Shown here: one piece after another, positions 1 through 53,531 of the stretch
Layout: every line of letters starts with the position of its first letter
Numbering within the stretch: the stretch's first letter is position 1
Origin: a virus
Reading direction: 5' to 3' (one strand)
DNA length: 53,531 bases
UHGV virus genome: UHGV-0350075
Program-made: the position numbers and the translations under genes
Notes under the pieces: model-generated
Told to the model about the DNA's origin: nothing
Database searches by the model: none
Seen by the model: the letters and a program-made list of their open reading frames with translations, nothing else

Positions 1-466
1 GATACCCCGCCGCGCGTAATAGTGATTCGTTGTCAAACTTCACATCAAGCCTATTTGAAAGGCTACCATTTAGCGTTATCCCGCTGGCGGCGATCAAGTC
101 GCCTGGTATTGATGTTTTCTTGCAGCCGCAATTTAACGGCATATCAAAAACAGCTTGTTTCTTTCTTTGTTCTTCCTCACGCTCCGCTAATATCTGTTCT
201 GCCTTAAGCGCGTTATAAGCAATAAGGTCTATAAGAGTATCGAGCGGGTCGCTACCATTGCTTAAAATGGCCTCTAATCGCCCCTCCTTGAGACAAATTA
301 GTAGATCCCATACATCAAGCGGGGTTAGATTTGTCCCCTTCTTAGCGTTGTAAATAGTGGCTATTTTTGGCGCTGATTTTTCTTCTTTTCGATCGTATCC
401 GTTTTGTTCCCCTCTTGCCTCAATAGTTTCAGCCGCAAGTCTTAGCAATTCAGCCGCTTTACTCAT
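1..466 (-). CDS. hypothetical protein, partial (3' end beyond window)
   Basis: Own translation from ATG 466-464 (MSKAAELLRLAAETIEARGEQ...) appears open to position 1; start overlaps dam stop; absent from track (no in-window stop). Confidence 0.4.
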   Translation of the reverse strand, partial: MSKAAELLRLAAETIEARGEQNGYDRKEEKSAPKIATIYNAKKGTNLTPLDVWDLLICLKEGRLEAILSNGSDPLDTLIDLIAYNALKAEQILAEREEEQRKKQAVFDMPLNCGCKKTSIPGDLIAASGITLNGSLSNRLDVKFDNESLLRAAGY

Positions 467-998
467 TTTCTGCACCTCTTGCATATAGCTCTTTACGTGT
501 TATCTGCGTGAAAATACATTCATGTCTGCACCGTGGATGCCAGATCAAAAACAAGCTACCCTTATTGTTTCCGCTTGCTGGTTTCCCTGTCGCAGCATTG
601 ATAAACGCCAGCCGCCCGCGCGTGATTAATCGGCATTCGTTTGCCGTCTCCACCCCGTTCATAAACCAGTTAACAGAGATGTCGGCGGGCAACAACATTA
701 CACAGCCAATATGATTTCGGTGATGTTCCATTGCTGCCTTATCAACGAATGGCCCCGGATTCGAATATGGTGGATTAAGCCAGACATACTCACCAGGCAT
801 TGCCACCGCTCCCCACGGATAATGCAACGTGTCCATTTCTTCTGTTATATATCGCGGGATTAATGCGTTTGCCTTGTTTGCCGCCACGTCCGCGACGAAT
901 TCGAATTCACGATCCATTCCTCTAAAAACTGGTTTTGGCGTTTGCCATAAGTCCTTTATTTCTTTTGGCGTATGGCTTCCGCCGTAATCATTTTTCAT
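459..998 (-). CDS. dam: DNA N6-adenine methyltransferase (phage orphan Dam-like)
   Basis: Track ORF 179 aa; NPPY motif (WLNPPYSNP) typical of amino-MTase motif IV. Confidence 0.75.
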   Translation of the reverse strand: MKNDYGGSHTPKEIKDLWQTPKPVFRGMDREFEFVADVAANKANALIPRYITEEMDTLHYPWGAVAMPGEYVWLNPPYSNPGPFVDKAAMEHHRNHIGCVMLLPADISVNWFMNGVETANECRLITRGRLAFINAATGKPASGNNKGSLFLIWHPRCRHECIFTQITRKELYARGAENE

Positions 999-1007
999 TA
1001 CGCCCCC

Positions 1008-1241
1008 TTAGAAATAATCCTGATCTGCTCCCCAGCGGTTATTTAGATACCCCACCAACCACACAAAACGCTCAATGCTAATTAGCGGGGCGACCTTGCG
1101 ATAATGCTTGTCGAGTATCAGCCGCGTGGCTTTATCGCTGTATCCGTTCTTTTCTACCTCCGCTTTGCAGGCAGAAAGCGCCGCGCGTGCGGCAGTTTTT
1201 ACGGCGTTGAATTGCGGCTCTGACAGGTTGAATAAAGCCAT
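1008..1241 (-). CDS. hypothetical protein
   Basis: Track ORF 77 aa, co-oriented in tightly packed leftward operon. Confidence 0.45.
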   Translation of the reverse strand: MALFNLSEPQFNAVKTAARAALSACKAEVEKNGYSDKATRLILDKHYRKVAPLISIERFVWLVGYLNNRWGADQDYF

Positions 1242-1243
1242 AA

Positions 1244-1495
1244 TTAAAAAGGATCATCCCAATCTGGCGCGGCAGTCCAGCAAAACCCGATAAATGCACT
1301 AACCGTTAATAAAGCGCGCCCTGCGGCAAGGATCTCGCCTATTTCGTTAAATTCAGGCAGTGACCACGTAATAAACATTGCCCCCAGCATAATAACAACG
1401 ATAACAGCCATGAACGCCAGGAAAACAAAAAGCGTAGCTAAAAGCCACGCTCCCAACCAGTTAAAAAAGCTCTTAATCATTTTAAACGTCCTCAA
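1244..1495 (-). CDS. small membrane protein (2 predicted TM helices)
   Basis: Track ORF 83 aa; long hydrophobic stretches; 3-nt gap to downstream gene. Confidence 0.5.
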   Translation of the reverse strand: MRTFKMIKSFFNWLGAWLLATLFVFLAFMAVIVVIMLGAMFITWSLPEFNEIGEILAAGRALLTVSAFIGFCWTAAPDWDDPF

Positions 1496-1685
1496 TCACC
1501 CCATCTTTTACACGCTCTTTAATATCCCATACGTGAGGCTTGCATATCTCCTGATAATAGTGATCCGGCCTGCTTCCGAAATACCATTTACCATTCATGT
1601 AAAAGTAAACTCCAGAAAAATTACCAGGTGCGGCCTTTGTTGCTTCCTCTGGAATTTTCCATTCTTTGTAATGTTTAAACCGCAT
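1482..1685 (-). CDS. hypothetical protein
   Basis: Track ORF 67 aa; overlaps neighbours by a few nt (operon packing). Confidence 0.45.
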   Translation of the reverse strand: MRFKHYKEWKIPEEATKAAPGNFSGVYFYMNGKWYFGSRPDHYYQEICKPHVWDIKERVKDGVIEDV

Positions 1686-1869
1686 GTAACGACACCTCCC
1701 TGATAAGTTTGCTCAATTCAACATCTGGTAGCCTGCGAAAATGCTGCACACCATCTACAAAGCGCACACAATAAACATCGCCTATATTGTTGTAGTAATA
1801 ACAGCCACTAAAACCAATCCCTGCCAATTTAGCATTATCAGGCAATGTATAGCCGCCAACCTTTTTCAT
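1675..1869 (-). CDS. hypothetical protein
   Basis: Track ORF 64 aa; ATG 1869. Confidence 0.45.
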   Translation of the reverse strand: MKKVGGYTLPDNAKLAGIGFSGCYYYNNIGDVYCVRFVDGVQHFRRLPDVELSKLIREVSLHAV

Positions 1870-1872
1870 AGA

Positions 1873-1965
1873 TCACCTCATATGGTATTCAATAAACCAC
1901 CTGATAAACAGGCATAAGGCAATAAAACCCCAGCAACAGCACATATAAAACAATGTATCGTCCAT
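1873..1965 (-). CDS. hydrophobic microprotein (30 aa, MDDTLFYMCCCWGFIALCLFIRWFIEYHMR)
   Basis: Own translation; ATG 1965 two nt after upstream stop (TAATTATGGACGA, same junction as array ORF at 43253); below track 60-aa cutoff. Confidence 0.35.
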   Translation of the reverse strand: MDDTLFYMCCCWGFIALCLFIRWFIEYHMR

Positions 1966-1967
1966 AA

Positions 1968-2186
1968 TTAAGCCTCAATAACACCGTAATCAAACGTGCC
2001 TAAATACCGTTCTATACTTACAACCTCAATACCATCAATGCACCGTTTCCACACAGACACCTGGCTTTCATTTTCTCTGAAGTGCATATTAGAAAGCACT
2101 TCATCGGCTGGATAGCTTTTCCCGGCGACGTAGGCATCATGTCCCACGCCACCTTCTATGCAATAAAGCATCAATTCGCGTGCCAT
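1968..2186 (-). CDS. hypothetical protein
   Basis: Track ORF 72 aa. Confidence 0.45.
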   Translation of the reverse strand: MARELMLYCIEGGVGHDAYVAGKSYPADEVLSNMHFRENESQVSVWKRCIDGIEVVSIERYLGTFDYGVIEA

Positions 2187-2266
2187 CTTGTTTCCCTCCG
2201 TACCGTAAACCTTTTGATTTCAGTTTACAAAACGGATTCGCGATCACAGTACAAAATGTATAGCTA

Positions 2267-2282
2267 TGTGATCGCAATCACA
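2267..2282. promoter_or_regulatory. CRP-like palindrome TGTGATCGCAATCACA
   Basis: Perfect TGTGA-N6-TCACA in intergenic 2187..2285, next to GTTTACAAAACGG and GTACAAAATGTA motif copies. Confidence 0.4.
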
Positions 2283-2285
2283 ATA

Positions 2286-2906
2286 TTAATGAAGTACGCG
2301 CTTTTCAGGTTCAGGCATTGGCTGTGACATTTTTCGTGCTTCATTAAGCATAGATATAGCCGCCTGCACGCCTAAATCATTTGCACGCATGTTAATACCA
2401 ACCATTTCGCCATAAAACAACGGCATGATCGCCATTACGTCTTCCTCGTTGTGCCCTTCATCAATGCACTTCTGTAACGCTTTGGCCTCAAATATTTTCT
2501 TCATTACGCCGCGCACAGAATAAAGTGCAGCGCTACCCATATGGTTTTCGTCTAACGGGAAGATAACAGCACTGCCGAACGCCAGCGGATCAAGCTCTTC
2601 CGGCACTGGCACGCGACCATATTCTTCTTCCATGCGTTTCACAAAAGTGAGGCAGAAGACATAACGAGCTACAGCCGTTTTTTCTTCATTATCCAAAGAC
2701 ACATAGTCGCGCATCGATGCTTCCATCACAATATCAGCAACCTGTAACGCCAGATTCAAATCAGCGTCATATTTGCCAGCTTCCATATCTTTCAATACTT
2801 CGTGATAATCTTTAATTTCAACTTCATGAAAACTTGCGTCTTCAGTGTAGCGAGTGATTAACATGCCTTCGCTGCCGAGTGAATAAGCCGTTTTGATGTC
2901 TTTCAT
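2286..2906 (-). CDS. hypothetical protein
   Basis: Track ORF 206 aa; no motif recognised. Confidence 0.55.
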   Translation of the reverse strand: MKDIKTAYSLGSEGMLITRYTEDASFHEVEIKDYHEVLKDMEAGKYDADLNLALQVADIVMEASMRDYVSLDNEEKTAVARYVFCLTFVKRMEEEYGRVPVPEELDPLAFGSAVIFPLDENHMGSAALYSVRGVMKKIFEAKALQKCIDEGHNEEDVMAIMPLFYGEMVGINMRANDLGVQAAISMLNEARKMSQPMPEPEKRVLH

Positions 2907-2919
2907 GATATTTATCCTT

Positions 2920-3252
2920 TTATAGTGGGTGATGCCATTTCATTTCAGTTTCTGAATTAAACGGGTTTCCTTCGCTTGAAAGGAATAAATCACGCTCCCG
3001 TTTCAGTTCTTCCGGGCTTATTTCTATTTCATCAATCTGACCGAACGATCCCGGCATCATTCGTTTTAAATCAGATAGCGGACGCATAAGGCCGCAACCG
3101 CGTAACAGCATATCGACCGCGAATTGTCTACGTCCGGCGGCGTCATTAAAGCGCCGCGCCCAGGGCACAACCACGATCCGGCGTTCGAATTTGATAAATA
3201 GTGATAGTTTGTTTGTTTCGCTATCATATGCTTTATGGAATTTAATTTTCAT
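2920..3252 (-). CDS. hypothetical protein
   Basis: Track ORF 110 aa. Confidence 0.5.
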   Translation of the reverse strand: MKIKFHKAYDSETNKLSLFIKFERRIVVVPWARRFNDAAGRRQFAVDMLLRGCGLMRPLSDLKRMMPGSFGQIDEIEISPEELKRERDLFLSSEGNPFNSETEMKWHHPL

Positions 3253-3433
3253 TTAACACCTCGACGTATTGCTCAAGATGCCATTTACCAACTTCATCCA
3301 TGTTTTCGTCGTATATAATGACCTCTCCGCCTTGCCTGAATCTGAAAGCAGTGGCTGTAAATTCACGGCCCCACCACGCCTTTAAGCGCTCCCCACCTTT
3401 CAGGTGTTTAACCTTTACTTCTTTTATAGCCAT
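3242..3433 (-). CDS. hypothetical protein
   Basis: Track ORF 63 aa, overlapping neighbours. Confidence 0.4.
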   Translation of the reverse strand: MAIKEVKVKHLKGGERLKAWWGREFTATAFRFRQGGEVIIYDENMDEVGKWHLEQYVEVLNEN

Positions 3434-3696
3434 ACGCCGAACATCCCATTCAGTCCGGCGAACAATTTCCGCCAGTGGTCTTCAACATAAGCCCGGAACG
3501 GCTTAACGCGAACATTGCGGGCCTTCAGTTCAATCTTGTCGAAGAAACGCGGCTCTATAATTGTTCCGTCCAGATATTTAACCAGGATCGGGCGCTCAAG
3601 ATCGTTATATGTCTTGTTCAGCACAACCAGACCAGGGTCTTTACGGTATTCCGGGAGCACAACAAGATCACCCGTTTTGATATTCATGAATGGCAT
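3424..3696 (-). CDS. hypothetical protein
   Basis: Track ORF 3424..3699 begins on GTG; ATG at 3696 (MPFMNIK...) preferred, overlapping upstream stop (TGATG). Confidence 0.45.
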   Translation of the reverse strand: MPFMNIKTGDLVVLPEYRKDPGLVVLNKTYNDLERPILVKYLDGTIIEPRFFDKIELKARNVRVKPFRAYVEDHWRKLFAGLNGMFGVWL

Positions 3697-3812
3697 CACA
3701 TCACCCCGCCGATATAGCTAATAATTGCCGCAGTCGCGCCAGCTATTACCACCATGAAGACGAAAGCGACCACACAGAAAACAGCCTTGACAGTATTTTT
3801 GTCGACTCGCAT
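3696..3812 (-). CDS. hydrophobic microprotein (38 aa, MRVDKNTVKAVFCVVAFVFMVVIAGATAAIISYIGGVM)
   Basis: Own translation; SD-like TGAGGT upstream; fills gap between annotated genes. Confidence 0.35.
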   Translation of the reverse strand: MRVDKNTVKAVFCVVAFVFMVVIAGATAAIISYIGGVM

Positions 3813-3819
3813 ATAAACC

Positions 3820-3927
3820 TCACATGTCAGTAATCAGCTTAACAATCGCCACAGTGATATAGAGTGACGCACTAAGGTAAACAGCCGCCACAGCAACGGC
3901 GGCGGATAACATTGCAATCTTTTTCAT
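3820..3927 (-). CDS. hydrophobic microprotein (35 aa, MKKIAMLSAAVAVAAVYLSASLYITVAIVKLITDM)
   Basis: Own translation; ATG 3927 overlaps stop of 3924..4148 (ATGA); GGAGGGTGG SD. Confidence 0.35.
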   Translation of the reverse strand: MKKIAMLSAAVAVAAVYLSASLYITVAIVKLITDM

Positions 3928-4148
3928 TTGCCACCCTCCGCAATGAACTTATCAAGCCATTTGTTATTAGCCAGCCGTTCGGCATCTTCGCCGAATGATT
4001 TACGTTCGCTTAATTCCTGTCGAGTAGGGAAAGGCCATTTATCAACCCAGCCCGCAGACGTCTCGAATTCGTACAGCCCGCCGCCGAAAGTGATAAGCTC
4101 ATCAGCGCCGTCAGGAATTTCTCCGTCAACTTCTTTATCTTCGATCAT
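3924..4148 (-). CDS. hypothetical protein
   Basis: Track ORF 74 aa. Confidence 0.45.
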   Translation of the reverse strand: MIEDKEVDGEIPDGADELITFGGGLYEFETSAGWVDKWPFPTRQELSERKSFGEDAERLANNKWLDKFIAEGGK

Positions 4149-4162
4149 GATTTAATACCTCA

Positions 4163-4447
4163 TTAATCGTTAATAACCTGACCCATACGCCCGCGATATT
4201 TGCGCATACGTGGATCGACATATTCAGGCCAATGCATATCATCAGCTTTCTGTAGTGGGTAAAAACTTGCCTGCCAGTTGTCGAACCATATTTGCTTTGC
4301 GTACAGGTCACTAAATCTTTTCGCCATTCGATCCGCTGCCGTGCCGCATAAAAAAAGCCCGCGATCGATTTGATCACGGGCTTCTCTTAAAACTTGCTCT
4401 TTTGTTCGCGGCGGCGGCGGTGCTTTTAAATAATCACCCATCGCCAA
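4163..4447 (-). CDS. hypothetical protein
   Basis: Track ORF 94 aa; sits beside erf/ssb like P22 recombination accessory genes. Confidence 0.45.
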   Translation of the reverse strand: MAMGDYLKAPPPPRTKEQVLREARDQIDRGLFLCGTAADRMAKRFSDLYAKQIWFDNWQASFYPLQKADDMHWPEYVDPRMRKYRGRMGQVIND

Positions 4448-4456
4448 CCTATTGAA

Positions 4457-4873
4457 TCAGAACGGAATATCATCGTCGAAGTCCATCGGCGGCGGATTAT
4501 TCACGTTATTATTTTGAGGCGGTGGCGCTTTCTGCTGCTGGCCTTGCTGCTGGCCTTGTTGGTTAACGTTCATGAATTCAAATTCGTTAACCGCCACTTC
4601 TACCGCCGTCCCCTTCGTGCCGTCGTTCCGGTCATATTGCCGAACATCCAGGCGACCGCTTACCACTATTTTTCCACCCTTGCGGATATGCGGCGCTAAT
4701 TTTTCCGCACGCTCACCAAATACCAGGCAAGTGACCCACATTGTCCGCTTATTATCGCCGTAGCCATTCGTTACAGCTAACGGAAAACTACCAATCGCTT
4801 TCCCGTTTTGTGTGTAGCGAACCTCCATATCATTACCGATATTCCCGCCCAGCGTGATTGAATTTAAACTCAT
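4457..4873 (-). CDS. ssb: single-stranded DNA-binding protein
   Basis: 138 aa; Gln/Gly-rich linker and acidic C-terminal tail ...DFDDDIPF characteristic of SSB. Confidence 0.85.
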   Translation of the reverse strand: MSLNSITLGGNIGNDMEVRYTQNGKAIGSFPLAVTNGYGDNKRTMWVTCLVFGERAEKLAPHIRKGGKIVVSGRLDVRQYDRNDGTKGTAVEVAVNEFEFMNVNQQGQQQGQQQKAPPPQNNNVNNPPPMDFDDDIPF

Positions 4874-5514
4874 TAACCCATCTCCCCGTTAAGCTCTGCT
4901 ACCCGGATGTCATAAACATCTTTTGCCTTGATTCGATGCTCCGATCCTTCCGGTAGTAATTTCCAGCATTTGCCAAATATTTCACGCAGCTTGTTAGCGT
5001 CCTGCGCTTTCGCTGCTGCATCACAGAAACGTGCTAATACTTCATCAGGATTTGGCGGCGCTTTATTCTGCTGCGGTTGTTGTTTTGGTGGGTTTTTCTG
5101 TTGTCGCGGCTGCTGGCCTGTCTGCTTCGCGTAAGCATCAGTATCAGGATCGCGAGCATCATCTATACAGAATAAACCGTTCAAAGCATATTTACGCGCG
5201 TAACTTGATGTTGCTCCTGTTAGCTGGCTGGCGTCCATACCCTTCTTGCTTTCTTCCTCCCTGGCATAAGCAGTTACCGCTATTACGTCTTCACCGTCGC
5301 TTAGCGTCGCCGTTGCTTTCACATAATAGCGATTGCCGATCAGGACAATTTCATCACTAACAGTCAGCGTGATATTTTGAAGCAGTGGTTTAACCGCCTC
5401 TAAAATATCCTCCGCCGACCTGTAATTATATCCACCAAAATTATTACGCTGATTTTTCGGCGCGTTCAGCGTTTGCTGAATCGTCCATAGCTTTTTATGT
5501 AACTCTGTTTTCAC
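4873..5514 (-). CDS. erf: ERF-family single-strand annealing protein
   Basis: 213 aa; N-terminal half matches P22 Erf as I recall it (LNAPKNQ, YRSAEDILEAVKPLL, GNRYYVKATAT, GATSSYARKYALNGLF). Confidence 0.8.
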   Translation of the reverse strand: MKTELHKKLWTIQQTLNAPKNQRNNFGGYNYRSAEDILEAVKPLLQNITLTVSDEIVLIGNRYYVKATATLSDGEDVIAVTAYAREEESKKGMDASQLTGATSSYARKYALNGLFCIDDARDPDTDAYAKQTGQQPRQQKNPPKQQPQQNKAPPNPDEVLARFCDAAAKAQDANKLREIFGKCWKLLPEGSEHRIKAKDVYDIRVAELNGEMG

Positions 5515-5663
5515 TATTTAATCTCCCGTGCTGTTAACACTATGTATAAGGCTTTATTCGCGGCGCTCCACATTTCGGCATCGTGAAGCATTTCCGCTAC
5601 TGCCAGTTTGAATTGAAGCGCCTGAATAACCATAATGTCATCTCCGGATGTTTACATTTTGTA

Positions 5664-5954
5664 TTAATGATAGCGGACTTTATCCAGGGGTTTTTCCCCT
5701 AAATGTCGTGGTTGCGTTGCGTGGTAGTAGCTGCCGCTTTCATTTTCCGTATACCATTTTACTGATCCTTTGCGACGTTCTTTAATGCTATTTGGTTTGC
5801 ATCTTTCCTCGTTTGCAAATCGAATAGCTTTATCCACATTGTCTGTTTTATTGATTGCAGGTGATGATTTTCTTTCGTTTTCTCTTTTTATCCTTCTGCG
5901 TTCCCTGGCATTCATTTTGCTATCACATTTACCATATATAATTGTAACGCTCAT
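5664..5954 (-). CDS. N-like transcription antiterminator (P22 gp24-like)
   Basis: 96 aa; arginine-rich motif NARERRRIKRENERK near N-terminus; first gene left of repressor. Confidence 0.5.
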   Translation of the reverse strand: MSVTIIYGKCDSKMNARERRRIKRENERKSSPAINKTDNVDKAIRFANEERCKPNSIKERRKGSVKWYTENESGSYYHATQPRHLGEKPLDKVRYH

Positions 5955-6010
5955 AATCTGATCTCCGTATATCCTTGATGATACTTAATAAAAAATCATC
6001 TTCGTTAATT

Positions 6011-6048
6011 GCCGCACTTCCAGCGGCTGACCAGATTGTTAATGAGCG
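6011..6048 (-). promoter_or_regulatory. candidate nutL (boxA CGCTCATTAA + boxB hairpin GCCGCTGGAAGTGCGGC)
   Basis: Read on reverse strand upstream of N-like gene; boxA-like decamer followed 11 nt later by 5-bp stem hairpin. Confidence 0.35.
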
Positions 6049-6422
6049 GCTTAACATCTTTCAACTAATCCCGCAATCATCGCCGTTCCCTGCGTGACCT
6101 TGCTCACTCCAAGCAAGCTGACTCGTCGCCTTGCGTGCGGTTTCGTGGGGGATGTAACGCTTTAAACACCCCATGCGCCTTGTTATCAGTGCCGCTTTCG
6201 GTCCCCAATCGGGGAGTTACTCCACGGTTGACAAGGTGTTAAGCCTGATTTTTAAAGTGCCAGGAAGTTGCTTTTGTTACCTGCGCCCTTCCTTTGACTC
6301 GCAATATACGCCCCGTAAAACATCGAGTCAATCCATTTTGTATACTTTTTTAAAATATTTTATATGTCATTGATATTTAAATAATAAATAACGTTTTCTG
6401 TTTACGTTTTGGTGTTTTCCAG

Positions 6423-6448
6423 GCAAAGAAAAGCCGCCATTCGGCGGC
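6423..6448 (-). terminator. intrinsic terminator downstream of repressor gene
   Basis: GCCGCC-attc-GGCGGC hairpin followed on reverse strand by TTTTCTTT, 7 nt after cI stop. Confidence 0.5.
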
Positions 6449-6454
6449 TAATGT

Positions 6455-7102
6455 TTATGGCAGGTTTACGATCTTCGCATCAACCACCACGCCTATAATT
6501 TTTGATTCTGGATTCATAGGGATTGGCGGATACAGCGGATTGAGCGAACGTAAAAGCCTTTGACCTCCATCAATAATCAACTGTTTAAACGTCGGTATCT
6601 GCCCTTCCTCAAGCTGGGCTATAACCAGTTTGCCGTCAATAGCTGGCGCGTGCGGGTCAACAAGTATCATCGTCCCCGCCGGGATGCTTAACCCCTGCGG
6701 CGCGTTCATTGATTCACCTTTGGCAACCAGCCAGTAACTATCATCTGAACAAATAACGCTAGTCGTAACGTGTGGTAATGCTGATCGCCTTGTGTCATCC
6801 ATATTGTTTACTGTGTCCTTCCAGTCAATAACCGGGTAACTACCTAAATCACGCGGCGGTGCGGCCTGAAGTGTATTAGAAACAGAATCATCAATGACCA
6901 TACCATCATGTGTAACAGTGAACTGACGACGCCCAAGCGCCCGCATAATCCGCGCAATATCTTCAAGATTTGGCTCGCGGCGACCGTTAAGCCAGTGTGA
7001 CAGGCCGCCTTTAGTTATCCCCATGAGATCTGCGAGTGAATCCTGACTCATGCCCTGCGCCCGCATGAGCTGCTTTGCTAAGTCATACCATTTTGTTTTC
7101 AT
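6455..7102 (-). CDS. cI: CI-type prophage repressor (HTH + LexA-like S24 peptidase domain)
   Basis: 215 aa; N-terminal HTH, C-terminal GESM...K autocleavage-type motifs; divergent from rightward operon. Confidence 0.85.
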   Translation of the reverse strand: MKTKWYDLAKQLMRAQGMSQDSLADLMGITKGGLSHWLNGRREPNLEDIARIMRALGRRQFTVTHDGMVIDDSVSNTLQAAPPRDLGSYPVIDWKDTVNNMDDTRRSALPHVTTSVICSDDSYWLVAKGESMNAPQGLSIPAGTMILVDPHAPAIDGKLVIAQLEEGQIPTFKQLIIDGGQRLLRSLNPLYPPIPMNPESKIIGVVVDAKIVNLP

Positions 7103-7187
7103 GTCGCTACCCTATAACCTCAAAAAGTTTGATGCAAGTCACAAAACGTGTATTTTAAGCCTTGATCTTAAAATTCCATTTTGTAAA

Positions 7188-7226
7188 CTTGCAGACAAGG
7201 TAAGGCCATACTTGCAAAGACGCAAG
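7188..7226. promoter_or_regulatory. candidate operator palindromes (CTTGcagaCAAG; CTTGCaaagacGCAAG)
   Basis: Two inverted repeats with CTTGC half-sites in the 306-bp region between repressor and first rightward gene. Confidence 0.3.
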
Positions 7227-7266
7227 GAAAAAGATAACGGAAGGCACAAAAAGGCACTTACCTTAA

Positions 7267-7298
7267 GCTCTTTAAAAATCCGGTGTCGCTGCGAAGCG
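7267..7298 (+). promoter_or_regulatory. candidate nutR (boxA GCTCTTTAA + hairpin CGCTgcgaAGCG)
   Basis: boxA-like motif then GNRA-loop hairpin on forward strand upstream of first rightward gene. Confidence 0.3.
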
Positions 7299-7408
7299 AA
7301 AAACAAATATCACGCAACGGCGGGATCTGTTGAGCGGTCAGTCACTGCTATCTAATGCTAATGGGATGCCCGCCCGCGCGTTCACTCTAACCATAGGAGA
7401 AAAACAAG

Positions 7409-7663
7409 ATGAGTATGCACATGATGAATGAAGCATGGAACGTAAAACTTAACAGCCCGATCCAAAAACTTGTCTTAATTGCGTTTGCAGAAAAGGCAGA
7501 CAATAAAGGCCGCGCACATGCTTCACGCGAAGAGATCGCAAAAGTGTGCGAACTGCCACTGCATACTACTGTTGACGCATTAAATTCATTGATCCGCAAA
7601 GGATTCATTAAACGCGCTGACGAATACGGCGACATTTATGACATTGCATTGCCGGAGGAATGA
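7409..7663 (+). CDS. winged-HTH DNA-binding protein (HTH_36-like); first gene of rightward early operon
   Basis: 84 aa; AGGAGA SD 8 nt upstream; pattern KLVLIAFAEKADNKG...EEIAKVCELPLHTTVDALNSLIRKGFI. Confidence 0.55.
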   Translation: MSMHMMNEAWNVKLNSPIQKLVLIAFAEKADNKGRAHASREEIAKVCELPLHTTVDALNSLIRKGFIKRADEYGDIYDIALPEE

Positions 7664-7666
7664 TCT

Positions 7667-8719
7667 ATGAAGTGGTTTAAGCATGATAGCGATGCGAACC
7701 GCGATGAAAAACTTCAAAACGTTTTATTAGATTATGGCCTGGAAGGGTACGGGCTTTATTGGTATTGCCTAGAACTAATAACTTATGACGTAGATCAGCA
7801 CAATCTAACTTTTGACCTACGACATGACGCAAGAATAATTGCGCGAAACGTCGGATCTACTGAAAAACGTATAGAAGAAATGATGAAATACTTCATCGAA
7901 ATTGGTTTGTTTGAATGTTCTCAAGGTCACATAACTTGTTTAAAGTTATTGAAAAGGCTGGACCAATCAATGACTTCTAAAAGCGCTTACAGGGCCGCCA
8001 TAAACACAGCGAAGGAGCAATTAAAATTAGAAAAGTTAATCAATCCAACACAAAAAGGTCATGATAGGGTCATGACCGGGTCAGGAAAGGGTCATGAATT
8101 AGAATTAGAAGTAGAAAAAGAAAGAGAAAAAGATATATACACTTCGTGTATTGTCGAAAATGAACAAAAAATGGTCAATCAGGATGGCGTAAACGAAGCG
8201 GCATTGCGTTGCCTTGCCTTCTACAACGACAAGGCAGGATGCAAATGTCGTGATGCTAAGCCATTCGTAGAACTACTGACAGAAACAAAAACACGTAAAG
8301 CGTATACGGAGGATGAGATCACATTAGTGATTGAGTGGGCTTTAACCCAATGGCGTAGCCGTGGTGGAGTACCTAAGCCTATCAACATTTGCCGGGTAAC
8401 TAAGTTTGATGGGTATTTGGCTGATGCTGAACAATGGCGCAAGCTATCAGCTACTGTAAACGCTGCCGACGTGGTGGAAGCATTTAACAGCACGTTTGAC
8501 GGCCTGTTACCACCTGCCGAACTGGATCGGGATCTTGAACGCAAGATCTATGCGTTCACTGACTACCTGAAAGACAAAAGCATTAACGGCTTTGTCGCCT
8601 ACTTCGAAACGTTCAAAAACACGGCTTCAGATTTTTACTTCGGCAATGGCTTCACTGCGACACTTGATTTTCTGCTTAAACCAAAAACGCTACGTGATAC
8701 GCGCGCTGGCGTTCTTTGA
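7667..8719 (+). CDS. replication initiation / replisome organizer protein (DUF4373-like N-terminus)
   Basis: 350 aa; N-terminus MKWFKHDSDANRDEKL...YGLEGYGLYWYCLELI matches phage replisome-organizer N-domain pattern; precedes helicase. Confidence 0.55.
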   Translation: MKWFKHDSDANRDEKLQNVLLDYGLEGYGLYWYCLELITYDVDQHNLTFDLRHDARIIARNVGSTEKRIEEMMKYFIEIGLFECSQGHITCLKLLKRLDQSMTSKSAYRAAINTAKEQLKLEKLINPTQKGHDRVMTGSGKGHELELEVEKEREKDIYTSCIVENEQKMVNQDGVNEAALRCLAFYNDKAGCKCRDAKPFVELLTETKTRKAYTEDEITLVIEWALTQWRSRGGVPKPINICRVTKFDGYLADAEQWRKLSATVNAADVVEAFNSTFDGLLPPAELDRDLERKIYAFTDYLKDKSINGFVAYFETFKNTASDFYFGNGFTATLDFLLKPKTLRDTRAGVL

Positions 8720-8851
8720 CCAATCACGATCCGCAAAAATCCAAAATTACCCACAAAACAACCTCATCAGCGAGCTAAATCGCATGGGGGCTACACTTGC
8801 TTACCTTTTTGCGATTAGCTTGTTATGGAGCGTTTCAGAGAGGATTTAGCT

Positions 8852-8953
8852 ATGAACGGTAAACGCATGTTCGCCCTGGCTTTCGCGATCGCGATGGCTA
8901 TCGCTGTTAACGTCGCCTTGTTCGGCGGCTTATATCTACTAGTTAATCCATAA
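8852..8953 (+). CDS. hydrophobic microprotein (33 aa, MNGKRMFALAFAIAMAIAVNVALFGGLYLLVNP)
   Basis: Own translation; GAGG SD; preceded by 21-aa hydrophobic ORF 8784..8849 with TAGCTATG junction. Confidence 0.3.
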   Translation: MNGKRMFALAFAIAMAIAVNVALFGGLYLLVNP

Positions 8954-9114
8954 CTACCCTTCTACCTTAAAAATCGAAAATTAGCCACCTGATTGCGCTT
9001 CTGGCGCAAAAAAGACACTGCACCCTTACAAGTGGGTTACGCGGTGGGTTTTTGCGTTGTAGCGCGTTTTACGGAAAATAAATATACATTCTGTAAACCG
9101 GAGGAATTAACGTT

Positions 9115-10233
9115 ATGTCACAAAGAAAGATCAGCGATGAACAGTTAATCGCTGAACATAATAACGGTCTGACGTATAAACAGATCGCAGAAAAATATGG
9201 CATGGCAAAACGCAACGTCGAACGCCTGGGCGCACGGTTGGCGAAACGCGGTTTAATATCCACGCGCCGCGCACCGGGTTTTGGCGTCAATGCTGAGTCA
9301 TTGCTCGTCGATAAGGATGGCAATGTGATTATGCGCTGGATTAAAACAGCCCGTGACCGCGATGAAATGGAAATGCTAATGCAATCGGCTTGTGATGCTT
9401 TCACGGAAGAGATACCACGCGCGGAGGCCGTGCCAGTGCCGGAAATTGATTTTCAAAAAAGCCTGGCCCTTTATCCGGTATTCGATCTGCATATCGGGGC
9501 GCTTGCTCATAAAGCTGAATGCGGTGAGAGCTACGACACCGGGATCGCTGAACGCGTGCTAAATGACTTCTTCGACTACGCGGTAGGCGCTGCGCCAATG
9601 TCTGAAAAGGCTGTTTTGCTTCTCGGCGGTGATGTGCTTCACACTGACGGCCTGTTACCAGTGACGCCATCAAGTAATCACGTTTTAGATTGTGATTCAC
9701 GCTACGCAAAACTGGTTTATGTGGCGATCCGGTCGGTCCGGCGTGCGGTCGGGAAGATGTTACTAAATCATAAGGATGTCGAGATCCAGGTATTATCCGG
9801 TAATCACGACCAATCAGGTATGATCTGGCTACGTGCTGCGCTGGCGGCTTTTTACGAAGATGAACCGCGTGTGACGGTTGATGTGTCACCTGCTATCGTC
9901 CATCACACACAGTACGGCAAAACATTTCTTGCTTACCACCACGGGCACACTATCAAAAAGCCAGAAAATTTACTTTCTGCCTGCGTTTCTGACTGGCGGG
10001 AGGATTTCGGCAAGTCGTCGTCTGTTTACGCTCATTGTGGACACTGGCATCACCAACGGCTGATTGAATCATCGTTGGGCGTTGTTGAGTACCACGGCAC
10101 GTTAGCTGGCAAAGACGCTTATTCAACGAATGGCGGCTGGCGGTCGCGGCGGCTGGCTGCGGTAATAATTTACAGTCCTGATCATGGGGAAATCGGGCGC
10201 TTTGTTTATTACCCTGAATATTCCATTTTGTAA
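9115..10233 (+). CDS. HTH domain fused to calcineurin-like metallophosphoesterase domain
   Basis: 372 aa; N-terminal HTH (LTYKQIAEKYGMAKRNVERL); motifs DLHIG, GGDVLHTDG, GNHD, HHGH, GHWHH in phosphoesterase order. Confidence 0.6.
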   Translation: MSQRKISDEQLIAEHNNGLTYKQIAEKYGMAKRNVERLGARLAKRGLISTRRAPGFGVNAESLLVDKDGNVIMRWIKTARDRDEMEMLMQSACDAFTEEIPRAEAVPVPEIDFQKSLALYPVFDLHIGALAHKAECGESYDTGIAERVLNDFFDYAVGAAPMSEKAVLLLGGDVLHTDGLLPVTPSSNHVLDCDSRYAKLVYVAIRSVRRAVGKMLLNHKDVEIQVLSGNHDQSGMIWLRAALAAFYEDEPRVTVDVSPAIVHHTQYGKTFLAYHHGHTIKKPENLLSACVSDWREDFGKSSSVYAHCGHWHHQRLIESSLGVVEYHGTLAGKDAYSTNGGWRSRRLAAVIIYSPDHGEIGRFVYYPEYSIL

Positions 10234-10251
10234 ACCGGAGGCGATGCCATA

Positions 10252-11673
10252 ATGATAACCGAACAAGTAAACTCATTGCGGCAAGAAAGAGAATCAGCGG
10301 TTATCGGTGGCCTGCTGTTAGGTGGGCTTACTCCTAACGCGCAAGATGTTCTCGCTACGCTTGATCCTGAAGTGTTCACTATTCCGCTGTATAAGCGGGC
10401 TTTTGAAATTATCCGGGCGCAAGCCAGAAACAGAAATCTTATCGACGCCTTGCTGGTTGGTGATGAGATTGGCAACGAAAATTTTGTACCGCTGATGCAA
10501 ACGGCGCGATCGTGTCCTTCTGCTGCCAATCTGAAAGGATATGCGCGACTACTACAGGAAGAACACCAGCGGCGGCAAATGCTGGAACTAATGGAAGACA
10601 TTCGCTACAAACTGGAAACGGGGACGCTTGAAGTCGTCAGGGAGACGATGAAAGATTTTGATTCACGGTATTCAAAATTAAAGGTAACAAAAGATCAAAT
10701 TATCCCGGTGCTGTTGCGCGATGCGGTCCAGGAATACACGGAAGTGTTAAGTAAACGCATGGAGTGTGGCGTGAACTCTGACAACATCAAAACAGGGATT
10801 GACCCACTCGACGAAATGTTAGGCGGCATTAACGCTACTGATCTGGTGCTTATCGCCGGACGCCCAGGGTCTGGTAAATCGGCGTTGGCGTTGGCAATTG
10901 CCCGCGCGGCGGCTGAACGTCCATACCCTGGCGGCGAAGGTCAGCGGGTCGGCGTTTTGCTGTTCACGCTTGAAATGTCGCTCGATCAGATGACTGAACG
11001 TGCTATCGCTGGCGCTGGGAACTTATCAACGGATTGCCTACGTAATCCGGTAAAACTGGATGACGAAGGTTGGGCGCACGTCGCCCAGGGAATGAGTGCC
11101 CTTGCCGATCTCGATGTGTGGATTGTTGACGCATCGCAGTTAACGGTCGAGGAAATACGCGCCACCGTCGAACGGATGAAACAGGACCATCCTAACCTGG
11201 GGATGGTAATGATTGACTACATCGGGTTAATGAAGCTGGCTAAGGCCGAACGTCATGATCTCGCCGTAGGGCAATTGTCGTGGTCATTGAAAATGATGGC
11301 GAAAGAGTTGCGCGTGCCAGTGGCGGCGCTGGCGCAATTATCCCGCCGCGTTGAGGAACGACCGAACAAGCGCCCGAACAATTCTGATCTGCGTGATTCC
11401 GGTAATCTTGAACAGGACGCAGACCGGATCATCATGGTCTACCGCGACGGCTACTACAACGAACAATCGGTTGCCCGCGAATATATGGAGATCATCGTTT
11501 CAAAAAACCGTCACGGGAAAACGGGGACTGTTTACCAGCGGTTTGACGATAACGGCAACATCATCCCATGCGACCAGGCCCGCGCGGCGTCCGCTTGCAT
11601 TCAGTCAATGCAACAACGTCCGGCGGCAAGTCGATTCTCCACACGAAACAGCCAGAACAACGCATCTTTTTAA
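10252..11673 (+). CDS. dnaB: DnaB-family replicative DNA helicase
   Basis: 473 aa; Walker A GRPGSGKS, FTLEMS, IDYIGLM; GGAGG SD. Confidence 0.85.
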   Translation: MITEQVNSLRQERESAVIGGLLLGGLTPNAQDVLATLDPEVFTIPLYKRAFEIIRAQARNRNLIDALLVGDEIGNENFVPLMQTARSCPSAANLKGYARLLQEEHQRRQMLELMEDIRYKLETGTLEVVRETMKDFDSRYSKLKVTKDQIIPVLLRDAVQEYTEVLSKRMECGVNSDNIKTGIDPLDEMLGGINATDLVLIAGRPGSGKSALALAIARAAAERPYPGGEGQRVGVLLFTLEMSLDQMTERAIAGAGNLSTDCLRNPVKLDDEGWAHVAQGMSALADLDVWIVDASQLTVEEIRATVERMKQDHPNLGMVMIDYIGLMKLAKAERHDLAVGQLSWSLKMMAKELRVPVAALAQLSRRVEERPNKRPNNSDLRDSGNLEQDADRIIMVYRDGYYNEQSVAREYMEIIVSKNRHGKTGTVYQRFDDNGNIIPCDQARAASACIQSMQQRPAASRFSTRNSQNNASF

Positions 11674-11752
11674 TTAACTTGAGCAAACGGCTTACCGGAA
11701 AGTTGACCGCTTTCTGGTGGCTGTTTTCGCGCTTAAAACGAGGCGAAAAACA

Positions 11753-12310
11753 ATGAGCATTGAACTTGAAGCAAAAATTATCAATATCCTTGAACTTGAT
11801 GGCATCGCAACAATGCACCAGCTACGCCAGAAAACAGGATTATCAGCGGAATACGACGAAGCCGGATGCTTGCCGGAAACAGTTAAACACCTGATCGACA
11901 CTAATCTGGTTGAGCGGGTGTATACATATTTTGGCCCGCGCCGCCGCTTGCTGGGCTATCGAATTAAATATTTATACGAACAACGACGCGAGCGTGTAGC
12001 CGCGTTATTTACTGGCTACAACGTTAGAAAGCGAATGAGAGATATTAGCGCGGAAACTGGCATTCCGTGGAATTACCTTTCGCGCACGCTGCGTTTAATG
12101 GTGCTGGATGAAACGCTTTGCATAGATACCAATAAACACGGCCTTAATTTTTACTCACTGTTTAAACCTGGTCGCTTTGGTCACGCTAATGATCTCGCGT
12201 TTGATTTTGACAGCCGCCTGAACGAATACCGGAAAAATAACGGCCTGCTACCGGATAAACCAGTATTTGAGATCGAAAAACTTAACGGGGAAACGGGGTT
12301 AGAATTATGA
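11753..12310 (+). CDS. hypothetical protein
   Basis: Track ORF 11717..12310 trimmed to ATG 11753 (MSIELEAK...) with GAGG SD. Confidence 0.5.
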   Translation: MSIELEAKIINILELDGIATMHQLRQKTGLSAEYDEAGCLPETVKHLIDTNLVERVYTYFGPRRRLLGYRIKYLYEQRRERVAALFTGYNVRKRMRDISAETGIPWNYLSRTLRLMVLDETLCIDTNKHGLNFYSLFKPGRFGHANDLAFDFDSRLNEYRKNNGLLPDKPVFEIEKLNGETGLEL

Positions 12311-12513
12311 GACGAGTAATCTTTTATTCAGTTGAAACGTTTGTTGATGATACGCGTGTCTATTATCCGTGGGAAGTATACGACGCAATGGTGTATACAC
12401 CGCCACTGATGCGGAAATATAAACACGTAAAATTTAACCGTGTTTTCGTGCCAATGCGCGATGCATTGCGGGCGCTGCGCGGGGAATTAAGAAACACAAT
12501 GCGGATTGTGTAA
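12307..12513 (+). CDS. hypothetical protein
   Basis: Track ORF 68 aa; start overlaps upstream stop. Confidence 0.45.
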   Translation: MRRVIFYSVETFVDDTRVYYPWEVYDAMVYTPPLMRKYKHVKFNRVFVPMRDALRALRGELRNTMRIV

Positions 12514-12523
12514 GGGGGGAATT

Positions 12524-12751
12524 ATGAACAAGGAATTGGAGTTGACCGTGGAGGATTTAAGCACGATCGCGGAATACATGCGCGGCGATGATCCTGATAA
12601 ACCTGTTACGGTTGATATGAAATATTTAAAAGGCGCTTTTATGACTTCTTCAAAATTGATTAGTCTTGATGCAATTATAAAGGCGCGCTGGGAAAGTTGG
12701 CAGGAATACAAAGCGAAAAATAAGGCGAAAAGAAATAATGCGGCAAATTAG
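12524..12751 (+). CDS. hypothetical protein
   Basis: Track ORF trimmed to ATG 12524 (MNKELELT...) after AAGGGGGGA SD. Confidence 0.45.
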   Translation: MNKELELTVEDLSTIAEYMRGDDPDKPVTVDMKYLKGAFMTSSKLISLDAIIKARWESWQEYKAKNKAKRNNAAN

Positions 12752-13169
12752 ATTTGAGATAGTCAACGACGCCGTGAAAGAAAATGCTATCAGGCAGATA
12801 AGAGAGATCCAGCCTGATAGCAAAAGCCCGCTGATAATCACCATCCAGGAGAAAACCCGCTCGCTAAGCCAAAATGCGTTGCTTTGGGCGCTATTGACCG
12901 ACATTAGCGATCAGGTTAATTGGTACGGTAAAAAGCTGTCGCCGGAAGACTGGAAAGCGGTATTCACTGCCGGACTTAAGAAATATGGCGTAGTCCCTAA
13001 CCTAGATAAATCAGGCTTCGTTGTATTGGGAACGTCTACAAGTCGAATGAGTAAATCAGAATTCAGCGAACTAATCGAATTGATCTACTCGTTCGGTGCT
13101 GAACATGATGTTCAATGGTCGGGTGATACGAAATTAAACGAGGAATTTATAAAACGCTGGGGGCAATGA
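12738..13169 (+). CDS. ninB: NinB/Orf-family recombination protein
   Basis: 143 aa; close match to lambda NinB as recalled (ITIQEKTRSLSQNALLWALL, GFVVLGTSTSRMSKSEFSELIELI). Confidence 0.8.
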   Translation: MRQIRFEIVNDAVKENAIRQIREIQPDSKSPLIITIQEKTRSLSQNALLWALLTDISDQVNWYGKKLSPEDWKAVFTAGLKKYGVVPNLDKSGFVVLGTSTSRMSKSEFSELIELIYSFGAEHDVQWSGDTKLNEEFIKRWGQ

Positions 13170-13345
13170 TGGTTAGTTATTACATGGCCAAATCAACGGG
13201 GATTTTGTACAAAATAGAACGCCATACGGTGTACTACTTCAATAATCAAGCCCATGAATGGCGGGAATGTTTTTCTAAGTTTAAATCTGAAATAGAAAAC
13301 AACCCTGAATATTACATTAAGGTTGACAATGTAACGGTGGCGTAA
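13166..13345 (+). CDS. hypothetical protein (59 aa)
   Basis: Own translation; ATG overlaps ninB stop (ATGATGG); ends TAATATG at next start; below track cutoff. Confidence 0.35.
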   Translation: MMVSYYMAKSTGILYKIERHTVYYFNNQAHEWRECFSKFKSEIENNPEYYIKVDNVTVA

Positions 13346-13346
13346 T

Positions 13347-13997
13347 ATGACGAAGAAAACCCCTTTTGCAATAGGCGCAATGTTCCACCGCTTCCGTGGT
13401 GATATTCAGCCTTTTGAAGTAACCACGTTTTCAAGTTATTACGATTTTGGGACGGAGTATTACGCCGGATCTAAGGTAGGCGGTGAATCTTATACGCTGA
13501 TGGCTAATACGTGGCGCTTTGTGCGTTACTCTGAAAAGGATGATGACGGTATGAATAAAGAAAGTGAAATCATTGATGAATTAATCGAAGATGAGCGCCA
13601 TGATTGCGATGCGCCGGAAGTTACGGAATGGAAACCAGGAGAAAAGCCGCCGTGCGGCGTGTGGCTTGATTGTATTGGATTAGCAAGTGATAGAGTGATT
13701 GATGTCGTTAAGTTTTTCTACCTGGGCGATAAGTGGTCTATTGCTCACAGTAAGTTAGAAACGGGTATAGAAACACCGATTGCATGGAAACAATACTCAT
13801 ACCGCATTCACATTGACCCGAAAGAAAAAGCAATGACACGAATTGCGTTTGCGCTGGCTGTTGAGGTTATTGGTGAAGATGCGGCAAAAGAGATTAACTT
13901 TAACCGCGACAACGAATTTTCGCGCGATTGGCGCAATATGGCAAAAGCCATTATTAATGGCGATATTCCTTTTACTAATTACAATGGTGATGAGTAA
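13347..13997 (+). CDS. hypothetical protein
   Basis: Track ORF 216 aa; no motif recognised. Confidence 0.5.
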   Translation: MTKKTPFAIGAMFHRFRGDIQPFEVTTFSSYYDFGTEYYAGSKVGGESYTLMANTWRFVRYSEKDDDGMNKESEIIDELIEDERHDCDAPEVTEWKPGEKPPCGVWLDCIGLASDRVIDVVKFFYLGDKWSIAHSKLETGIETPIAWKQYSYRIHIDPKEKAMTRIAFALAVEVIGEDAAKEINFNRDNEFSRDWRNMAKAIINGDIPFTNYNGDE

Positions 13998-14215
13998 TGG
14001 ATAAGATCGGGACAATACTTATTAACCGTGAGCAAGTGCAAAAAATGTTAGGCGGGCTTAGCAAGTCCGCCTTTTTTAAGCTCGTTAAAAAATGGAAAGA
14101 AGCGGGAACTCCTTTCCCTGAACCTGTAAAGGGGATGCCAGCATTAAAGCGCGGGGGATCTCTTTACCGTTATCAGGACGTTATTTCATTTTGTAAATCG
14201 ATGGGCTTCATGTAG
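13997..14215 (+). CDS. putative excisionase-like HTH DNA-binding protein
   Basis: 72 aa; Xis/AlpA-like pattern (INREQVQKMLGGLSKSAFFKLVKK...); convergent with int, 3' ends overlap. Confidence 0.4.
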   Translation: MDKIGTILINREQVQKMLGGLSKSAFFKLVKKWKEAGTPFPEPVKGMPALKRGGSLYRYQDVISFCKSMGFM

Positions 14216-15372
14216 TAATCAGCCAGTTTATTCATCGCCTCGATTTGTTCCCTCACGTAATCATATTGATCATAGATAGCCATCATCCCCGCCAGTTTAT
14301 GACCCAAAACCTTTTCGGCTACGTGCGGCGCAACGCCAAGCGCTGAAAGGTTTGTCCTTACAGTGCGGCGTAGATCGTGACACGACCACGACTCGCCGCC
14401 CATCCTTAGCATCAAATCCCTTGCGGCTGTTTTCGGCACGCTCCTGTCTACCGCTTCATCCCTTCCAGAAAGCACTGGAACGAAGATAAAATTAAAGCCG
14501 TGCAAATCCATAGCTTCACGCAATAAACCTACGCTAACGTCGGATAAACCGCGCTTAAACTCATTTCTGTTCTTACTCAATGCACCCGGCACGGTCCACA
14601 CGCAGTTATCAAGATCGAAATGTTCGCGCCTTGCGTTTGTTAGTTCGCTTGTTCTGCATCCGGTGAATATAATCAGCTTCATCAATATCTGATTTAGCCG
14701 CGCCATTTTTGAACTGTCTATAATGCTGATTAGATGGTGAATCTCTTGTATTGATAAGACGCGTTTCCTTTGCGCCGGGTTTTTGCCTACGTCTTTCACG
14801 CGTAGCAATGATATGTCGTCACGCTCCACGCGGCGGCGTCGCATGGCATATTTTATCACCGCCTTCATCCTGTTTAAGACTATCCCTGCCTGAACGGGCG
14901 CGCCACCATTAGCTACCTTTCTAAAAATCCCCTCCCACATTATGGAGTCCATATCATCGACGATATAGCTACCGCATGGTCTGACAATGTGCTTACTTAG
15001 CATCGCCTCGACTTGCTTATAGTTGACCATGTTTCTTGCCTGCGGTGATTCCATGTACTCCATAACAATATCTTCAATCGTTGCCCGTGTCGTAACGCGG
15101 GACAAGTTCATTCTTTTTACGATCGATGGATCTCGCCCTGAGTTTAAGACTTCCTTATGCTCCGCCACCGCCGCGCGGGCTTCTTTGAGTGTTATTTCTC
15201 CGTAAGTGCCAATCTTCATCCGTCGCGGCTTGCCGTTGAATCGGTAGCGATACTGAAAAGATATAACGCCGTGCGGGCTTATCCTGGCAGACAATCCGCC
15301 CGCGTCCGGGACTTCTTTCGGGCCGTCATATGGCTTGCCGTGGATGTTTCGTAATTTGGTATCTGTAAGCAT
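14173..15372 (-). CDS. int: tyrosine integrase (P4-like family)
   Basis: Track ORF trimmed to ATG 15372 (MLTDTKLRN...); C-terminal HDLRRT and conserved Tyr region; upstream extension runs through an att repeat. Confidence 0.85.
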   Translation of the reverse strand: MLTDTKLRNIHGKPYDGPKEVPDAGGLSARISPHGVISFQYRYRFNGKPRRMKIGTYGEITLKEARAAVAEHKEVLNSGRDPSIVKRMNLSRVTTRATIEDIVMEYMESPQARNMVNYKQVEAMLSKHIVRPCGSYIVDDMDSIMWEGIFRKVANGGAPVQAGIVLNRMKAVIKYAMRRRRVERDDISLLRVKDVGKNPAQRKRVLSIQEIHHLISIIDSSKMARLNQILMKLIIFTGCRTSELTNARREHFDLDNCVWTVPGALSKNRNEFKRGLSDVSVGLLREAMDLHGFNFIFVPVLSGRDEAVDRSVPKTAARDLMLRMGGESWSCHDLRRTVRTNLSALGVAPHVAEKVLGHKLAGMMAIYDQYDYVREQIEAMNKLADYYMKPIDLQNEITS

Positions 15373-15374
15373 AA

Positions 15375-15396
15375 TTTGGTCACTATTTGGTACACA
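15375..15396. repeat. direct repeat copy 1 (TTTGGTCACTATTTGGTACACA)
   Basis: Identical 22-mer recurs at 15607..15628; candidate integrase arm-type site. Confidence 0.5.
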
Positions 15397-15606
15397 CATT
15401 TTACGCATGGATAGTATCACGATAGAAAACGATATGACACGATAGAATAAATATTTCTTTTAAAATCAAGGTGAAGTGGTGACGATGTGACACGATGTGA
15501 AATGATAGAAATGGCGTTATCCGCTTATCTTTTGAATGGATAACTTAATGAAAAATTCATTTGTATTCAGTGTGTTATGTTTTGTTTTTGTTTTTGATTT
15601 ATCATT

Positions 15607-15628
15607 TTGGTCACTATTTGGTACACAA
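15607..15628. repeat. direct repeat copy 2 (TTTGGTCACTATTTGGTACACA)
   Basis: Identical to 15375..15396. Confidence 0.5.
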
Positions 15629-15632
15629 AAAG

Positions 15633-15660
15633 AAACGAGGCGTTAGCCTCGTTTCGCGCG
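15633..15660 (-). terminator. intrinsic terminator after tail-fibre gene
   Basis: ACGAGGC-gtta-GCCTCGT hairpin followed on reverse strand by TTTCTTTTTGTGT. Confidence 0.5.
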
Positions 15661-15684
15661 GCGATGTTCTTCGCACATCACCTC

Positions 15685-18600
15685 TTATTTTTCGCTTCCG
15701 GTCAACTGCCGGACAAGCGCTTCAAGTTTAGTGATCCGCTCATCCATGACGGCAATGTTAGCGCGTAAGCTGGCGTTTTCTTCCTCCAGTTCGGTGACGC
15801 GGTTATCTGTTTCGCGTGCCACCTGGACAAGTAAACCAGTCACTGCCGCATAATCAACGTTTAGGTAACGCGTTTCTTCGCGTAGCTCGTTGCCGTCAAT
15901 GGTCGGGCCTTGTAATGCTTCACCGTAATGAGTAAACGATCCCACTGCTTCCGGTAGCGCCTCCATGACCTCCTGAGCGATAACGCCAGCGTAAGGCAGG
16001 CCATTTTCCTTAAGCGTGTAGGTGTACCCGTTCATTTTACGGATTGCTTCAGTAGCATCGCCTATAACCTGAATGTTGTCCTTCAGGTCGCGGTCTGAAG
16101 ACTGGTTTACTGTTACGCAGTTTACAGCCCCGTTAACCTGAAAATGACATGAATCATCCGTGTTTTGCTGCGCGTAAAAAATCCATGAAAGTGACGCGTT
16201 TGTGTCTGGATCTTTTATCTTGCACTCAAATACAGTTGGGCGGCTTTCTGCACCCCACAAATAAAGCTCACCATTTCTTACCGCTGAATTTGCGACGGCT
16301 AAAGTTACTTTTCTTGTGTAAGTATCAGAGAAAAACTCCGTCGATTTAAATTGTTGGTATCCAGTCCACCTTTGCGAAGATGCGTTAAGCGTAGCAAGTT
16401 GACACCAGCCTTTATCTACTCCGCCCTCAAAACTTCTGGCGTAGAATTTTGAATTACGTCCGACGAATTGGGTGGCGTAGTTACCGCTAAAGCCAACATG
16501 AAAGCCGCCATAAACTACATTATTTTCCGGTGTATTTGTTTGACCAGCAATAGGTTTAAACTTGCTTACGTTGTCTGATTGTTGTGCGTTCCAGTCTTGA
16601 TCTGTATATGTTGCAACTCCGTTAGCTGGCTGTATAGTTCCGTTTGATTTGATAACCTGATAAGAATCACCATATTTATTGCGGTATGTATCAGTGCAAT
16701 AAAACCCTGTTGCACTCGATGTGAAATCAAGTAAGTTATTGCTAATGCCGTAAGTGTCTAAATCAATACCATCAGAGGAATTAGTGATACCCCATTTATA
16801 AGTCGGGCTATCTGCTGTGTTAGTTGGCTTCCAGTCTGCTGTAGGTATTGTTACAGTACATCCAACCGTAACAGCGATGCGAATGGGGAAGGCATCACCG
16901 CGAACATAGATCGCGTTATGCGGATACTGCCCTTTATCAGTACCGCGAACGCAAAGTATCGCGTTTTCATTGTTTGCGTAACAGAAATAATGACCAAATA
17001 CAGCCGCACCCATATCTGACCAGCCACCATCACGTAACCATAAATGAATTGCGTTACAGTTAGGATCTCCACTGCCAGATATTGACTTAGTTCTCATTGC
17101 AACTTCAACAAGGAAATCGCCGTTATAGTGTGAAGGATGGCTGACAATTACAGGGTAATATTTACCAGCTTCAGCACCAGTAGGGGCGTTGTAATCAACC
17201 CAATGCGCAATACCTGCAAACGGGATTTGCATATTGGTTTTAGTTTGTTCAAGGTTTGTAGGTACTGCAATTGCATTGACTTTCAGGTTAGGTACTTCTA
17301 TTTCATCCCTTGCATAGTTGTAGCTCATTGAATAGCTTGTATTCGTACCGTCATATCCGTCTTTCTGAATACGCCAGTTACCACCATCAAAGATAAGGCT
17401 ATAGTAAGGTGTATTTGATGGCCGATCCGTTTCGTTGAATCTGATGGTAGGATGAGCGCTTGATATTTCTACGGGGTAATTAAAATTAGCTGTTAATCTT
17501 ACACGCCTACCTATAAAATCACCGCTATTTAAAGAAAAGTCGCCGTCTTCGCTTAATCCTGCGTATTGGTTTTTATCTCCACTCTGTAGGTGAATTGTGG
17601 CCCATGATTTACCATCGCCACGGAATTCTGAATAAAAACGCGCTCGCGCTCTTTGTGCGCCTGATGCATCATTAAGAATGCTTTGTAAAATACCGCCTGC
17701 CGTGGTTGCGACATCTGACGACCTAACAAGGTTAAGGTTTGTAAATTGCGGGCTATCAGTAAAATCAAGAGACTGAAATTTCTTCCATGCGGTCCACTCC
17801 CAACCAGAAGAGGAAGACTGAATGATGTGCTGGCGCATATAAAATGTACCAGTCGTGGCATTGTAAGGGAAATAAAGCTGCGTGCATCCTGCGTTACCGT
17901 TCGCATTATTTCTAATAACAAGCAATGCTCCCGCACTTGATACAGGATAACCGCGCGCAGTCGTGGCATTTACGTTTAACCCCTGGTAATAAAAACCGGA
18001 ATACTCGCCAGTAAGCGTATTAATATCTGTGGAACCTAGATCTGATTTTTTCTCATACATAACCTCAAGGTTTGTGCGTGCTTGTCCTGCGTTACCGCCA
18101 CCAGTGCCACCATAATTTAATCCCAATGGAAGCGGGCCTGATTCAGTTCTAGCTCCCCATGCTGCGTTACTTATGAATAGATAATTAGTTGATTCGCCAG
18201 CGTAAAGCTGCGTTTCAACTGTGTAGTTATAAAGCCTTGATACTTCGTCTTTTCTTACGTGCCTTGTCCATTGCGGTCCTATGCTGCTCGACCAACGATA
18301 GGTATACAGGGATCTTGTATTCCATCCCTGGAATATACCCGTATATGTAGGAGAACCATCGCAACCGCTAATAAAGCCTGTTAAGTACGCTTCACCTGAA
18401 GCAATGGACGGAAAACCAGTTGCCGATTCACGAATACGCATAAAGCCAATATAACCGGATGGATTGCCTGAAATGTCAGGACAATCGCGCGGCGATGCGC
18501 CAAGACCGATATTGTCGCCTACAATACCTTGCGCCTGGTTGCGATAGTTAAGCGCGGCGGCGGCGGATTGCGCCGCATTTGTCTCGCTGGTAGCTGCCGC

Positions 18601-19140
18601 CGTTTTACTGTTGCTTGCTGATGTTTCGCTGGCTTTTGCTGCATCCTGTGACGCTTTCGCTGCGGTGGCTGAGTTTGCTGCCGCTGTTTTTGATGCCGCT
18701 GCCGCGTTTTTATCTGATTCAGTTTTTTGAGCGTTGGCGGTTGATTGCGCTGTTTCTGCGCGAATGTCGGCAAGAAGCTGATCCATCTGACCATCTCCGC
18801 CGAAATCTTCCCACCACTCGACGGCGGCGGCGATCTCTGTTTCCTGGCCCTGATAGTAACGCAGTGTTTCGGCTACGTCCTGAGCAAGCCCATCAACTGA
18901 GATCGAGTCAGATAGCAGAATGCTAAATTTTGTCCCGGCAGGGATGGCAGGATTAGCCGCTGGCGTTACTGATAATTCAGTACCGCTCTTAATTTCGGTG
19001 ATAGTGAAAATCTGTACCGGATTTCCAATGGCAATGAGCGTGCACCCTACACGGATGAGAGAAAGCGGCGCGGAAAAGTTTGTTCCCGTACCTGTAACAG
19101 TATTGCCGCTAACGGCAATTGTTCCCGTTGTATAAATCAT
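15685..19140 (-). CDS. side tail fibre protein with C-terminal intramolecular chaperone (S74-like) domain
   Basis: 1151 aa; lambda Stf-like Ala/Ser/Thr-rich N-terminal repeats; C-terminus SDRDLKDNI plus coiled coil as in endosialidase chaperone domains. Confidence 0.8.
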   Translation of the reverse strand: MIYTTGTIAVSGNTVTGTGTNFSAPLSLIRVGCTLIAIGNPVQIFTITEIKSGTELSVTPAANPAIPAGTKFSILLSDSISVDGLAQDVAETLRYYQGQETEIAAAVEWWEDFGGDGQMDQLLADIRAETAQSTANAQKTESDKNAAAASKTAAANSATAAKASQDAAKASETSASNSKTAAATSETNAAQSAAAALNYRNQAQGIVGDNIGLGASPRDCPDISGNPSGYIGFMRIRESATGFPSIASGEAYLTGFISGCDGSPTYTGIFQGWNTRSLYTYRWSSSIGPQWTRHVRKDEVSRLYNYTVETQLYAGESTNYLFISNAAWGARTESGPLPLGLNYGGTGGGNAGQARTNLEVMYEKKSDLGSTDINTLTGEYSGFYYQGLNVNATTARGYPVSSAGALLVIRNNANGNAGCTQLYFPYNATTGTFYMRQHIIQSSSSGWEWTAWKKFQSLDFTDSPQFTNLNLVRSSDVATTAGGILQSILNDASGAQRARARFYSEFRGDGKSWATIHLQSGDKNQYAGLSEDGDFSLNSGDFIGRRVRLTANFNYPVEISSAHPTIRFNETDRPSNTPYYSLIFDGGNWRIQKDGYDGTNTSYSMSYNYARDEIEVPNLKVNAIAVPTNLEQTKTNMQIPFAGIAHWVDYNAPTGAEAGKYYPVIVSHPSHYNGDFLVEVAMRTKSISGSGDPNCNAIHLWLRDGGWSDMGAAVFGHYFCYANNENAILCVRGTDKGQYPHNAIYVRGDAFPIRIAVTVGCTVTIPTADWKPTNTADSPTYKWGITNSSDGIDLDTYGISNNLLDFTSSATGFYCTDTYRNKYGDSYQVIKSNGTIQPANGVATYTDQDWNAQQSDNVSKFKPIAGQTNTPENNVVYGGFHVGFSGNYATQFVGRNSKFYARSFEGGVDKGWCQLATLNASSQRWTGYQQFKSTEFFSDTYTRKVTLAVANSAVRNGELYLWGAESRPTVFECKIKDPDTNASLSWIFYAQQNTDDSCHFQVNGAVNCVTVNQSSDRDLKDNIQVIGDATEAIRKMNGYTYTLKENGLPYAGVIAQEVMEALPEAVGSFTHYGEALQGPTIDGNELREETRYLNVDYAAVTGLLVQVARETDNRVTELEEENASLRANIAVMDERITKLEALVRQLTGSEK

Positions 19141-19185
19141 CGCAATGACTCCATTATGTTAATTAACGGAATAATTCTACCATTT

Positions 19186-19201
19186 TGTGATCTGCGTTAC
19201 A
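19186..19201. promoter_or_regulatory. CRP-like site TGTGATCTGCGTTACA
   Basis: 8/10 match to TGTGA-N6-TCACA, 45 nt upstream of tail-fibre start; part of CCATTTTGTGATCTGCGT motif shared with 26624 and 31524. Confidence 0.35.
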
Positions 19202-19299
19202 TTTTTGACGTATACAAAATGTATTTATTGATTTATGTCAATGTTGCGTAAATGCGGTTTATGGATACTACAAACAACGAAACAACGGAGGGTAAGACA

Positions 19300-19539
19300 A
19301 TGAAAGGCTTTAAAAATATCGCTATCGCTGCAATGGTTGCTGGTCTGGTTGGTTGTGCTGATATGCCGAAACGTGAATGCACGGCAATTTATCAAACTGG
19401 CGGTAATGAATATGTGGTTGCAGTCTTCGGTGTAGCGGACGCTGGCGGTCACAAAATGGTTAAGGCCGGGTATCCGTTTAACTTCCAGTGGGTAAGCGTT
19501 GATCACTTTAAGAAAACAGATTGCCCGGAATTGAATTAA
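19300..19539 (+). CDS. lipoprotein (moron; possibly Cor-like exclusion protein)
   Basis: Track ORF trimmed to ATG 19300 after GGAGGG SD; signal peptide with lipobox LVGC; opposite strand to surrounding tail genes. Confidence 0.55.
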   Translation: MKGFKNIAIAAMVAGLVGCADMPKRECTAIYQTGGNEYVVAVFGVADAGGHKMVKAGYPFNFQWVSVDHFKKTDCPELN

Positions 19540-20168
19540 TCATAGGCATTGGTTTTAATGGCGGTGATAGCGTTCCCGTGGTTGATGTAGCCAGTAGGAT
19601 TAAATACGCCGCCAGCCGTAACACCGTAGATTCTTGTGTTGCTGCCGTTATAATATGCGGCAGCATAAATTGATGCTGAACCTTGCCCAACCACCGCGCC
19701 TAACAATTGAGGACAAATTGCGTACGATCCTGAAAGTGTCTGATCTATATTTATACCTCCACTATTACCTGGTGAACCGACTGTAACAATGTCTGTTAAT
19801 ATTCTTGATTCATTAGTTAACACCAGTTCCCCTGAAGCGTTCCAGATAGCCATCCCCCATTTAGGGAGCGAAGGCGGGAAAATAGAAAACACATATACAG
19901 TAGCAGTATATGTATTGTTAGTATCCCTACCAAAAGCGCAAAGTATCTGTCCAGAGTTAGCCCTGCTAACGCTTGCTGTGACACCGCCTATACTTGTTTT
20001 TACAAATACCATTACAGGCTTGTTTGTTGGGACTGTAATGTATCTTGATGTGTTTTGCGTTGGTGGACAAGAAATAGCTTGCCTTGTGTATAGACACATA
20101 GGCGTCGCTTCCGGTGTAACGAAAATATTCCCGTTACTTAATCTCAAATAAGCTCCGAATGTTGCCAT
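19536..20168 (-). CDS. hypothetical tail-associated protein
   Basis: Track ORF 210 aa downstream of J; Gly/Ser/Thr-rich. Confidence 0.5.
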   Translation of the reverse strand: MATFGAYLRLSNGNIFVTPEATPMCLYTRQAISCPPTQNTSRYITVPTNKPVMVFVKTSIGGVTASVSRANSGQILCAFGRDTNNTYTATVYVFSIFPPSLPKWGMAIWNASGELVLTNESRILTDIVTVGSPGNSGGINIDQTLSGSYAICPQLLGAVVGQGSASIYAAAYYNGSNTRIYGVTAGGVFNPTGYINHGNAITAIKTNAYD

Positions 20169-20512
20169 TAAGCCGCCTCCGCAAATATAACAATTTCACA
20201 CTGTGATGCGGGCCATATATTGGCCCCTACTGTATTACCTGCCGATGAAATTGATACAGTTCCGCCAGAAATTGTAATCCTTCTACGCGTCGTTGATAAC
20301 GTACCATAATCAAGCGTCATGCCGTATGATAATTTGCATCCGGTAGGAACGGTAAAGCTATATGTACCTGATACTTGTCCTGAGGATAGTGAAATATAAC
20401 CAACAACTACTGACGGTTTGATTCCGTAGTTATTTGGATTTCCGTTAGCATCCCAGGTGGCTATGCCGAAAGTAGACATAATACCCCTCCTTAACAGACT
20501 AATACCGAGCAA
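20168..20512 (-). CDS. hypothetical tail-associated protein
   Basis: Track ORF 114 aa immediately downstream of J. Confidence 0.5.
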   Translation of the reverse strand: MLGISLLRRGIMSTFGIATWDANGNPNNYGIKPSVVVGYISLSSGQVSGTYSFTVPTGCKLSYGMTLDYGTLSTTRRRITISGGTVSISSAGNTVGANIWPASQCEIVIFAEAA

Positions 20513-20527
20513 GTTGGCATCTTAATT

Positions 20528-23500
20528 CTACCATGATCCAGTAATTCGACCAATTTGTACGCGCAACCTACCGTTTCCATCCCTAACGGAAATTGTTGTA
20601 TTTGTTAGTTTCATCGCGCCCTCACCACTTACAGAACCGTAGTTTTCAAATGTGCCTGATTTATCCAGCTTCCAGCCTGTGCTATTGGAAACATAGTTGT
20701 TTGATTGAATGTATGAACCAATTTTTGCATTAGTGATTGACGCGTCTTTAATAAACGCTTCACGCACATATATTGCACCATTTGTGACATAGAATGGAGA
20801 CTGATATGTTCCGTTTGCCGCAGTCATTAACACGAAGCGGTCAACAAGGAAAATACACTGCGATTGAACGTTAGTACCGCTACCAGTCAGGCCAAGTGAC
20901 ATACCTGTTGCGTATTTTTTGCCGTTGTTGTCGGTGGCAATCTTGATTGACCATGACGCATCAACGTTACCTTTGAAGTCAGTTAACGCTTTCGATGTCG
21001 TCTCGATCGCCGTGGTGTTCCCGTTAACTGTTACTGTAAGCTGATCAATTTTGGTTGATAATGCCTCGTCCGCAGTTGTCATGGTCTGCGACCATTCCGT
21101 GATGCTTGAGTTTACAGCTTCGAAAGACGCTGAGATCTGGCTGAATTTTTCCGCGCTTGATGCTTCATGCGTAGAAAGTGCTGTTGATACTTCAGATACT
21201 TTCGAATTAATCGTACTGGTAAGCGATGAGTTAAGGCTAATTATTGCGTCTGTGCGTGCCTTTGTCTCATCTGCAATAGCTTTGTCGATACGGGTCACAT
21301 TGCTTGTAACCTTGCTATCAAGCGTGCTGATGCTTGCATTCACTCCGCTGATAGCTTCAGTTCTTGCGCTCGTCTCATCTGCGATGGCTTTATCAAGACG
21401 AGAAACACTTGCATCTGTTTTGTTTTCAAGGCTGCTTATTGAGGCATTTACTCCGCTTATTGCTTCCGTTCTTGCCTGCGTTTCGTCAGCAATTGCTTTA
21501 TCTATACGCGTAATGTTGCTCGTTACTTTAGAATCAAGCGTGCTGATGCTGGCGTTCACTCCGCTAATTGCTTGAGCACGCGCGGCGGACTCATCAGCTA
21601 TTGCCTGATCAAGACGATTAACGCTGGCTGTTGTGCTGCTTTCCAGTGTGCTTATGCTGGCGTTAACATTGCTAATGGCTTCAGTTCTTGCCTGTGTTTC
21701 GTTTGCAATAGCTTTATCTACTCGCGCTATCTCGCCTTTGATGTTTGAGTCCATCGTGTTCATCTCTGCGGTGATAGTTTCAAGCGCTTCTGCTGTTGCC
21801 TGTTTTTCGTCAGCAATAACATTGTCTATACGGTCGATTTGCGCTTTAGTCTCACTGCGCCCTTTCTTGTATTGAGCGGTAAGAGTGACGCGCGTATTAG
21901 TTTGAGCAAGCGAATTATTGATGAGCGCAAGCGATGCGTTTTGTAGGCTTGCTTTTGTCTGTGCCAGTTCGTTATCGACGTTTTCGCTTGATACCTCTAA
22001 TGAGTCTATTCTTATCTCATGTTTGCCTATTTCATCGGCGTTTTCTTCGACTTTTTTATAAAGGTCTTCAGTGTCTTTTTTAAGCGCGTCTGTGTCTGTT
22101 TTAAGGTCATCTGTAGCTGTTTTAAGGTCGTCTGTAGCTGTTTTAAGGTCTTCAGTTGCACTTTCGATAATGTCAGTGCGATCCCCAAGATCCTTAATGT
22201 CGCTTACCATTTCCTTAAATTGTTCTGAATTCATCACGTCTTTGGTGACGTAATCGCTAATTTCATCAAAATTTTCTGTCGGCTTACCTGATGCTTCAAC
22301 GAAGTCTGACACGCCAAAAGCATTACGTGTACGCACATAAACGTAATAAGTATGGCCCGTGTTCATTCCGCCGAACGTCCACTGATACCCGCGCCCGGTA
22401 AACTGTGCCGCCGTGGTTATTTTTGCCGGATCTGTGATCTGGTTTTCCCCTGCATAGTAGAATTCATACGCTGTATCAGTGGTTAGCGTTGTCTTACTTA
22501 TCGGGTATACGGTCGCCTGGAATACACCTGGTACCCAGTTAACACCTATTGGCGCGGCTGGCGCACCAATAACAAGGTCAACGATACTTTCGGCACCCTT
22601 CATGCCAGTATCATTTCTTCCGCGAACCCCTAAAGAATACACGCCAGCGTCAATGCCATAAAAATCATAACTGTATTTCGTTGTTTCATAGCTTTTAACC
22701 ACCGCACCATCTGCATTATATATGCGGATCTCAAAGGTCATACGATGTGTTGTTGTCTGTGTTTCCCATGTGGCGCGGCATTGAACCGTTTCAGATCCAA
22801 TGTTTACCACCTTCAGATTTTCAATGTTCGGCACGCGGAAATGATTAAGCGTATCATTGTTGACCTCAAAGATTGCGCCTTCATCGACTATCGCTTGTTT
22901 GTTAGGGTCGTGCTGTGCGGCCTCGATGGTGTATACGCTGTTATTTTCGGTTTCTGCTACGCTGGTGATCCGACACAAAACAGGTTTTGCCGCTTCAGTG
23001 GATACAGCGAAAACAGTCCCGTTACGTATCCATGCCGGGGACGCCGCTAAGGTGATCTCATTTCCATTTACCCCGGTGATCTGGTGTTTCTTAAATTTGC
23101 CATCACTATCAAGCAAACTAATGGTATCGCCTGCGGTGATGTATTCCGAATCAACCTTATCGACCGTTATCACCTTGCCATTGTTCGCCACGATACGACC
23201 GCCTAAACGAGCGCCTGCGCGGTTATTGTCGAGGATCTCGATAATATCCCCTGGCGTAAAGTGAATCGCGTCACGTGCCATTTTAAACGTGAATTTTGAC
23301 GGCTCGCGTTTTGCTGTTTCTATCAGCCACTTGCCCGCGCGGTATGCTTGCCCGCGTGATGTGCACCCGAACGCCTCTAACGTGGTTTCGTTGTAACCAT
23401 CACGGGCGATCAGTTCATCATCTGCTACATACTCTTTTGATTGCTCCCAGCCGTTTCCCGGGTCAGTCCATGATACGATAACGGCGTTGTAGCATTCTGC

Positions 23501-24679
23501 GCGGGCGATACTTGAACGAGTAAACGCGCCATCAACGACATTTGCATTTGTAATGGTGGCGATCGGGTCTTGTGGTGCATCAATCATCACGGTAAGGCGT
23601 TGCCCGTCCCATAACGCGATACCCCTGAACATCCCGGCGATATTGTCCAGTAAGTCGCGGGCGCTCATTTGCTCTGTGATGTAGGCGTTAAGCGTCATGC
23701 GAGGCTCAAGGCCGCCGTAGCCATCATCAACCAACTGGTCGCAGTATTGAGAAAGCGTATATAATGCGCCGTCGTCAACGTCAATATAGCCAGCGTGACG
23801 AGCAAGGCCGAAACGCTCGTTTTTAACCAGATAGCGGAAGATCCATGCTGGGTTATTGGTGTACGCCTGTTTGAAGCCGCCAAGCCACAAACCGGAATAA
23901 GTGCGCTTTTCCGGGTCGTAGTTATCAGGAATATCAACAATCAGCCCGCGAAGGTGATAGGTGCGGGTAGGCGTGTCAGCGTACTGATCATGGTCAATTA
24001 CCGCGCCAGCTACAGCGGTGTGAGGATAAGACAAATTATCGTCGATTATTTCGCTGTAGCTACTCCATCGCGTATCATTCTGCAACAGATCGCTTGTGCT
24101 ATCAGCGGTTACACGGCGAACGCGAATATCAAACGGTTTTTCATCTGGTGCATTGATAATATGCGCTTCAAGATATTCTCCGCTGATCTTACCTGGGCCT
24201 ATAGTAACGTCTTTAACAAGCGTCCACGTAGAAGAAGACGAAGGCTTCACGTCAATCATCATCATAACCGATGTGTTATGTTGATTGCTTTGCTCGTCAG
24301 ATTGTACAAGTGAATCGACGCCGATATTCAGGCGAACGCGGTTTACGTTAGGATCGGAAACGGTCCTGATTATTGGTGTATCGTGTTTAACCTGTGCGTT
24401 AACAATAACGGTTGATTCAATGGCGTTAAAACCGTTAATCGGTGATTGATCTATCGTACCATTGCGCCACGCTACGCTAATACCGGGGATGCTGGTATTG
24501 CCGTTCGCGTCAGTTACAGGGGTGTCATTAAGCATTACGCTGTTTAATGGCGCATTGGTATTAACAGGACCATAAATCGGACCTTCTGAAATAATGTCGA
24601 GTACACGATAAAACTGTTTGTGATATAGATTATCGTTAATTAAAGTTGGTGTTTTTGCTTTGCCGCCGCCGCTACTCAT
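20528..24679 (-). CDS. J: host-specificity / central tail fibre protein (lambda J-like) with extended repeat-rich C-terminus
   Basis: 1383 aa; N-terminal ~900 aa collinear with lambda J as recalled (DIISEGPIYGPV, YHLRG, PAWIFRYL, SQYCDQ, GGLEPRMTLNAY); C-terminus differs. Confidence 0.85.
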   Translation of the reverse strand: MSSGGGKAKTPTLINDNLYHKQFYRVLDIISEGPIYGPVNTNAPLNSVMLNDTPVTDANGNTSIPGISVAWRNGTIDQSPINGFNAIESTVIVNAQVKHDTPIIRTVSDPNVNRVRLNIGVDSLVQSDEQSNQHNTSVMMMIDVKPSSSSTWTLVKDVTIGPGKISGEYLEAHIINAPDEKPFDIRVRRVTADSTSDLLQNDTRWSSYSEIIDDNLSYPHTAVAGAVIDHDQYADTPTRTYHLRGLIVDIPDNYDPEKRTYSGLWLGGFKQAYTNNPAWIFRYLVKNERFGLARHAGYIDVDDGALYTLSQYCDQLVDDGYGGLEPRMTLNAYITEQMSARDLLDNIAGMFRGIALWDGQRLTVMIDAPQDPIATITNANVVDGAFTRSSIARAECYNAVIVSWTDPGNGWEQSKEYVADDELIARDGYNETTLEAFGCTSRGQAYRAGKWLIETAKREPSKFTFKMARDAIHFTPGDIIEILDNNRAGARLGGRIVANNGKVITVDKVDSEYITAGDTISLLDSDGKFKKHQITGVNGNEITLAASPAWIRNGTVFAVSTEAAKPVLCRITSVAETENNSVYTIEAAQHDPNKQAIVDEGAIFEVNNDTLNHFRVPNIENLKVVNIGSETVQCRATWETQTTTHRMTFEIRIYNADGAVVKSYETTKYSYDFYGIDAGVYSLGVRGRNDTGMKGAESIVDLVIGAPAAPIGVNWVPGVFQATVYPISKTTLTTDTAYEFYYAGENQITDPAKITTAAQFTGRGYQWTFGGMNTGHTYYVYVRTRNAFGVSDFVEASGKPTENFDEISDYVTKDVMNSEQFKEMVSDIKDLGDRTDIIESATEDLKTATDDLKTATDDLKTDTDALKKDTEDLYKKVEENADEIGKHEIRIDSLEVSSENVDNELAQTKASLQNASLALINNSLAQTNTRVTLTAQYKKGRSETKAQIDRIDNVIADEKQATAEALETITAEMNTMDSNIKGEIARVDKAIANETQARTEAISNVNASISTLESSTTASVNRLDQAIADESAARAQAISGVNASISTLDSKVTSNITRIDKAIADETQARTEAISGVNASISSLENKTDASVSRLDKAIADETSARTEAISGVNASISTLDSKVTSNVTRIDKAIADETKARTDAIISLNSSLTSTINSKVSEVSTALSTHEASSAEKFSQISASFEAVNSSITEWSQTMTTADEALSTKIDQLTVTVNGNTTAIETTSKALTDFKGNVDASWSIKIATDNNGKKYATGMSLGLTGSGTNVQSQCIFLVDRFVLMTAANGTYQSPFYVTNGAIYVREAFIKDASITNAKIGSYIQSNNYVSNSTGWKLDKSGTFENYGSVSGEGAMKLTNTTISVRDGNGRLRVQIGRITGSW
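21240..22150 (-). repeat. coding tandem repeats in J 3' region (~108-bp units x5; 21-bp units x3 at 22088..22150)
   Basis: Repeated units RIDKAIADETQARTEAISGVNASISTLDSKVTSN and DLKTATD seen in protein and DNA; forward-strand shadow ORFs arise here. Confidence 0.6.
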
Positions 24680-24693
24680 GGTTATTTCTCCTG

Positions 24694-25224
24694 TTAACTT
24701 ACAACGTCTAAGGCGTCTTTATTGTTTGTTGTGTCTATGCCTAACGATCCGACGTTTGAACCTACTTTCATTTCACCCAATAAAATTGGCACTGGTCTAC
24801 CCTGGCCCACCCTGTTTTCTATGCTGGTGTAACTGTTGTTTGTTATGGTGTTATCCTGTGCGCTTTCTGATGATGTTTTCACCTTCATGTTGCGAGACAT
24901 GAAAATAGAAAATGCGACACTAACAACTGATATTCCGATCATAATCCAACCGACCACACCGATCCCTGCAATACCACCTTCCACTATTGGCGCAATAATT
25001 ACCGTAGTCCCATCTGGATATTTGCTATTAACCGCAGCGGGCGCGGTCTTTTCGTCGTAATCTTTCCCGGAAATTCGTAAACGCAAAGGTGTATTTAAAA
25101 ACGCCTTCTTGAATTCCTGATTCTGCGCGGTCAACAAGCGAAGTCCTTGCGCTGGCGTTTCAACGTTTAAACACACTTTGCTGTAATATCTTCGAAGATT
25201 GCCCGTAAATCTAAATTTGAGCAT
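24694..25224 (-). CDS. I: tail assembly protein (lambda I-like)
   Basis: 176 aa; position between K and J; C-terminal hydrophobic segment as in lambda I. Confidence 0.6.
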   Translation of the reverse strand: MLKFRFTGNLRRYYSKVCLNVETPAQGLRLLTAQNQEFKKAFLNTPLRLRISGKDYDEKTAPAAVNSKYPDGTTVIIAPIVEGGIAGIGVVGWIMIGISVVSVAFSIFMSRNMKVKTSSESAQDNTITNNSYTSIENRVGQGRPVPILLGEMKVGSNVGSLGIDTTNNKDALDVVS

Positions 25225-25898
25225 TTATCAGATCTCCATATTGAATGCGTTTGTCGAACATAAGCGGGCCGCATTTGCTCGCGGCGGCTTAGCAGTCCGG
25301 CATTGTCATGATGCAAAACAGTGTTATCGCCCAGGTAAATCATCGCGTGGCATGGGTCCGCGCCTTTAAACGGCTGCCGGATAATTACATCTCCAGGCTG
25401 TATGCTTTTAGCGTCAACCTGGAAAAACCCGTTTAGAGGCAAGTTTTTTAAATACAGGTTTTCACCACGCAACCACCACCCATCAAGGCGCTCGAAGTCA
25501 GGCAGATCCACGCCGCAAAGGTGATAGGCGTCGCGGAAAAGCGCGTAGCAGTCTGTTTTCCCGTGTTCAAATTTTCTGCCTAACAGGTGCGCTACCGGAC
25601 GGAATTTCCTGATCCTTCCGCCTGAATACAAAAGCCAGGGTAGTCCTGAAATAACCTGCTGTTGTCGATCCCGTGCCGACAATACCGGAATATCATCAAC
25701 GTGAGAGTGAAAAACGGCGGTTATAACGCCCAATTCGTCAGCTTTGATGTAATCGTCCGGCGAAATTTTGAAGCTGTTGTAGGGCGTTTCAGACACGTTA
25801 GCGCACGGGTAAAAATATTCGTTATCTATTACCAGTCCGCAAACTTCTTCAAACGGATGCGCGGCGGCATAACGCAACATTTTGTCTTCCATTACCAT
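25167..25898 (-). CDS. K: tail assembly protein (lambda K-like; JAB/MPN + NlpC/P60-like)
   Basis: Track ORF trimmed to ATG 25898; JAMM-like HSHVD motif; follows L stop by 3 nt. Confidence 0.65.
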   Translation of the reverse strand: MVMEDKMLRYAAAHPFEEVCGLVIDNEYFYPCANVSETPYNSFKISPDDYIKADELGVITAVFHSHVDDIPVLSARDRQQQVISGLPWLLYSGGRIRKFRPVAHLLGRKFEHGKTDCYALFRDAYHLCGVDLPDFERLDGWWLRGENLYLKNLPLNGFFQVDAKSIQPGDVIIRQPFKGADPCHAMIYLGDNTVLHHDNAGLLSRREQMRPAYVRQTHSIWRSDKCSNLDLRAIFEDITAKCV

Positions 25899-25900
25899 GA

Positions 25901-26605
25901 TTAACCTACCTTGCTGGAACCAGGGAAACAGGAAATCGGTAACGGATTTGGACGCGGGAAACGCAAACGACAACCGCTTAGACGGTGGCTGCATCTGTCG
26001 GCTTTAGGATCGCTTGTCGGCTCGTCTTTATCGTTTGCTACTGGTCCGCCAGCGTACATACACCCGTCGCCTCTGTATTGCCACTGGCAAACGTCAGCAA
26101 GGATGGTGCGCCCAGGGATAACGGCCTTATCAGCATCAATTGGCGTTGACAGCTCATATTGCACCTGATCCGCTGTTTCCTCGCTCATGGCCTCCACGAC
26201 GTAAAAAGATACAGCCTCAATAGATGGATCTGCATCTGGATTGCCGTTTGGGAAGTTAACGGCGTCCAGGTATTTTACTTCCACCTGGCGGCGCGTAACC
26301 TTCATTCCTCGCAGGTCGTTGAAGTCGTTATTCATCCCTGTGATTAGCCCGCCGATATTGGCTACAACCATTTGAGGCCGCGAATAAACGCCCTCGTTTT
26401 TCATTTCGAAGCCAGTAGCCTCGATCGGGTAGCTGTTGTAAGTTAATCCCTTCCAGATAACCGGGCCGTAATAGCCATTCGCGCCGGAATGGAAGCGGAT
26501 AACCTCGCCACCCAGGGGCGACAAGTCCAGTTCGAACAAGTCAATCACCGCGCCCACACCAGCGTCCACGGAATCAATAATCATCTCTGTAGGTATATTG
26601 CGCAT
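25901..26605 (-). CDS. L: minor tail protein (lambda L-like)
   Basis: Track ORF starts on GTG 26638 inside a regulatory palindrome; ATG 26605 with AGAAGGTGAG SD preferred; CxWxYRGxxC motif (CQWQYRGDGC) as in lambda L. Confidence 0.75.
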   Translation of the reverse strand: MRNIPTEMIIDSVDAGVGAVIDLFELDLSPLGGEVIRFHSGANGYYGPVIWKGLTYNSYPIEATGFEMKNEGVYSRPQMVVANIGGLITGMNNDFNDLRGMKVTRRQVEVKYLDAVNFPNGNPDADPSIEAVSFYVVEAMSEETADQVQYELSTPIDADKAVIPGRTILADVCQWQYRGDGCMYAGGPVANDKDEPTSDPKADRCSHRLSGCRLRFPRPNPLPISCFPGSSKVG

Positions 26606-26623
26606 TTTCTCACCTTCTGATTT

Positions 26624-26639
26624 TGTGATCTGCGTCACG
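26624..26639. promoter_or_regulatory. CRP-like site TGTGATCTGCGTCACG
   Basis: 9/10 match to TGTGA-N6-TCACA, immediately upstream of L SD. Confidence 0.4.
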
Positions 26640-26734
26640 CTAAATCATACCAAAATGGATTGATCGCGGTTTATACAATATGTATATTTTACTCAAACGG
26701 AAGCACAGTTAACAAAATGGCGCGGAGGTGTGAG

Positions 26735-26890
26735 ATGGCTGATAAGGTGTGGAGGTTGAAGGTATTCCTGTCAGGTGGCAGGGAAATGACTGTAGCTCTG
26801 TATAAAGACGAAGGCGAGGCACTGACTGACGCGCTATTACTCGCTGAAGACGAACGCGTTTTGGGGTACAGAATCGAACCTGTCAAATGA
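26735..26890 (+). CDS. hypothetical protein (moron islet A)
   Basis: Track ORF trimmed to ATG 26735 after GGAGGTG SD; opposite strand to tail operon. Confidence 0.4.
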   Translation: MADKVWRLKVFLSGGREMTVALYKDEGEALTDALLLAEDERVLGYRIEPVK

Positions 26891-26902
26891 GAGGTTAACG
26901 AA

Positions 26903-27250
26903 ATGCAAAAATATAGTCTTGATGTGTGGTTAAGTGGTTGCAAGGAGTGTTTCGGATTATTTGATAGCGAAGAGGCAGCTTTGGAAGAAGGAAGGATTCT
27001 TGAATGTAGTTTAGGCCATCCAGTGAAATATGCCGCTAATCCGGTGCAGATAATTGATGAGGTGGAAAACATGAATCCGAAAGATATTAACTTTAACGTC
27101 AATGTTGAATTTGCAGACTCTATGGATCAGGCTTGCCCTGGTGAAATCCACGCAAAAGGCTTCCCGGCTGACGATCCTGAAGCAAAACGCGAATACGAAA
27201 ATGCTGCTAAAGACTTCTGTATCGATAATTTAAGTTGCTTTGATAAATAG
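26903..27250 (+). CDS. hypothetical Cys-rich protein (moron islet A)
   Basis: Track ORF 115 aa; GAGAGG SD. Confidence 0.45.
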   Translation: MQKYSLDVWLSGCKECFGLFDSEEAALEEGRILECSLGHPVKYAANPVQIIDEVENMNPKDINFNVNVEFADSMDQACPGEIHAKGFPADDPEAKREYENAAKDFCIDNLSCFDK

Positions 27251-27258
27251 GCGGCAAC

Positions 27259-27507
27259 ATGGGGCGGCGCAATCACGGTGATTATGTGTACACGTTGAAA
27301 CAGGCCGCCCGCCTCATCGGTTATCATGAACACGAATTTATTGATTTGCTGATTGAGCGCGGGATACTGTATCAGGTCTGCTTAACGCTGTACCCGAAAG
27401 CGAAATACCTACAGGAAAAGTTATTCATCATCATGACGGATGAAAACCAGGTGAATCATTCATTCGTCACTGATAAGGGATTGACATACCTGAAGGGGGC
27501 GTTATGA
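27259..27507 (+). CDS. putative HTH DNA-binding protein (moron islet A)
   Basis: 82 aa; HTH-like YTLKQAARLIGYHEHEFIDLLIERGIL. Confidence 0.4.
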   Translation: MGRRNHGDYVYTLKQAARLIGYHEHEFIDLLIERGILYQVCLTLYPKAKYLQEKLFIIMTDENQVNHSFVTDKGLTYLKGAL

Positions 27508-27584
27508 GATGTGCGAAAATTACGTTATGGAAGTGATTATTATCATCATTGGATTGTTATGTATTCTGCTATCGACACTATAAA

Positions 27585-27601
27585 CCCCGCTTCGCGCGGG
27601 G
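27585..27601. terminator. bidirectional hairpin terminator
   Basis: CCCCGC-ttcgc-GCGGGG with T-rich flanks on both strands, between convergent islet A and reverse-strand gene. Confidence 0.4.
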
Positions 27602-27607
27602 TCGTGT

Positions 27608-27808
27608 TTATACGCCATCAAGCAAAAATAATACTTCCCTACCCTCTCTCGATCTGCATCCGACATACCCGTCACCAACATCATGAAGATACCAGATCTC
27701 GCCATTGTCTGCCTTTACAGTAAGATCTTTAATTTCATAGTCGTCAAACAATGTAAAAGCGCCAGTGCGGTCCACTACACAAATACCATACATATTAACC
27801 TCCATCAT
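27608..27808 (-). CDS. hypothetical protein
   Basis: Track ORF 66 aa; start overlaps M stop (ATGA). Confidence 0.45.
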   Translation of the reverse strand: MMEVNMYGICVVDRTGAFTLFDDYEIKDLTVKADNGEIWYLHDVGDGYVGCRSREGREVLFLLDGV

Positions 27809-28158
27809 CTGACGACTTGCTCAAATGTTGCGTTTAGCGTGTACAAAGACCCGTCTTTAGTCATGCTCCATCGGCGGCAAACAAAAAGCCTTTGCACGTT
27901 ATCCATCGACGGCGACCAGTAAAAAGCCTCGACCGCGCCGCGCGCCCTCAAGAATGCTTCCGCCTGGATTGCTACGTTTTCACCATCACCACATCCGGCG
28001 CTACTGCCTTTAAATACCAGGGTGTAGCTATCAAGCAATGGATTGATGCCTTTTACCTGTCTTTGCTCATAACCATCGCCCAGCTTAACAACGGATACGT
28101 CCGGCTCCCTGGTCACGCTGTAGCTTCGTTGTGGCGTCCACCTGAACACTTCCGGCAT
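27805..28158 (-). CDS. M: minor tail protein (lambda M-like)
   Basis: 117 aa; FRWTP...VKLGDGYEQRQ resembles lambda M N-terminus (FRWKV...VRFGDGYSQRA). Confidence 0.7.
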   Translation of the reverse strand: MPEVFRWTPQRSYSVTREPDVSVVKLGDGYEQRQVKGINPLLDSYTLVFKGSSAGCGDGENVAIQAEAFLRARGAVEAFYWSPSMDNVQRLFVCRRWSMTKDGSLYTLNATFEQVVR

Positions 28159-28190
28159 AAAACCCCCATAAGTTACATTTTGTATATATA

Positions 28191-28215
28191 TTTACGCGCT
28201 TCTACGCGAAAAATG
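28191..28215. promoter_or_regulatory. conserved 25-bp box TTTACGCGCTTCTACGCGAAAAATG
   Basis: 22/25 identical to box at 40378..40402 upstream of portal; lies upstream of M. Confidence 0.4.
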
Positions 28216-28326
28216 AGATCTTCATCACAATGATTATAGCTAGTTTACAAAATGGCTTCACATAGTACGCAACAAGATGTATATAGAAAGCAAGAAGAAA
28301 AGCAGTACCAACGAAGGAGGCCCAAA

Positions 28327-28482
28327 ATGAAACGCTATGTAGTGGTAATGCTAAACAACGCATTCGAACAAGTGGAAATAGCAATCGTTAAGGGTTTCGA
28401 CGACGCATTCAAATACGGTCAATTCATGATGAATGCAAAAGAAGATGAATACCGGGACTTCTTCCTGAAGGCACTTAACTAA
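28327..28482 (+). CDS. hypothetical protein (moron islet B)
   Basis: Track ORF trimmed to ATG 28327 after AGGAGG SD; candidate sigma70 promoter TTCACA-17-TATATA upstream. Confidence 0.45.
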   Translation: MKRYVVVMLNNAFEQVEIAIVKGFDDAFKYGQFMMNAKEDEYRDFFLKALN

Positions 28483-28499
28483 GGATGATGGGGTGAGTT

Positions 28500-28754
28500 A
28501 TGAAACTGGTAGCGATTGACAAAAATCTGAAAGCACAGAAAAACGCGCCGGGACATGTAGTCAAAAAAGCAAAGGAACTTTTGAACGCGTTTTTAAACAA
28601 GAATGCGTCACCCAAAAAATTGAAAGACGGTTACGGCTACGCCTTCCGCGCCAATTTAGACTGGCGAGTCTATAGCCAGGATCTGAAAGAGTGGGTGATT
28701 GTTGAACACCATAAATTCAATGAATTGTCTGGCGTTCGCGGTTGCCATAAGTGA
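28500..28754 (+). CDS. hypothetical protein (moron islet B)
   Basis: Track ORF 84 aa; basic; 17 nt after previous gene. Confidence 0.45.
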   Translation: MKLVAIDKNLKAQKNAPGHVVKKAKELLNAFLNKNASPKKLKDGYGYAFRANLDWRVYSQDLKEWVIVEHHKFNELSGVRGCHK

Positions 28755-28872
28755 GGTGGGTATGGAGGACGATAAATTCACCTGGAGGGAGATCTGGAAT
28801 ATTTGGTTGGTGATGTTTTCTCGCAGCTATATAGCCAGAAACGGAAGATTGTAATTTGCGGAGGAAAACAAA

Positions 28873-29043
28873 ATGAAAAATCCGGCAAATAAAAGCAACG
28901 TAAAACGCATAGCATGGGTGCTAAAATATATGGATAGCAAAGGGGATACATATACATGCCCATTTTCCAGGTATACTGATGCGGTATTTGCCAGAAGTGT
29001 ACACGGAGGGAAAATTGAAAGAGGATATACAAGATTTGAGTAA
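28873..29043 (+). CDS. hypothetical protein (56 aa, moron islet B)
   Basis: Own translation MKNPANKSNVKRIAWVLKYMDSKGD...; GGAGGAAAACAAA upstream. Confidence 0.3.
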   Translation: MKNPANKSNVKRIAWVLKYMDSKGDTYTCPFSRYTDAVFARSVHGGKIERGYTRFE

Positions 29044-29081
29044 ATTTATTCACGAAATCAATAACATAATGAAGGTTTATA

Positions 29082-29261
29082 ATGATTATTCATGAGACTG
29101 AAGAATGCAGAAGGATTGATCTTAGTGTTGAAGATGACGGAAGATTATGGATCGTGAGCGACTGCGAGATGATTGTAATAGACAAAAAGCAAGCTGACGA
29201 ACTGATAAGAGCATTACAGCTTTATGCAAACGGCGAATTTAAAAATGATGAAATTGAATAA
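29082..29261 (+). CDS. hypothetical acidic protein (59 aa, moron islet B)
   Basis: Own translation MIIHETEECRRIDLSVEDDGRLWIV...; ends 5 nt before terminator. Confidence 0.3.
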   Translation: MIIHETEECRRIDLSVEDDGRLWIVSDCEMIVIDKKQADELIRALQLYANGEFKNDEIE

Positions 29262-29266
29262 AAATA

Positions 29267-29295
29267 GCCCCGGCATTGTGCCGGGGTTTTGTTTA
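29267..29295. terminator. bidirectional intrinsic terminator
   Basis: GCCCCGGC-attgt-GCCGGGG then TTTTGTTTATTT; between convergent islet B and tape-measure gene. Confidence 0.55.
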
Positions 29296-31506
29296 TTTCC
29301 TGCGAGGTTGCAACATTCCGCCAGGTCTGGATGATTCGCGGTGCATCAGGCCCATGCAGATCCTTTCCATGTCCTGTTGTAGCTTTTTGGCATCCTCATC
29401 GCTCCATCCATTTTGTGGGTAAACACTAATCGGCGCGTTTATGCTAACGCTACCACCACCAGCACCGCCAATGTCGCGATTTGGTATTACCCTGCCGTTG
29501 TCACCCGGAATCATGTACTGACTCCCATTGCTCGCCTGAAAGATCTCCGGTTTACCGTGTTCGCCGACCTTATAGAGGCTGCCCGCAGCCACCGCACCGC
29601 CGTTATAACGAGCGCCAGCCAAGCCAAGCGCTTTTGCTCCAGCCACACCAGTGGCAAGACTCGTACCCCCCACGGTCGCCGCGCCGCCCATCGTGGCAAC
29701 GTTTGCCAGGTATGCAGGAGTAGCCCACGCAGATCCCAAAGCGGTAGCCTCTGCCAATGCTTTAGCTGTTGCGGCTGCGCTGGCGGCCTCACCTATCAAT
29801 TGCTGCTTGACCCATTCAGCCCCCATTTGAACAAGCGTACCGATAACGGAGGAAAGGATTGTATTGCCAATGTTAGCCAGCGCCTGTTGCCAGCTTTGAG
29901 TGCCGTTAACCAGGCCGACGAGCGCATTTGTTGCAGAACCGCTCATTGCATCAACGGCATCACCTAACAGTTGGTTGCTCATTGACTGCGCCTTATATCG
30001 CTCCCATTCAAGGGTGAGCATTTCCTGTGCGTGCGCCCTTTCTTGCTCCCTCATATATTGTTCGGTAGCGCCCAAATCGGTAAGCATTTGCTTGCGAACG
30101 GTCCATTCATTTTGCGCCTGCTGTATTGGGTCTAGTTCACCGCGCTTCTGATCCAGTGATGGAATCATTTTGTCCCATTTTTCTTGCAGCCTATTGATCG
30201 GGTCGTTAATTTCCGCCAGAGTTTCGCGCAATTCATCACCAATTCCCTTCATTGCACCTTTGTATTCAAGCATGGTTATTTTCCCGGCTTTAAAGGCTGC
30301 ATCTATGGCTTTTTGTGATTCAAGCGCTTTGCGCATTGCTGCTGAATCTTCGTTATATGTATCTGAAATGCGCACACCCTGTTCCGCAAGGCGCTCGGCT
30401 TCTGATTTGCCGGATTTTTTACCTTTCCTGCCTTTGCCCTTACCAGGAGGTTGAGGCTTAAATGTTATGTGACTTACACCAGCTTGCCCCGTGGGGAGAG
30501 TAGAAACAAATGGCTGTTCTCCATCGCCAAACCATCCAACCTGTTTCGCTTGAGCGCGGAACAAACTAAGCCCAGGCACTATACCCTCAAACGCCCCAGC
30601 CAATAGCCACAATTTGTCAGTTAATGACGTGCTGTCGCTCGCCAGGGACTTAAACCAGCCGGATAATATTTGGACCTCACTAGAGATAGCTTGTATACCA
30701 GTAACCACCAAATCGGACACGCCAAGCGTTTGGTTTAGCGTGTCGATTAGCAGATCGAAGTTGTTTTTTAGCTCGTTAAATGCCTGATCTGTTGTTGTTG
30801 GCAGCTTTGCGAAGTCCTTCTCTATGTCTTCTGCGCCAGCAAGAATTGCGTTGGTAACGTCCTCGGCTGTTAACTTACCATCAAGCATTCTTGCGCGAAG
30901 TTCGCCCATCGAGATTCCCATTTGTTTGGCTACGCGCCGCCACACCTCTGGCATATTTTCAAGCACAGAATTGTATTCTTCCGCGCGAACAATGCCGCCC
31001 GTCAGTGACTGCCCTAACTGGCGAAGTGCGTTTGACATTTCATCTGAGGAGCTACCGCCGATACGCCCTATTTTTTGAAGCGAGTCGGTAAGCTGCAATA
31101 CCTGCTGACTTGTCGCGCTGGTATCCTGAAGGCTGGCCTTTAGGCTTTCCCACAGCTTCCCGGTGCTTTGAACGCTCATCCCTGTACGATTCGATATCTG
31201 AATAATCCCGTCAAAATTCGATTTTGCGTCAGCAATGCCACTCGATAATCGCGTCACCCTGGCGCGTAGCAGATTCACGTTATCTGCGATCTCCAGGAAT
31301 TTTTTTGCAGCCATGACCATCATTCCAATGTTCACGGCTTTGGATAAATTACTTATCGTGGTGTTAAGTGACTGAACTGATTTATCTGTGCGTTTAGCGC
31401 CTTGCTCGATTTTATCAAGCGAGTCCTCCGCCTTGCGTTGAGCTACGAGTAACCGTTCGGTTTTTGCGTCAACGGTATACTCAATCGTGCCTACATTTGT
31501 GGTCAT
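29293..31506 (-). CDS. tail tape measure protein
   Basis: 737 aa; helical/coiled-coil, Gly/Ala-rich C-terminal part; between chaperone-position gene and M. Confidence 0.8.
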   Translation of the reverse strand: MTTNVGTIEYTVDAKTERLLVAQRKAEDSLDKIEQGAKRTDKSVQSLNTTISNLSKAVNIGMMVMAAKKFLEIADNVNLLRARVTRLSSGIADAKSNFDGIIQISNRTGMSVQSTGKLWESLKASLQDTSATSQQVLQLTDSLQKIGRIGGSSSDEMSNALRQLGQSLTGGIVRAEEYNSVLENMPEVWRRVAKQMGISMGELRARMLDGKLTAEDVTNAILAGAEDIEKDFAKLPTTTDQAFNELKNNFDLLIDTLNQTLGVSDLVVTGIQAISSEVQILSGWFKSLASDSTSLTDKLWLLAGAFEGIVPGLSLFRAQAKQVGWFGDGEQPFVSTLPTGQAGVSHITFKPQPPGKGKGRKGKKSGKSEAERLAEQGVRISDTYNEDSAAMRKALESQKAIDAAFKAGKITMLEYKGAMKGIGDELRETLAEINDPINRLQEKWDKMIPSLDQKRGELDPIQQAQNEWTVRKQMLTDLGATEQYMREQERAHAQEMLTLEWERYKAQSMSNQLLGDAVDAMSGSATNALVGLVNGTQSWQQALANIGNTILSSVIGTLVQMGAEWVKQQLIGEAASAAATAKALAEATALGSAWATPAYLANVATMGGAATVGGTSLATGVAGAKALGLAGARYNGGAVAAGSLYKVGEHGKPEIFQASNGSQYMIPGDNGRVIPNRDIGGAGGGSVSINAPISVYPQNGWSDEDAKKLQQDMERICMGLMHRESSRPGGMLQPRRK

Positions 31507-31523
31507 GATTGTTACTCCACTTT

Positions 31524-31539
31524 TGTGATCTGTGTATCT
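31524..31539. promoter_or_regulatory. CRP-like half-palindrome TGTGATCTGTGTATCT
   Basis: Left half TGTGATCT conserved, 18 nt upstream of tape-measure start; CCATTTTGTATAAAG copy at 31572. Confidence 0.3.
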
Positions 31540-31764
31540 ATTTTATACAAATTGTCTTTACTATAACGACTCCATTTTGTATAAAGAGGCTAAAGGAAAG
31601 GGATAGAGTAAAGGGATTTAAAATGACCGGATAAACCGGAGGAAGTAAAAGAGGACAAGAAAATGAAAAACGCAAACTATCGTCCCAACGAACATGAACG
31701 CTATGCGGACTTCATAGAAGAAATGTTAAAAGCACTTAAAAACAAAAATTAATCGAGGCGGGTT

Positions 31765-32262
31765 ATGAAACTGTTAGTAAAAGTTGCGGTAGCTGCGGTC
31801 ATGGCGGTATTCGCGGCCAATGCAAATGCAAGTAATGAAGTTAGCAAGATGTGCGACGCTATTTATCCAGCCTACGAAAAAGCATATACAATGGCAAATG
31901 TAAACTTCTTTTCAATTGGTAGGCACGGCGTTAACTGGGAGTATTTCATCTTAAATGAAGATAGCAGGACCAAAAAAGGTGACGCTGAAATGATAAAAGC
32001 GCACGGTGAAAGTTTCGCTTTCGTGATGGCTGCTGCTGAAAACAAACAAAATGATAATGAATTTAAAAACTTTGTCGCTGGACTTGCCATCATGGCTGCT
32101 GAACGGGCGATAAAAGATCACGACAATAACGCTTATGCCGCTGCCGACGGGATGGCGTTAGATAGGGTAAGAATTGACTTCAAAAACATGTGCGTCAAAG
32201 AAGGTGCTAACATGTATAAAAAAGCAATAGATAAACACCACGAATATTCTATAGGTTATTAA
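31765..32262 (+). CDS. secreted/periplasmic protein of unknown function (moron)
   Basis: 165 aa; signal peptide MKLLVKVAVAAVMAVFAANANA; opposite strand; followed by terminator. Confidence 0.55.
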   Translation: MKLLVKVAVAAVMAVFAANANASNEVSKMCDAIYPAYEKAYTMANVNFFSIGRHGVNWEYFILNEDSRTKKGDAEMIKAHGESFAFVMAAAENKQNDNEFKNFVAGLAIMAAERAIKDHDNNAYAAADGMALDRVRIDFKNMCVKEGANMYKKAIDKHHEYSIGY

Positions 32263-32265
32263 AAA

Positions 32266-32292
32266 GGCCCGGATCTACCGGGCTTTTTCTTG
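32266..32292. terminator. intrinsic terminator after secreted-protein moron
   Basis: GCCCGG-atcta-CCGGGC followed by TTTTTCTT. Confidence 0.5.
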
Positions 32293-32961
32293 CTCGCGAT
32301 TTTTCATTCTTTTTAGTATCTCCATAGCACCATTCATTCCATCGTCATAAGCCTTTTTATCCAGCAATACATTTGGGCGTTTTTGTTTGTTTCTTGCTTC
32401 TGGCGGCGTTTTAGCGCGTACAGCGGCCCTATATCCGGTCATTGTCATATTCCACGCTTCTGATTCTGATAACCCCAGGTGAGCTACGGCAGAATAAACG
32501 AATTCCAGCACGTTAAAAGTCGGCTTATATTCCCCTTCCCGGATCTCTCCGGCGTCTTCTTCTGGCCCGTCACCGATTAAACCGTGATACATGCAATGTT
32601 GCGCCAGCGTGATAACGTCACTGGTCGGCATCAGTCCGGGTTTTAGTCGCAATTTGCCGGAAGGAGTAAACCTACATTCACCCAATAACGGGCCTATTTC
32701 GTCTTCTGAGCAACATTTCAGGATGTGTATTGACGTTTGCACTATCTCACCATAACACCGCGCCAGAATGCGATTGCGTAGGTCTGGATCTGCTGGCAAT
32801 CGTGATGGATATTTGCCACCGTGGATGGTTGCGAAGTATTCGACCAGTTCTCTGTCACTGCCGATCTTAGCCATTGCAGCGAAACAGGGATTAAACACAT
32901 ACCGCCTGCCGTCTACCACCGCCGCAAATTGTCCTGTTCGAACATGAATCATAGTTTTCAC
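32275..32961 (-). CDS. putative tail assembly chaperone (by position)
   Basis: 228 aa between major tail and tape-measure genes; no diagnostic motif recognised. Confidence 0.4.
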   Translation of the reverse strand: MKTMIHVRTGQFAAVVDGRRYVFNPCFAAMAKIGSDRELVEYFATIHGGKYPSRLPADPDLRNRILARCYGEIVQTSIHILKCCSEDEIGPLLGECRFTPSGKLRLKPGLMPTSDVITLAQHCMYHGLIGDGPEEDAGEIREGEYKPTFNVLEFVYSAVAHLGLSESEAWNMTMTGYRAAVRAKTPPEARNKQKRPNVLLDKKAYDDGMNGAMEILKRMKNREQEKAR

Positions 32962-33005
32962 CCTAAAAGAAAGGGGCCAACGGCCCCGATTATTAATATT
33001 GATTA

Positions 33006-33482
33006 TTATGCTGCTGGGATGTCGCCAACCGTCACCTTACCAGCGCTTGAGCACTCAATAGACCAGGTGGAGACATCATCGTTCGGGTCTTCCTCTTTAA
33101 AGGAAGTGCAAAGGAATGGACCTTCAGTTACATCAACCGGAGAAACAAGTTTAAGCCACACATAAGGCTGAGATCCGGTTGTTTCACCAGGGTTAATAAC
33201 GTGACGCTTCAGTTCTTTCTGATTATGGATTGCTTCAGTACGCGATACACCATCGCCGGAGAAAGAAACAGATTTGTAAGTAACCATTGATTCTTTTGTG
33301 TAGTCTGCTGATTTATCAGCGGTGGCGTCTGCGGTTTCCCATTCGACTGAGAGCGTTTTGCCGCGCATCATTCCTAACGCTTTGTAGTCGTCATCTAACG
33401 GCTTCGCGTTAGGACAAGCGATAGCGAAGAATACAGCCACGTCGCGGCCCAAAAACGCGCCCTTTTCGCAAGTCTGAGACAT
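33006..33482 (-). CDS. major tail (tube) protein
   Basis: 158 aa; position upstream of chaperone and tape measure. Confidence 0.5.
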   Translation of the reverse strand: MSQTCEKGAFLGRDVAVFFAIACPNAKPLDDDYKALGMMRGKTLSVEWETADATADKSADYTKESMVTYKSVSFSGDGVSRTEAIHNQKELKRHVINPGETTGSQPYVWLKLVSPVDVTEGPFLCTSFKEEDPNDDVSTWSIECSSAGKVTVGDIPAA

Positions 33483-33494
33483 GTTTATTACCTC

Positions 33495-33881
33495 TTATCT
33501 GGATATGATGGTTTGAAAAGCTACGGTGAAAATAAAGCGCCCTTCTCTTGTCTGCATTGCAGGAATAGCGCCAACTGGCTTCATATGTGTAATTTTATCA
33601 GTTTTATATTCTGTTAACATACTTTGACGGATGGCGTCGGCAAGGTCTTCCACTTCACTGATATTTGCATCATTACGCGCCGAAATAACCAGGATGCGGA
33701 AATAATCACGGGTTATTGCTTCCTCACCAGCCGCGCCGCCGTTTTGCTGGATGACAATGTATCTGTCGTTATTTGAATTGGATCGCTCATTCCAGAAACG
33801 GGCCTGCAAAATATAGCCTTCATCGTACCCGTGGGATTTAATCCAATCCCTTATTTCGTCGTATACTTCGCTGCGTTTCAT
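33495..33881 (-). CDS. tail terminator-like protein (by position)
   Basis: 128 aa between gp10-like gene and major tail gene. Confidence 0.4.
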   Translation of the reverse strand: MKRSEVYDEIRDWIKSHGYDEGYILQARFWNERSNSNNDRYIVIQQNGGAAGEEAITRDYFRILVISARNDANISEVEDLADAIRQSMLTEYKTDKITHMKPVGAIPAMQTREGRFIFTVAFQTIISR

Positions 33882-34318
33882 GTTTTGTAACCTTCTACAA
33901 TCTCTTTATAAATATCGTCAGCGTTGTTTGGATCTTCGAATGCCTTGCGCAAAAATTCCGGCTCCGCGTTTGGGTCCCAATATTTACCTTTTCCAGTACC
34001 GCCGCCGAATTCAACCCCTTCGCTAGTCTTGCCGAAATGTTCGCGCGGCTGTCCTTTTAATTTACCTGGCATATTGTGCACCCATTCAGCATACCGGGCC
34101 GTATATCCCAGCCGTAACTGCATACCCTCCGCCGTGCTACCTATATACTGAAATTGGCTGTTAATTAAAAAACCCGTATCAACGGGGGTCATGTTCGCCG
34201 CGAAGCCACCAGCCAGCATCCCTACTCGCCATAACACCTCATGAGTTTTCTTATCTGTGATTTCCTTTAGCTCCTGCTTTAATCGCTCCCTGACACGTTT
34301 AACACCCTTGATAGGCAT
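33878..34318 (-). CDS. tail completion protein (HK97 gp10-like)
   Basis: 146 aa; family-like pattern and position. Confidence 0.45.
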   Translation of the reverse strand: MPIKGVKRVRERLKQELKEITDKKTHEVLWRVGMLAGGFAANMTPVDTGFLINSQFQYIGSTAEGMQLRLGYTARYAEWVHNMPGKLKGQPREHFGKTSEGVEFGGGTGKGKYWDPNAEPEFLRKAFEDPNNADDIYKEIVEGYKT

Positions 34319-34320
34319 GA

Positions 34321-34689
34321 TTAACCCCCTGTCACGATCTTATAATCCGGCGTGTCGTTAAACATGCTCATATCCCATTCAACGATTCCGGTTATAACGT
34401 TCGCACCTGCCGCCAGCGGGTCTGAAATATCAGTGGTGTCGCCAGTGGCAATCATCCAGCCTTTTTCCGGGCGCTGCACTGGCTGCATATTGTGAAGCAG
34501 TTCGGTAAATACAGTTATTGTATTGCTAACCTCATTGCCGTTTGTGTCTGTTGCAGTGCCGTCTGTGCGCTCCCATGCGCAGTTAATCAGGTATGGTGCA
34601 CCGTATACATCGGAGTTTGTCCAGTCGTCATGCGTTACGGGGTAAATGGTGGCTAATGCCTTGTAACTGAATCGCGCAATCTTACTCAT
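34321..34689 (-). CDS. head closure / head-tail connector protein (by position)
   Basis: 122 aa; synteny. Confidence 0.4.
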   Translation of the reverse strand: MSKIARFSYKALATIYPVTHDDWTNSDVYGAPYLINCAWERTDGTATDTNGNEVSNTITVFTELLHNMQPVQRPEKGWMIATGDTTDISDPLAAGANVITGIVEWDMSMFNDTPDYKIVTGG

Positions 34690-34867
34690 AACCGTAACTC
34701 CAGCTAATGACCTTTGGATGAGTTTTCGCCACGCGCGGGCAAAGAATTACCCATTCACCAGCATCATTGAGATAGGCGGCGACCTGTCGCCCTGTGTCAG
34801 TCTTCACCCATACGCGGGTAAACGGCTTCGGCATTAGTGGTTTTGGTAACGTTAGGTCGTTCCACAT
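34682..34867 (-). CDS. hypothetical protein
   Basis: Track ORF 61 aa, overlapping both neighbours. Confidence 0.4.
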   Translation of the reverse strand: MWNDLTLPKPLMPKPFTRVWVKTDTGRQVAAYLNDAGEWVILCPRVAKTHPKVISWSYGYE

Positions 34868-34869
34868 GG

Positions 34870-35256
34870 TTACATCCTCCCACTCTTACCTATCCATAGT
34901 CCGGCATGTGCGGTGGCTTCAGGATCTGCGGGAATCAGTTCGGCTGTGCAATTATGCCTGTCAATCGAGCGTAGCAACGAGCAAGCCGCCTTCCATTTTT
35001 TATTGAAATCAACATAGCGGTAAGACTGGCTTGCACCGTTCGGACCTGTGTGTGAGGAAACGTATTTATTCGCCTGTGTGAGTCCTAATAGCCCGATCAG
35101 ATAAAGCTGAATTAATGTTGCAGTGGAGGCCGGATAGTTAGCATCAAGGCATTCATTAACGCTATTTGCCTGTTCCACCAGCAAAGATAAGATAATGTCT
35201 GGCAGGTCAATACCCTGGCTTTCAAGATATTCCCGCGCCTGTTCTGTAGTGACCAT
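34870..35256 (-). CDS. head-tail adaptor protein (by position)
   Basis: Track ORF 34870..35292 trimmed to ATG 35256 because the upstream extension runs into a terminator hairpin. Confidence 0.4.
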   Translation of the reverse strand: MVTTEQAREYLESQGIDLPDIILSLLVEQANSVNECLDANYPASTATLIQLYLIGLLGLTQANKYVSSHTGPNGASQSYRYVDFNKKWKAACSLLRSIDRHNCTAELIPADPEATAHAGLWIGKSGRM

Positions 35257-35272
35257 TTTGTTTGCTCCACAT

Positions 35273-35302
35273 ACAAAAAAAATCCCCGGCATCGCGCCGG
35301 GG
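35273..35302 (-). terminator. intrinsic terminator/attenuator after major capsid gene
   Basis: CCCCGGC-atcgc-GCCGGGG followed on reverse strand by ATTTTTTTTGT, 20 nt after capsid stop. Confidence 0.55.
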
Positions 35303-35321
35303 AGTTACAGGAAATACAAAA

Positions 35322-36374
35322 TTATTTGTGACCGTAAACGACACCGGAACGGCCCAGCATGTCGCAGGTGATTTGTAAACCTTCGGCAGACATGATTTTG
35401 AAGTTGTAGTTATCGGTAGGCATGGTGCGCGGCAGAGGCACTACGCCAGTAGTCATACCAACCAGCGGGGTAATGACGTTGCGGCGGCGTTGATAGGCAA
35501 TGAACTCGTTGCCTTTCAGTGCATAGGTCTGACGGATTTCTTTAACCGGAATGAACGGTTTAACGATATTCAGAACACTGCCTACGACAGTCCCGTTTGC
35601 AATGTGCGGCGCTGCCAGGTTAGCCATAATTTCAGGTGACACCCACATGAGATCATACTGGTCAACGCGGTTGTTGCGGGCCATAACACCGAATGCACCA
35701 GTGGTGAAGAATTTGATGAGAGCATCGAATCCGTCAGTGGTGAGATCTTCGGAGGTCATGACTAGTTGCTGGGTATTGCGGTGATTTTTAATACCCTGGC
35801 CAGGTTTACCGTTGACGTTGATTTTTGCGTTACCGTTAAGGTAATAATCAACGCGGGCCTTGTTGAATTTTTGCAGTTTCAGGCGCTGGCTATCCAGTGC
35901 AAGGTCAATACCAACAGTTTTCAGACCTTCGGAATGACGCCAGCTGACACCGTAACCCGCTGCGAACATCGGGATCGGGTCGCCATCGCTGCCATATTCA
36001 GTGTGATCGAAGCCATGCGGGGCTTGACCATCGATACTAACGACAACTTCATCGTTAATATCACCGGATACACTGTACATTTTCTCGGTTTTACCGATTG
36101 GCAATACGGTTTGCACAGCCATCAAATCGTTTACGATTTCAATACCAGTCTCTTCGGTGCTCATTTCGATAATCTGGTTATCGACAGCTTTCCAGAACTC
36201 CTGATCGAAGCCGCCAACGGCATTACATGCCAGGATGTCAGCGGTCATGTTTGCCATATTTGCGGCAATAAGAGCGCCGTCCTGATCATTGAACATGTTG
36301 CGCTGCGCCCACAGGTGATCCCACTGAGCACGAATGCGGCTGTTGGTAGCAAGGTTGTGTTTATTAAACAACAT
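35322..36374 (-). CDS. major capsid protein
   Basis: 350 aa; after scaffold and decoration genes, before terminator; forward-strand overlapping ORFs judged shadows. Confidence 0.7.
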   Translation of the reverse strand: MLFNKHNLATNSRIRAQWDHLWAQRNMFNDQDGALIAANMANMTADILACNAVGGFDQEFWKAVDNQIIEMSTEETGIEIVNDLMAVQTVLPIGKTEKMYSVSGDINDEVVVSIDGQAPHGFDHTEYGSDGDPIPMFAAGYGVSWRHSEGLKTVGIDLALDSQRLKLQKFNKARVDYYLNGNAKINVNGKPGQGIKNHRNTQQLVMTSEDLTTDGFDALIKFFTTGAFGVMARNNRVDQYDLMWVSPEIMANLAAPHIANGTVVGSVLNIVKPFIPVKEIRQTYALKGNEFIAYQRRRNVITPLVGMTTGVVPLPRTMPTDNYNFKIMSAEGLQITCDMLGRSGVVYGHK

Positions 36375-36393
36375 AGTTTTTCACCTCTTATTA

Positions 36394-36804
36394 TTATGCA
36401 ACGCGGACACGTACAAAATCAGCCGCTTCAAGGGTTACAGCTTCCTGGCAGAAAGCGAAAACCGGATCGGCAGAGTCACCAGTTGCCGCTACTTTAAAGC
36501 CATCAGCACCAATGGTGATACCAGCGTCTTTGGTGTAAGTGCCTTCAGGAAGCAGGATTGCGAATTCGCGGGCTTCTTCTGCGTAGTCAGCGACCACGGA
36601 ATGACCAGCCGGAATTGCATCTTCAATACCCAGGCCTTCATGGTATGCTGGATTAACAACATAAATACGGCCTACGGTATCGGTGGCGGCAACGAATTTA
36701 CCAGCCGTCATTTTTACCGGGGTGCCTGGTTTAAGCTCTGCGGCAGATACTGCGGTTTCGGTAATAGATTTACCGTCAATATTCACACGACGAAAACGGG
36801 CCAT
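36394..36804 (-). CDS. head decoration protein (DUF2190-like)
   Basis: 136 aa just upstream of capsid gene; Gly/Ala-rich beta-type composition. Confidence 0.5.
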   Translation of the reverse strand: MARFRRVNIDGKSITETAVSAAELKPGTPVKMTAGKFVAATDTVGRIYVVNPAYHEGLGIEDAIPAGHSVVADYAEEAREFAILLPEGTYTKDAGITIGADGFKVAATGDSADPVFAFCQEAVTLEAADFVRVRVA

Positions 36805-36814
36805 AATTCACCTC

Positions 36815-38125
36815 TTATGCGAAATAGTTGTTAATGTCAGGGGTAGCAGGTTTATTTCCACCAGCGGCTGAGTTTGCTGCCATTGGTGCTGCTTTACCCA
36901 GGGATTTAAACATTGCTTCTAACGCTTCACCGCTTAATGCGTTAGCAACAATTTCGCCGTGTACTTTCGCAACTGCGGCGCGTTTTTCTGCTACTTCTTT
37001 ATTTGCGTTTGCTGCGATCTCTTCTTTAATCGCTTTCTGATTGGTCTGTAATTCTTCAACGCTTGCCTGCACTGGTTTTAATGCCTCTGCTACTGCATTA
37101 GCGATATTAGCGGCTAAGCCTTCGTTAATTTCTTTTACCAGTTCGGCGCGTTCTTCTTTGGTCAAAGGCATGGGATCGTCCTCCGATTTATTGGCCTTAA
37201 TTTTTTCATTCAGGGAGAAAAGATTAGAAAGGTGTTCAGCGAACTGCGTAAACCAGGATTTACTTTCCTCGTTGGTTGCAAGCTCGCCATTATTGAGAAT
37301 AATTTTATCAGCCTGTTTTTCATATGCGCAAACTTGAGCACTTTCAGTATTAGTGGCGATCGTCACTTCTTTATCAGTGAAGTCCACCACATACACATAA
37401 TCGGCGTCAGGGAATAATTCCCGCGCGGCGTCGGTTAATTGTTTCTCAAGTGTGCGGTAGCTGTTTTCTTTCATTGCCACCGCCATTAACGGTTTCGCCT
37501 GGTCAGTATTAACCATCAGGCCAACGCCTTGCTCTGGTGAAGCGGCTGGCGGCTCATGCAGCAAAATAGCGTCATGGTCGATAGACATGATTTTCACCAC
37601 ATGGTCGGCCCCCTGGGCTTTCATCTCTTCAGTAGCTGGCATGCGTTGACGATATACAGCGACGGATGACCAGATCGGATCTTTGCTTTCTCCTTTCTCC
37701 AGTGCTTCCAGTCTGCTTAATAATTCGCGGCCTTGCTCTGAATGGCTGGCGGTTTCCACATCCACCCATTTTTCCACATAAACACGGTTGCCGCGTAATT
37801 CAACGTTTCTATTCCACGCTCCACAAAAACCCGTGTTTAATCCTTCCGGGCTAAATGCGGAAACAAATTTACCGTCCACGGTAGGATGACCCAGCGGGGC
37901 AAGCGTACCCTCCAGTGACTGGTAATTAGCGATAATTTCAGCTTCCGGGTAATATTCCCGATTCATTACGATGTTAAATGGTAGTGTATATGACGGGACA
38001 ACGATATGCTCGCGACCGTTATATGTTTCACGGCGTATGGTATTAGCGGTTAATTTGGTATTAACCTGAATCAGTTCTTTACTCACGGTTTTACTCCCAA
38101 TCTTCGCCATATTTAGCGTGCGCAA
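36815..38125 (-). CDS. capsid scaffolding protein (possibly protease-scaffold fusion)
   Basis: 436 aa; C-terminal Ala/Glu/Lys-rich coiled coil typical of scaffolds; between morphogenesis and decoration genes. Confidence 0.45.
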   Translation of the reverse strand: MRTLNMAKIGSKTVSKELIQVNTKLTANTIRRETYNGREHIVVPSYTLPFNIVMNREYYPEAEIIANYQSLEGTLAPLGHPTVDGKFVSAFSPEGLNTGFCGAWNRNVELRGNRVYVEKWVDVETASHSEQGRELLSRLEALEKGESKDPIWSSVAVYRQRMPATEEMKAQGADHVVKIMSIDHDAILLHEPPAASPEQGVGLMVNTDQAKPLMAVAMKENSYRTLEKQLTDAARELFPDADYVYVVDFTDKEVTIATNTESAQVCAYEKQADKIILNNGELATNEESKSWFTQFAEHLSNLFSLNEKIKANKSEDDPMPLTKEERAELVKEINEGLAANIANAVAEALKPVQASVEELQTNQKAIKEEIAANANKEVAEKRAAVAKVHGEIVANALSGEALEAMFKSLGKAAPMAANSAAGGNKPATPDINNYFA

Positions 38126-38987
38126 CTTTATAGTTTTCTTGCGCTCGATCTAATATTCTTTCGTTTAATATGTTACCGTCTTCGTCAACTAATACGGTAA
38201 TCGTGCTACATTTGCAGTTAATTGAATTTGGGGATCTGCTCCACCATTCGCGCTGCTCATCTATGGTGTATGTTTTCCCGTGCCGCTGCGCGTGCGATAG
38301 CCTGGTAGTCGGTGACAATGCCGAAATGTGCATTTGCATGGTGCGCAGATTAAGCTCTTCTGTCGCCGCTTCTGCCTCATCCATACGCGCTGTGCGTAAC
38401 GCTGTGCATATTTCAGTTCGGGCAATACGTTTGCACCTGTATAGCGGCAATTGCGTTTCCTGCTGCAATGTGCGCGCTATTTCCAGTGGATTTAAACCAC
38501 GGGCCATCCCTTCGGTTAATCGCCGGGCCATATCCTTCTTGATCTGTGCTGTTAGCCCGCGCATTTCCTCAAATACACGGGTACGAACAAGGGCAAGGCG
38601 CGTGCGGTAAGTCGTACTTGATAGCACGGCGGATACATCAGGATAAGCGCTTGAGTAAGTAACAGACTGGTTGGCAAGGTTGGCGTATTCCTGCGCGGTC
38701 CCTCGCTGATATGCAACCTTCACGTACTCCTGCCAAAACCAAAAACTTTCCGGGTCGGTTAGCTCGAATATCTCATCAATCATGTCGCTGGCGTCCTCCA
38801 GCATGTCGTGCAATTCATCCATGTAAATCTGGAAGGTGTATTTTTTATTAACAGCCAGGCTATATTGTATTCTGTCCAGTATGGCGATATATGGATCGGC
38901 TATTTTCTTCAGGCAGGATTTGAAACGCTTAATAGCCCCCGACCGTAACTTACCTGTCATGGTCGGGTCTTCGGTGTTAGATGGCAT
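38091..38987 (-). CDS. head morphogenesis protein (SPP1 gp7 / Mu F-like)
   Basis: Track ORF trimmed to ATG 38987; family-like pattern; directly after portal. Confidence 0.6.
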   Translation of the reverse strand: MPSNTEDPTMTGKLRSGAIKRFKSCLKKIADPYIAILDRIQYSLAVNKKYTFQIYMDELHDMLEDASDMIDEIFELTDPESFWFWQEYVKVAYQRGTAQEYANLANQSVTYSSAYPDVSAVLSSTTYRTRLALVRTRVFEEMRGLTAQIKKDMARRLTEGMARGLNPLEIARTLQQETQLPLYRCKRIARTEICTALRTARMDEAEAATEELNLRTMQMHISALSPTTRLSHAQRHGKTYTIDEQREWWSRSPNSINCKCSTITVLVDEDGNILNERILDRAQENYKVAHAKYGEDWE

Positions 38988-40377
38988 TATCGCGGAGGGC
39001 GGAATCTTTTTGATTATTCTCTTTACTTTCATCTTCATCTTTATCGTCCTCGTCTTCCACTTCTACTTCCTGCGTTGGCCCCTCATATCCGGCAGCTTCG
39101 CGGATCTCATCACCGCTGAATACCTGCTCACCAGTAGCAAGACATGCCTGATTGATTTGCGCCATCTTGTGTGCCGCTTCCAGTAGTTCGGCTTTGGTCA
39201 TAGCGTTAAGGTCATCCCATAGCACTGATATGTCGCGTGGCTCACTGGTAAGGCGTAGATCTGCCAGTTTGCGGAATAGTTCTTCAAGCTCGCCTCCGAT
39301 TTCCTGGCGGCGGGTCATGCATCGGTTATTGAAATAGCGGAGATCTTCAGTTGATGCTCGTTCACCCTGTTGATTCCCAACTAGGATACGCGTTGGAATG
39401 TCGATACCAGCGGCGGCGGTTTGCAGGTTTACATCATAGGTTGCGGACGGGTCAGATACGGCAGTTACCAGCGGGCTTACTGTTGCGCCCTGTAACGCCA
39501 TCATCACATCATTACCTTTATTCATTTCCGCTGCGGCTTCATTGAATTTTTCGCGTAACTCTGTGACGTCGCAGTCATACGTTGCAGCCAGTGAGCGGAA
39601 GTCAATTTCTTTGTCGAATGAGATGGCAAGCTGGCGTGCGGCGTTCTTCAGGAATGACTCACCACTACCACCTTCCACTTTCTCCAGCGAAACGAAAGCG
39701 TTATAGGATGGCTCAAGGAAAGCGATAGCATCATCAGAATAGTCACCAAAGATAAATATCCGGTCTGGATGTATTTTCCTTGCGATGGTCTTGCTGTTGA
39801 TGCGTTCTTTGTATTCCCACCATGTCGGCAGACCGTAGTTATCGCTATCCGGGTTTTCATCGAAGTCCTTTGGTGTTAGTGCGCCAGCCCATACAGGAGT
39901 GAATTTAGCGATGCCTACCCCTTTTGTTACTGGACGATCCCACGGCTGGTTATCTTTGACGTGAATCAATAGTCCGGCATAACGACCAACCAGGCGACGG
40001 CGATCGCATTCAGCAATAACACGCCAGAATCGGTTATCGAATTGTTTCTTTATTTCTCTTTCCCAGGGTGTTTCCGTTTCCGCTTTCTCGTCTTCAGTGC
40101 CTTCTATCAGCACCGGGCTATCGCGCCAGCATGTGGTGATAATTTTTTCAATGGCCCCGTGAGCAATACCACCGCGACGATACAGCTTATATAGATCAGT
40201 ATAGGTAAGCTCTTCTTTGAATCCGTATTCACTCCACGCGGCGTTACGTTTAGCATCGATCCCCATAGTGAATGGGTTAGCGGCTGCATAGCGGGCAAAG
40301 GCCGCCTGGCGTTGTGACAAGGCAGCATTAACCGCCAATTCTAAATTGGATGGCATAATGTTTACTCCTGAATACAT
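38977..40377 (-). CDS. portal protein
   Basis: 466 aa after terL; acidic C-terminus; size and synteny. Confidence 0.7.
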   Translation of the reverse strand: MYSGVNIMPSNLELAVNAALSQRQAAFARYAAANPFTMGIDAKRNAAWSEYGFKEELTYTDLYKLYRRGGIAHGAIEKIITTCWRDSPVLIEGTEDEKAETETPWEREIKKQFDNRFWRVIAECDRRRLVGRYAGLLIHVKDNQPWDRPVTKGVGIAKFTPVWAGALTPKDFDENPDSDNYGLPTWWEYKERINSKTIARKIHPDRIFIFGDYSDDAIAFLEPSYNAFVSLEKVEGGSGESFLKNAARQLAISFDKEIDFRSLAATYDCDVTELREKFNEAAAEMNKGNDVMMALQGATVSPLVTAVSDPSATYDVNLQTAAAGIDIPTRILVGNQQGERASTEDLRYFNNRCMTRRQEIGGELEELFRKLADLRLTSEPRDISVLWDDLNAMTKAELLEAAHKMAQINQACLATGEQVFSGDEIREAAGYEGPTQEVEVEDEDDKDEDESKENNQKDSALRDNAI

Positions 40378-40402
40378 GTTTACGCGTTGCTACGCGAAAA
40401 AT
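40378..40402. promoter_or_regulatory. conserved 25-bp box GTTTACGCGTTGCTACGCGAAAAAT
   Basis: Immediately upstream of portal start; near-identical to box at 28191..28215. Confidence 0.4.
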
Positions 40403-40434
40403 AGAAAAACTTGTGGGGGATTGTGGGATGGTTT

Positions 40435-41919
40435 TTAAAATCCGCGCAGGCGCTTCGGTAACATGAGGCCCATAGCCTGTGGCTGGCTTAGTTCGGTGAT
40501 ACCCCACACCATTGCATCCATACGGTCAGGGGATTTCTTAGCGGTAGCTGGCACGTATTCCATCATTTGATTTTCCAGCGTGTACAGCTCACCAGTGTGG
40601 GCCACCCTTCCTTGTGCATACAGTGCAGATATTGGTTCGGCACGGGCGAATTTACCCTTGCTTGCGTGCACCTTAACAATGCGGCCTTTGAATCCGGCGT
40701 TACGTAGCGTGGCCTCTGCCATTTCGCCGCCCTGGTTGGTTTCGATAACTATCGCGTCAGCTTCATGGATGTTATAAGCGTTCATTGATGCTTGCGCCCA
40801 GTCGTTAGGAGACATGCGGCCTGAGTAGTCACCGTCTACAGAATACTGAGCGTACTTGCCGCCACCATAAGCGGAACATGCTACGATCCCGGTTTCGTCC
40901 GATTCTTCCGATGATGTTGTCGCCGGGTCAATGGCTATCACGGTGCGGATCTTGTCCTGCGTTATCTGCATCCGGTGCGCTGCGGTTATCATCGCTTCAG
41001 TCCACAATGCACCCTCTTCGTCGAATTTACGCGGGCGCTGCATGTACTGGGCCTCAAATGACCGCCTGTGTGCTTTCAGTCCAGCTTCATGGGCGTCATT
41101 GTGCTTTTTAGGCCATAGCCAGCCGTCTGGCAGGTTGTGAGGAATAGGGATTGCGAACTCGTTTTCAGGGTACAAATCCCGGTAGTCAACGCTGTTGTCG
41201 ATCTTCACTGGCAAGTTCAGGTGATGCCATTTCTCACCACTCCCACCGCGTAGCAGGTAGCCGGACAAATCATCGTAGTGGATGCGCTGCATGATGACGA
41301 TAACAGGCGTCGTTTGCACTGCCAGACGTGAAGCAAGCGTGTCGTTATAGTTAGTGTTTACCTGCTTTCTCACCACGTCAGAGTAAGCGTCGGCGGGCTT
41401 TAATGGGTCGTCGATGATTAACGCACCGTTAAATCCTGGTTCCATATACCCCGCACGGAACCCAGTAACCTGGCCAAGCGATGACGTTGCATACACGCCG
41501 CCACCGTATTCAGTCCACCACATCGATTTACTGTTTGCATCGTTGCGGATCTTCATGGGCCACATTGCCTGATACTCAGGCGTACAGATCATGTTTCTTA
41601 CAGTTGAGGAGTTGAGTAGCGCCAGGTTGTTGGAATAGGAAACGTGAAGGAATCGTGTGCGGGGATTTATTGCGAGGGACCGCGCCATCATGTTGATAGT
41701 GGCGATCATGGTTTTGCCGTACCCTGGGGGGATGTTGATGATGAGTCGGGTTATCTCACCATTGACAACGCGTTGCAGTGCGTCGCGGATAGCTAAATGA
41801 TGGCCTGAGATTAACATCTTCGTTCCGTTCGCTTGCTTATAGAAGTAGCGATTGAAAAACAGGCCATCGTTTTCACATTTGGACTGAATAACTCGTTCTT
41901 TGATTGTCAACATAATCAC
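40435..41919 (-). CDS. terL: terminase large subunit
   Basis: 494 aa; Walker A-like PPGYGKTM; overlaps terS stop (ATGA). Confidence 0.85.
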   Translation of the reverse strand: MIMLTIKERVIQSKCENDGLFFNRYFYKQANGTKMLISGHHLAIRDALQRVVNGEITRLIINIPPGYGKTMIATINMMARSLAINPRTRFLHVSYSNNLALLNSSTVRNMICTPEYQAMWPMKIRNDANSKSMWWTEYGGGVYATSSLGQVTGFRAGYMEPGFNGALIIDDPLKPADAYSDVVRKQVNTNYNDTLASRLAVQTTPVIVIMQRIHYDDLSGYLLRGGSGEKWHHLNLPVKIDNSVDYRDLYPENEFAIPIPHNLPDGWLWPKKHNDAHEAGLKAHRRSFEAQYMQRPRKFDEEGALWTEAMITAAHRMQITQDKIRTVIAIDPATTSSEESDETGIVACSAYGGGKYAQYSVDGDYSGRMSPNDWAQASMNAYNIHEADAIVIETNQGGEMAEATLRNAGFKGRIVKVHASKGKFARAEPISALYAQGRVAHTGELYTLENQMMEYVPATAKKSPDRMDAMVWGITELSQPQAMGLMLPKRLRGF

Positions 41920-42401
41920 ACCTCATCTTCTACTTCCTGAACGATGCGGGCGATCTCTTCTTTTGTGACTTCTACCTGTACGGGCGCTTCTTCCCTGTTG
42001 CCTACGATTTCCTGCGTAACGCGTTCGCCATACTTACGCGGTTGCAGTTTTGCCAATAGCCATTTACGCGTTTCAATCATCAGTTGATGGCGGCGGCATT
42101 CGTCTTTATCGATGTTCTCCGCTGCATCGGCTATATCGATGATCTCATCAGCCAATACCTCAAAACCGATCTCCTTCGCGCGCATGTACATGTCCGAGAA
42201 CTCTGGCACGTCTCTGAACCATTTGAGGATTGTTGAACGCGCAGGCATATCAGGCATCTTCGAAATCTTGTTAATACTATGACCGTCCGCCACCAGCTCG
42301 CAGATTTCTAATGCCTTTTCTTCGGTATAACCATGCGGACGGCCCGTCTTTTTGGCTGCTGGCTTTTTGTCTTCAGCATTTGCCTTTTTAGTGCGGGCCA
42401 T
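41916..42401 (-). CDS. terS: terminase small subunit
   Basis: 161 aa; basic N-terminus with HTH; immediately upstream of terL. Confidence 0.7.
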   Translation of the reverse strand: MARTKKANAEDKKPAAKKTGRPHGYTEEKALEICELVADGHSINKISKMPDMPARSTILKWFRDVPEFSDMYMRAKEIGFEVLADEIIDIADAAENIDKDECRRHQLMIETRKWLLAKLQPRKYGERVTQEIVGNREEAPVQVEVTKEEIARIVQEVEDEV

Positions 42402-42411
42402 ATTTCACCTC

Positions 42412-42495
42412 TTAATATTTGTTGATGATATATACGCAAGCCACAAAACTTGCGCAGTATGTTAATACTTCAAGCCAGTCGAATAGCTCTTTCAT
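42412..42495 (-). CDS. hydrophobic microprotein (27 aa, MKELFDWLEVLTYCASFVACVYIINKY); array member 11
   Basis: Own translation; GAAGGG SD; 10 nt after previous array ORF. Confidence 0.4.
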   Translation of the reverse strand: MKELFDWLEVLTYCASFVACVYIINKY

Positions 42496-42505
42496 TGTTT
42501 ACCCT

Positions 42506-42577
42506 TCACATAATAGAAAGCGCCCATGTAATAAGGACGATAGCCAAAACCATATAGATAAAATCTGACTCTCTCAT
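42506..42577 (-). CDS. hydrophobic microprotein (23 aa, MRESDFIYMVLAIVLITWALSIM); array member 10
   Basis: Own translation; AAGGTGA SD. Confidence 0.4.
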   Translation of the reverse strand: MRESDFIYMVLAIVLITWALSIM

Positions 42578-42591
42578 ATTGTTCACCTTGT

Positions 42592-42660
42592 TTATGCGAA
42601 GAAAACAATAACAACTAACAGCGAACTTATCGCTATGATTAAGAAATCACTGTCAGACAT
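42592..42660 (-). CDS. hydrophobic microprotein (22 aa, MSDSDFLIIAISSLLVVIVFFA); array member 9
   Basis: Own translation; GGGGTGA SD; start overlaps upstream stop. Confidence 0.4.
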   Translation of the reverse strand: MSDSDFLIIAISSLLVVIVFFA

Positions 42661-42727
42661 TGATAATCACCCCTACGATAATTAACGCGGCGATGCATAC
42701 GAATAATACGGCTTCGATAACATCCAT
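42653..42727 (-). CDS. hydrophobic microprotein (24 aa, MDVIEAVLFVCIAALIIVGVIINV); array member 8
   Basis: Own translation; AGGTGAG SD. Confidence 0.4.
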   Translation of the reverse strand: MDVIEAVLFVCIAALIIVGVIINV

Positions 42728-42735
42728 TCGCTCAC

Positions 42736-42804
42736 CTATTGAGTCAGCGAGGTCATGGTGAGAACAATCGCAACAATCAGGAAAAAGAAATCAAGCCATT
42801 TCAT
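42736..42804 (-). CDS. hydrophobic microprotein (22 aa, MKWLDFFFLIVAIVLTMTSLTQ); array member 7
   Basis: Own translation; GGGAG SD; ATGA overlap with upstream ORF. Confidence 0.4.
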   Translation of the reverse strand: MKWLDFFFLIVAIVLTMTSLTQ

Positions 42805-42881
42805 TTTTTAAACTCCCGATAAACATCTACGGCAATGACTACAACTACAGCCACCAGCAATAGCATTTCGTATGCGTTCAT
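42801..42881 (-). CDS. hydrophobic microprotein (26 aa, MNAYEMLLLVAVVVVIAVDVYREFKK); array member 6
   Basis: Own translation; ATGA overlap with upstream ORF. Confidence 0.4.
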   Translation of the reverse strand: MNAYEMLLLVAVVVVIAVDVYREFKK

Positions 42882-42976
42882 TTGATGCTACCCATAACAA
42901 GGCCGATGATGATAATTATGGCGACAATGCCTAACATCATGCCGCACATAATCGCCAGTAATTCGAATATATCCAT
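42878..42976 (-). CDS. hydrophobic microprotein (32 aa, MDIFELLAIMCGMMLGIVAIIIIIGLVMGSIK); array member 5
   Basis: In-frame ATG inside track ORF 42878..43081 (whose TTG start is judged spurious); GGTGA SD. Confidence 0.4.
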   Translation of the reverse strand: MDIFELLAIMCGMMLGIVAIIIIIGLVMGSIK

Positions 42977-42984
42977 GCCGTCAC

Positions 42985-43059
42985 CTATACAACATTCTTC
43001 CACCAGAAATAGATAATGACGGCGACCAACGACCACCAGATGAGATCGTAAATATTCAT
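42985..43059 (-). CDS. hydrophobic microprotein (24 aa, MNIYDLIWWSLVAVIIYFWWKNVV); array member 4
   Basis: Own translation; GAAGGT SD. Confidence 0.4.
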   Translation of the reverse strand: MNIYDLIWWSLVAVIIYFWWKNVV

Positions 43060-43070
43060 GGTGAATACCT

Positions 43071-43145
43071 TCAGCTTTCAATGAATATCATGATCGCCAG
43101 CCATACAGCGACGCAGGCAGAAAGGATAATGAGCGGGTCAATCAT
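43071..43145 (-). CDS. hydrophobic microprotein (24 aa, MIDPLIILSACVAVWLAIMIFIES); array member 3
   Basis: Own translation; GGTGA SD; alternative in-frame ATG at 43157. Confidence 0.4.
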   Translation of the reverse strand: MIDPLIILSACVAVWLAIMIFIES

Positions 43146-43157
43146 ATTGTCACCCAT

Positions 43158-43253
43158 CTAATATTTGCTCTTTACGGTTATCAGCACGGCGATAACAAAG
43201 CCAACCAGAAATATAGATATGCCTATTAATCCGGCGATGGTGCTGTCGTCCAT
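43158..43253 (-). CDS. hydrophobic microprotein (31 aa, MDDSTIAGLIGISIFLVGFVIAVLITVKSKY); array member 2
   Basis: Own translation; TGATTATGGACGA junction with upstream ORF. Confidence 0.4.
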   Translation of the reverse strand: MDDSTIAGLIGISIFLVGFVIAVLITVKSKY

Positions 43254-43255
43254 AA

Positions 43256-43339
43256 TCAACCTACGGGCCATTTTGGGGAAAACATTACAATCGCAGTTCC
43301 AGCCGCGCCGATAAATACACCTAGCAGGAAAGTAAACAT
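43256..43339 (-). CDS. hydrophobic microprotein (27 aa, MFTFLLGVFIGAAGTAIVMFSPKWPVG); array member 1
   Basis: Own translation; GGGGGTGA SD; starts 2 nt after stop of 43342..43884. Confidence 0.4.
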   Translation of the reverse strand: MFTFLLGVFIGAAGTAIVMFSPKWPVG

Positions 43340-43341
43340 AA

Positions 43342-43884
43342 TCACCCCCGTTTAAAGCTCATAACGCGCGGTACAAGCGCTTCTTTTGCTTTCGGCTTAC
43401 GTTTGCCTTTCTTCGCGGTTTTTTCTTCTTCCTTCGGCTGTTCTGCCTGTTCTAATGCCTGCTCAACGACTTCAGCCGCCTGCATTGCCGCTACCTGTGC
43501 TTCGTTTGATTCTGCCAGGATAGGGAAAAATGCATCAAAGATGCGGCCCACCATGTAAGCGTAAGTCTCATTCGCCGGATGAGATGGATCAGTGGTAGCC
43601 ACGACGCCTACATCGCTTAAAACGTGAAATGTAGTGTGCGCCGCTTCATGGACCAGTGTTCCTAACTCATTGTCGAATACTGCGATCACGTAGAAGTTAC
43701 CGCCTTTCTCACCAGTGCAAGTAAGCGTCAATCCTCCTGCCAGTTCGAAATCAGGTTCGATCGGAATTCCTGCCTTTTCGCAAAATTCATAAAACATCTC
43801 GCGAGTCGGGCAGAAGAAAACTGTTGTATGCTCAAAGAGCGGGACTTTGAATTGAGGCAACTTAATGCCTTTACCCTTAGCCAT
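43342..43884 (-). CDS. HExxH-motif protein (putative zinc metallopeptidase) with Lys-rich C-terminus
   Basis: 180 aa; single HExxH (TLVHEAAHTTFHV); first gene of operon with microprotein array and terminase. Confidence 0.5.
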   Translation of the reverse strand: MAKGKGIKLPQFKVPLFEHTTVFFCPTREMFYEFCEKAGIPIEPDFELAGGLTLTCTGEKGGNFYVIAVFDNELGTLVHEAAHTTFHVLSDVGVVATTDPSHPANETYAYMVGRIFDAFFPILAESNEAQVAAMQAAEVVEQALEQAEQPKEEEKTAKKGKRKPKAKEALVPRVMSFKRG

Positions 43885-44162
43885 CAGAATATTCCTCTAT
43901 CCTGAAAAATATAACCCCCGCAAAACTCGACACCGCAGGGAGTGAAAACAGCTATAAAACACTGAAAACGGCGCTTAATCAGTACCGTTTCCAGAATTTT
44001 ATAAAATTGGTGAATGGCGCTTTCTTCTGCCCAGGTAGCGCCGACCTGTTAATGGGATGGATGATCCGGCATTACGTGTTTTCGACTATTCCGCCGTCGC
44101 TCGCGGGAAGGATTGACCCGGTTATGGCTGGCTGGCGGAAACGGCGACACGTCCACGCGCTG

Positions 44163-44633
44163 TTATTCTTTGCGTAAGCACTGCGTTTTGATGTAGTCCT
44201 GTAATCCGGCGATCTTCGCGTCTTTCTCTTTTAGTTGTTCTCTGAGGGATAGATAAGCCGATTCAGCGTCTGGAGTGAGTCTACAGGTGGCTCCATCAAT
44301 GCGGCTGGCGGTTCCGGTATTGTCGAGCAATCGCACTGGTTCGGCGTTGACGTGCAACCTGATAGCACCGCTATCAATGCCAGCGCGAAGATCGGCAATG
44401 TCAGATCTGATAGCTTTAATCTCATCGTGATACCTCTTATCAAGTTTTGACAGTTCGGCGTTTCGCTCCTTCATCTGCTGAATGGTATTACTTGCTGTTT
44501 TTAGTGCGCCTTGCGTCACCGTGACTTCTTGCTGTAACCTTGCTGCCTCCCCCTGGTAATAACATGTAACGGCAGTTAGTCCGGCAATAATGCAAACAAC
44601 AACGGCAATAATTAACGCCTTTACCTTGTCCAT
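44163..44633 (-). CDS. i-spanin (Rz-like)
   Basis: 156 aa; N-terminal TM anchor then coiled coil; start overlaps endolysin 3' end; contains embedded o-spanin. Confidence 0.7.
44231..44425 (-). CDS. o-spanin (Rz1-like lipoprotein) embedded in Rz in another frame
   Basis: Track ORF 44231..44443 trimmed to MRLKL...; lipobox LSGC then Pro-rich short mature peptide. Confidence 0.55.
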   Translation of the reverse strand: MRLKLSDLTLPIFALALIAVLSGCTSTPNQCDCSTIPEPPAALMEPPVDSLQTLNRLIYPSENN

Positions 44634-45112
44634 GTTTCACCCCATTCGCAAACGGCATATTCAACATCACGGCGGTTAATTAACCCTTGCCACTGTTTAC
44701 CACCAGCGTAGATCCAGCGTTTAAGCTGTGCGCACGCCTCTGATTTCTTGCCGTCATTGAGTAGTTTTAATAAGGTTGATGTTTTGAAATTGGTTGCGCC
44801 TACGTTATAGGCGAATGAATAAAGCGCCGCGCGGGTAAAATCTGATATTTCGACTTTAATATATGGGTCAATCGCTTTTGCGGTTTTGTGGAGATCTTTA
44901 CTTAACAAAGCATCGCATTCTGATTGCGTGTAAGTCTTACCTAACATAATGTCTTTTCCGGTATGACCATAACATACAGTCCATACACCGATAACATCAC
45001 GATAGGGATCGTACTCCACGCCCTCTAATGGTTTAACCATCACAGCCGCAATAGCGATCGCCCCACCAGCCGCCGCAGCAATAATCTTATTCTTCAGCGA
45101 TTGGCTAATCAT
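44621..45112 (-). CDS. SAR endolysin (lysozyme-like)
   Basis: Track lists 44621..45193 as '+', but only the reverse strand translates to this protein (checked by hand; TTG at 45193); ATG 45112 gives Gly/Ala-rich SAR segment then E-8aa-D-5aa-T catalytic triad. Confidence 0.8.
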
Positions 45113-45113
45113 G

Positions 45114-45314
45114 TTACTTATTCCCCATTCGCGCGTCGTGTTCCTCTTGCGCTCGCTTATTCTCCTGTGATTTGAAGTAATAATTGACGGCAAATGTGCC
45201 TACGGTTGATAAGATACCCACAAAGACGGCAATGTCATTGATGGTTATCGCGCCGAAAAAAGCAGTTACGGCCCCAGTCACATACGCGCACGCCTCCCGT
45301 ATTCTGTCGAACAT
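45114..45314 (-). CDS. class II holin (pinholin-like)
   Basis: 66 aa; two TM segments plus charged C-terminus; stop 1 nt before endolysin start. Confidence 0.75.
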
Positions 45315-45329
45315 AGATTTACCTCCAAC

Positions 45330-45357
45330 AAAGCAAAAACCCGGCGCGGTGCCGGGT
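45330..45357 (-). terminator. intrinsic terminator 20 nt upstream of holin (tR'-like, candidate Q target)
   Basis: CCCGGC-accgc-GCCGGG followed on reverse strand by TTTTTGCTTTGTT, then GGAGG SD and holin ATG. Confidence 0.55.
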
Positions 45358-45419
45358 AATTACAATTTCGCATTGTTAGGAAATATTTTAATCTATTTGT
45401 TTTTTATGCGCGATTATGG

Positions 45420-45617
45420 TTACAAATCACCAACCTTGCGCCAGTATCCGTGATTAACCATCGTGATAACTTCTTTCGCTGTCATAGGTAAAAATGGCTC
45501 ATGCCACCGATCAAGACTACCAAGACGCATCAAAACGTGCTCACCTTCGAGGCGGTAATAAGCTCGCGTAGCCAATGACTGATAAACGCCATCATATTCA
45601 TGGTCGCTATTTCCCAT
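45420..45617 (-). CDS. hypothetical protein
   Basis: Track ORF 65 aa. Confidence 0.4.
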   Translation of the reverse strand: MGNSDHEYDGVYQSLATRAYYRLEGEHVLMRLGSLDRWHEPFLPMTAKEVITMVNHGYWRKVGDL

Positions 45618-45873
45618 TTTTACGCTCCTTAATGGCTCGCCTGATTTGCTCTGCCGTAGCGTCGAAGAAAGCGATAAACACAGTCACAGGCCAAAAAGGA
45701 ATCTCAAGTCCACCAGGTTCAGCACCGCTAAACTTAATAAAACATGACATCAGGATCGCGCCAGCGATATAAAGCAAAACAGTCACAGCAATAAGGCATT
45801 CAATCATCTTCACCCCCAAGATCGTGATAAATATCGTTAGGGTCTTCTCCATGTTCCTCGCAAAAACGCTCAA
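45607..45873 (-). CDS. small membrane protein
   Basis: Track ORF 88 aa; two hydrophobic segments; true start may be internal (MIECL...). Confidence 0.45.
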   Translation of the reverse strand: MSVFARNMEKTLTIFITILGVKMIECLIAVTVLLYIAGAILMSCFIKFSGAEPGGLEIPFWPVTVFIAFFDATAEQIRRAIKERKNGK

Positions 45874-45931
45874 ATAGCGCCCAATTTTCAGAAAGAAACA
45901 TGATTAATAAATTTTTATACCACTCTTCCAT

Positions 45932-46180
45932 TTAATCATCCTCATCGTCTTCATGTTCAGCCAGGAACTCATCAACTACGCGGTAAGTAACTGGCGGGAT
46001 GTATTCGAAATCATCAGAATCAAGATCAAGCGTCCTGCTGTCGCCATCGTCATCAATCGTATTCATCCCTAACTCACCGAAAGGGCCGTACCCAATGTGG
46101 CCCAGGTATTCGCTTCCAGTAGTAAAGCCAGGATATTCACCTTTACAACGTATTTTGTAAGGTCTATTTGATGCGCTCAA
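45932..46180 (-). CDS. hypothetical acidic protein
   Basis: Track ORF 82 aa; DDEDD C-terminus. Confidence 0.45.
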   Translation of the reverse strand: MSASNRPYKIRCKGEYPGFTTGSEYLGHIGYGPFGELGMNTIDDDGDSRTLDLDSDDFEYIPPVTYRVVDEFLAEHEDDEDD

Positions 46181-46487
46181 TTTTAATTCCCCCTTCTTCT
46201 CCTTCAGTCATTTTATATTCTGCCACTAGTTCAGCTCCAACCAATCCCACATCAGCATTAGCTATGCCAGGGAACTCCAGATAGGCAAAAATAAGGCTTT
46301 TAATTCTATTCAGGTCTTCAAGATGGTCTGCATTAAAAGGCGGTTCAGATACGTGAAAGCATTTAACGTGCGCATCGTCTTCAGTAGCTACACGGAAACA
46401 TACGCCACGTTCACCTGCGAATGGTCCAATTTCTTTATCTTCTGGAAAATTGCCACGAAAAACCTTAACGCTGATAAATTTAGACAT
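46164..46487 (-). CDS. hypothetical protein
   Basis: Track ORF 107 aa. Confidence 0.5.
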   Translation of the reverse strand: MSKFISVKVFRGNFPEDKEIGPFAGERGVCFRVATEDDAHVKCFHVSEPPFNADHLEDLNRIKSLIFAYLEFPGIANADVGLVGAELVAEYKMTEGEEGGIKIERIK

Positions 46488-46510
46488 TTATTATTCCCCT
46501 TCGTAATAAA

Positions 46511-46840
46511 TTAAAACTCCGCACCAGGTAAGCTACGCGCTTTATTTACCGCATCGTGCTTTAACGATAAACCAGCGTAATAATTCATAATCCCCATATT
46601 ACCTACTGGTATTTCATCATTTTCTGCCTTTATTCTTAACAACTGGTTTTTAGTGAAGATCCTGTCTCCATCAGTGATATATAACCAGTCGCCGCGCTTA
46701 CCAACAACAACATGAGATCTGCCTAAACTGTCTTTAAATTCATAATTGCAGAAAACATCATCGTTAGGGACTTCAACAAAACAGCACGCAATAAATTTAG
46801 CGCTTTTCATAATTACACCCTTCTGATTTGATGGGGCCAT
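46511..46840 (-). CDS. hypothetical protein
   Basis: Track ORF 109 aa. Confidence 0.5.
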   Translation of the reverse strand: MAPSNQKGVIMKSAKFIACCFVEVPNDDVFCNYEFKDSLGRSHVVVGKRGDWLYITDGDRIFTKNQLLRIKAENDEIPVGNMGIMNYYAGLSLKHDAVNKARSLPGAEF

Positions 46841-46853
46841 CCGGCCCCGTGTT

Positions 46854-46994
46854 TTATTCTTCTTCGTCTCCCTTGAATCCTAAACACTCCGCGTATTCGT
46901 CAATGCTTAATGCTTCTTCACCTGGTGCCAGCAATTCAAAGTAGCGGGCATATAACTCAAAAACCCATGCCGGATATTTAGCGTTAGCGCTCAT
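46854..46994 (-). CDS. hypothetical acidic protein (46 aa)
   Basis: Own translation MSANAKYPAWVFELYARYFELLAPGEE...; GGAGGGGAGG SD; first ORF after regulatory gap. Confidence 0.35.
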   Translation of the reverse strand: MSANAKYPAWVFELYARYFELLAPGEEALSIDEYAECLGFKGDEEE

Positions 46995-47073
46995 CTTCTT
47001 GCCTCCCCTCCGCCTTTCCGTGGCTTATATATAACAAAATGGCACTGTCGAAACAATGCCATTTCGTATACAT

Positions 47074-47089
47074 TGTGATACAGATCACA
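47074..47089. promoter_or_regulatory. CRP-like palindrome TGTGATACAGATCACA
   Basis: Perfect TGTGA-N6-TCACA in 114-bp gap 46995..47108; flanked by ACAAAATGGCA and TGCCATTT. Confidence 0.45.
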
Positions 47090-47108
47090 TTTATGGTTGT
47101 CCAACGCC

Positions 47109-47315
47109 TCACCACTTAACAAAACGCGCGATCGGTTCCGTACCAAACTGACTGGTAACGTGTCCACGCGCGTAGCAATCCCAATAGCGCCACGCGTCGC
47201 CGTGGTCGTCTTTAATGTATTGGGTGTTAAGTTTATCACCAGTCAGGTGATCTACGGTATATATTCCGCCAACCTCAAAGCATGATGATTTTGATTCAGT
47301 GCATCTGACGAACAT
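47109..47315 (-). CDS. hypothetical protein
   Basis: Track ORF 68 aa. Confidence 0.45.
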   Translation of the reverse strand: MFVRCTESKSSCFEVGGIYTVDHLTGDKLNTQYIKDDHGDAWRYWDCYARGHVTSQFGTEPIARFVKW

Positions 47316-47566
47316 TAGAAAACCCCTTTATAATCGACCGTGTATTTTGCTATCAGTTTCCAGTCGCAATAATTTTCCATGTCGCGCGGTTGCCAGCCTT
47401 TCATGCCTACCGCACTTCGCGCAGCGTGACGGCGATAATCGTCATTAAGATCGGCAATACACCACGGTTGAAGGAAGAACATATAATTCGCTTCGTTAAC
47501 CAGAATAGCCATCATCCGTCCAGTGGCCTTATCTTTCGCCCTGAAATAACTTACCTTGATTTTCAT
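47315..47566 (-). CDS. hypothetical protein
   Basis: Track ORF 83 aa. Confidence 0.45.
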   Translation of the reverse strand: MKIKVSYFRAKDKATGRMMAILVNEANYMFFLQPWCIADLNDDYRRHAARSAVGMKGWQPRDMENYCDWKLIAKYTVDYKGVF

Positions 47567-47777
47567 TTTTAATTACCTCGATCAGCATTTCTTCTTCCAG
47601 GTTAGCCGGACGTTTACGGAATATCCCGGCAAAAACCAGATCATCGAGTAGGTCTTTACGCTTAAATAACCACTCCTTCATTATCACCCCGTCGTCACTG
47701 CGATATACGACGCCGTTTTTCAAAAAATAAAAAGTGTGGGTATTTGTCTGAAGGTATAGATCTTCGTAAACGTCCAT
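47529..47777 (-). CDS. hypothetical protein
   Basis: Track ORF 82 aa. Confidence 0.45.
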   Translation of the reverse strand: MDVYEDLYLQTNTHTFYFLKNGVVYRSDDGVIMKEWLFKRKDLLDDLVFAGIFRKRPANLEEEMLIEVIKNENQGKLFQGER

Positions 47778-47781
47778 GATA

Positions 47782-48009
47782 TTAACCCTCGACTACTTGC
47801 AGCCCGCGCCCCTTGTCGCCCACGAAGTCGCCCAGGCTGAACGTATACGACCACGCCGGATTGATATAATTATCATCAGCACCGTGAGCAATAAGGTCTT
47901 TACCCAAAATGACGCAGGTCACATCATCAGAGTGAACAACGCCTACCGTTTCCCCTACTACGCGTTTTAATGACGGGTATCCGTGATCGTGTAAGAATTT
48001 AACTTTCAT
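47782..48009 (-). CDS. hypothetical protein
   Basis: Track ORF 75 aa. Confidence 0.45.
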   Translation of the reverse strand: MKVKFLHDHGYPSLKRVVGETVGVVHSDDVTCVILGKDLIAHGADDNYINPAWSYTFSLGDFVGDKGRGLQVVEG

Positions 48010-48284
48010 TCCTCTGTCTCCCAGCGGTCTATGCTGATTAAAAAGTCACGGATAGCGTGTCGCTCGTCGCGCGTCGGCTTGCGCTTCCGGTAAATCCTGA
48101 AATCGAACCATGCTTTTTCCTGCTCAAAATCCAGGTCGTAAGCAAGTGCCTCAATGTATCCGCATTCGTGATACTGGTACGCCACGCCAGCACGAACAAA
48201 AAAGCGGGTTTTATCCCGCTTGTGTTCATAGATACGCATATCCACCTCGTTAAGCAGTTGTGTAGCTATCCACCAGCTTTTCAT
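48006..48284 (-). CDS. hypothetical protein
   Basis: Track ORF 92 aa. Confidence 0.45.
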   Translation of the reverse strand: MKSWWIATQLLNEVDMRIYEHKRDKTRFFVRAGVAYQYHECGYIEALAYDLDFEQEKAWFDFRIYRKRKPTRDERHAIRDFLISIDRWETEE

Positions 48285-48480
48285 CTTTCATTCTGGCAAG
48301 CTGTGCGATGTTCATCGTGTAGCCGCCATCAGCGAAAAGCAATTCCGCCGCCGCGCGACGAAAAGCAATATCATCATGGTTACGTGTCCATGTAGCGATC
48401 ACAACGCGTTTCCCGTTAGTGGCGAACATAGACAATTCATTATCAACAACGTCGATAGCCTGCCAGATTTTTAATTCCAT
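48250..48480 (-). CDS. hypothetical protein
   Basis: Track ORF 76 aa. Confidence 0.45.
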   Translation of the reverse strand: MELKIWQAIDVVDNELSMFATNGKRVVIATWTRNHDDIAFRRAAAELLFADGGYTMNIAQLARMKDEKLVDSYTTA

Positions 48481-48836
48481 GATTTATCCCCGTAGATCTT
48501 GAATAGTTCGCGCTCTTCCTGGTCTTCAACTATCCCTATATGCAGATCACGCAGGCGGCGCATTGTGCGGAATCGTGGCCTGAACTCCTGACTGCGTTTA
48601 ATGTATTTGCCGCCAATTGAATAAATATGACCGTATGAGTACCATCTATTGCCTACCCATATTTCATATTCTTTGCCTTCGTAATTGAATTTTATCGTTA
48701 GCTCGCAGACTTCAACTATTAACCCTTTATCAATAATGTCATTGAGCATTTCGTCCCATTCTTTGAGGAATGGTTGTTGATAAAAACCAAAAAGCGTATT
48801 TACAGCGTGGCAAAGGTAATCAATGATTATTTGCAT
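48471..48836 (-). CDS. hypothetical protein
   Basis: Track ORF 121 aa. Confidence 0.5.
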   Translation of the reverse strand: MQIIIDYLCHAVNTLFGFYQQPFLKEWDEMLNDIIDKGLIVEVCELTIKFNYEGKEYEIWVGNRWYSYGHIYSIGGKYIKRSQEFRPRFRTMRRLRDLHIGIVEDQEERELFKIYGDKSWN

Positions 48837-48840
48837 ATTG

Positions 48841-49047
48841 TCACCACATCATATAGTAAACGTTATCATATGCTAATTCGTCTGCGTCTCTTTGACAGTC
48901 GATTGTTGCATCATCTTCGTGCCATTCTTTAGCAAATAAACGCGCCCATTTACGACGCTCACGTTTATTGTGCCGCAGGTCACTAAAAACCATTAAAGCC
49001 TTGTCGTAAGCTCTTACCATGCGTTTCATTCTACTTTTCATCTTCAC
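48841..49047 (-). CDS. hypothetical basic protein
   Basis: Track ORF 68 aa. Confidence 0.45.
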   Translation of the reverse strand: MKMKSRMKRMVRAYDKALMVFSDLRHNKRERRKWARLFAKEWHEDDATIDCQRDADELAYDNVYYMMW

Positions 49048-49246
49048 CCTTCCTTAATTCCTTAATTTCAATATTGCGTAACCGGACGTCGCACGGCGTT
49101 TCAGATTTACCAGTAAGCGCCAGCGCCAGGTTTTCAGGTGTCGTGCAAAGGATTATCTCTTTACCTGTGCTAAATTTAATTTCTATGCGGATCTCGTTTT
49201 CGTCACCGCACAATACACGGTTAATTGACAGGCCAGCTTTTTTCAT
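49031..49246 (-). CDS. hypothetical protein
   Basis: Track ORF 71 aa. Confidence 0.45.
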   Translation of the reverse strand: MKKAGLSINRVLCGDENEIRIEIKFSTGKEIILCTTPENLALALTGKSETPCDVRLRNIEIKELRKGEDEK

Positions 49247-49587
49247 TGCTCACCCCACCTTAACATCCAATTCACATCACATTTAATTGCGAATACCTTC
49301 ACCGGATCAGGACCGAATAATGGATGTGTGATAGTTTTAACTTCATAGCCAAAATAAGGAAGGTTAATAATCCTGTGTTTTTCGTGGTTGGCAGGATATC
49401 CCCATTTAATAATCAGGCGTTCATATTCCCGCCCTTCCAGACGTTTACGCCAATAGTCATTATAAAGCCGGTATTCCTCCACCTTCTTTCCAGTCCATAT
49501 GGCGTGGAAATATTCCCCTTTCAGATTCAAATGCAGGTCTTTACTTGCCATCGCTATGATCCTGTAAACAGTCGTTATAGCCTTCAA
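49243..49587 (-). CDS. ASCH/DUF3850-like domain protein
   Basis: 114 aa; pattern HLNLKGEYFHAIWTGKKVEEYRLYNDYW resembles ASCH-like fold proteins; true start may be MASKDL. Confidence 0.45.
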   Translation of the reverse strand: MKAITTVYRIIAMASKDLHLNLKGEYFHAIWTGKKVEEYRLYNDYWRKRLEGREYERLIIKWGYPANHEKHRIINLPYFGYEVKTITHPLFGPDPVKVFAIKCDVNWMLRWGEQ

Positions 49588-49819
49588 TGTATCCGGTTAA
49601 TCCGGTGTTACTCACTGACCATTCAGCAGAACGGCGCTTGATGGCTTCGTCCATCGTCATAACATCGACCGGATCTCTTAAGCCTATATATTTCCGCAAT
49701 TCCGTAATTATCACCGCCCTTAATTGTTGTGTATTTGAGTACGCCCTAGCCTTATCAGTTATTCCGTTTACAAGATTCCTAAATTCATGTTCTTTTAATT
49801 TAGGTTTCATCATCGTCAC
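49541..49819 (-). CDS. hypothetical protein
   Basis: Track ORF 92 aa. Confidence 0.45.
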   Translation of the reverse strand: MTMMKPKLKEHEFRNLVNGITDKARAYSNTQQLRAVIITELRKYIGLRDPVDVMTMDEAIKRRSAEWSVSNTGLTGYIEGYNDCLQDHSDGK

Positions 49820-50000
49820 CCCGTTTGTAAATTTTGACTGGCTTAATTGGGATGGCTGGTAATTCTCCTTCGTTTAACGCGCTCGCCATACCCAATATTA
49901 AGCGTGCTTCAGTACCAGTGACTTTCTTACACCATGCGCCGCCTGTTTTATCTTGAAATAAGATAACAGCAAACTGATCGTTTATTTCCAGCTTACCCAT
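49800..50000 (-). CDS. hypothetical protein
   Basis: Track ORF 66 aa directly downstream of Q. Confidence 0.45.
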   Translation of the reverse strand: MGKLEINDQFAVILFQDKTGGAWCKKVTGTEARLILGMASALNEGELPAIPIKPVKIYKRGDDDET

Positions 50001-50722
50001 TATTCACCCCGTGTCACTCGTTTAATCTCACTTTCCGCGCGGGCCTCTTCTTTGAATAGCTCCGCTATGGCGTCTTCATAGAAAACCCGGTATTTCTTCC
50101 ACCATGTTGATCTGCTTACCGGAAAAACAAGCTGATTAACCGCCTGCCGGACAAGATCTACAGGGAAACGTGAGTACCCGCGCCCGCCGCAATGCTGGCA
50201 CGTTTTAAACACTGGCATTTCCGCCGCTTCGCTGGCTGCTTTATCCGGTATTTCGCCGCGCCCCTTGCATTGTTTACAATGATTGCGAACCTTTCCATGC
50301 CCCTTGCATTTTTTGCAAAGGTGTTTTTCTCCGTAGTCGTCAAACGTAAATTTATATCCGCCGCACTCCATACAAGTTTTTTCCGTCGCGGCGCTTTGGC
50401 AATAATCCCGAAACGCGAAAACGGCAACAAGAATAATGAGATCATTGCGTTGTGCCTCGTTCAGTTCCATGACGTATTCATAATCTTTTGCCATAGCTCT
50501 TAAACGCTCTGTAAGCAAAACTACGGCCCTGTGTTTTTCGGCTTGTGATAGTTCCATCTTTCCCAAAAAAGCGCTATATCCAAGCTCTACGCGCGATTGC
50601 GCCATACCCGCAGCGGTTAGCGCATCCGTCGTATTAAGAGCGTCCGGGGACGTGCCCCGGCTTTCGTCAGATAATCGCGGTGATTTAGGAAAGTGGAATT
50701 TTAGAATGGATTCTAAATTCAT
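50000..50722 (-). CDS. Q: late-gene antiterminator Q (lambda Q-like)
   Basis: 240 aa; N-terminus MNLESILKFHFPKSPRLSD...AAGMAQS matches lambda Q as recalled; Cys-rich zinc-binding region. Confidence 0.8.
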   Translation of the reverse strand: MNLESILKFHFPKSPRLSDESRGTSPDALNTTDALTAAGMAQSRVELGYSAFLGKMELSQAEKHRAVVLLTERLRAMAKDYEYVMELNEAQRNDLIILVAVFAFRDYCQSAATEKTCMECGGYKFTFDDYGEKHLCKKCKGHGKVRNHCKQCKGRGEIPDKAASEAAEMPVFKTCQHCGGRGYSRFPVDLVRQAVNQLVFPVSRSTWWKKYRVFYEDAIAELFKEEARAESEIKRVTRGE

Positions 50723-50904
50723 TATTTGCCCTCATAACGTGCCGCCAGCCGTTTACGATCAGAAATGGATTGCACCAGCTTTCTTTCGAACTCTTTCAGC
50801 GCAAGTAATTCGCGCATGTGGAAAGCCTGGATTTGTCGGACCGTCTCTAAATCACGCTCGTCGCGCTGAATATCTATTTGCAGATCTTTAACTTCGTTTT
50901 TCAT
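50722..50904 (-). CDS. hypothetical coiled-coil protein
   Basis: Track ORF 60 aa between rusA and Q. Confidence 0.45.
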   Translation of the reverse strand: MKNEVKDLQIDIQRDERDLETVRQIQAFHMRELLALKEFERKLVQSISDRKRLAARYEGK

Positions 50905-51308
50905 TGCTCACCCCACATATTAGTCGCGTATTCGTCAATATCCGGTAGTAGGTCGCCGCGTTCGCGGATCTTAATAAACAAGCGTCCGCCTTTTACCTTC
51001 CGGCAGCGAACAATTTTTATTGAGTCGATTTGCCCGTCATCCTTCCAGAATCCGGCATAAGTAAGGCTGTCAAAAAGGCATTTAGGGATATTATCCAGAT
51101 CTCTGATCCGGTTATCCGGCGGCGCGGCGTAAATGGCAATTGCCAGTCGGCAAGGTAGGTTAATATTTAAATTTAATAGCTCGATGATGTCTCTTACTTG
51201 TTCCCTGTATTCCTTCCCCACTTTGCTGATATAGTGAAAACCGCGCGAATGTCGGTAATAGCGATTATTCGATGGCGGGTAAGGCAGGCTAAAAGAATAT
51301 TCATTCAT
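50901..51308 (-). CDS. rusA: Holliday junction resolvase RusA
   Basis: 135 aa; close to E. coli RusA as recalled (PPSNNRYYRH, RDLDN, FDSLTYAGFWKDD, KGGRL). Confidence 0.85.
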   Translation of the reverse strand: MNEYSFSLPYPPSNNRYYRHSRGFHYISKVGKEYREQVRDIIELLNLNINLPCRLAIAIYAAPPDNRIRDLDNIPKCLFDSLTYAGFWKDDGQIDSIKIVRCRKVKGGRLFIKIRERGDLLPDIDEYATNMWGEQ

Positions 51309-51910
51309 GCTGCCTTTCTCCTTAAGGCGTCCAATTTAGCCTGATAGATGTTTATTAGCTCCTTACATTCTGCAATCGTCCATTTATGCGTATCATTGTT
51401 GTTCTCCAGAGCTACCACCCTGGCGAGGCCAATTTTTCGAATCAGCGCCGGGCGATACCCTCCGATGTTGCCGTCTAGTGTCTGGTTGCAGTGCCTACAT
51501 TGCTTATGGCAATTATCCTCGTTGAAGCGAAGGTGTCCGGCGGCGGCTACCGTCCTGTAATGACCTGCATCCCACCCGCATTGCTCACCGTAGTAAGTCC
51601 CGCAAGATATACACGGCAAGCGCGCGTCACGTTCGCGAATATAGGCGTTAAATACATTTTGAACTTGTTTGATCCAATAACTACGCGGATTTAACTGTTT
51701 ACGCTTCCGGTTGCGTTCTTCCCTCTGGCTATCACGGCGTTTCTTCCGCTCCATAGCCTTCATAGCCTTCTCACGGTCGCGGCATAGCTGGTCAAACTTC
51801 AGTTCTTCCAGACATTCATCGCTGCACCACGTTTGATTGTGATATTTAGGCTCAAAAAAAACGCCGCAGCATTTGCAACGGCGTCTTATGGGTTTTTTAG
51901 GGTTTTGCAT
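51305..51910 (-). CDS. ninG: NinG/Rap recombination protein
   Basis: Track ORF (GTG 52000) trimmed to ATG 51910; RRRCK..C, PRSYWIKQ, LPCISCGT, WDAGHYRT, LRFNE, HKQC as in lambda NinG. Confidence 0.8.
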   Translation of the reverse strand: MQNPKKPIRRRCKCCGVFFEPKYHNQTWCSDECLEELKFDQLCRDREKAMKAMERKKRRDSQREERNRKRKQLNPRSYWIKQVQNVFNAYIRERDARLPCISCGTYYGEQCGWDAGHYRTVAAAGHLRFNEDNCHKQCRHCNQTLDGNIGGYRPALIRKIGLARVVALENNNDTHKWTIAECKELINIYQAKLDALRRKAA

Positions 51911-51924
51911 AAAAACCACCCCGA

Positions 51925-52101
51925 TTATTTTTGATTCTCTGTTTCGTTCAGCCTTTCGGCGTGTCCGGCCCTTAGCCAATGTTCTAAGCATTCGTTGCAC
52001 TCGTTACAGCCTCCTTTCTTCGTGCTGCATACATTGCACATTGCACGCATAACGCTTTCTCGTTCATAGTCGTCATGCCATTGGTAATTATCAAAAGGCA
52101 T
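51925..52101 (-). CDS. NinF-like small zinc-ribbon protein (58 aa)
   Basis: Own translation MPFDNYQWHDDYERESVMRAMCNVCSTKKGGCNECNEC...; 15 nt upstream of ninG, same size and position as lambda NinF. Confidence 0.4.
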   Translation of the reverse strand: MPFDNYQWHDDYERESVMRAMCNVCSTKKGGCNECNECLEHWLRAGHAERLNETENQK

Positions 52102-52222
52102 AATGCTCTCTCCTTTTCAGGTGATTTCTACGCATTTCAGCGCTGCCGGATTTTTAAAGAGCATTTTGTTTGCTTGAAGTATACAAAATGGATACGTGCT
52201 AACAAGGTGTAAAGCGCCATTA

Positions 52223-52238
52223 TGTGACATTCATCACA
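52223..52238. promoter_or_regulatory. CRP-like palindrome TGTGACATTCATCACA
   Basis: Perfect TGTGA-N6-TCACA in 159-bp gap 52102..52260; flanked by GTATACAAAATGG and GCCATTTTGTAAAC. Confidence 0.45.
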
Positions 52239-52260
52239 CAATGACGCCATTTTGTAAACT

Positions 52261-53025
52261 TCAGTCCGGCAAAACGCGGTTGAGCGTAGTACGATTGATG
52301 GCCCGGTCGTTAGCCAGGAATACAGCACGGGCGAAGCCACGCGGCGTTAGTGAGCGGATCATCTTTGTTCGCTTTGATTTTCCGCCTAACTTCGCGTGCT
52401 GCTTACTATCTTCCCATTCATCTGGCATCGGCACAGGACGGAATAGAGGCTGCTTAAATCCATTCCCGCACCAAATACAAGTTTTCTTCGTGTAGGCGTC
52501 GCGGTCGGCAATGTATTCCGGGAAAGCGGGATGCTTATCATCTTCCGGCAGGTAGCCACCGTAAGCGCACGGATTGAAGATGAAATCCGGTTTACGCCAT
52601 AACGTTGACAATGCGCCTACCGGATTTTCCACCATCCACGGGACGTTATACATACTCGCCAGCGTTTCTACTAACTTTGCGTTATACGCTGCCTTCTGCT
52701 GAAAGTAAGGATCTTTCTTCCGCTTATCAGCGAACCAACGAGCGCCGGACACAGCAAGATCATCACACGGAGGAAATCCCAGGATAATGTCAGGATCTGG
52801 ATATACAGACAATTCAGGGGAGAACATTACCAGAAAATGGCTATCAATCCAGACGTTAACATATTCAATATTTGGATGAATTATTTTTACCCCGTCATAA
52901 TCACCGTGATTAGCGCCGTCATAGTTGAAGCAATAACATTTATAACCAGCGTCCGCCCAATCTTTAACAGCGTACCCGCTGCCGTCATACAGCGACCACA
53001 CCACCCAATTTCTAAGCCCGCTCAT
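52261..53025 (-). CDS. putative methyltransferase-like protein (degenerate cytosine-C5 MTase-like motifs)
   Basis: 254 aa; motif I-like WSLYDGSGYA, motif IV-like GFPPCDD (PC dipeptide), motif VI-like ENPVG; no sizeable target-recognition domain. Confidence 0.35.
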   Translation of the reverse strand: MSGLRNWVVWSLYDGSGYAVKDWADAGYKCYCFNYDGANHGDYDGVKIIHPNIEYVNVWIDSHFLVMFSPELSVYPDPDIILGFPPCDDLAVSGARWFADKRKKDPYFQQKAAYNAKLVETLASMYNVPWMVENPVGALSTLWRKPDFIFNPCAYGGYLPEDDKHPAFPEYIADRDAYTKKTCIWCGNGFKQPLFRPVPMPDEWEDSKQHAKLGGKSKRTKMIRSLTPRGFARAVFLANDRAINRTTLNRVLPD

Positions 53026-53525
53026 TTTCTACCCTCAAACGTGAAATAGCGGCGCATGATGATAGTAATCACCGTTACCGCTGCCATTTTTGAGATGAAT
53101 TGCATAGCTGATATTTCCGGCATAAATGCCATAAACGATAGCGTCGGGAAAATTAACGCATCACCTATGGCGGACGCTATATTTGCAGGCCAACGTTTAG
53201 AATCAAAGTCACCAGGCAAAACCCGGTAAACGCCGCCAGAAATAAGCGCACCGGAAACAACCGCGACAAATGACGCGATCGCCACCATTCCGGCGTCGTA
53301 ATTTATCAGCACAGTGATTGCGCCAGCGGCGGCGCATGTTGTAGCCGACCATTTCAGGCCGCCGTCATATAACAGGAAGTCACGGATCATCATATTGACA
53401 CACACGGCGGCTACCGTGGTGATCGGAATTACCCACGGGCCGCAATGGTTAACAATAAGATTTATGATCACGAAAACGGCGACATAAACGCAGGCTAATA
53501 ACCTGTCAATTGTCACCCTTTCCAT
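53022..53525 (-). CDS. integral membrane protein (possibly YhhQ/queuosine-precursor transporter-like)
   Basis: 167 aa, about 5 TM segments; C-terminal ASAIGDALIFPTLSFMAF resembles YhhQ-family signature; start 6 nt from window edge. Confidence 0.35.
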   Translation of the reverse strand: MERVTIDRLLACVYVAVFVIINLIVNHCGPWVIPITTVAAVCVNMMIRDFLLYDGGLKWSATTCAAAGAITVLINYDAGMVAIASFVAVVSGALISGGVYRVLPGDFDSKRWPANIASAIGDALIFPTLSFMAFMPEISAMQFISKMAAVTVITIIMRRYFTFEGRK

Positions 53526-53531
53526 TTTTAT

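Follow-up and report, generated by a model that had tools for sequence, protein, structure and literature searches.

A probable lambda-type late promoter and qut located 4.6 kb from Q, directly before the holin gene, in an mEp021-group coliphage

Introduction

Where does a Q antiterminator act when the lysis genes lie several kilobases away from it? This question is raised by the virus genome UHGV-0350075, whose stretch of 53,531 nucleotides is called the window here. The window represents a temperate coliphage of the mEp021 group (mEpimmI), with 87-91% identity to mEp021 and the mEpimmI group across shared blocks, and all features described below lie on its minus strand (-). From the stop codon of Q to the holin ATG, 4,685 bp were counted, which agrees with the original prediction of about 4.7 kb occupied by small co-oriented genes. 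That prediction started from the lambda order, with Q directly upstream of PR'-tR'-S, a loose premise since tR' of lambda itself is ~400 nt upstream of S. Either the late promoter and qut were expected far downstream of Q, at 46995..47108 or 45360..45420, or the small genes were expected to be the first late genes. The results favour a distant site at 45360..45420, where a PR'-like arrangement recurs in every relative examined, and not at 46995..47108.

Results

The Q protein and the late region

The Q gene (50000..50722) encodes 240 aa, and its product is a true lambda-Q homologue by sequence and fold. It matches Pfam PF03589, 'Antitermination protein Q', with 100.6 bits (cut-off 26.7), and lambda Q (7ubm_Q) can be aligned to it end to end (E 6e-37). 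Its AlphaFold model resembles Q-lambda in the engaged loading complex (7ubn_Q; E 4e-15, target-normalised TM 0.77). The N-terminal segment, which is the RNA-exit nozzle in lambda Q (PMC9388147), is well conserved in the alignment. Unlike lambda Q, the window Q has a second CxxC pair set in the DNA-contacting arm, carried by a 33-aa insertion at the base of this zinc-ribbon 'arm'; the insertion holds two extra CxxC pairs, and the sequence comparison shows invariant Cys residues. The window Q most likely works as lambda Q does.

The predicted late operon begins with an HP1-family holin gene (45314..45114; PF16080). It is followed by the endolysin gene (44621..45112; PF00959), annotated in relatives as a 492-nt lysozyme gene, and by the Rz i-spanin gene (44163..44633; PF03245) with an embedded ORF for an Rz1-like lipoprotein (44231..44443). 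Sites resembling sigma70 promoters are depleted in the late region (11 found, 26.9 expected), and strong internal terminators are present. The region looks like one long Q-dependent operon.

The small-gene array between Q and the holin

An array of 19 small ORFs (45420..50000), rather than the predicted 'about 18', separates Q from the holin; its members are arranged head-to-tail, with stop codons that overlap or adjoin the following starts. Matches to PHROG families of unknown function were obtained for 17 of the ORFs, and to Pfam domains for none of the 19. Only two gaps exceed 25 nt, 46995..47108 and 45315..45419. Between relatives the array is hypervariable and built of mosaic blocks; its length is 1.9-6.5 kb in relatives, with an overall variation of ~2 to 7 kb, and the composition in the window is a mosaic of its own. 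Three blocks only are common to all relatives: Q, 47314..48493, and 44013..45402, the shared lysis block, whose upstream edge at 45402 takes in the cassette described below. This sharing leaves no other candidate for a universal site from Q to the holin.

The array is probably the tail of the early (nin-like) operon, a cargo that depends on the N-like protein, and not a set of late genes. A boxA-like sequence, TGCTCTTTAAAAA (52151..52163), lies in the intergenic region upstream of ninF-ninG-rusA-Q, is conserved in mEp021, and is likely nutR2 of the N-like Gp17 system. PMC11893012 places nutR2 downstream of the methyltransferase gene.

The stop of Q and the next start overlap as TAATG, and this lack of a gap would also suit a reading in which late transcription opens with the small genes. 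In that case, the late promoter and qut would be placed at or within the 3' end of Q, or in the next gene downstream, and the pre-holin hairpin would be one of several internal attenuators that are ignored by Q-modified polymerase. A look-alike, GTGACA-16-TAAGCT-7-AACGAT, is present at 49995, directly after the Q stop. Additionally, gp41, the mEp021 homologue of the array ORF 47529..47777, was detected in virions by mass spectrometry, which counts against an early array and fits late expression better. However, Ssb was likewise found in virions in that study, so the detection of gp41 does not prove late expression. The look-alike exists in only 6 of 13 loci, being absent from mEp021, mEp044, L009, L010-L013, and L015; it is embedded in the coding part of an optional gene for 66 aa and is not followed by a terminator. 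The sequence after the Q stop varies among group members: nothing directly after it is conserved group-wide, and mEp021 and mEp044 differ in the genes found there. With nothing conserved after Q and a look-alike so limited in distribution, late transcription starting at the array is quite improbable.

A sigma70-like site at 48466..48439 (CTGGCA-16-GATAAT; a 9/12 match) was also considered as the late promoter. It is part of a core block that in mEp021 is contiguous with the Q stop, placing the site 30-55 nt after the stop, much like lambda PR', and terminator-like hairpins that might serve as tR' follow at about +70 (48363..48343) and +210 (48221..48202). Even so, the site is located inside conserved protein-coding ORFs with PHROG families and is without an AAYRAT pause element. 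Of the two hairpins, that at 48363 is weak (z -1.8), and promoter-like matches are about as frequent in the region as chance predicts (17 found, 18.1 expected). A late promoter at this site is extremely unlikely.

The gap 46995..47108 is mainly a strong terminator and a CRP-like palindrome. The terminator, intrinsic with a T-run (47027..47073; -23.5 kcal/mol, z -7.3), is conserved in 4 relatives and annotated by ARNold in mEp554, mEp044, and mEp010. As a late promoter/qut this optional gap is disfavoured, the module being absent from mEp021 and mEp013 despite the same Q and containing no pause-element motif.

A lambda-PR'-like cassette before the holin

The other gap, 45315..45419, holds a compact cassette of ~90 nt with the order of lambda PR': a -10, a pause-element motif, and a terminator, with the lysis genes beyond. 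It is immediately upstream of the holin and 4,623 nt from the Q stop, compared to 78 nt in lambda. This cassette is probably the late promoter/qut, at which Q would act in a lambda-like manner 4.6 kb from its own gene.

The predicted PR' -10 hexamer TAAAAT (45385..45390; 5/6 to consensus) is invariant in all mEp-type sequences, and its counterparts are TATAAT in L010 and TAAATT in lambda. The predicted sigma70-dependent pause element, AACAAT (45372..45377), is likewise invariant and starts 7 nt after the -10, a spacing found in most mEp sequences; lambda, L010, and L013 have 6 nt instead. Its equivalents are AATAAT in L010, AATGAT in L015, and AACGAT in L018, L019, L058, L059, and lambda. The window reads TAAAAT-ATTTCCT-AACAATGCG and then the terminator, whereas lambda reads TTGACT-17-TAAATT-TGACTC-AACGATGGG, with +1 at the first A; a -35-like TTGACT adjoins the pause element in lambda, and the window has ATTTCC there. 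By analogy to lambda, in which AACGAT is at +1..+6, the start is predicted at A45377, the first A of AACAAT, with a predicted pause near +16/17 (45362/45361). The Shine-Dalgarno sequence (SD) would then be at ~+52 and the holin ATG at +64, compared to about +600 for the first late gene of lambda.

In lambda, the Q-binding element (QBE) lies between the -35 and the -10. At the matching position of the window, -25..-14 relative to the predicted start, AAACAAATAGAT (45391..45402) is a candidate QBE. Upstream, the block shared by all relatives extends as far as this element, with the homology breakpoint at 45402/45403. AAACAAA..GAT is invariant in mEp-type sequences, and AAACAA recurs in the cousins L013 and L010. 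The 13-bp size and the contacts of the lambda QBE are given in PMC9388147.

Downstream, a tR'-like intrinsic terminator (45331..45357; stem 45357..45339, tail TTTTGCTT) occupies ~+21..+43 to +47 of the predicted transcript, ending at about +43 compared to about +194 in lambda. Its hairpin, ACCCGGC-ACCGC-GCCGGGT followed by TTTTGCTTTG, has an energy of -13.7 kcal/mol. The terminator ends 24 nt before the holin ATG and 12 nt before the SD GGAGG (45326..45322); a terminator directly before the holin was thus correctly foreseen and is conserved, and the distance of 20 nt to the SD was approximate. An identical stem occurs in 7 phages and in almost all of 38 viral contigs, with differences mostly in the loop, and different hairpins take the equivalent position in L015, L018, L058, and the diverged cousin L010. 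Terminator-like matches as a class are not enriched in the region (13 found, 10.4 expected). In the mEp021 and mEpimmI GenBank records, the hairpin is annotated as TERM_5 or as ARNold terminators. Judging from the matching numbering, TERM_5 of mEp021 apparently corresponds to 't5', for which PMC11893012 lists experimental demonstration.

As a promoter, the cassette is poor in its -35. At 16-18 nt spacing the window has TCGCGC (2/6) in place of the TTGACT of lambda, and there is no extended -10; a consensus scan therefore calls no promoter there. TCGCGC is also found in L013, other mEp variants have TTGTRG (TTGTGG or TTGTAG, 3/6), and L010 has AAGCGC (1/6), so a usable -35 is missing in all displaced cassettes. 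By contrast, all five conventional lineages, including lambda, have a -35 at 4-6 of 6. This difference points towards a promoter-less or promoter-poor qut, where Q would load onto sigma70-carrying early-operon complexes pausing at TAAAAT/AACAAT and the early transcript would become the late one; in a variant, QBE-bound Q would help to recruit polymerase to the -35-less promoter. Sigma70 can act on elongation complexes in trans, and the early operon enters the cassette without a gap, the stop codon of the upstream ORF in L013 even overlapping the -10. However, the -10, 6-7 nt, and pause element reproduce exactly the geometry of a lambda-type promoter and its initial transcribed region, and L010 even has a perfect TATAAT. 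Polymerase coming from upstream should already be N-like-modified, and Q would then be redundant. Moreover, the characterised Q proteins all act on promoter-proximal complexes (PMC9388147). A qut that dispenses with its own promoter is unlikely on these grounds.

Recurrence of the cassette in relatives

The pattern TAnnnT-N6/7-AAYRAT was scanned from the Q start to the holin ATG in each of 13 loci of the Q lineage, and one match at the equivalent position was found in all 13. The pattern is post hoc, having been set after lambda, the window, L010, and L015 were seen; L018, L019, L058, and L059 were examined once it was fixed. The distance from the match to the holin ATG downstream is ~75 nt for the window, for six isolated phages and two divergent E. 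coli prophages, and for L013, whose Q is 76% identical; it is ~87 nt for L010-L012 (Q 50% identical), which have TATAAT-TCCCTC-AATAATGG and a different hairpin. L015, a conventional prophage with a Q of 40% identity, has the match 76 nt after the Q stop. The fixed pattern was matched 65 nt after Q in L018, L019, and L059 (Q ~32% identical), and L058 reads TTGACA-17-CATCAT-TGCTCT-AACGATGGG; all four have a terminator within about +25..+70. Overall, 60-78 nt separate the Q stop from the cassette in lambda and in four types of conventional prophage. Apart from the look-alike at 49995, no further match lies between Q and the holin in any of the 13 loci, which also argues against the array being late. 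In L008/L009 and L013 the cassette is retained beside a divergent holin allele.

Wider surveys gave the same association. Among 5,426 E. coli genomes, this Q was found in 35 and the element in 35, in the same strains wherever both were listed, and the Q-to-element spacing in the 35 prophages is 4.06-7.15 kb. The element precedes the holin in 38 of the 38 IMG/VR contigs carrying it, with Q 3.0-6.7 kb upstream wherever the fetched locus reaches Q.

The core motif by itself is not rare, with 7 matches in the window compared to 6.5 expected. A position weight matrix made from conventional cassettes only ranks the pre-holin site 4th of ~214,000 positions, a score below shuffled-sequence maxima, and an nhmmer profile of six conventional cassettes places it second (E 0.44), via its terminator only. 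The commonness of the motif would be consistent with a pre-holin element that is only an early-operon terminator combined with translational control of the holin, with a coincidental likeness to PR' and Q acting at another site. According to folding predictions, the holin SD of L010, L013, and L008 becomes sequestered when the RNA reaches further upstream than the predicted start, with P(unpaired) falling from 0.82 to 0.08, 0.27 to 0.00, and 0.58 to 0.02, respectively; no such sequestration is predicted for the window or mEp021. In L015, L018, L019, L058, and L059 the motif adjoins Q and is 0.5-1.2 kb from the lysis genes. Its place in these conventional relatives indicates that it tracks the Q lineage and not the holin. 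In addition, no conserved alternative site between Q and the late genes was found among the relatives and 13 loci compared. A coincidental likeness is therefore very unlikely.

Discussion

The late control of this phage appears to be Q-dependent and of the lambda type, with the cassette moved beyond a variable small-gene block instead of following Q directly. Gp17 loaded at nutR2 would keep the operon readable through Q into the array, whose 19 genes, translationally packed onto Q, would most likely be the early-operon tail. Transcripts from the pre-holin cassette would stop without Q as ~43-nt RNAs at the pre-holin terminator. Q would bind the DNA element in the late promoter at 45402..45391 and load onto RNA polymerase held at the sigma70-dependent promoter-proximal pause, giving a terminator-resistant polymerase. 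Read-through would then extend into the holin, endolysin, spanin, terminase, and structural genes, past terminators such as 35303..35283.

Several kilobases of accessory genes between Q and S/R/Rz are also found in Shiga-toxin phages such as 933W. Their cargo (tRNAs, stx, and others) lies downstream of PR'-qut-tR' and is consequently Q-dependent late cargo. The cargo of the window lies upstream of the cassette, and it is therefore predicted to be early and Q-independent.

The closest conventional counterparts are prophages whose Q belongs to the same insertion-bearing subfamily: Citrobacter L015, the Serratia-type L018, L019, and L059, and Xenorhabdus L058. Like the window, they have a Q with the arm insertion (32-40% identical) and a compact cassette, consisting of a -10, a 6-nt pyrimidine-rich discriminator, AAYGATGG, and a terminator starting at ~+25 to +45. 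Unlike in the window, the cassette of these prophages follows the Q stop by 60-76 nt, precedes the lysis genes by 0.5-1.2 kb, and has a good -35 (TTTACA, TTTACT, or TTGACA).

The mEp021/mEpimmI group (MH706966, PP180001-5, PP925836; PMC11893012) shares Q, the lysis cassette, and the nutR2 region with the window. The accessible text of PMC11893012 characterises the N-like Gp17 and the nut sites and mentions a Q-lambda-like protein; no late promoter or qut was found located in that text. The Q proteins of the window, L013, L010, and P0011 have in common a TWW..YR motif that is not in lambda, L015, or L018, and we infer that it lies in the recognition-helix region of the Q HTH. This motif parallels the shared AAACAA of the candidate QBE.

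Separation of Q from the lysis genes

Over shared blocks, the region is 87-91% identical to temperate coliphages of the mEp021 (mEpimmI) group, namely MagusPhagus, mEp554, mEp044, mEp010, mEp013, mEp021 and mEp515. Every gene from ~43 to 53.5 kb is carried by the minus strand. The original prediction, that Q is set far from the lysis genes and is followed by small genes and then by a terminator before the holin, was borne out. Q occupies 50000..50722, and its stop codon is separated from the ATG of the holin gene (45114..45314, minus strand, with endolysin and Rz after it) by 4,685 bp holding 19 head-to-tail ORFs, which had been estimated as about 18. Only two gaps of more than 25 nt occur between Q and holin, at 46995..47108 and 45315..45419.

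The Q regulatory cassette of lambdoid phages consists of the Q gene and then the adjacent transcription unit PR', and a recent structural paper repeats this standard system of Q gene and target promoter as one adjacent module (PMC9388147). In the window, the Q stop is overlapped by the gene that follows it, and the predicted cassette lies 4,623 nt downstream. The Q stop and the holin ATG are separated by 2.0 kb in mEp021, 3.3 kb in mEp013, 4.5-4.8 kb in mEp554 and mEp044, 5.7 kb in mEp010 and 6.1 kb in MagusPhagus. Among 35 E. coli prophages, the coordinates place the pre-holin element 4.06-7.15 kb from Q. Alignment with the window revealed only three blocks common to all six phage relatives. 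One is Q together with the genes upstream of it (49998..51388), another is a core made up of five small genes (47314..48493), and the third is the lysis block (44013..45402), which has its upstream edge at 45402, 88 nt ahead of the holin ATG and 45 nt ahead of the hairpin described below. The sequence right after the Q stop varies within the group and is not conserved, because mEp021 and mEp044 have different genes there.

We consider it probable, with some reserve, that a lambda-type cassette of PR', Q-binding element (QBE), pause element and terminator has been shifted 4.6 kb away from Q and lies in front of the lysis genes, the intervening stretch being hypervariable early cargo. Two candidate sites for a late promoter or qut far downstream of Q had been proposed, 45360..45420 and 46995..47108. 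The first candidate coincides with the predicted cassette. The second was abandoned, as that gap is missing in mEp021 and mEp013 and is without a pause motif; it holds a strong terminator and a CRP-like palindrome.

Anatomy of the predicted pre-holin cassette

Lambda PR' has the form TTGACT-17-TAAATT-TGACTC-AACGATGGG, and transcription from it begins with the first A of AACGAT (record position 44587). This AACGAT is a -10-like sigma70-dependent pause element. The general scheme of the sigma-dependent pause in the Q cassette is set out in PMC9388147. On the minus strand, the pre-holin gap reads ...AAACAAATAGAT TAAAAT ATTTCCT AACAATGCG AAATTGTAATT [ACCCGGCACCGCGCCGGGT] TTTTGCTTTGTT GGAGG TAAATCT ATG. 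The -10 hexamer TAAAAT agrees with the consensus at 5/6 positions and is invariant. AACAAT, located 7 nt 3' of it (6 nt for AACGAT in lambda), is also invariant in relatives and has the sequence of a putative sigma-dependent pause element. Conservation among the mEp-type phages begins at -25 with AAACAAAYRGAT, which spans -25..-14, where a lambda-type QBE is expected, and is a candidate QBE.

Between the pause site and the late genes lies an intrinsic terminator, the hairpin ACCCGGC-ACCGC-GCCGGGT followed by TTTTGCTTTG (45357..45339, minus strand, -13.7 kcal/mol), with its U tract; the hairpin ends 12 nt before the holin GGAGG. Hairpins of different sequence occupy the equivalent position in other lineages. 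If the start is taken as A45377 by analogy with lambda, the hairpin would span +21..+39, the U tract would end at +43, and the SD and ATG would fall near +52 and at +64. The legend of Figure 7 in PMC11893012, the paper on the mEp021 group, gives t1, t2 and t5 as experimentally demonstrated terminators, and TERM_5 of the GenBank numbering TERM_1 to TERM_5 falls at the pre-holin hairpin of mEp021. From this legend and the matching numbering, we infer that the mEp021 hairpin is t5, an experimentally shown terminator.

Recurrence of the motif in related phages

The pattern TAnnnT-N6/7-AAYRAT was scanned from Q start to holin ATG in 13 loci, and one match at the equivalent position was found in 13/13. 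In the window, six isolated phages and two divergent E. coli prophages (L001-L006, L008 and L009; Q gene DNA identity 82-91%), the match is ~75 nt before the holin ATG, and it is kept in L008 and L009, which have a divergent holin allele. Locus L013 (Q 76%) carries TAAAAT-ATCCTC-AACAAT ~70 nt before the holin ATG. Loci L010-L012 (Q 50%), from a phage of ~53 kb whose architecture is the same and whose Q is followed by ~3 kb of small genes, carry TATAAT-TCCCTC-AATAATGG ~87 nt before it, together with a different hairpin, AAGGCTGG...CCGGCCTT and a T-run. In the Citrobacter-type locus L015 (Q 40%), the cassette TTTACA-17-TAATCT-GAAACC-AATGATGG, then a terminator, is 76 nt downstream of the Q stop and ~460 nt upstream of the lysis genes.

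Four more loci were fetched after the pattern was fixed. The Serratia-type loci L018, L019 and L059 (Q ~32%) show TTTAC(T/A)-16-TA(A/G)TTT-CT(T/C)TCT-AACGATGGG 65 nt after Q with a terminator next, and the Xenorhabdus locus L058 shows TTGACA-17-CATCAT-TGCTCT-AACGATGGG. Since the motif is found across these conventional loci and the mEp-type loci, the arrangement of the predicted cassette is one that tracks the Q lineage: it adjoins Q in conventional lambdoids, whereas in mEp-type phages and their cousins it adjoins the holin. IMG/VR, scanned for the exact pattern, yielded 38 further contigs with the element before the holin in 38/38, and Q was 3.0-6.7 kb upstream of it wherever the fetched locus reached Q. 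For annotators, a -10 hexamer, 6-7 nt, AAYRATG and a terminator within ~70 nt would serve as the signature of the late-operon start in this Q lineage.

The L010-L012 and L017 loci are Logan metagenome contigs of ~12-54 kb from a sister phage lineage with a Q just 46-50% identical. Their gene order is ERF-SSB ... Dam ... NinG-RusA-Q, small-gene array, cassette and HP1-type holin, which makes this lineage useful as a mEpimmI outgroup. A search of genome contigs with the Q protein gave no confirmed relatives.

Statistical weight and other candidate sites

Within the window, the core motif has 7 matches against 6.5 expected, which is not significant genome-wide. A PWM trained on conventional cassettes only ranked the site 4th of ~214,000 positions, yet under the maxima of shuffled sequence; the matches above it, at 15109, 32359 and 37307 (in a 436-aa ORF), have no cassette context. 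With an nhmmer profile of six conventional cassettes, the site came second (E 0.44), after a GC hairpin within a coding ORF (1250..1168). The weight of the argument is in position, the accompanying terminator and recurrence in lineages with unrelated surroundings. A motif frequency of ~6.5e-5 per position per strand corresponds to a chance match of ~0.007-0.035 in a gap of 100-500 nt; the joint chance for four independent lineages is of order 1e-8, an optimistic figure, since the pattern was partly chosen post hoc.

Other sites were considered and rejected. The site 48466..48439 is unlikely as PR', being coding and without a pause element, and promoter-like matches in that region occur at chance frequency. 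A look-alike at 49995, just after Q, is present in 6/13 loci, is coding and has no terminator. This sequence (49977..49995, minus strand), GTGACA-16-TAAGCT-7-AACGAT, mimics the lambda PR' core right after the Q stop and occupies the opening codons of an optional gene of 66 aa; it is probably coincidental, and it could be the remnant of an ancestral Q-adjacent cassette.

The weak -35 element

A consensus scan leaves the cassette site uncalled as a promoter, as the -35 of the window matches at 2/6 positions at every spacing of 16-18 nt. The -35 is TCGCGC (2/6) in the window and also TCGCGC in L013, TTGTGG or TTGTAG (3/6) in the commoner mEp variant and AAGCGC (1/6) in L010, and no extended -10 was found in any of the four. 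In contrast, all conventional relatives have a -35 of 4-6/6. This contrast between displaced cassettes and conventional ones, with their good -35, is the chief unexplained feature, and the weak -35 is the point that most deserves a test. The correlation motivates a rival explanation: Q would act on polymerases that come in from upstream, or would itself aid recruitment. As the displaced cassettes (the two mEp variants, L013 and L010) are without a -35, Q may load, at the pause element, on elongation complexes that bear sigma70 and come from the early operon, or QBE-bound Q may recruit polymerase to a promoter that has a -10 only; late expression would then be tied to ongoing early transcription and not to a constitutive PR'. 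We regard this rival as unlikely, and a PR'-like promoter in front of the holin is preferred.

Predicted RNA folds bear on transcripts that enter the cassette from upstream. When the RNA is extended upstream of the predicted start, a long helix forms around the terminator in the models, with the discriminator pyrimidines paired with the holin SD (window 45305..45395, minus strand; L010 13752..13856; L013 17215..17305; and L008). L010, L013 and L008 show a sharp drop in the predicted unpaired probability of the SD, and the window and mEp021 show no such drop. One possibility is that only transcripts starting at the cassette keep the holin ribosome-binding site unpaired, an effect seen in the predicted folds of L010, L013 and L008 and not of the window, and the holin might be shielded from translation on read-through early transcripts. 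Such SD sequestration is taken as a lead only.

With no recognisable -35 and a predicted leader of 43 nt, this would be a very compact natural cassette, one on which the amount of promoter required by a lambda-type Q could conveniently be tested.

The array as a probable distal part of the early operon

PHROG families of unknown function were assigned to 17/19 array ORFs, and Pfam gave nothing above threshold for any of the 19 proteins. The Q stop overlaps the start of the first array gene (TAATG), and most array junctions overlap or abut. Upstream of ninF-ninG-rusA-Q lies a boxA-like sequence, TGCTCTTTAAAAA (52163..52151, minus strand), conserved in mEp021 and identical to E. coli rrn boxA at 12/13 positions. 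It is presumably the published nutR2, since PMC11893012 places nutR2 of the N-like Gp17 system at this region. Hairpins predicted as internal array terminators (47073..47027, -23.5 kcal/mol; 48221..48202) would be read through by N-modified polymerase, and the arrays of the cousins hold nin-region-type genes (Lar, PAPS-reductase-like, HAD/PNKP). Taken together, these features suggest that the array forms the far end of the early operon. Pointing the other way, gp41 of mEp021, to which 47529..47777 is homologous, was detected in virions by mass spectrometry, although the same study found Ssb there as well. The ORF 47529..47777 (minus strand, 82 aa, in the core block) is without a PHROG or Pfam match, and mEp021 gp41 is annotated 'virion structural protein'.

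In the late region (28000..45400, minus strand), sigma70-like promoter matches are depleted, with 11 found against 26.9 +/- 5.3 expected, and strong terminators lie inside the operon, such as 35303..35283 (minus strand, 9 bp stem, T8 run). Both features fit a single long operon dependent on processive antitermination.

If this reading is true, the mEp021-group phages have split the Q module, a fast-changing cargo of 2-7 kb lies between regulator and target, and the cargo falls under early rather than late control, which changes the predicted timing of its genes. In Shiga-toxin phages, the cargo is downstream of PR' and is Q-dependent, the opposite of the mEp-group arrangement. PMC11893012 covers the group, its Gp17, three nut sites and a 'Q-lambda-like' protein, reports that these phages occur in human faecal samples as commonly as lambdoid phages do, and, in the text searched, gives no location for a late promoter or qut. 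No relevant report of a displaced qut site emerged from a literature search.

Q protein

The ORF 50000..50722 matches Pfam PF03589, 'Antitermination protein Q', with 100.6 bits (cut-off 26.7). Homology to lambda Q is full-length, residues 1-114 aligning to 1-114 and 148-238 to 117-207 (E 6e-37), and includes the N-terminal segment that forms the RNA-exit nozzle in lambda Q (PMC9388147). The predicted model (mean pLDDT 79.9) has the Q-lambda fold of a helical body with HTH motif and a zinc-ribbon arm; among PDB entries it matches 7ubn_Q best, the Q-lambda chain of the engaged loading complex, on which it superposes (E 4e-15, target-normalised TM 0.77). None of the four lambda zinc-ribbon Cys residues varies among homologues.

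Unlike lambda Q, the window Q has an insertion of 33 aa with two extra CxxC pairs (Q residues 115-147; 50282..50380, minus strand). It sits at the start or base of the Q arm, a zinc ribbon of residues 114-152 that contacts the QBE and sigma region 4 in lambda (PMC9388147); because of these contacts, the insertion may, by analogy, change the geometry of the site. With the insertion, the window Q has four CxxCxGxG-like motifs and a weak DnaJ_CXXCXGXG match. The insertion ranges from 33 to ~75 aa among Q homologues.

Additional sequence features

Rfam and tRNA scans of the whole window found nothing. A GC-rich hairpin at 46831..46850, with its T-run on the plus strand, lies between two minus-strand genes; as a terminator opposing all local genes, it may block antisense transcription. 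Perfect TGTGA-N6-TCACA palindromes, the core of the CRP-site consensus, occur three times in the window against 0.06 expected (2267..2282, 47074..47089 and 52223..52238), and are kept in only some relatives. The second is just upstream of the strong hairpin in the gap 46995..47108, and the third is in the nutR2 intergenic region, ~60 nt upstream of the promoter-like TTGTTA-16-TATACT (52205..52178, minus strand). These palindromes may serve as sites for CRP or as operators for a regulator of the phage.

Follow-up and report, generated by a model that had tools for sequence, protein, structure and literature searches.

Twelve small genes downstream of the antiterminator gene Q in an mEpimmI phage: a fixed core and a flexible set

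Introduction

The usual place for anti-defence factors in phages is among closely packed small genes that look early and have no known function. The phage genome UHGV-0350075, analysed here as a single window of 53 531 nucleotides, carries twelve such genes at positions 47109–50000, and the question is whether they constitute an anti-defence island. A first-pass annotation had described them as unrecognised small genes in a nin-like accessory region of a lambdoid phage, a type of region associated with anti-restriction and anti-defence factors. Five of its genes are found in all relatives and seven vary, and we therefore conclude that the block is phage ‘dark matter’ of the ordinary kind rather than a demonstrated island of anti-defence genes.

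Genomic context

The window represents a temperate Escherichia coli phage of the mEpimmI (mEp021-like) group, which its describers class as non-lambdoid (PMC11893012), and the lambdoid label is not supported. The gene order is NinG, RusA, Q, the twelve-ORF block and then holin, lysozyme and Rz, and an identical layout is annotated in seven published mEpimmI phages. No published genome exceeds about 91% identity over 80% of the length of the region. The genes that delimit the region are as follows.

Q, 50000–50722, minus strand: lambda-type late antiterminator of 240 residues, upstream boundary of the block
Holin, 45114–45314, minus strand: 66 residues, downstream boundary, followed by endolysin and Rz

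Q matches the Pfam Antiterm family (PF03589, E 5e-29) and PHROG 127, and aligns with lambda Q over its full length by BLASTP (34% identity, E 2e-45). The holin is 94–100% identical to annotated holins in six GenBank relatives, and the two genes after it match Phage_lysozyme (PF00959) and Rz (PF03245). Across 50 related genomes, Q and holin lie 2.0–6.8 kb apart. Upstream of Q lie NinG (PF05766, E 1e-66), RusA (PF05866) and a small ORF that corresponds to one annotated ‘putative NinF’ in mEp021.

Because NinG and RusA lie upstream of Q, the block is a post-Q region and not a nin-like one. It resembles the lambda nin region (ninA–ninI, between P and Q), a set of small, tightly packed, partly dispensable delayed-early genes, and the likeness would extend to a rightward operon, antitermination and mosaic content between relatives. 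The two nevertheless lie on opposite sides of Q, with the nin-type genes of the window upstream of it, and since no ORF of the block matches any Pfam family, none matches a Pfam nin family.

Gene content of the block

Positions 47109–50000 are filled exactly by twelve consecutive minus-strand ORFs of the ORF list, named o1–o12 from Q. Four starts (o2, o3, o5 and o8) were corrected from PHROG alignment ranges, homologue lengths and ribosome-binding sites, giving products of 66–121 residues (60–121 in the first-pass annotation).

o1, 49800–50000, minus strand: 66 residues; PHROG 35000 (E 1e-37); flexible
o2, 49541–49810, minus strand: 89 residues from ATG 49810 (ORF list: GTG start 49819)
o3, 49243–49551, minus strand: 102 residues from ATG 49551 (ORF list: TTG start 49587)
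o4, 49031–49246, minus strand: 71 residues; PHROG 1222 (E 9e-30)
o5, 48841–49041, minus strand: 66 residues from ATG 49041 (ORF list: GTG start 49047)
o6, 48471–48836, minus strand: 121 residues; PHROG 16975 (E 2e-59); near-core
o7, 48250–48480, minus strand: 76 residues; PHROG 38280 (E 4e-51); core
o8, 48006–48239, minus strand: 77 residues from ATG 48239 (ORF list: 92 residues from 48284)
o9, 47782–48009, minus strand: 75 residues; PHROG 5009 (E 2e-30); core, small family
o10, 47529–47777, minus strand: 82 residues, acidic; core; without a PHROG match
o11, 47315–47566, minus strand: 83 residues, basic (pI 9.4); PHROG 38609 (E 1e-59); core
o12, 47109–47315, minus strand: 68 residues; PHROG 31142 (E 1e-42); flexible

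The packing is as tight as first described, with stop/start overlaps of 1–38 nt and gaps of 4–10 nt throughout. From Q/o1 to o11/o12 the junctions measure −1, −11, −11, −4, −11, +4, −10, +10, −4, +4, −38 and −1 nt, where the o4/o5 figure was recomputed with the corrected o5 start. Compared with six related phages, 11 of the 12 ORFs are under purifying selection (Ka/Ks 0.03–0.33, with Ks up to about 1). The twelve are genuine protein-coding genes and not chance ORFs.

In profile searches, PHROG families were matched by all ORFs except o10 (E 1e-24 to 1e-60), and no Pfam, NCBIfam or PADLOC family was matched by any of the twelve. The matched PHROG families are of unknown function, the sole annotated one being a ‘membrane protein’ family hit by o6 as a weak secondary match. 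PDB sequence searches gave nothing significant for the ten ORFs other than o3 and o10, and predictions of membrane segments and lipoproteins, like a search for paralogues among the twelve, were negative. The genes are thus rightly called unrecognised, and they do not resolve into known housekeeping proteins. The anti-defence role suggested for them, with no PADLOC, Pfam or NCBIfam match, is a prior and not a result.

Core and flexible genes

Seven ORFs (o1–o6 and o12) vary among the 50 related genomes and o7–o11 are present in all 50. The other counts run from o6 (49), o5 (46), o1 (45) and o2 (43) to the more sporadic o3 (37), o12 (23) and o4 (17). The block is therefore a composite of a fixed five-gene core and a flexible set, and the term ‘accessory region’ is apt for the latter but not for the former.

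The core genes are 82–99% identical to their homologues in six relatives and are direct orthologues of mEp021 gp38–gp42, with gene order and location between Q and holin unchanged. The runs of ‘hypothetical protein’ genes in mEp010, mEp013, mEp044, mEp515, mEp554 and MagusPhagus, all of the mEpimmI group (PMC11893012), are equivalents. mEp021 lacks o1–o6, six extra genes that the window carries between Q and o7. Database comparisons indicate that the core is restricted to the mEpimmI group: o8 and o11 are each confined to seven mEpimmI phage records among 50 697, o9 has only ten representative clusters among 1.84 billion proteins and the 52 database homologues of o10 all come from E. coli.

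The flexible genes are gained, lost or replaced one at a time. The o1 ATG and the stop codon of Q share 1 nt; Ka/Ks for o1 is 0.05–0.24, and it has no Pfam, NCBIfam, PADLOC or PDB match. o2 (PHROG 29262, E 3e-50, alignment beginning at residue 4; Ka/Ks 0.19–0.33; no PDB match) is specific to this phage group, being confined to five mEpimmI records among 50 697. o4 is the most sporadic gene: it is present in the window but in none of the six GenBank relatives examined, but it is widespread among unrelated coliphages; with tblastn it turns up in 228 phage records, Dhillonvirus and Stx phages among them, with a hypothetical annotation in every case. The near-core o5 is basic (pI about 9), and an alignment of 30 unique homologues shows a conserved basic helix (NKRxRRKWAR) and a DNVYYMMW C-terminus; it covers only the C-terminal half of the 151-position profile of PHROG 8758 (E 4e-24) and has no significant PDB match. 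o6 (Ka/Ks about 0.1; no PDB match) has 47 homologues, all hypothetical, of which those from Salmonella (42–47% identical) lie in the early operon of P2-like prophages and adjoin DNA methyltransferase genes. o12, with no PDB match, falls into two very divergent allele groups (91–96% or 35–48% identity).

Several of these properties fit the view of the first-pass annotation that the whole block is a nin-like island of anti-restriction or anti-defence factors. The genes are small, early-looking and tightly packed, 7 of 12 vary between genomes, and some flexible genes are common to other phages, with o3 and o4 found in unrelated phages and o6 homologues beside methyltransferase genes in P2-like prophages. 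The block nevertheless lies outside the nin position, five of its genes are universal in the group and specific to it, the opposite of the turnover expected of counter-defence genes, and the family searches described above gave no supporting match. We consider this view of the whole block improbable; anti-defence roles for some flexible genes are possible.

A predicted ASCH-type protein

At first pass a fold was assigned to one ORF only, ASCH/DUF3850 for o3; this count holds, and the assignment is correct in both motif and structural matches. o3 has 215 homologues, several of which NCBI names ASCH, DUF3850 or RNA-binding, and DNA-level relatives in P1-like, Stx and HK022 phages. The motif GxKxxExR, as defined for ASCH proteins (PMC6803910), corresponds to G21-K23-E26-R28, of which the lysine, glutamate and arginine are invariant. 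With the AF2 model of o3 (pLDDT 87.7), the best 16 Foldseek matches in the PDB are all of ASCH type (E 0.07–0.6, TM 0.37–0.51). Against Pfam ASCH, o3 scores below threshold (14 versus 21.2 bits) and 24 of 38 relatives give weak matches. Motif and model together identify o3 as a predicted divergent protein of the ASCH/PUA-like fold.

Members of this superfamily include the Zymomonas mobilis ASCH ribonuclease, the E. coli N4-acetylcytidine amidohydrolase YqfB, human EOLA1 and PH0355. The o3 model shares their β-barrel, helix α1 and the GxKxxExR motif at the α1–β2 junction. It differs in falling below both the ASCH and the DUF3850 thresholds of Pfam, with TM scores in the range given above and sequence identities of 10–18%. 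Its phage clade, PHROG 625, is annotated as of unknown function and has no known activity.

Core genes and a terminator within o8

The core genes are under purifying selection, with Ka/Ks of 0.05–0.31 for o7, 0.03–0.15 for o8, 0.08–0.17 for o9 and 0.08–0.14 for o11. Residues 16–92 of o8 as listed align onto residues 1–77 of the 77-position profile of PHROG 30442. o11 overlaps the tail of o10 by 38 nt and has no PDB match. A terminator scan located one further element within the core.

Hairpin and T-run resembling an intrinsic terminator, 48192–48221, minus strand: in the 5′ part of o8, AAGCGGGATAAAACCCGCTT TTTTGTTCGT

This hairpin is annotated as terminator T9 in mEp554. None of its nine third codon positions varies, whereas elsewhere in o8 41 of 69 do (Fisher p = 0.0007), and one relative carries a compensatory change of the stem from GCGGG/CCCGC to GCGCG/CGCGC. 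This pattern of substitution indicates that the hairpin is maintained by selection.

The o10 product is 95% identical to mEp021_41 (gp41), annotated ‘virion structural protein’, a product that mass spectrometry revealed in CsCl-purified virions (PMC11893012). As the same single study also detected Ssb (PMC11893012), the virion association of gp41 may reflect carry-over. The AF2 model of o10 (pLDDT 77.5) gave no meaningful PDB match, with no RegA among the 50 matches listed, and resembles many uncharacterized small phage proteins in BFVD.

Virion-packaged anti-restriction proteins are known in T4 (IPI*) and P1 (DarA and DarB). o10/gp41 is analogous in being small, encoded outside the structural cluster and yet present in purified virions, an analogy that would favour an anti-defence island; it shows no sequence or fold similarity to these proteins in the searches made.

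Region between the block and the lysis cassette

The first-pass annotation had ended the block at a ‘late regulatory gap’ (gap 1 below). The following features separate o12 from the holin.

Gap 1, 46995–47108, minus strand: the former ‘late regulatory gap’, an accessory module
o13–o19, 45420–46994, minus strand: seven more small ORFs reaching the lysis cassette, each in 19–46 of 50 genomes
Gap 2, 45315–45419, minus strand: non-coding, immediately upstream of holin

Gap 1 contains a perfect TGTGA-N6-TCACA palindrome (47074–47089), a hairpin with a T-run (47034–47067) and a promoter-like element, TTGTTT (47051–47056) separated by 17 nt from TG-n-TATATA (47028–47033). Its predicted folding energy is −19.6 kcal/mol (z = −6.7), terminators are annotated there in mEp554, mEp044 and mEp010, and a site at 52178–52238 shares its architecture. 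It travels with o13 (32 of 50 genomes) and is not universal: it is confined to genomes that carry o13, and a direct search did not find it in mEp021 or mEp013. From its layout, gap 1 looks like a moron-type terminator and promoter.

This layout, just downstream of the block, raises the alternative that some of the twelve are themselves morons: lysogenic-conversion, superinfection-exclusion or toxin–antitoxin genes expressed from the prophage. Another small gene of the mEpimmI group, ipe, does change the host phenotype in lysogens, but it maps elsewhere (mEp021_29, upstream of the Dam methyltransferase gene). Within 47109–50000 neither intergenic DNA nor a conserved promoter is present, no toxin–antitoxin or defence family is matched and none of the products is a membrane protein or lipoprotein; this alternative is very improbable.

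The o13, o16 and o17 products are very acidic and o18 is a membrane protein, as judged from charge and hydropathy. o13–o19 have no Pfam match and belong to PHROG families of unknown function, except for o14, which has none. In alignments of 7 and of 50 genomes, gap 2 is the sole non-coding region kept in all relatives, and the small-ORF block is consequently taken to run to 45420, with nineteen ORFs. Scan and fold place a terminator at 45339–45357 (TERM_5 in the mEp021 record), and an invariant motif, GATTAAAAT-N7-AACAATGCGAAA, resembles the lambda pR′ arrangement TAAATT-N6-AACGAT; no −35 element is conserved beside it in the alignments of relatives. Gap 2 is a candidate late regulatory region.

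Transcription of the block

The twelve ORFs make up the first two thirds of the nineteen small genes that lie between Q and the lysis cassette. Most likely their translation is coupled and they share a transcript with Q, as the far end of a rightward delayed-early operon. Conserved terminators occur within o8, in gap 1 and before holin, so that expression from such an operon would require processive antitermination. In the window and the six GenBank relatives alike, no intergenic DNA separates Q from the next gene. The gene directly upstream of o7 is Q itself in mEp021, where mEp021_38 abuts Q, and o6 in other relatives; with such varying DNA upstream, the core genes o7–o11 lack a conserved promoter region for themselves. 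The number of promoter-like sites in the region (15) does not exceed that expected in shuffled sequence (16.6). Since the late promoter (pR′) was not located, early co-transcription with Q is something that we infer. Two observations run against it: the virion protein o10/gp41 would be expected to be made late, and the strong conserved terminator in o8 could mark a transcription-unit boundary.

Both observations would suit an alternative in which the whole block, or at the least its part from o8 on, is included in a Q-dependent late operon like the Q–S genes of Stx phages, with the late promoter embedded in upstream coding DNA and the o8 terminator acting as tR′. In lambda, roughly 190 nt separate pR′ from tR′; the o8 terminator lies at a similar spacing, about 240 nt downstream of the o7 start. 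Q is of the lambda type, and no intergenic space remains after it for a conventional pR′. However, the only promoter-like site in o7 (CTGGCA, 16 nt, GATAAT; 48439–48466) reads GATAAC or GACAAT in many relatives, which costs the −10 element its critical final T. In the 3′ end of Q, synonymous sites are not conserved in excess, and promoter-like sites are, as noted, no commoner than in shuffled sequence. In Stx phages the late promoter and Q-utilization site are intergenic, right after Q, so that genes inserted there are expressed late. Stx and other lambdoid phages likewise have a gene set of variable length between Q and the lysis genes; in the window, by contrast, Q and the next gene are not separated by intergenic DNA, and the interval includes a fixed core of five genes. 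We regard a late operon as unlikely.

Possible functions

The twelve products are small and soluble and hence probably bind host or phage macromolecules rather than act as enzymes. The exception is o3: its predicted ASCH fold, in which the GxKxxExR cavity motif is intact, suggests that it binds or processes RNA or a modified nucleotide. For the five core genes the most likely role is in a step of lytic development, or of the maturation of virions, that is specific to the group, and the flexible genes are a plausible place for host-takeover or counter-defence factors. The explanation as a whole, in which genuine genes form a composite block that is delayed-early and co-transcribed with Q and in which core and flexible genes have different roles, is in our judgement moderately probable. 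As a lead for the core, o8 shows a weak sequence match (E 0.005) to the tandem Tudor domain of UHRF1.

Genome context and gene order

The region matches Escherichia phage MagusPhagus over 80% of its length at 91% identity and the phages mEp554, mEp044, mEp010, mEp013, mEp021 and mEp515 at 86-90%. MagusPhagus and its mEp relatives are mEpimmI phages, a group of Nus-dependent, non-lambdoid temperate coliphages that are common in human faeces, where they are reported to be as frequent as lambdoid phages (PMC11893012). The minus-strand order is NinG, RusA, a 60-aa ORF, the gene for the lambda-type antiterminator Q and then the block of twelve small ORFs (o1-o12, numbered from Q towards the holin gene), which thus lies downstream of Q. 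The series continues past 47109 and comprises nineteen small ORFs between Q and the holin gene.

Gene order around Q (all on the minus strand)
51305-52000: NinG (Pfam), upstream of Q
50901-51308: RusA (Pfam), upstream of Q
Between RusA and Q: 60-aa ORF (ORF list)
50000-50722: Q, 240 aa (Pfam Antiterm, E 5e-29; 34% identity to lambda Q over the full length, E 2e-45)
47109-50000: o1-o12
45420-46994: o13-o19, seven small ORFs that continue the run after a 114-nt gap, up to the holin gene
Downstream of the small-ORF run: holin, lysozyme and Rz (annotation of relatives, Pfam)

The block had been described in the first-pass annotation as nin-like. Its position argues otherwise: NinG and RusA are upstream of Q and the block is on the other side, so that, with the nin-type genes on the far side of Q, it does not occupy the nin position. 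No homologue of ninA-ninI was found among the twelve ORFs with Pfam or NCBIfam, NinG and RusA being seen only upstream. Like the lambda nin region, the block strings together small early genes that are partly dispensable; in position and gene content the two differ. The location of the block recalls the Q-to-S interval of Stx phages, from which it differs in having no intergenic late promoter.

Coding status of the twelve ORFs

The interval 47109-50000 is filled exactly by twelve consecutive minus-strand ORFs in the mechanical ORF list, and o1 begins at the final stop-codon base of the 240-aa Q gene. Four of the listed starts are probably too far upstream, as judged from PHROG alignment ranges, homologue lengths and ribosome-binding sites.

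Revised start codons (minus strand)
49810: ATG, o2, 89 aa
49551: ATG, o3, 102 aa
49041: ATG, o5, 66 aa
48239: ATG, o8, 77 aa

With these starts, the o4/o5 junction being recalculated from the new o5 position, the junctions are -1, -11, -11, -4, -11, +4, -10, +10, -4, +4, -38 and -1 nt. The tight packing with overlapping stops and starts noted in the first-pass annotation is borne out by this range of -38 to +10 nt.

All ORFs for which six related phages provide a homologue are under purifying selection (Ka/Ks 0.03-0.33), with synonymous divergence reaching saturation in the same comparison. Eleven of the twelve match PHROG families with E values of 1e-24 to 1e-60, and o10, the one without such a match, has 52 database homologues. 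These three lines of evidence show that the twelve are not chance frames, and the Ka/Ks ratios and PHROG matches rule out non-coding DNA; they are real genes located downstream of Q. Rfam gave no match at E values up to 1 in 44800-52400, no tRNA was found in the window, no paralogues are present among the nineteen ORFs and no membrane segments are predicted in o1-o12.

A fixed core and an exchangeable set

Gene content was compared across 47 IMG/VR loci fetched through o10 and six GenBank relatives, among which Q and the holin gene are both present in 50 genomes.

Presence of each ORF in the 50 genomes
o7, o8, o9, o10 and o11: 50 of 50
o6: 49 of 50
o5: 46 of 50
o1: 45 of 50
o2: 43 of 50
o3: 37 of 50
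o12: 23 of 50, in two very divergent allele groups
o4: 17 of 50

The block is a fixed five-gene core (o7-o11) plus an exchangeable set (o1-o6 and o12), not a uniform accessory island. The distance from Q to the holin gene ranges from 2.0 to 6.8 kb across the 50 genomes, and in mEp021 o7 follows Q directly. The core ORFs are collinear with their mEp021 counterparts (gp38-gp42) between Q and the holin gene, with identities of 86-97% (82-99% over the six relatives), and o8 and o11 occur in only seven of 50,697 phage records, all of them mEpimmI. Among the flexible genes, o3 is also found in P1-like, Stx and HK022 phages and o4 in 228 records, the virulent Dhillonvirus among them. The accessory character first proposed for all twelve genes therefore holds for the seven flexible ones and fails for o7-o11, which are invariably present and group-specific.

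Genomes without o3 retain a 15-residue remnant of it, which fits gene-by-gene insertion and deletion. The end of Q upstream of o1, CACGGGGTGAATAATGG (49998-50020), resembles the end of o6 upstream of o7, TACGGGGATAAATCATGG (48478-48500). These similar junctions look like short boundary sequences that enable module exchange, and if so would account for o1-o6, which separate Q from o7 here and are lacking in mEp021. Homologues of o6 also occur in Salmonella P2-like prophages (loci L008-L010, positions 5072-7861). They belong to the early operon there, ahead of the Phage_GPA replication gene, and are flanked by a Dam-type (MethyltransfD12) methyltransferase gene and, in one of the loci, by a cytosine methyltransferase gene on the other side.

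Family and structure searches

Neither Pfam nor NCBIfam gave a significant match for any of o1-o12. The best-matching PHROG families are all labelled 'unknown function', and the sole annotated family is a weak secondary match of o6 ('membrane protein'). PADLOC, run on o1-o10, returned a single, nonsignificant match (E 0.037). The curated defence and anti-defence models covered by these searches (PADLOC for o1-o10, and PHROG) thus yielded no match to a defence or anti-defence family for the ORFs of the block. Searches of PDB sequences with o1, o2, o4, o5, o6, o7, o8, o11 and o12 gave nothing with E < 0.1 except for o8, which matches the second Tudor subdomain of the UHRF1 tandem Tudor domain weakly (E 0.005; 48006-48239). 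As one of ten PDB searches this match is a lead and not a result; o8 may adopt an SH3- or Tudor-like barrel fold. From 1.84 billion representative proteins, an exhaustive search with o9 retrieved only 10 clusters; matches to very long proteins, each in several separate stretches, were set aside as probable noise from repeats or composition. In o5, a nearly invariant basic stretch (NKRxRRKWAR) within an otherwise variable protein suggests nucleic-acid binding.

o3 resembles ASCH proteins

o3 has 215 homologues, several of which are named ASCH, DUF3850 or RNA-binding by NCBI. Its score against the Pfam ASCH family (PF04266) is 14 bits (E 0.088), below the cut-off of 21.2; weak ASCH matches are found for 24 of 38 relatives (best E 0.0045) and weak DUF3850 (PF12961) matches for five of the 38. 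A profile search of PDB sequences reached PH0355 only at an E value of 0.77. The AlphaFold (AF2) model of o3, calculated from a 38-sequence alignment, has a pLDDT of 87.7 and shows a PUA-like β-barrel (strands 5-10 and 25-29 onward) with a helix (residues 12-19) between strands 1 and 2. When compared with the PDB using Foldseek, its 16 best matches are all of the ASCH type and include PH0355, ZmASCH (Zymomonas ASCH), 3iuw, PF0470, PF0455, 1wk2 and YqfB, with modest scores (E 0.07-0.6, TM 0.37-0.51, probability 0.51-0.92). The ASCH signature has been defined as GxKxxExR (PMC6803910), and the motif G21-K-K23-V-E-E26-Y-R28 of o3 is located at the α1-β2 junction, as expected; Lys23, Glu26 and Arg28 are invariant across the 38 homologues. 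On the predicted fold and this motif, we place o3 in the ASCH superfamily as a divergent member. The tentative ASCH/DUF3850 assignment made at first pass was right, with the Pfam score remaining below threshold. Literature searches found nothing relevant on a characterized phage ASCH protein or on an anti-defence role.

o10 is related to a virion protein

o10 is 95% identical to mEp021_41 (gp41), which is annotated as a 'virion structural protein', and all of its homologues are from E. coli. The mEp021 counterpart was detected by mass spectrometry in CsCl-purified virions, is present in all 48 genomes analysed by the authors of that study and was likened by them to RegA (PMC11893012). The o10 model has a pLDDT of 77.5, corresponding to medium confidence only, and has no meaningful match in the PDB (best E 0.44 among the 50 best matches listed). 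No T4 or RB69 RegA is among those 50, and the search with this medium-confidence model does not support a RegA-like fold for o10/gp41. The model resembles many uncharacterized 55-90-aa proteins of unrelated phages (BFVD; E 0.01-0.1, TM 0.5-0.6), and the predicted fold is a common one among small phage proteins, of unknown function. In many relatives o10 is a 71-residue protein that ends in ...MLIDEVLK, compared with 82 residues in the window, and in the alignment the short and long forms diverge directly after a one-residue indel. Since so many relatives have the 71-residue form, the last 11 residues, which overlap the start of o11 (overlap 47529-47566), look dispensable.

Terminators and candidate promoters

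Intergenic DNA is absent after Q, both in the window and in the six GenBank relatives, and within 47109-50000. No conserved sequence precedes o7, the upstream neighbour of which is Q in mEp021 and o6 elsewhere. The simplest reading is that the early rightward promoter serves both Q and the block, in one transcript. Downstream of Q there are three terminator-like elements.

Terminator-like elements downstream of Q
48192-48221, minus strand: hairpin and T-run in the 5' part of o8 (terminator scan; annotated as a terminator in mEp554)
46995-47108 (gap 1), minus strand: strong hairpin and T-run, -19.6 kcal/mol, z = -6.7
45339-45357, within the non-coding gap before the holin gene (gap 2, 45315-45419): GC-rich terminator

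In the o8 hairpin none of nine third codon positions varies, compared with 41 of 69 in the rest of o8 (44 distinct sequences; Fisher p = 0.0007), and one relative carries a compensatory double substitution. Sequence comparison thus indicates that the hairpin structure itself is under selection.

Gap 1, called the late regulatory gap in the first-pass annotation, occurs only alongside o13 and is missing from mEp021 and mEp013; it travels with o13 and is not a universal late regulatory region. A moron layout, with its own promoter and terminator, is absent within 47109-50000 and is seen only in the module of gap 1 and o13. Gap 2 is conserved in all 50 genomes, with two different upstream versions, and contains an invariant motif, GATTAAAAT-N7-AACAATGCGAAA (second half given as AACAAT), in addition to its terminator. 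The motif resembles the -10 element and σ70 pause element of lambda pR', read from the lambda sequence as TAAATT-N6-AACGAT. Because the 50-genome alignment shows no conserved -35 element in gap 2, we rank it no higher than the leading candidate for the late regulatory region. A late promoter was also considered at two further sites and rejected: one inside o7 (CTGGCA, 16 nt, GATAAT), the -10 element of which is not conserved, and the 3' end of Q, where synonymous positions are not unusually conserved.

Functional considerations

The twelve genes would form the tail of a delayed-early operon that includes Q, and their expression would be confined to lytic growth and depend on processive antitermination. 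The five core genes would probably serve a group-specific step of development or of virion maturation, and the flexible genes would act in host interaction, with counter-defence factors possibly among them. Anti-restriction and anti-defence factors were what had first been expected of the block. We regard it as very improbable that the whole block is an anti-defence island; that at least one of the flexible genes encodes a counter-defence factor is possible, though we would not bet on it, this being a rough prior that draws no support from the present results. The five invariant, group-specific genes are candidates for a step that is essential or defines the group, and the seven exchangeable genes are the only reasonable place to seek counter-defence functions.

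A more ambitious proposal would make o7-o11 an undescribed mEpimmI module, in which o10/gp41 is possibly packaged and ejected with the DNA, protecting or conditioning the incoming genome, and the o8 terminator restricts expression to antiterminated (lytic) transcription, with at least one of o1-o6 and o12 being a new counter-defence protein. The core does lie constantly behind a lambda-type Q and does carry a selectively maintained terminator inside o8; taken as a whole, we consider the proposal a long shot.

The block is already known, as hypothetical genes, from seven published phages and several dozen prophages or viral contigs. Its closest known counterparts, the published mEpimmI genomes, carry the same block with all genes annotated as hypothetical but gp41. 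For now the case is a routine one, an already-described block of hypothetical genes, and no long-standing question is made newly testable. What has been gained is an ASCH-like fold for o3, the link of o10 to a virion protein and the recognition of conserved terminators that punctuate the region, one of them inside a gene. The conserved unknown genes of mEpimmI phages are reasonable targets because these phages are so common in faeces (PMC11893012).

Additional features

The sole characterized small accessory gene of mEp021 is ipe, which is mEp021_29 in the mEp021 record and is located upstream of the Dam methyltransferase gene, outside the block; its published start-codon pattern is found in no ORF of the window, and ipe was discarded as a candidate here. 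Beyond the block, o13 (46 aa, net charge -8.5), o16 (82 aa, -15) and o17 (43 aa, -11) at 45800-46180 and 46854-46994 are very acidic, a composition that is typical of DNA-mimic anti-restriction proteins, and o18 (45607-45807) is a small membrane protein.

The window contains three exact TGTGA-N6-TCACA palindromes, the CRP consensus, compared with 0.06 expected by chance.

CRP-consensus palindrome sites
47028-47089, minus strand: site of the shared architecture
52178-52238, minus strand: site of the shared architecture
2267-2282: further palindrome

The architecture shared by two of the sites consists of the palindrome, 17 nt, TTGTT(T/A), 10 nt and ATTTTGT(T)ATA, the latter two elements being promoter-like as a -35 and an extended -10; the palindrome centre precedes the predicted start by ∼60-61 nt, as in a class I CRP-activated promoter. 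At least one site of this kind is present in 47 of 54 sequences from the relatives; the half-sites are kept and the 6-nt centre varies, and the 33-nt spacing is found in 59 of 60 sites. The copy at 52178-52238 precedes a NinF-like ORF, NinG, RusA and Q, and expression of Q might be coupled to cAMP-CRP. Within Q itself, the third codon positions of 50405-50432 are almost fully conserved (0.99), compared with 0.67-0.9 elsewhere in the gene (46 distinct sequences).

Follow-up and report, generated by a model that had tools for sequence, protein, structure and literature searches.

The window analysed here (virus genome UHGV-0350075, 53,531 nt) ends with a gene resembling C5-cytosine methyltransferases that overlaps a gene encoding a small membrane protein, and a Dam-like methyltransferase gene lies close to its start. 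A first-pass annotation of the sequence took these genes as hints of a DNA or RNA modification (anti-restriction) module continuing beyond the window edge. The question is whether they are parts of one modification system or neighbours in an operon.

Genome context and operon layout

The two ORFs at the window end were present as that annotation described them, and the Dam-like assignment was confirmed by Pfam. The features discussed in this work are the following:

52261..53025, minus strand: predicted compact Dcm-like C5-cytosine DNA methyltransferase, 254 aa (phrog_757); predicted catalytic residues C87, E133 and K180/K181
53022..53525, minus strand: short VUT/QPTR (YhhQ, COG1738) membrane transporter, 167 aa (phrog_4899); its stop codon overlaps the methyltransferase start by 4 nt (ATGA)
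52213..52248, minus strand: 16-bp RNA hairpin, 13 nt past the methyltransferase stop; fold -25.7 kcal/mol, z -3.9
53506..53531, minus strand: 3' end of a DUF6378 ORF, from the joined end and start translation; overlaps the VUT start by 20 nt
1..484, minus strand: 5' part of the same junction-spanning DUF6378 ORF (ATG at 484; alternative ATG at 466)
459..998, minus strand: Dam-type N6-adenine DNA methyltransferase, 179 aa, in the same early operon (PF05869, E 3.4e-51)

The window is the whole genome, in circularly permuted form, of a temperate coliphage that is mEp021-like (mEpimmI group). The alignment with mEp021 is continuous from the window end into the window start; consequently, nothing is missing past the edge, the block from the Dam gene to the methyltransferase gene is fully visible, and the proposed extension of a module beyond the window was discarded. 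The region under study is 97% identical to Escherichia phage MagusPhagus and 85-88% identical to six published mEpimmI phages, including mEp021, whose counterparts are gp30 (Dam), gp31, gp32 (membrane protein) and gp33 ('putative DNA cytosine methyltransferase'). Joining the window end to its start yielded a 169-aa ORF with a DUF6378 domain (PF19905, E 5e-6), homologous to MagusPhagus CDS0099 and mEp021 gp31.

These genes belong to a minus-strand delayed-early operon with the order ipe, Dam, DUF6378 protein, VUT, Dcm-like methyltransferase, hairpin (t4/nutR2 region), NinF, NinG, RusA and Q. The genes on the 3' side of the methyltransferase, on the same strand, encode a NinF-like protein, NinG (PF05766), RusA (PF05866) and the antiterminator Q (PF03589). 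The Dam-type gene had a dN/dS of 0.06. The hairpin following the methyltransferase gene is the counterpart of the predicted terminator TERM_4 (t4) of mEp021, and nutR2 has been reported in the intergenic region that holds it (mEpimmI paper, PMC11893012). It was found by RNA folding and was not flagged by a simple terminator scan, because its U-tract is weak.

Some details of this region were also recorded. The hairpin apex (52223-52238, TGTGA-CATTCA-TCACA) fits the CRP half-site consensus TGTGA N6 TCACA perfectly, which may be a by-product of the palindromic stem. Approximately 150 nt of the DUF6378 gene (window ~53528 to ~142, across the junction into the 3' part) have diverged too far from MagusPhagus for a blastn alignment (147 vs. 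168 nt), the homologue in the divergent relative L003 has 99 aa only, and the PHROG label 'phosphofructokinase' on families related to this ORF looks unreliable. The longest NinG ORF (51305-52000, minus strand; 231 aa, starting with GTG) runs into the NinF-like ORF (51925-52101); the NinG annotated in mEp021 has only 201 aa, which makes an internal ATG the probable true start.

The 254-aa protein and the phage Dcm-like family

The 254-aa protein contains DGSG (14-17; SAM motif I is D14-G15-S16-G17), PPCD (85-88) and ENPVG (133-137), in the order of C5-methyltransferases, as had been noted before. The reading of PCD and ENPVG as degenerate did not hold. In an alignment of 28 family members, G15, S16, C87, E133, N134, P135 and V136 were invariant, and so were R224 and R229-G230 in IRSLTPRGFA; K180 was conserved in all 28 homologues and position 181 was a lysine in 25 of them. 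With PPCT(D) and ENPV as the family consensus, PCD and ENPVG are normal family motifs with no sign of decay. DNMT3B itself carries PCN.

The protein matched phrog_757 ('DNA methyltransferase') with an E of 7e-88, and more than 2397 homologues, mostly of 225-250 aa, were present in a large protein database. By tblastn, the Dcm-like gene was located in 1519 of 50,697 phage records, approximately 3% of sequenced phage genomes; the carriers include T1-like Drexlerviridae, rV5-like Vequintavirinae, Dhillonvirus and several hundred Klebsiella phage records. The 254-aa protein had no Pfam match at E ≤ 0.1 (the PF00145 threshold was not reached) and no NCBIfam match, and a precomputed PF00145 match existed for only 2 of the 120 homologues listed. 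The methylase result serves chiefly as a correction: despite its degenerate look and its lack of a Pfam match, the gene belongs to one of the commonest families of phage orphan methylases, which has one experimentally active representative (K42, see below).

A single-sequence PDB search with the 254-aa protein gave no match, and the family profile matched PDB C5-methyltransferases weakly by sequence (E ~0.45). The fold is that of a class I Rossmann methyltransferase with motifs I (FxGxG), IV (PC) and VI (ENV) in order. The closest structures were mammalian DNMT3B and DNMT3A (scores of 14.2 and 12.6 respectively, vs. ~10 for Dnmt2), the C5-methyltransferases with the smallest target-recognition domain (TRD). 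Identity to their catalytic domain is only 15-17%; unlike them, the 254-aa protein has no partner subunit or regulatory domains, and its target is probably CCWGG, by analogy, instead of CpG.

The absence of a TRD, claimed in the first-pass annotation, was true of the canonical large variable domain between motifs VIII and IX. However, the segment at its position (about 30-70 residues, in the ~150-222 region) is highly conserved, not variable, and is among the most conserved parts of the family, with W143, R144, D176, Y178, K180, T182, W185, G214, G215, T220 and K221 invariant. This conservation suggests a fixed specificity common to the family.

Experimental work on phage KarlJaspers strain K42 bears on the activity of this family. 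K42 mutants escaping the retron Ec86 were all affected in a 711-bp 'Dcm-like C5 cytosine methyltransferase' gene; expression of K42 Dcm, the trigger of this retron, raised 5mC on msDNA (LC-MS), a C82A/E128A/K175A/K176A mutant gave no 5mC rise, and defence was lost once the CCTGG motif in the msDNA stem had been mutated (bioRxiv, 10.1101/2023.08.16.553469). The CCWGG specificity of K42 Dcm was adopted in that work from E. coli Dcm, with the msDNA motif mutagenesis as its sole support. In phages herni and KarlJaspers Bas06 (QXV82308.1), the 711-bp genes encode 236-aa proteins 60% identical to the 254-aa protein (E 6e-100 and 9e-101 respectively, the latter with 234 aligned residues, full length), and the K42 enzyme is near-identical to the KarlJaspers one. 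The K42 residues C82, E128, K175 and K176 align with C87, E133, K180 and K181; between the Cys and the Lys-Lys there are no gaps and the offset is a uniform +5, so the active-site residues correspond exactly. These comparisons lead us to infer that the 254-aa protein functions as an orphan DNA C5-methyltransferase and is an ordinary member of the compact phage Dcm-like family; the analogy also points to CCWGG as its site.

The KarlJaspers/K42 enzyme and the 254-aa protein share their Cys, Glu and Lys-Lys positions, and both are compact (230-255 aa), lack a large TRD, have no restriction partner and are phage-encoded. They differ in their phages, virulent Drexlerviridae in KarlJaspers vs. a temperate mEp021-like siphovirus here. 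The window protein has a C-terminus 18 aa longer and PCD instead of PCT. Its gene lies in a nin-like region after VUT, whereas the KarlJaspers gene lies among small hypothetical genes with a helicase ~0.7 kb downstream. E. coli Dcm would share the chemistry of the 254-aa protein and probably, judging from the K42 work, the CCWGG site, but it is nearly twice as long (472 aa), has a large TRD and an N-terminal extension, and is paired with vsr. In hhalign, its match with the family profile was not significant (prob 0.3%, only the PC motif aligned).

It is very unlikely that the 254-aa protein is catalytically dead or an RNA-directed (Dnmt2/NSUN-like) relative with no DNA methylase activity. Both versions were rejected given the conservation of C87, E133 and K180/K181, the dN/dS of the gene vs. 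mEp021 (0.07), the in vivo DNA methylation by the 60%-identical homologue and the DNMT3 scores, which exceed that of Dnmt2. In addition, motif VI is of the ENV type and not the TC motif, the mark of RNA m5C enzymes.

As a SAM-dependent orphan methyltransferase, the 254-aa protein would attack C6 of the target cytosine with Cys87 and protonate its N3 with Glu133, and Lys180/Lys181 together with the conserved 150-222 segment would grip the DNA. The K42 enzyme, taken as a model, makes the 116 CCWGG sites of the phage genome its most likely targets during replication. Such methylation would protect the phage from CCWGG-directed restriction whatever the dcm status of the host, and would also make it detectable by the retron Ec86. 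The prediction for mEp021-group phages in general is that they have both 5mC (probably in CCWGG) and Dam methylation in their DNA, withstand restriction directed at CCWGG and are sensed by this retron.

Site avoidance was sought as indirect evidence of methylation. Neither CCWGG nor GATC (247 sites) was depleted in the window, and CCGG was not under-represented either. By contrast with these sites, GGCC (119 observed vs. 194 expected) and GGWCC (26 vs. 41) were under-represented, at ~0.6 of the Markov expectation, which may reflect restriction-site avoidance at sites outside the cover of the phage's own methylases.

The VUT-family membrane protein and its DpdA-less context

Taken alone, the 167-aa protein had no Pfam or NCBIfam match and matched only phrog_4899 (unknown function), with 12 word-indexed homologues. 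An exhaustive HMM search with a 7-sequence VUT profile recovered 257 relatives, and 57 of the 60 relatives sampled matched PF02592 (Vut_1), many of them above the gathering cut-off (27.2 bits). The 7-sequence alignment gave no significant hhalign match with E. coli YhhQ; only the 60-sequence alignment succeeded (135 columns, prob 91%, E 1e-6). Both proteins share N22, D49, the ASF motif, D..VY and S....D...F and are homologous over ~135 columns; they differ in that YhhQ has 221 aa and the shorter phage-encoded protein is sub-threshold for Pfam on its own. The protein has a small polytopic helical membrane fold that matches ECF S-component transporters. No solved VUT structure was found by sequence, and a BFVD viral fold search with the transporter returned two unnamed weak matches only.

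The YhhQ-like signature reported previously was thus borne out, and the 167-aa protein is, on the evidence of its sequence relatives, a real but divergent member of the VUT/YhhQ family. Characterised YhhQ/QPTR members import queuosine precursors (preQ0/preQ1/queuine). The 167-aa protein is predicted to be a six-helix S-component-like importer of small molecules, with queuosine precursors as putative substrate. Its gene is under strong purifying selection (dN/dS 0.03 vs. mEp021), and amino-acid identity to mEp021 is 98%, vs. 84% for the Dcm-like protein.

Some VUT relatives reach ~300-340 aa with C-terminal extensions (P0202, P0253 and one other alignment member); among the extended relatives, DUF5020 is present in two and a QueF-like domain, as a fusion, in one. 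For many other ~300-aa relatives, no Pfam match was obtained in the extension.

Only 22 phage records contained the VUT gene. Nine non-mEp isolate phages were inspected (PEAT2, Opt-719, LHE71, Lg3, Phc, RCIP0319, AB3P2, Tbat1_6 and ECO111 5-P), and in each of them VUT abuts a DpdA-like gene (~250-275 aa) that matches phrog_887 and is homologous to the PEAT2 gene annotated as 'queuine tRNA-ribosyltransferase'. The short phage VUT is therefore normally one half of a VUT-DpdA pair. The VUT proteins of such pairs (PEAT2 gp18-gp19; T1-like LHE71, Lg3 and Opt-719) and of the CAjan 7-deazaguanine cluster belong to the same phrog_4899, with 28-35% identity to the window protein, and in the VUT-DpdA phages as in the window the gene lies in an early/accessory block. 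The difference is in the neighbouring slot, which holds the phrog_887 transglycosylase in those phages and the Dcm-like methyltransferase in the window, where no transglycosylase was found anywhere.

The search for DpdA in the circularised window (six-frame tblastn with two phrog_887 queries) had 0.31 as its best E. Among the non-structural window ORFs of at least 180 aa, Pfam and PHROG scans found an ERF recombinase, repressor, replication initiator, exonuclease, DnaB and integrase, but no TGT or Que enzymes. The annotations of MagusPhagus and mEp021 list no DpdA, TGT or Que. FolE, QueD, QueE and QueC were likewise absent from the scanned ORFs and from the annotations of close relatives, with the transporter present. 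The window VUT has the look of a VUT-DpdA pair member that, in the mEp021-like lineage, stands without its DpdA partner. The VUT-Dcm arrangement without DpdA, including the 4-nt overlap, was also found in the divergent relative L003 (VUT 54% and Dcm 62% identical). Three metagenomic contigs (L006-L008) hold the nearest other VUT (46% identical), again without DpdA, and VUT is the only gene that they have in common with the window.

These observations bear on whether the phage DNA carries 7-deazaguanine, made through VUT and a transglycosylase that is host-encoded (Dpd/Tgt) or too divergent to be recognised. The pairing with DpdA in nine of nine other isolates and the strong purifying selection on VUT speak for it, and phages with DpdA but without preQ0 synthesis genes have been proposed to depend on uptake (PMC6884629). 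Nevertheless, we consider this distinctly unlikely and rejected it: no DpdA/TGT homologue was found by six-frame tblastn or by the Pfam and PHROG scans of the larger non-structural ORFs (180 aa and above). No DNA-acting DpdA is known from E. coli K-12, the laboratory host of mEp021-like phages. Moreover, the phage yhhQ was dispensable for modification in phage CAjan (PMC7544227). Any DNA modification based on queuosine precursors is unlikely without DpdA.

The retention of VUT without DpdA could imply that this phage lineage has a use for queuosine precursors that it imports, or for some other small base or vitamin, beyond DNA modification by a phage DpdA. We regard this as rather unlikely, together with the candidate uses that it would entail: tuning host tRNA queuosine for phage translation, feeding a host Dpd/Tgt, or supplying the neighbouring C5-methyltransferase-fold enzyme. 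The transporter is the more open point of the locus, as the short phage VUT normally forms a unit of two genes with DpdA, and one lineage retains only the importer. The mEp021-like VUT thus offers a simple test case for phage queuosine-precursor transporters without a DNA transglycosylase.

Relationship between the VUT and methyltransferase genes

The account that we favour, with a probability of roughly 75%, is a mEp021-like genome carrying an active Dcm-like methyltransferase and a YhhQ-type importer that are translationally coupled, yet most likely functionally independent. Operon packing and module shuffling in the nin-like accessory region best account for their adjacency. In other phages, the Dcm-like gene lies beside helicase or primase genes (WalterGehring, mckay and 22664BS2 among the examples listed) or among hypothetical genes without any VUT (herni and KarlJaspers, the two Drexlerviridae contexts inspected).

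The alternative is that the Dam, DUF6378, VUT and Dcm-like genes form one cooperative DNA-modification/anti-restriction module in which the transporter supplies a precursor or cofactor to the C5-methyltransferase-fold enzyme; for example, the enzyme might install something other than a methyl group. This is unlikely. The gene order is kept, but synteny extends over everything from Dam to Q, and such conservation is not specific evidence. The Dcm-like family works alone in ~1500 other phages, and its K42 member makes plain 5mC. VUT pairs elsewhere with DpdA and not with methyltransferases; the characterised VUT substrates are 7-deazaguanine bases, with no known route into a cytosine-C5 enzyme. 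We rejected the joint module given the unspecific synteny, the occurrence of the Dcm-like gene alone and the DpdA pairing. Both family assignments of the first-pass annotation and the location of Dam in the same operon were retained, but its modification module was not: the methyltransferase appears to be of the standard active type, VUT and methyltransferase are likely independent, and DpdA is absent.

Some functional link between VUT and the Dcm-like enzyme is possible, because the 4-nt overlap persists in L003 at 54%/62% identity and VUT is more conserved than Dcm. With functional independence as the preferred reading, the locus comprises a known kind of methylase, and the strongly conserved VUT without DpdA is its one unexplained point.

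Two other VUT contexts were observed. In L006 (6001-8258) and L008 (265-2534), the nearest non-mEp VUT lies in a phage-like early region without DpdA, and an N6_N4 DNA methyltransferase gene is located three genes 3' of VUT; that gene is absent from the otherwise similar L007. In LHE71 (L014; 1205-1618 and 4016-5319), a VUT-DpdA pair is accompanied, ~2.4 kb away on the other strand, by a partial Dcm-like match (~138 aa, 54%), so VUT-DpdA and Dcm-like genes can coexist in one accessory region.
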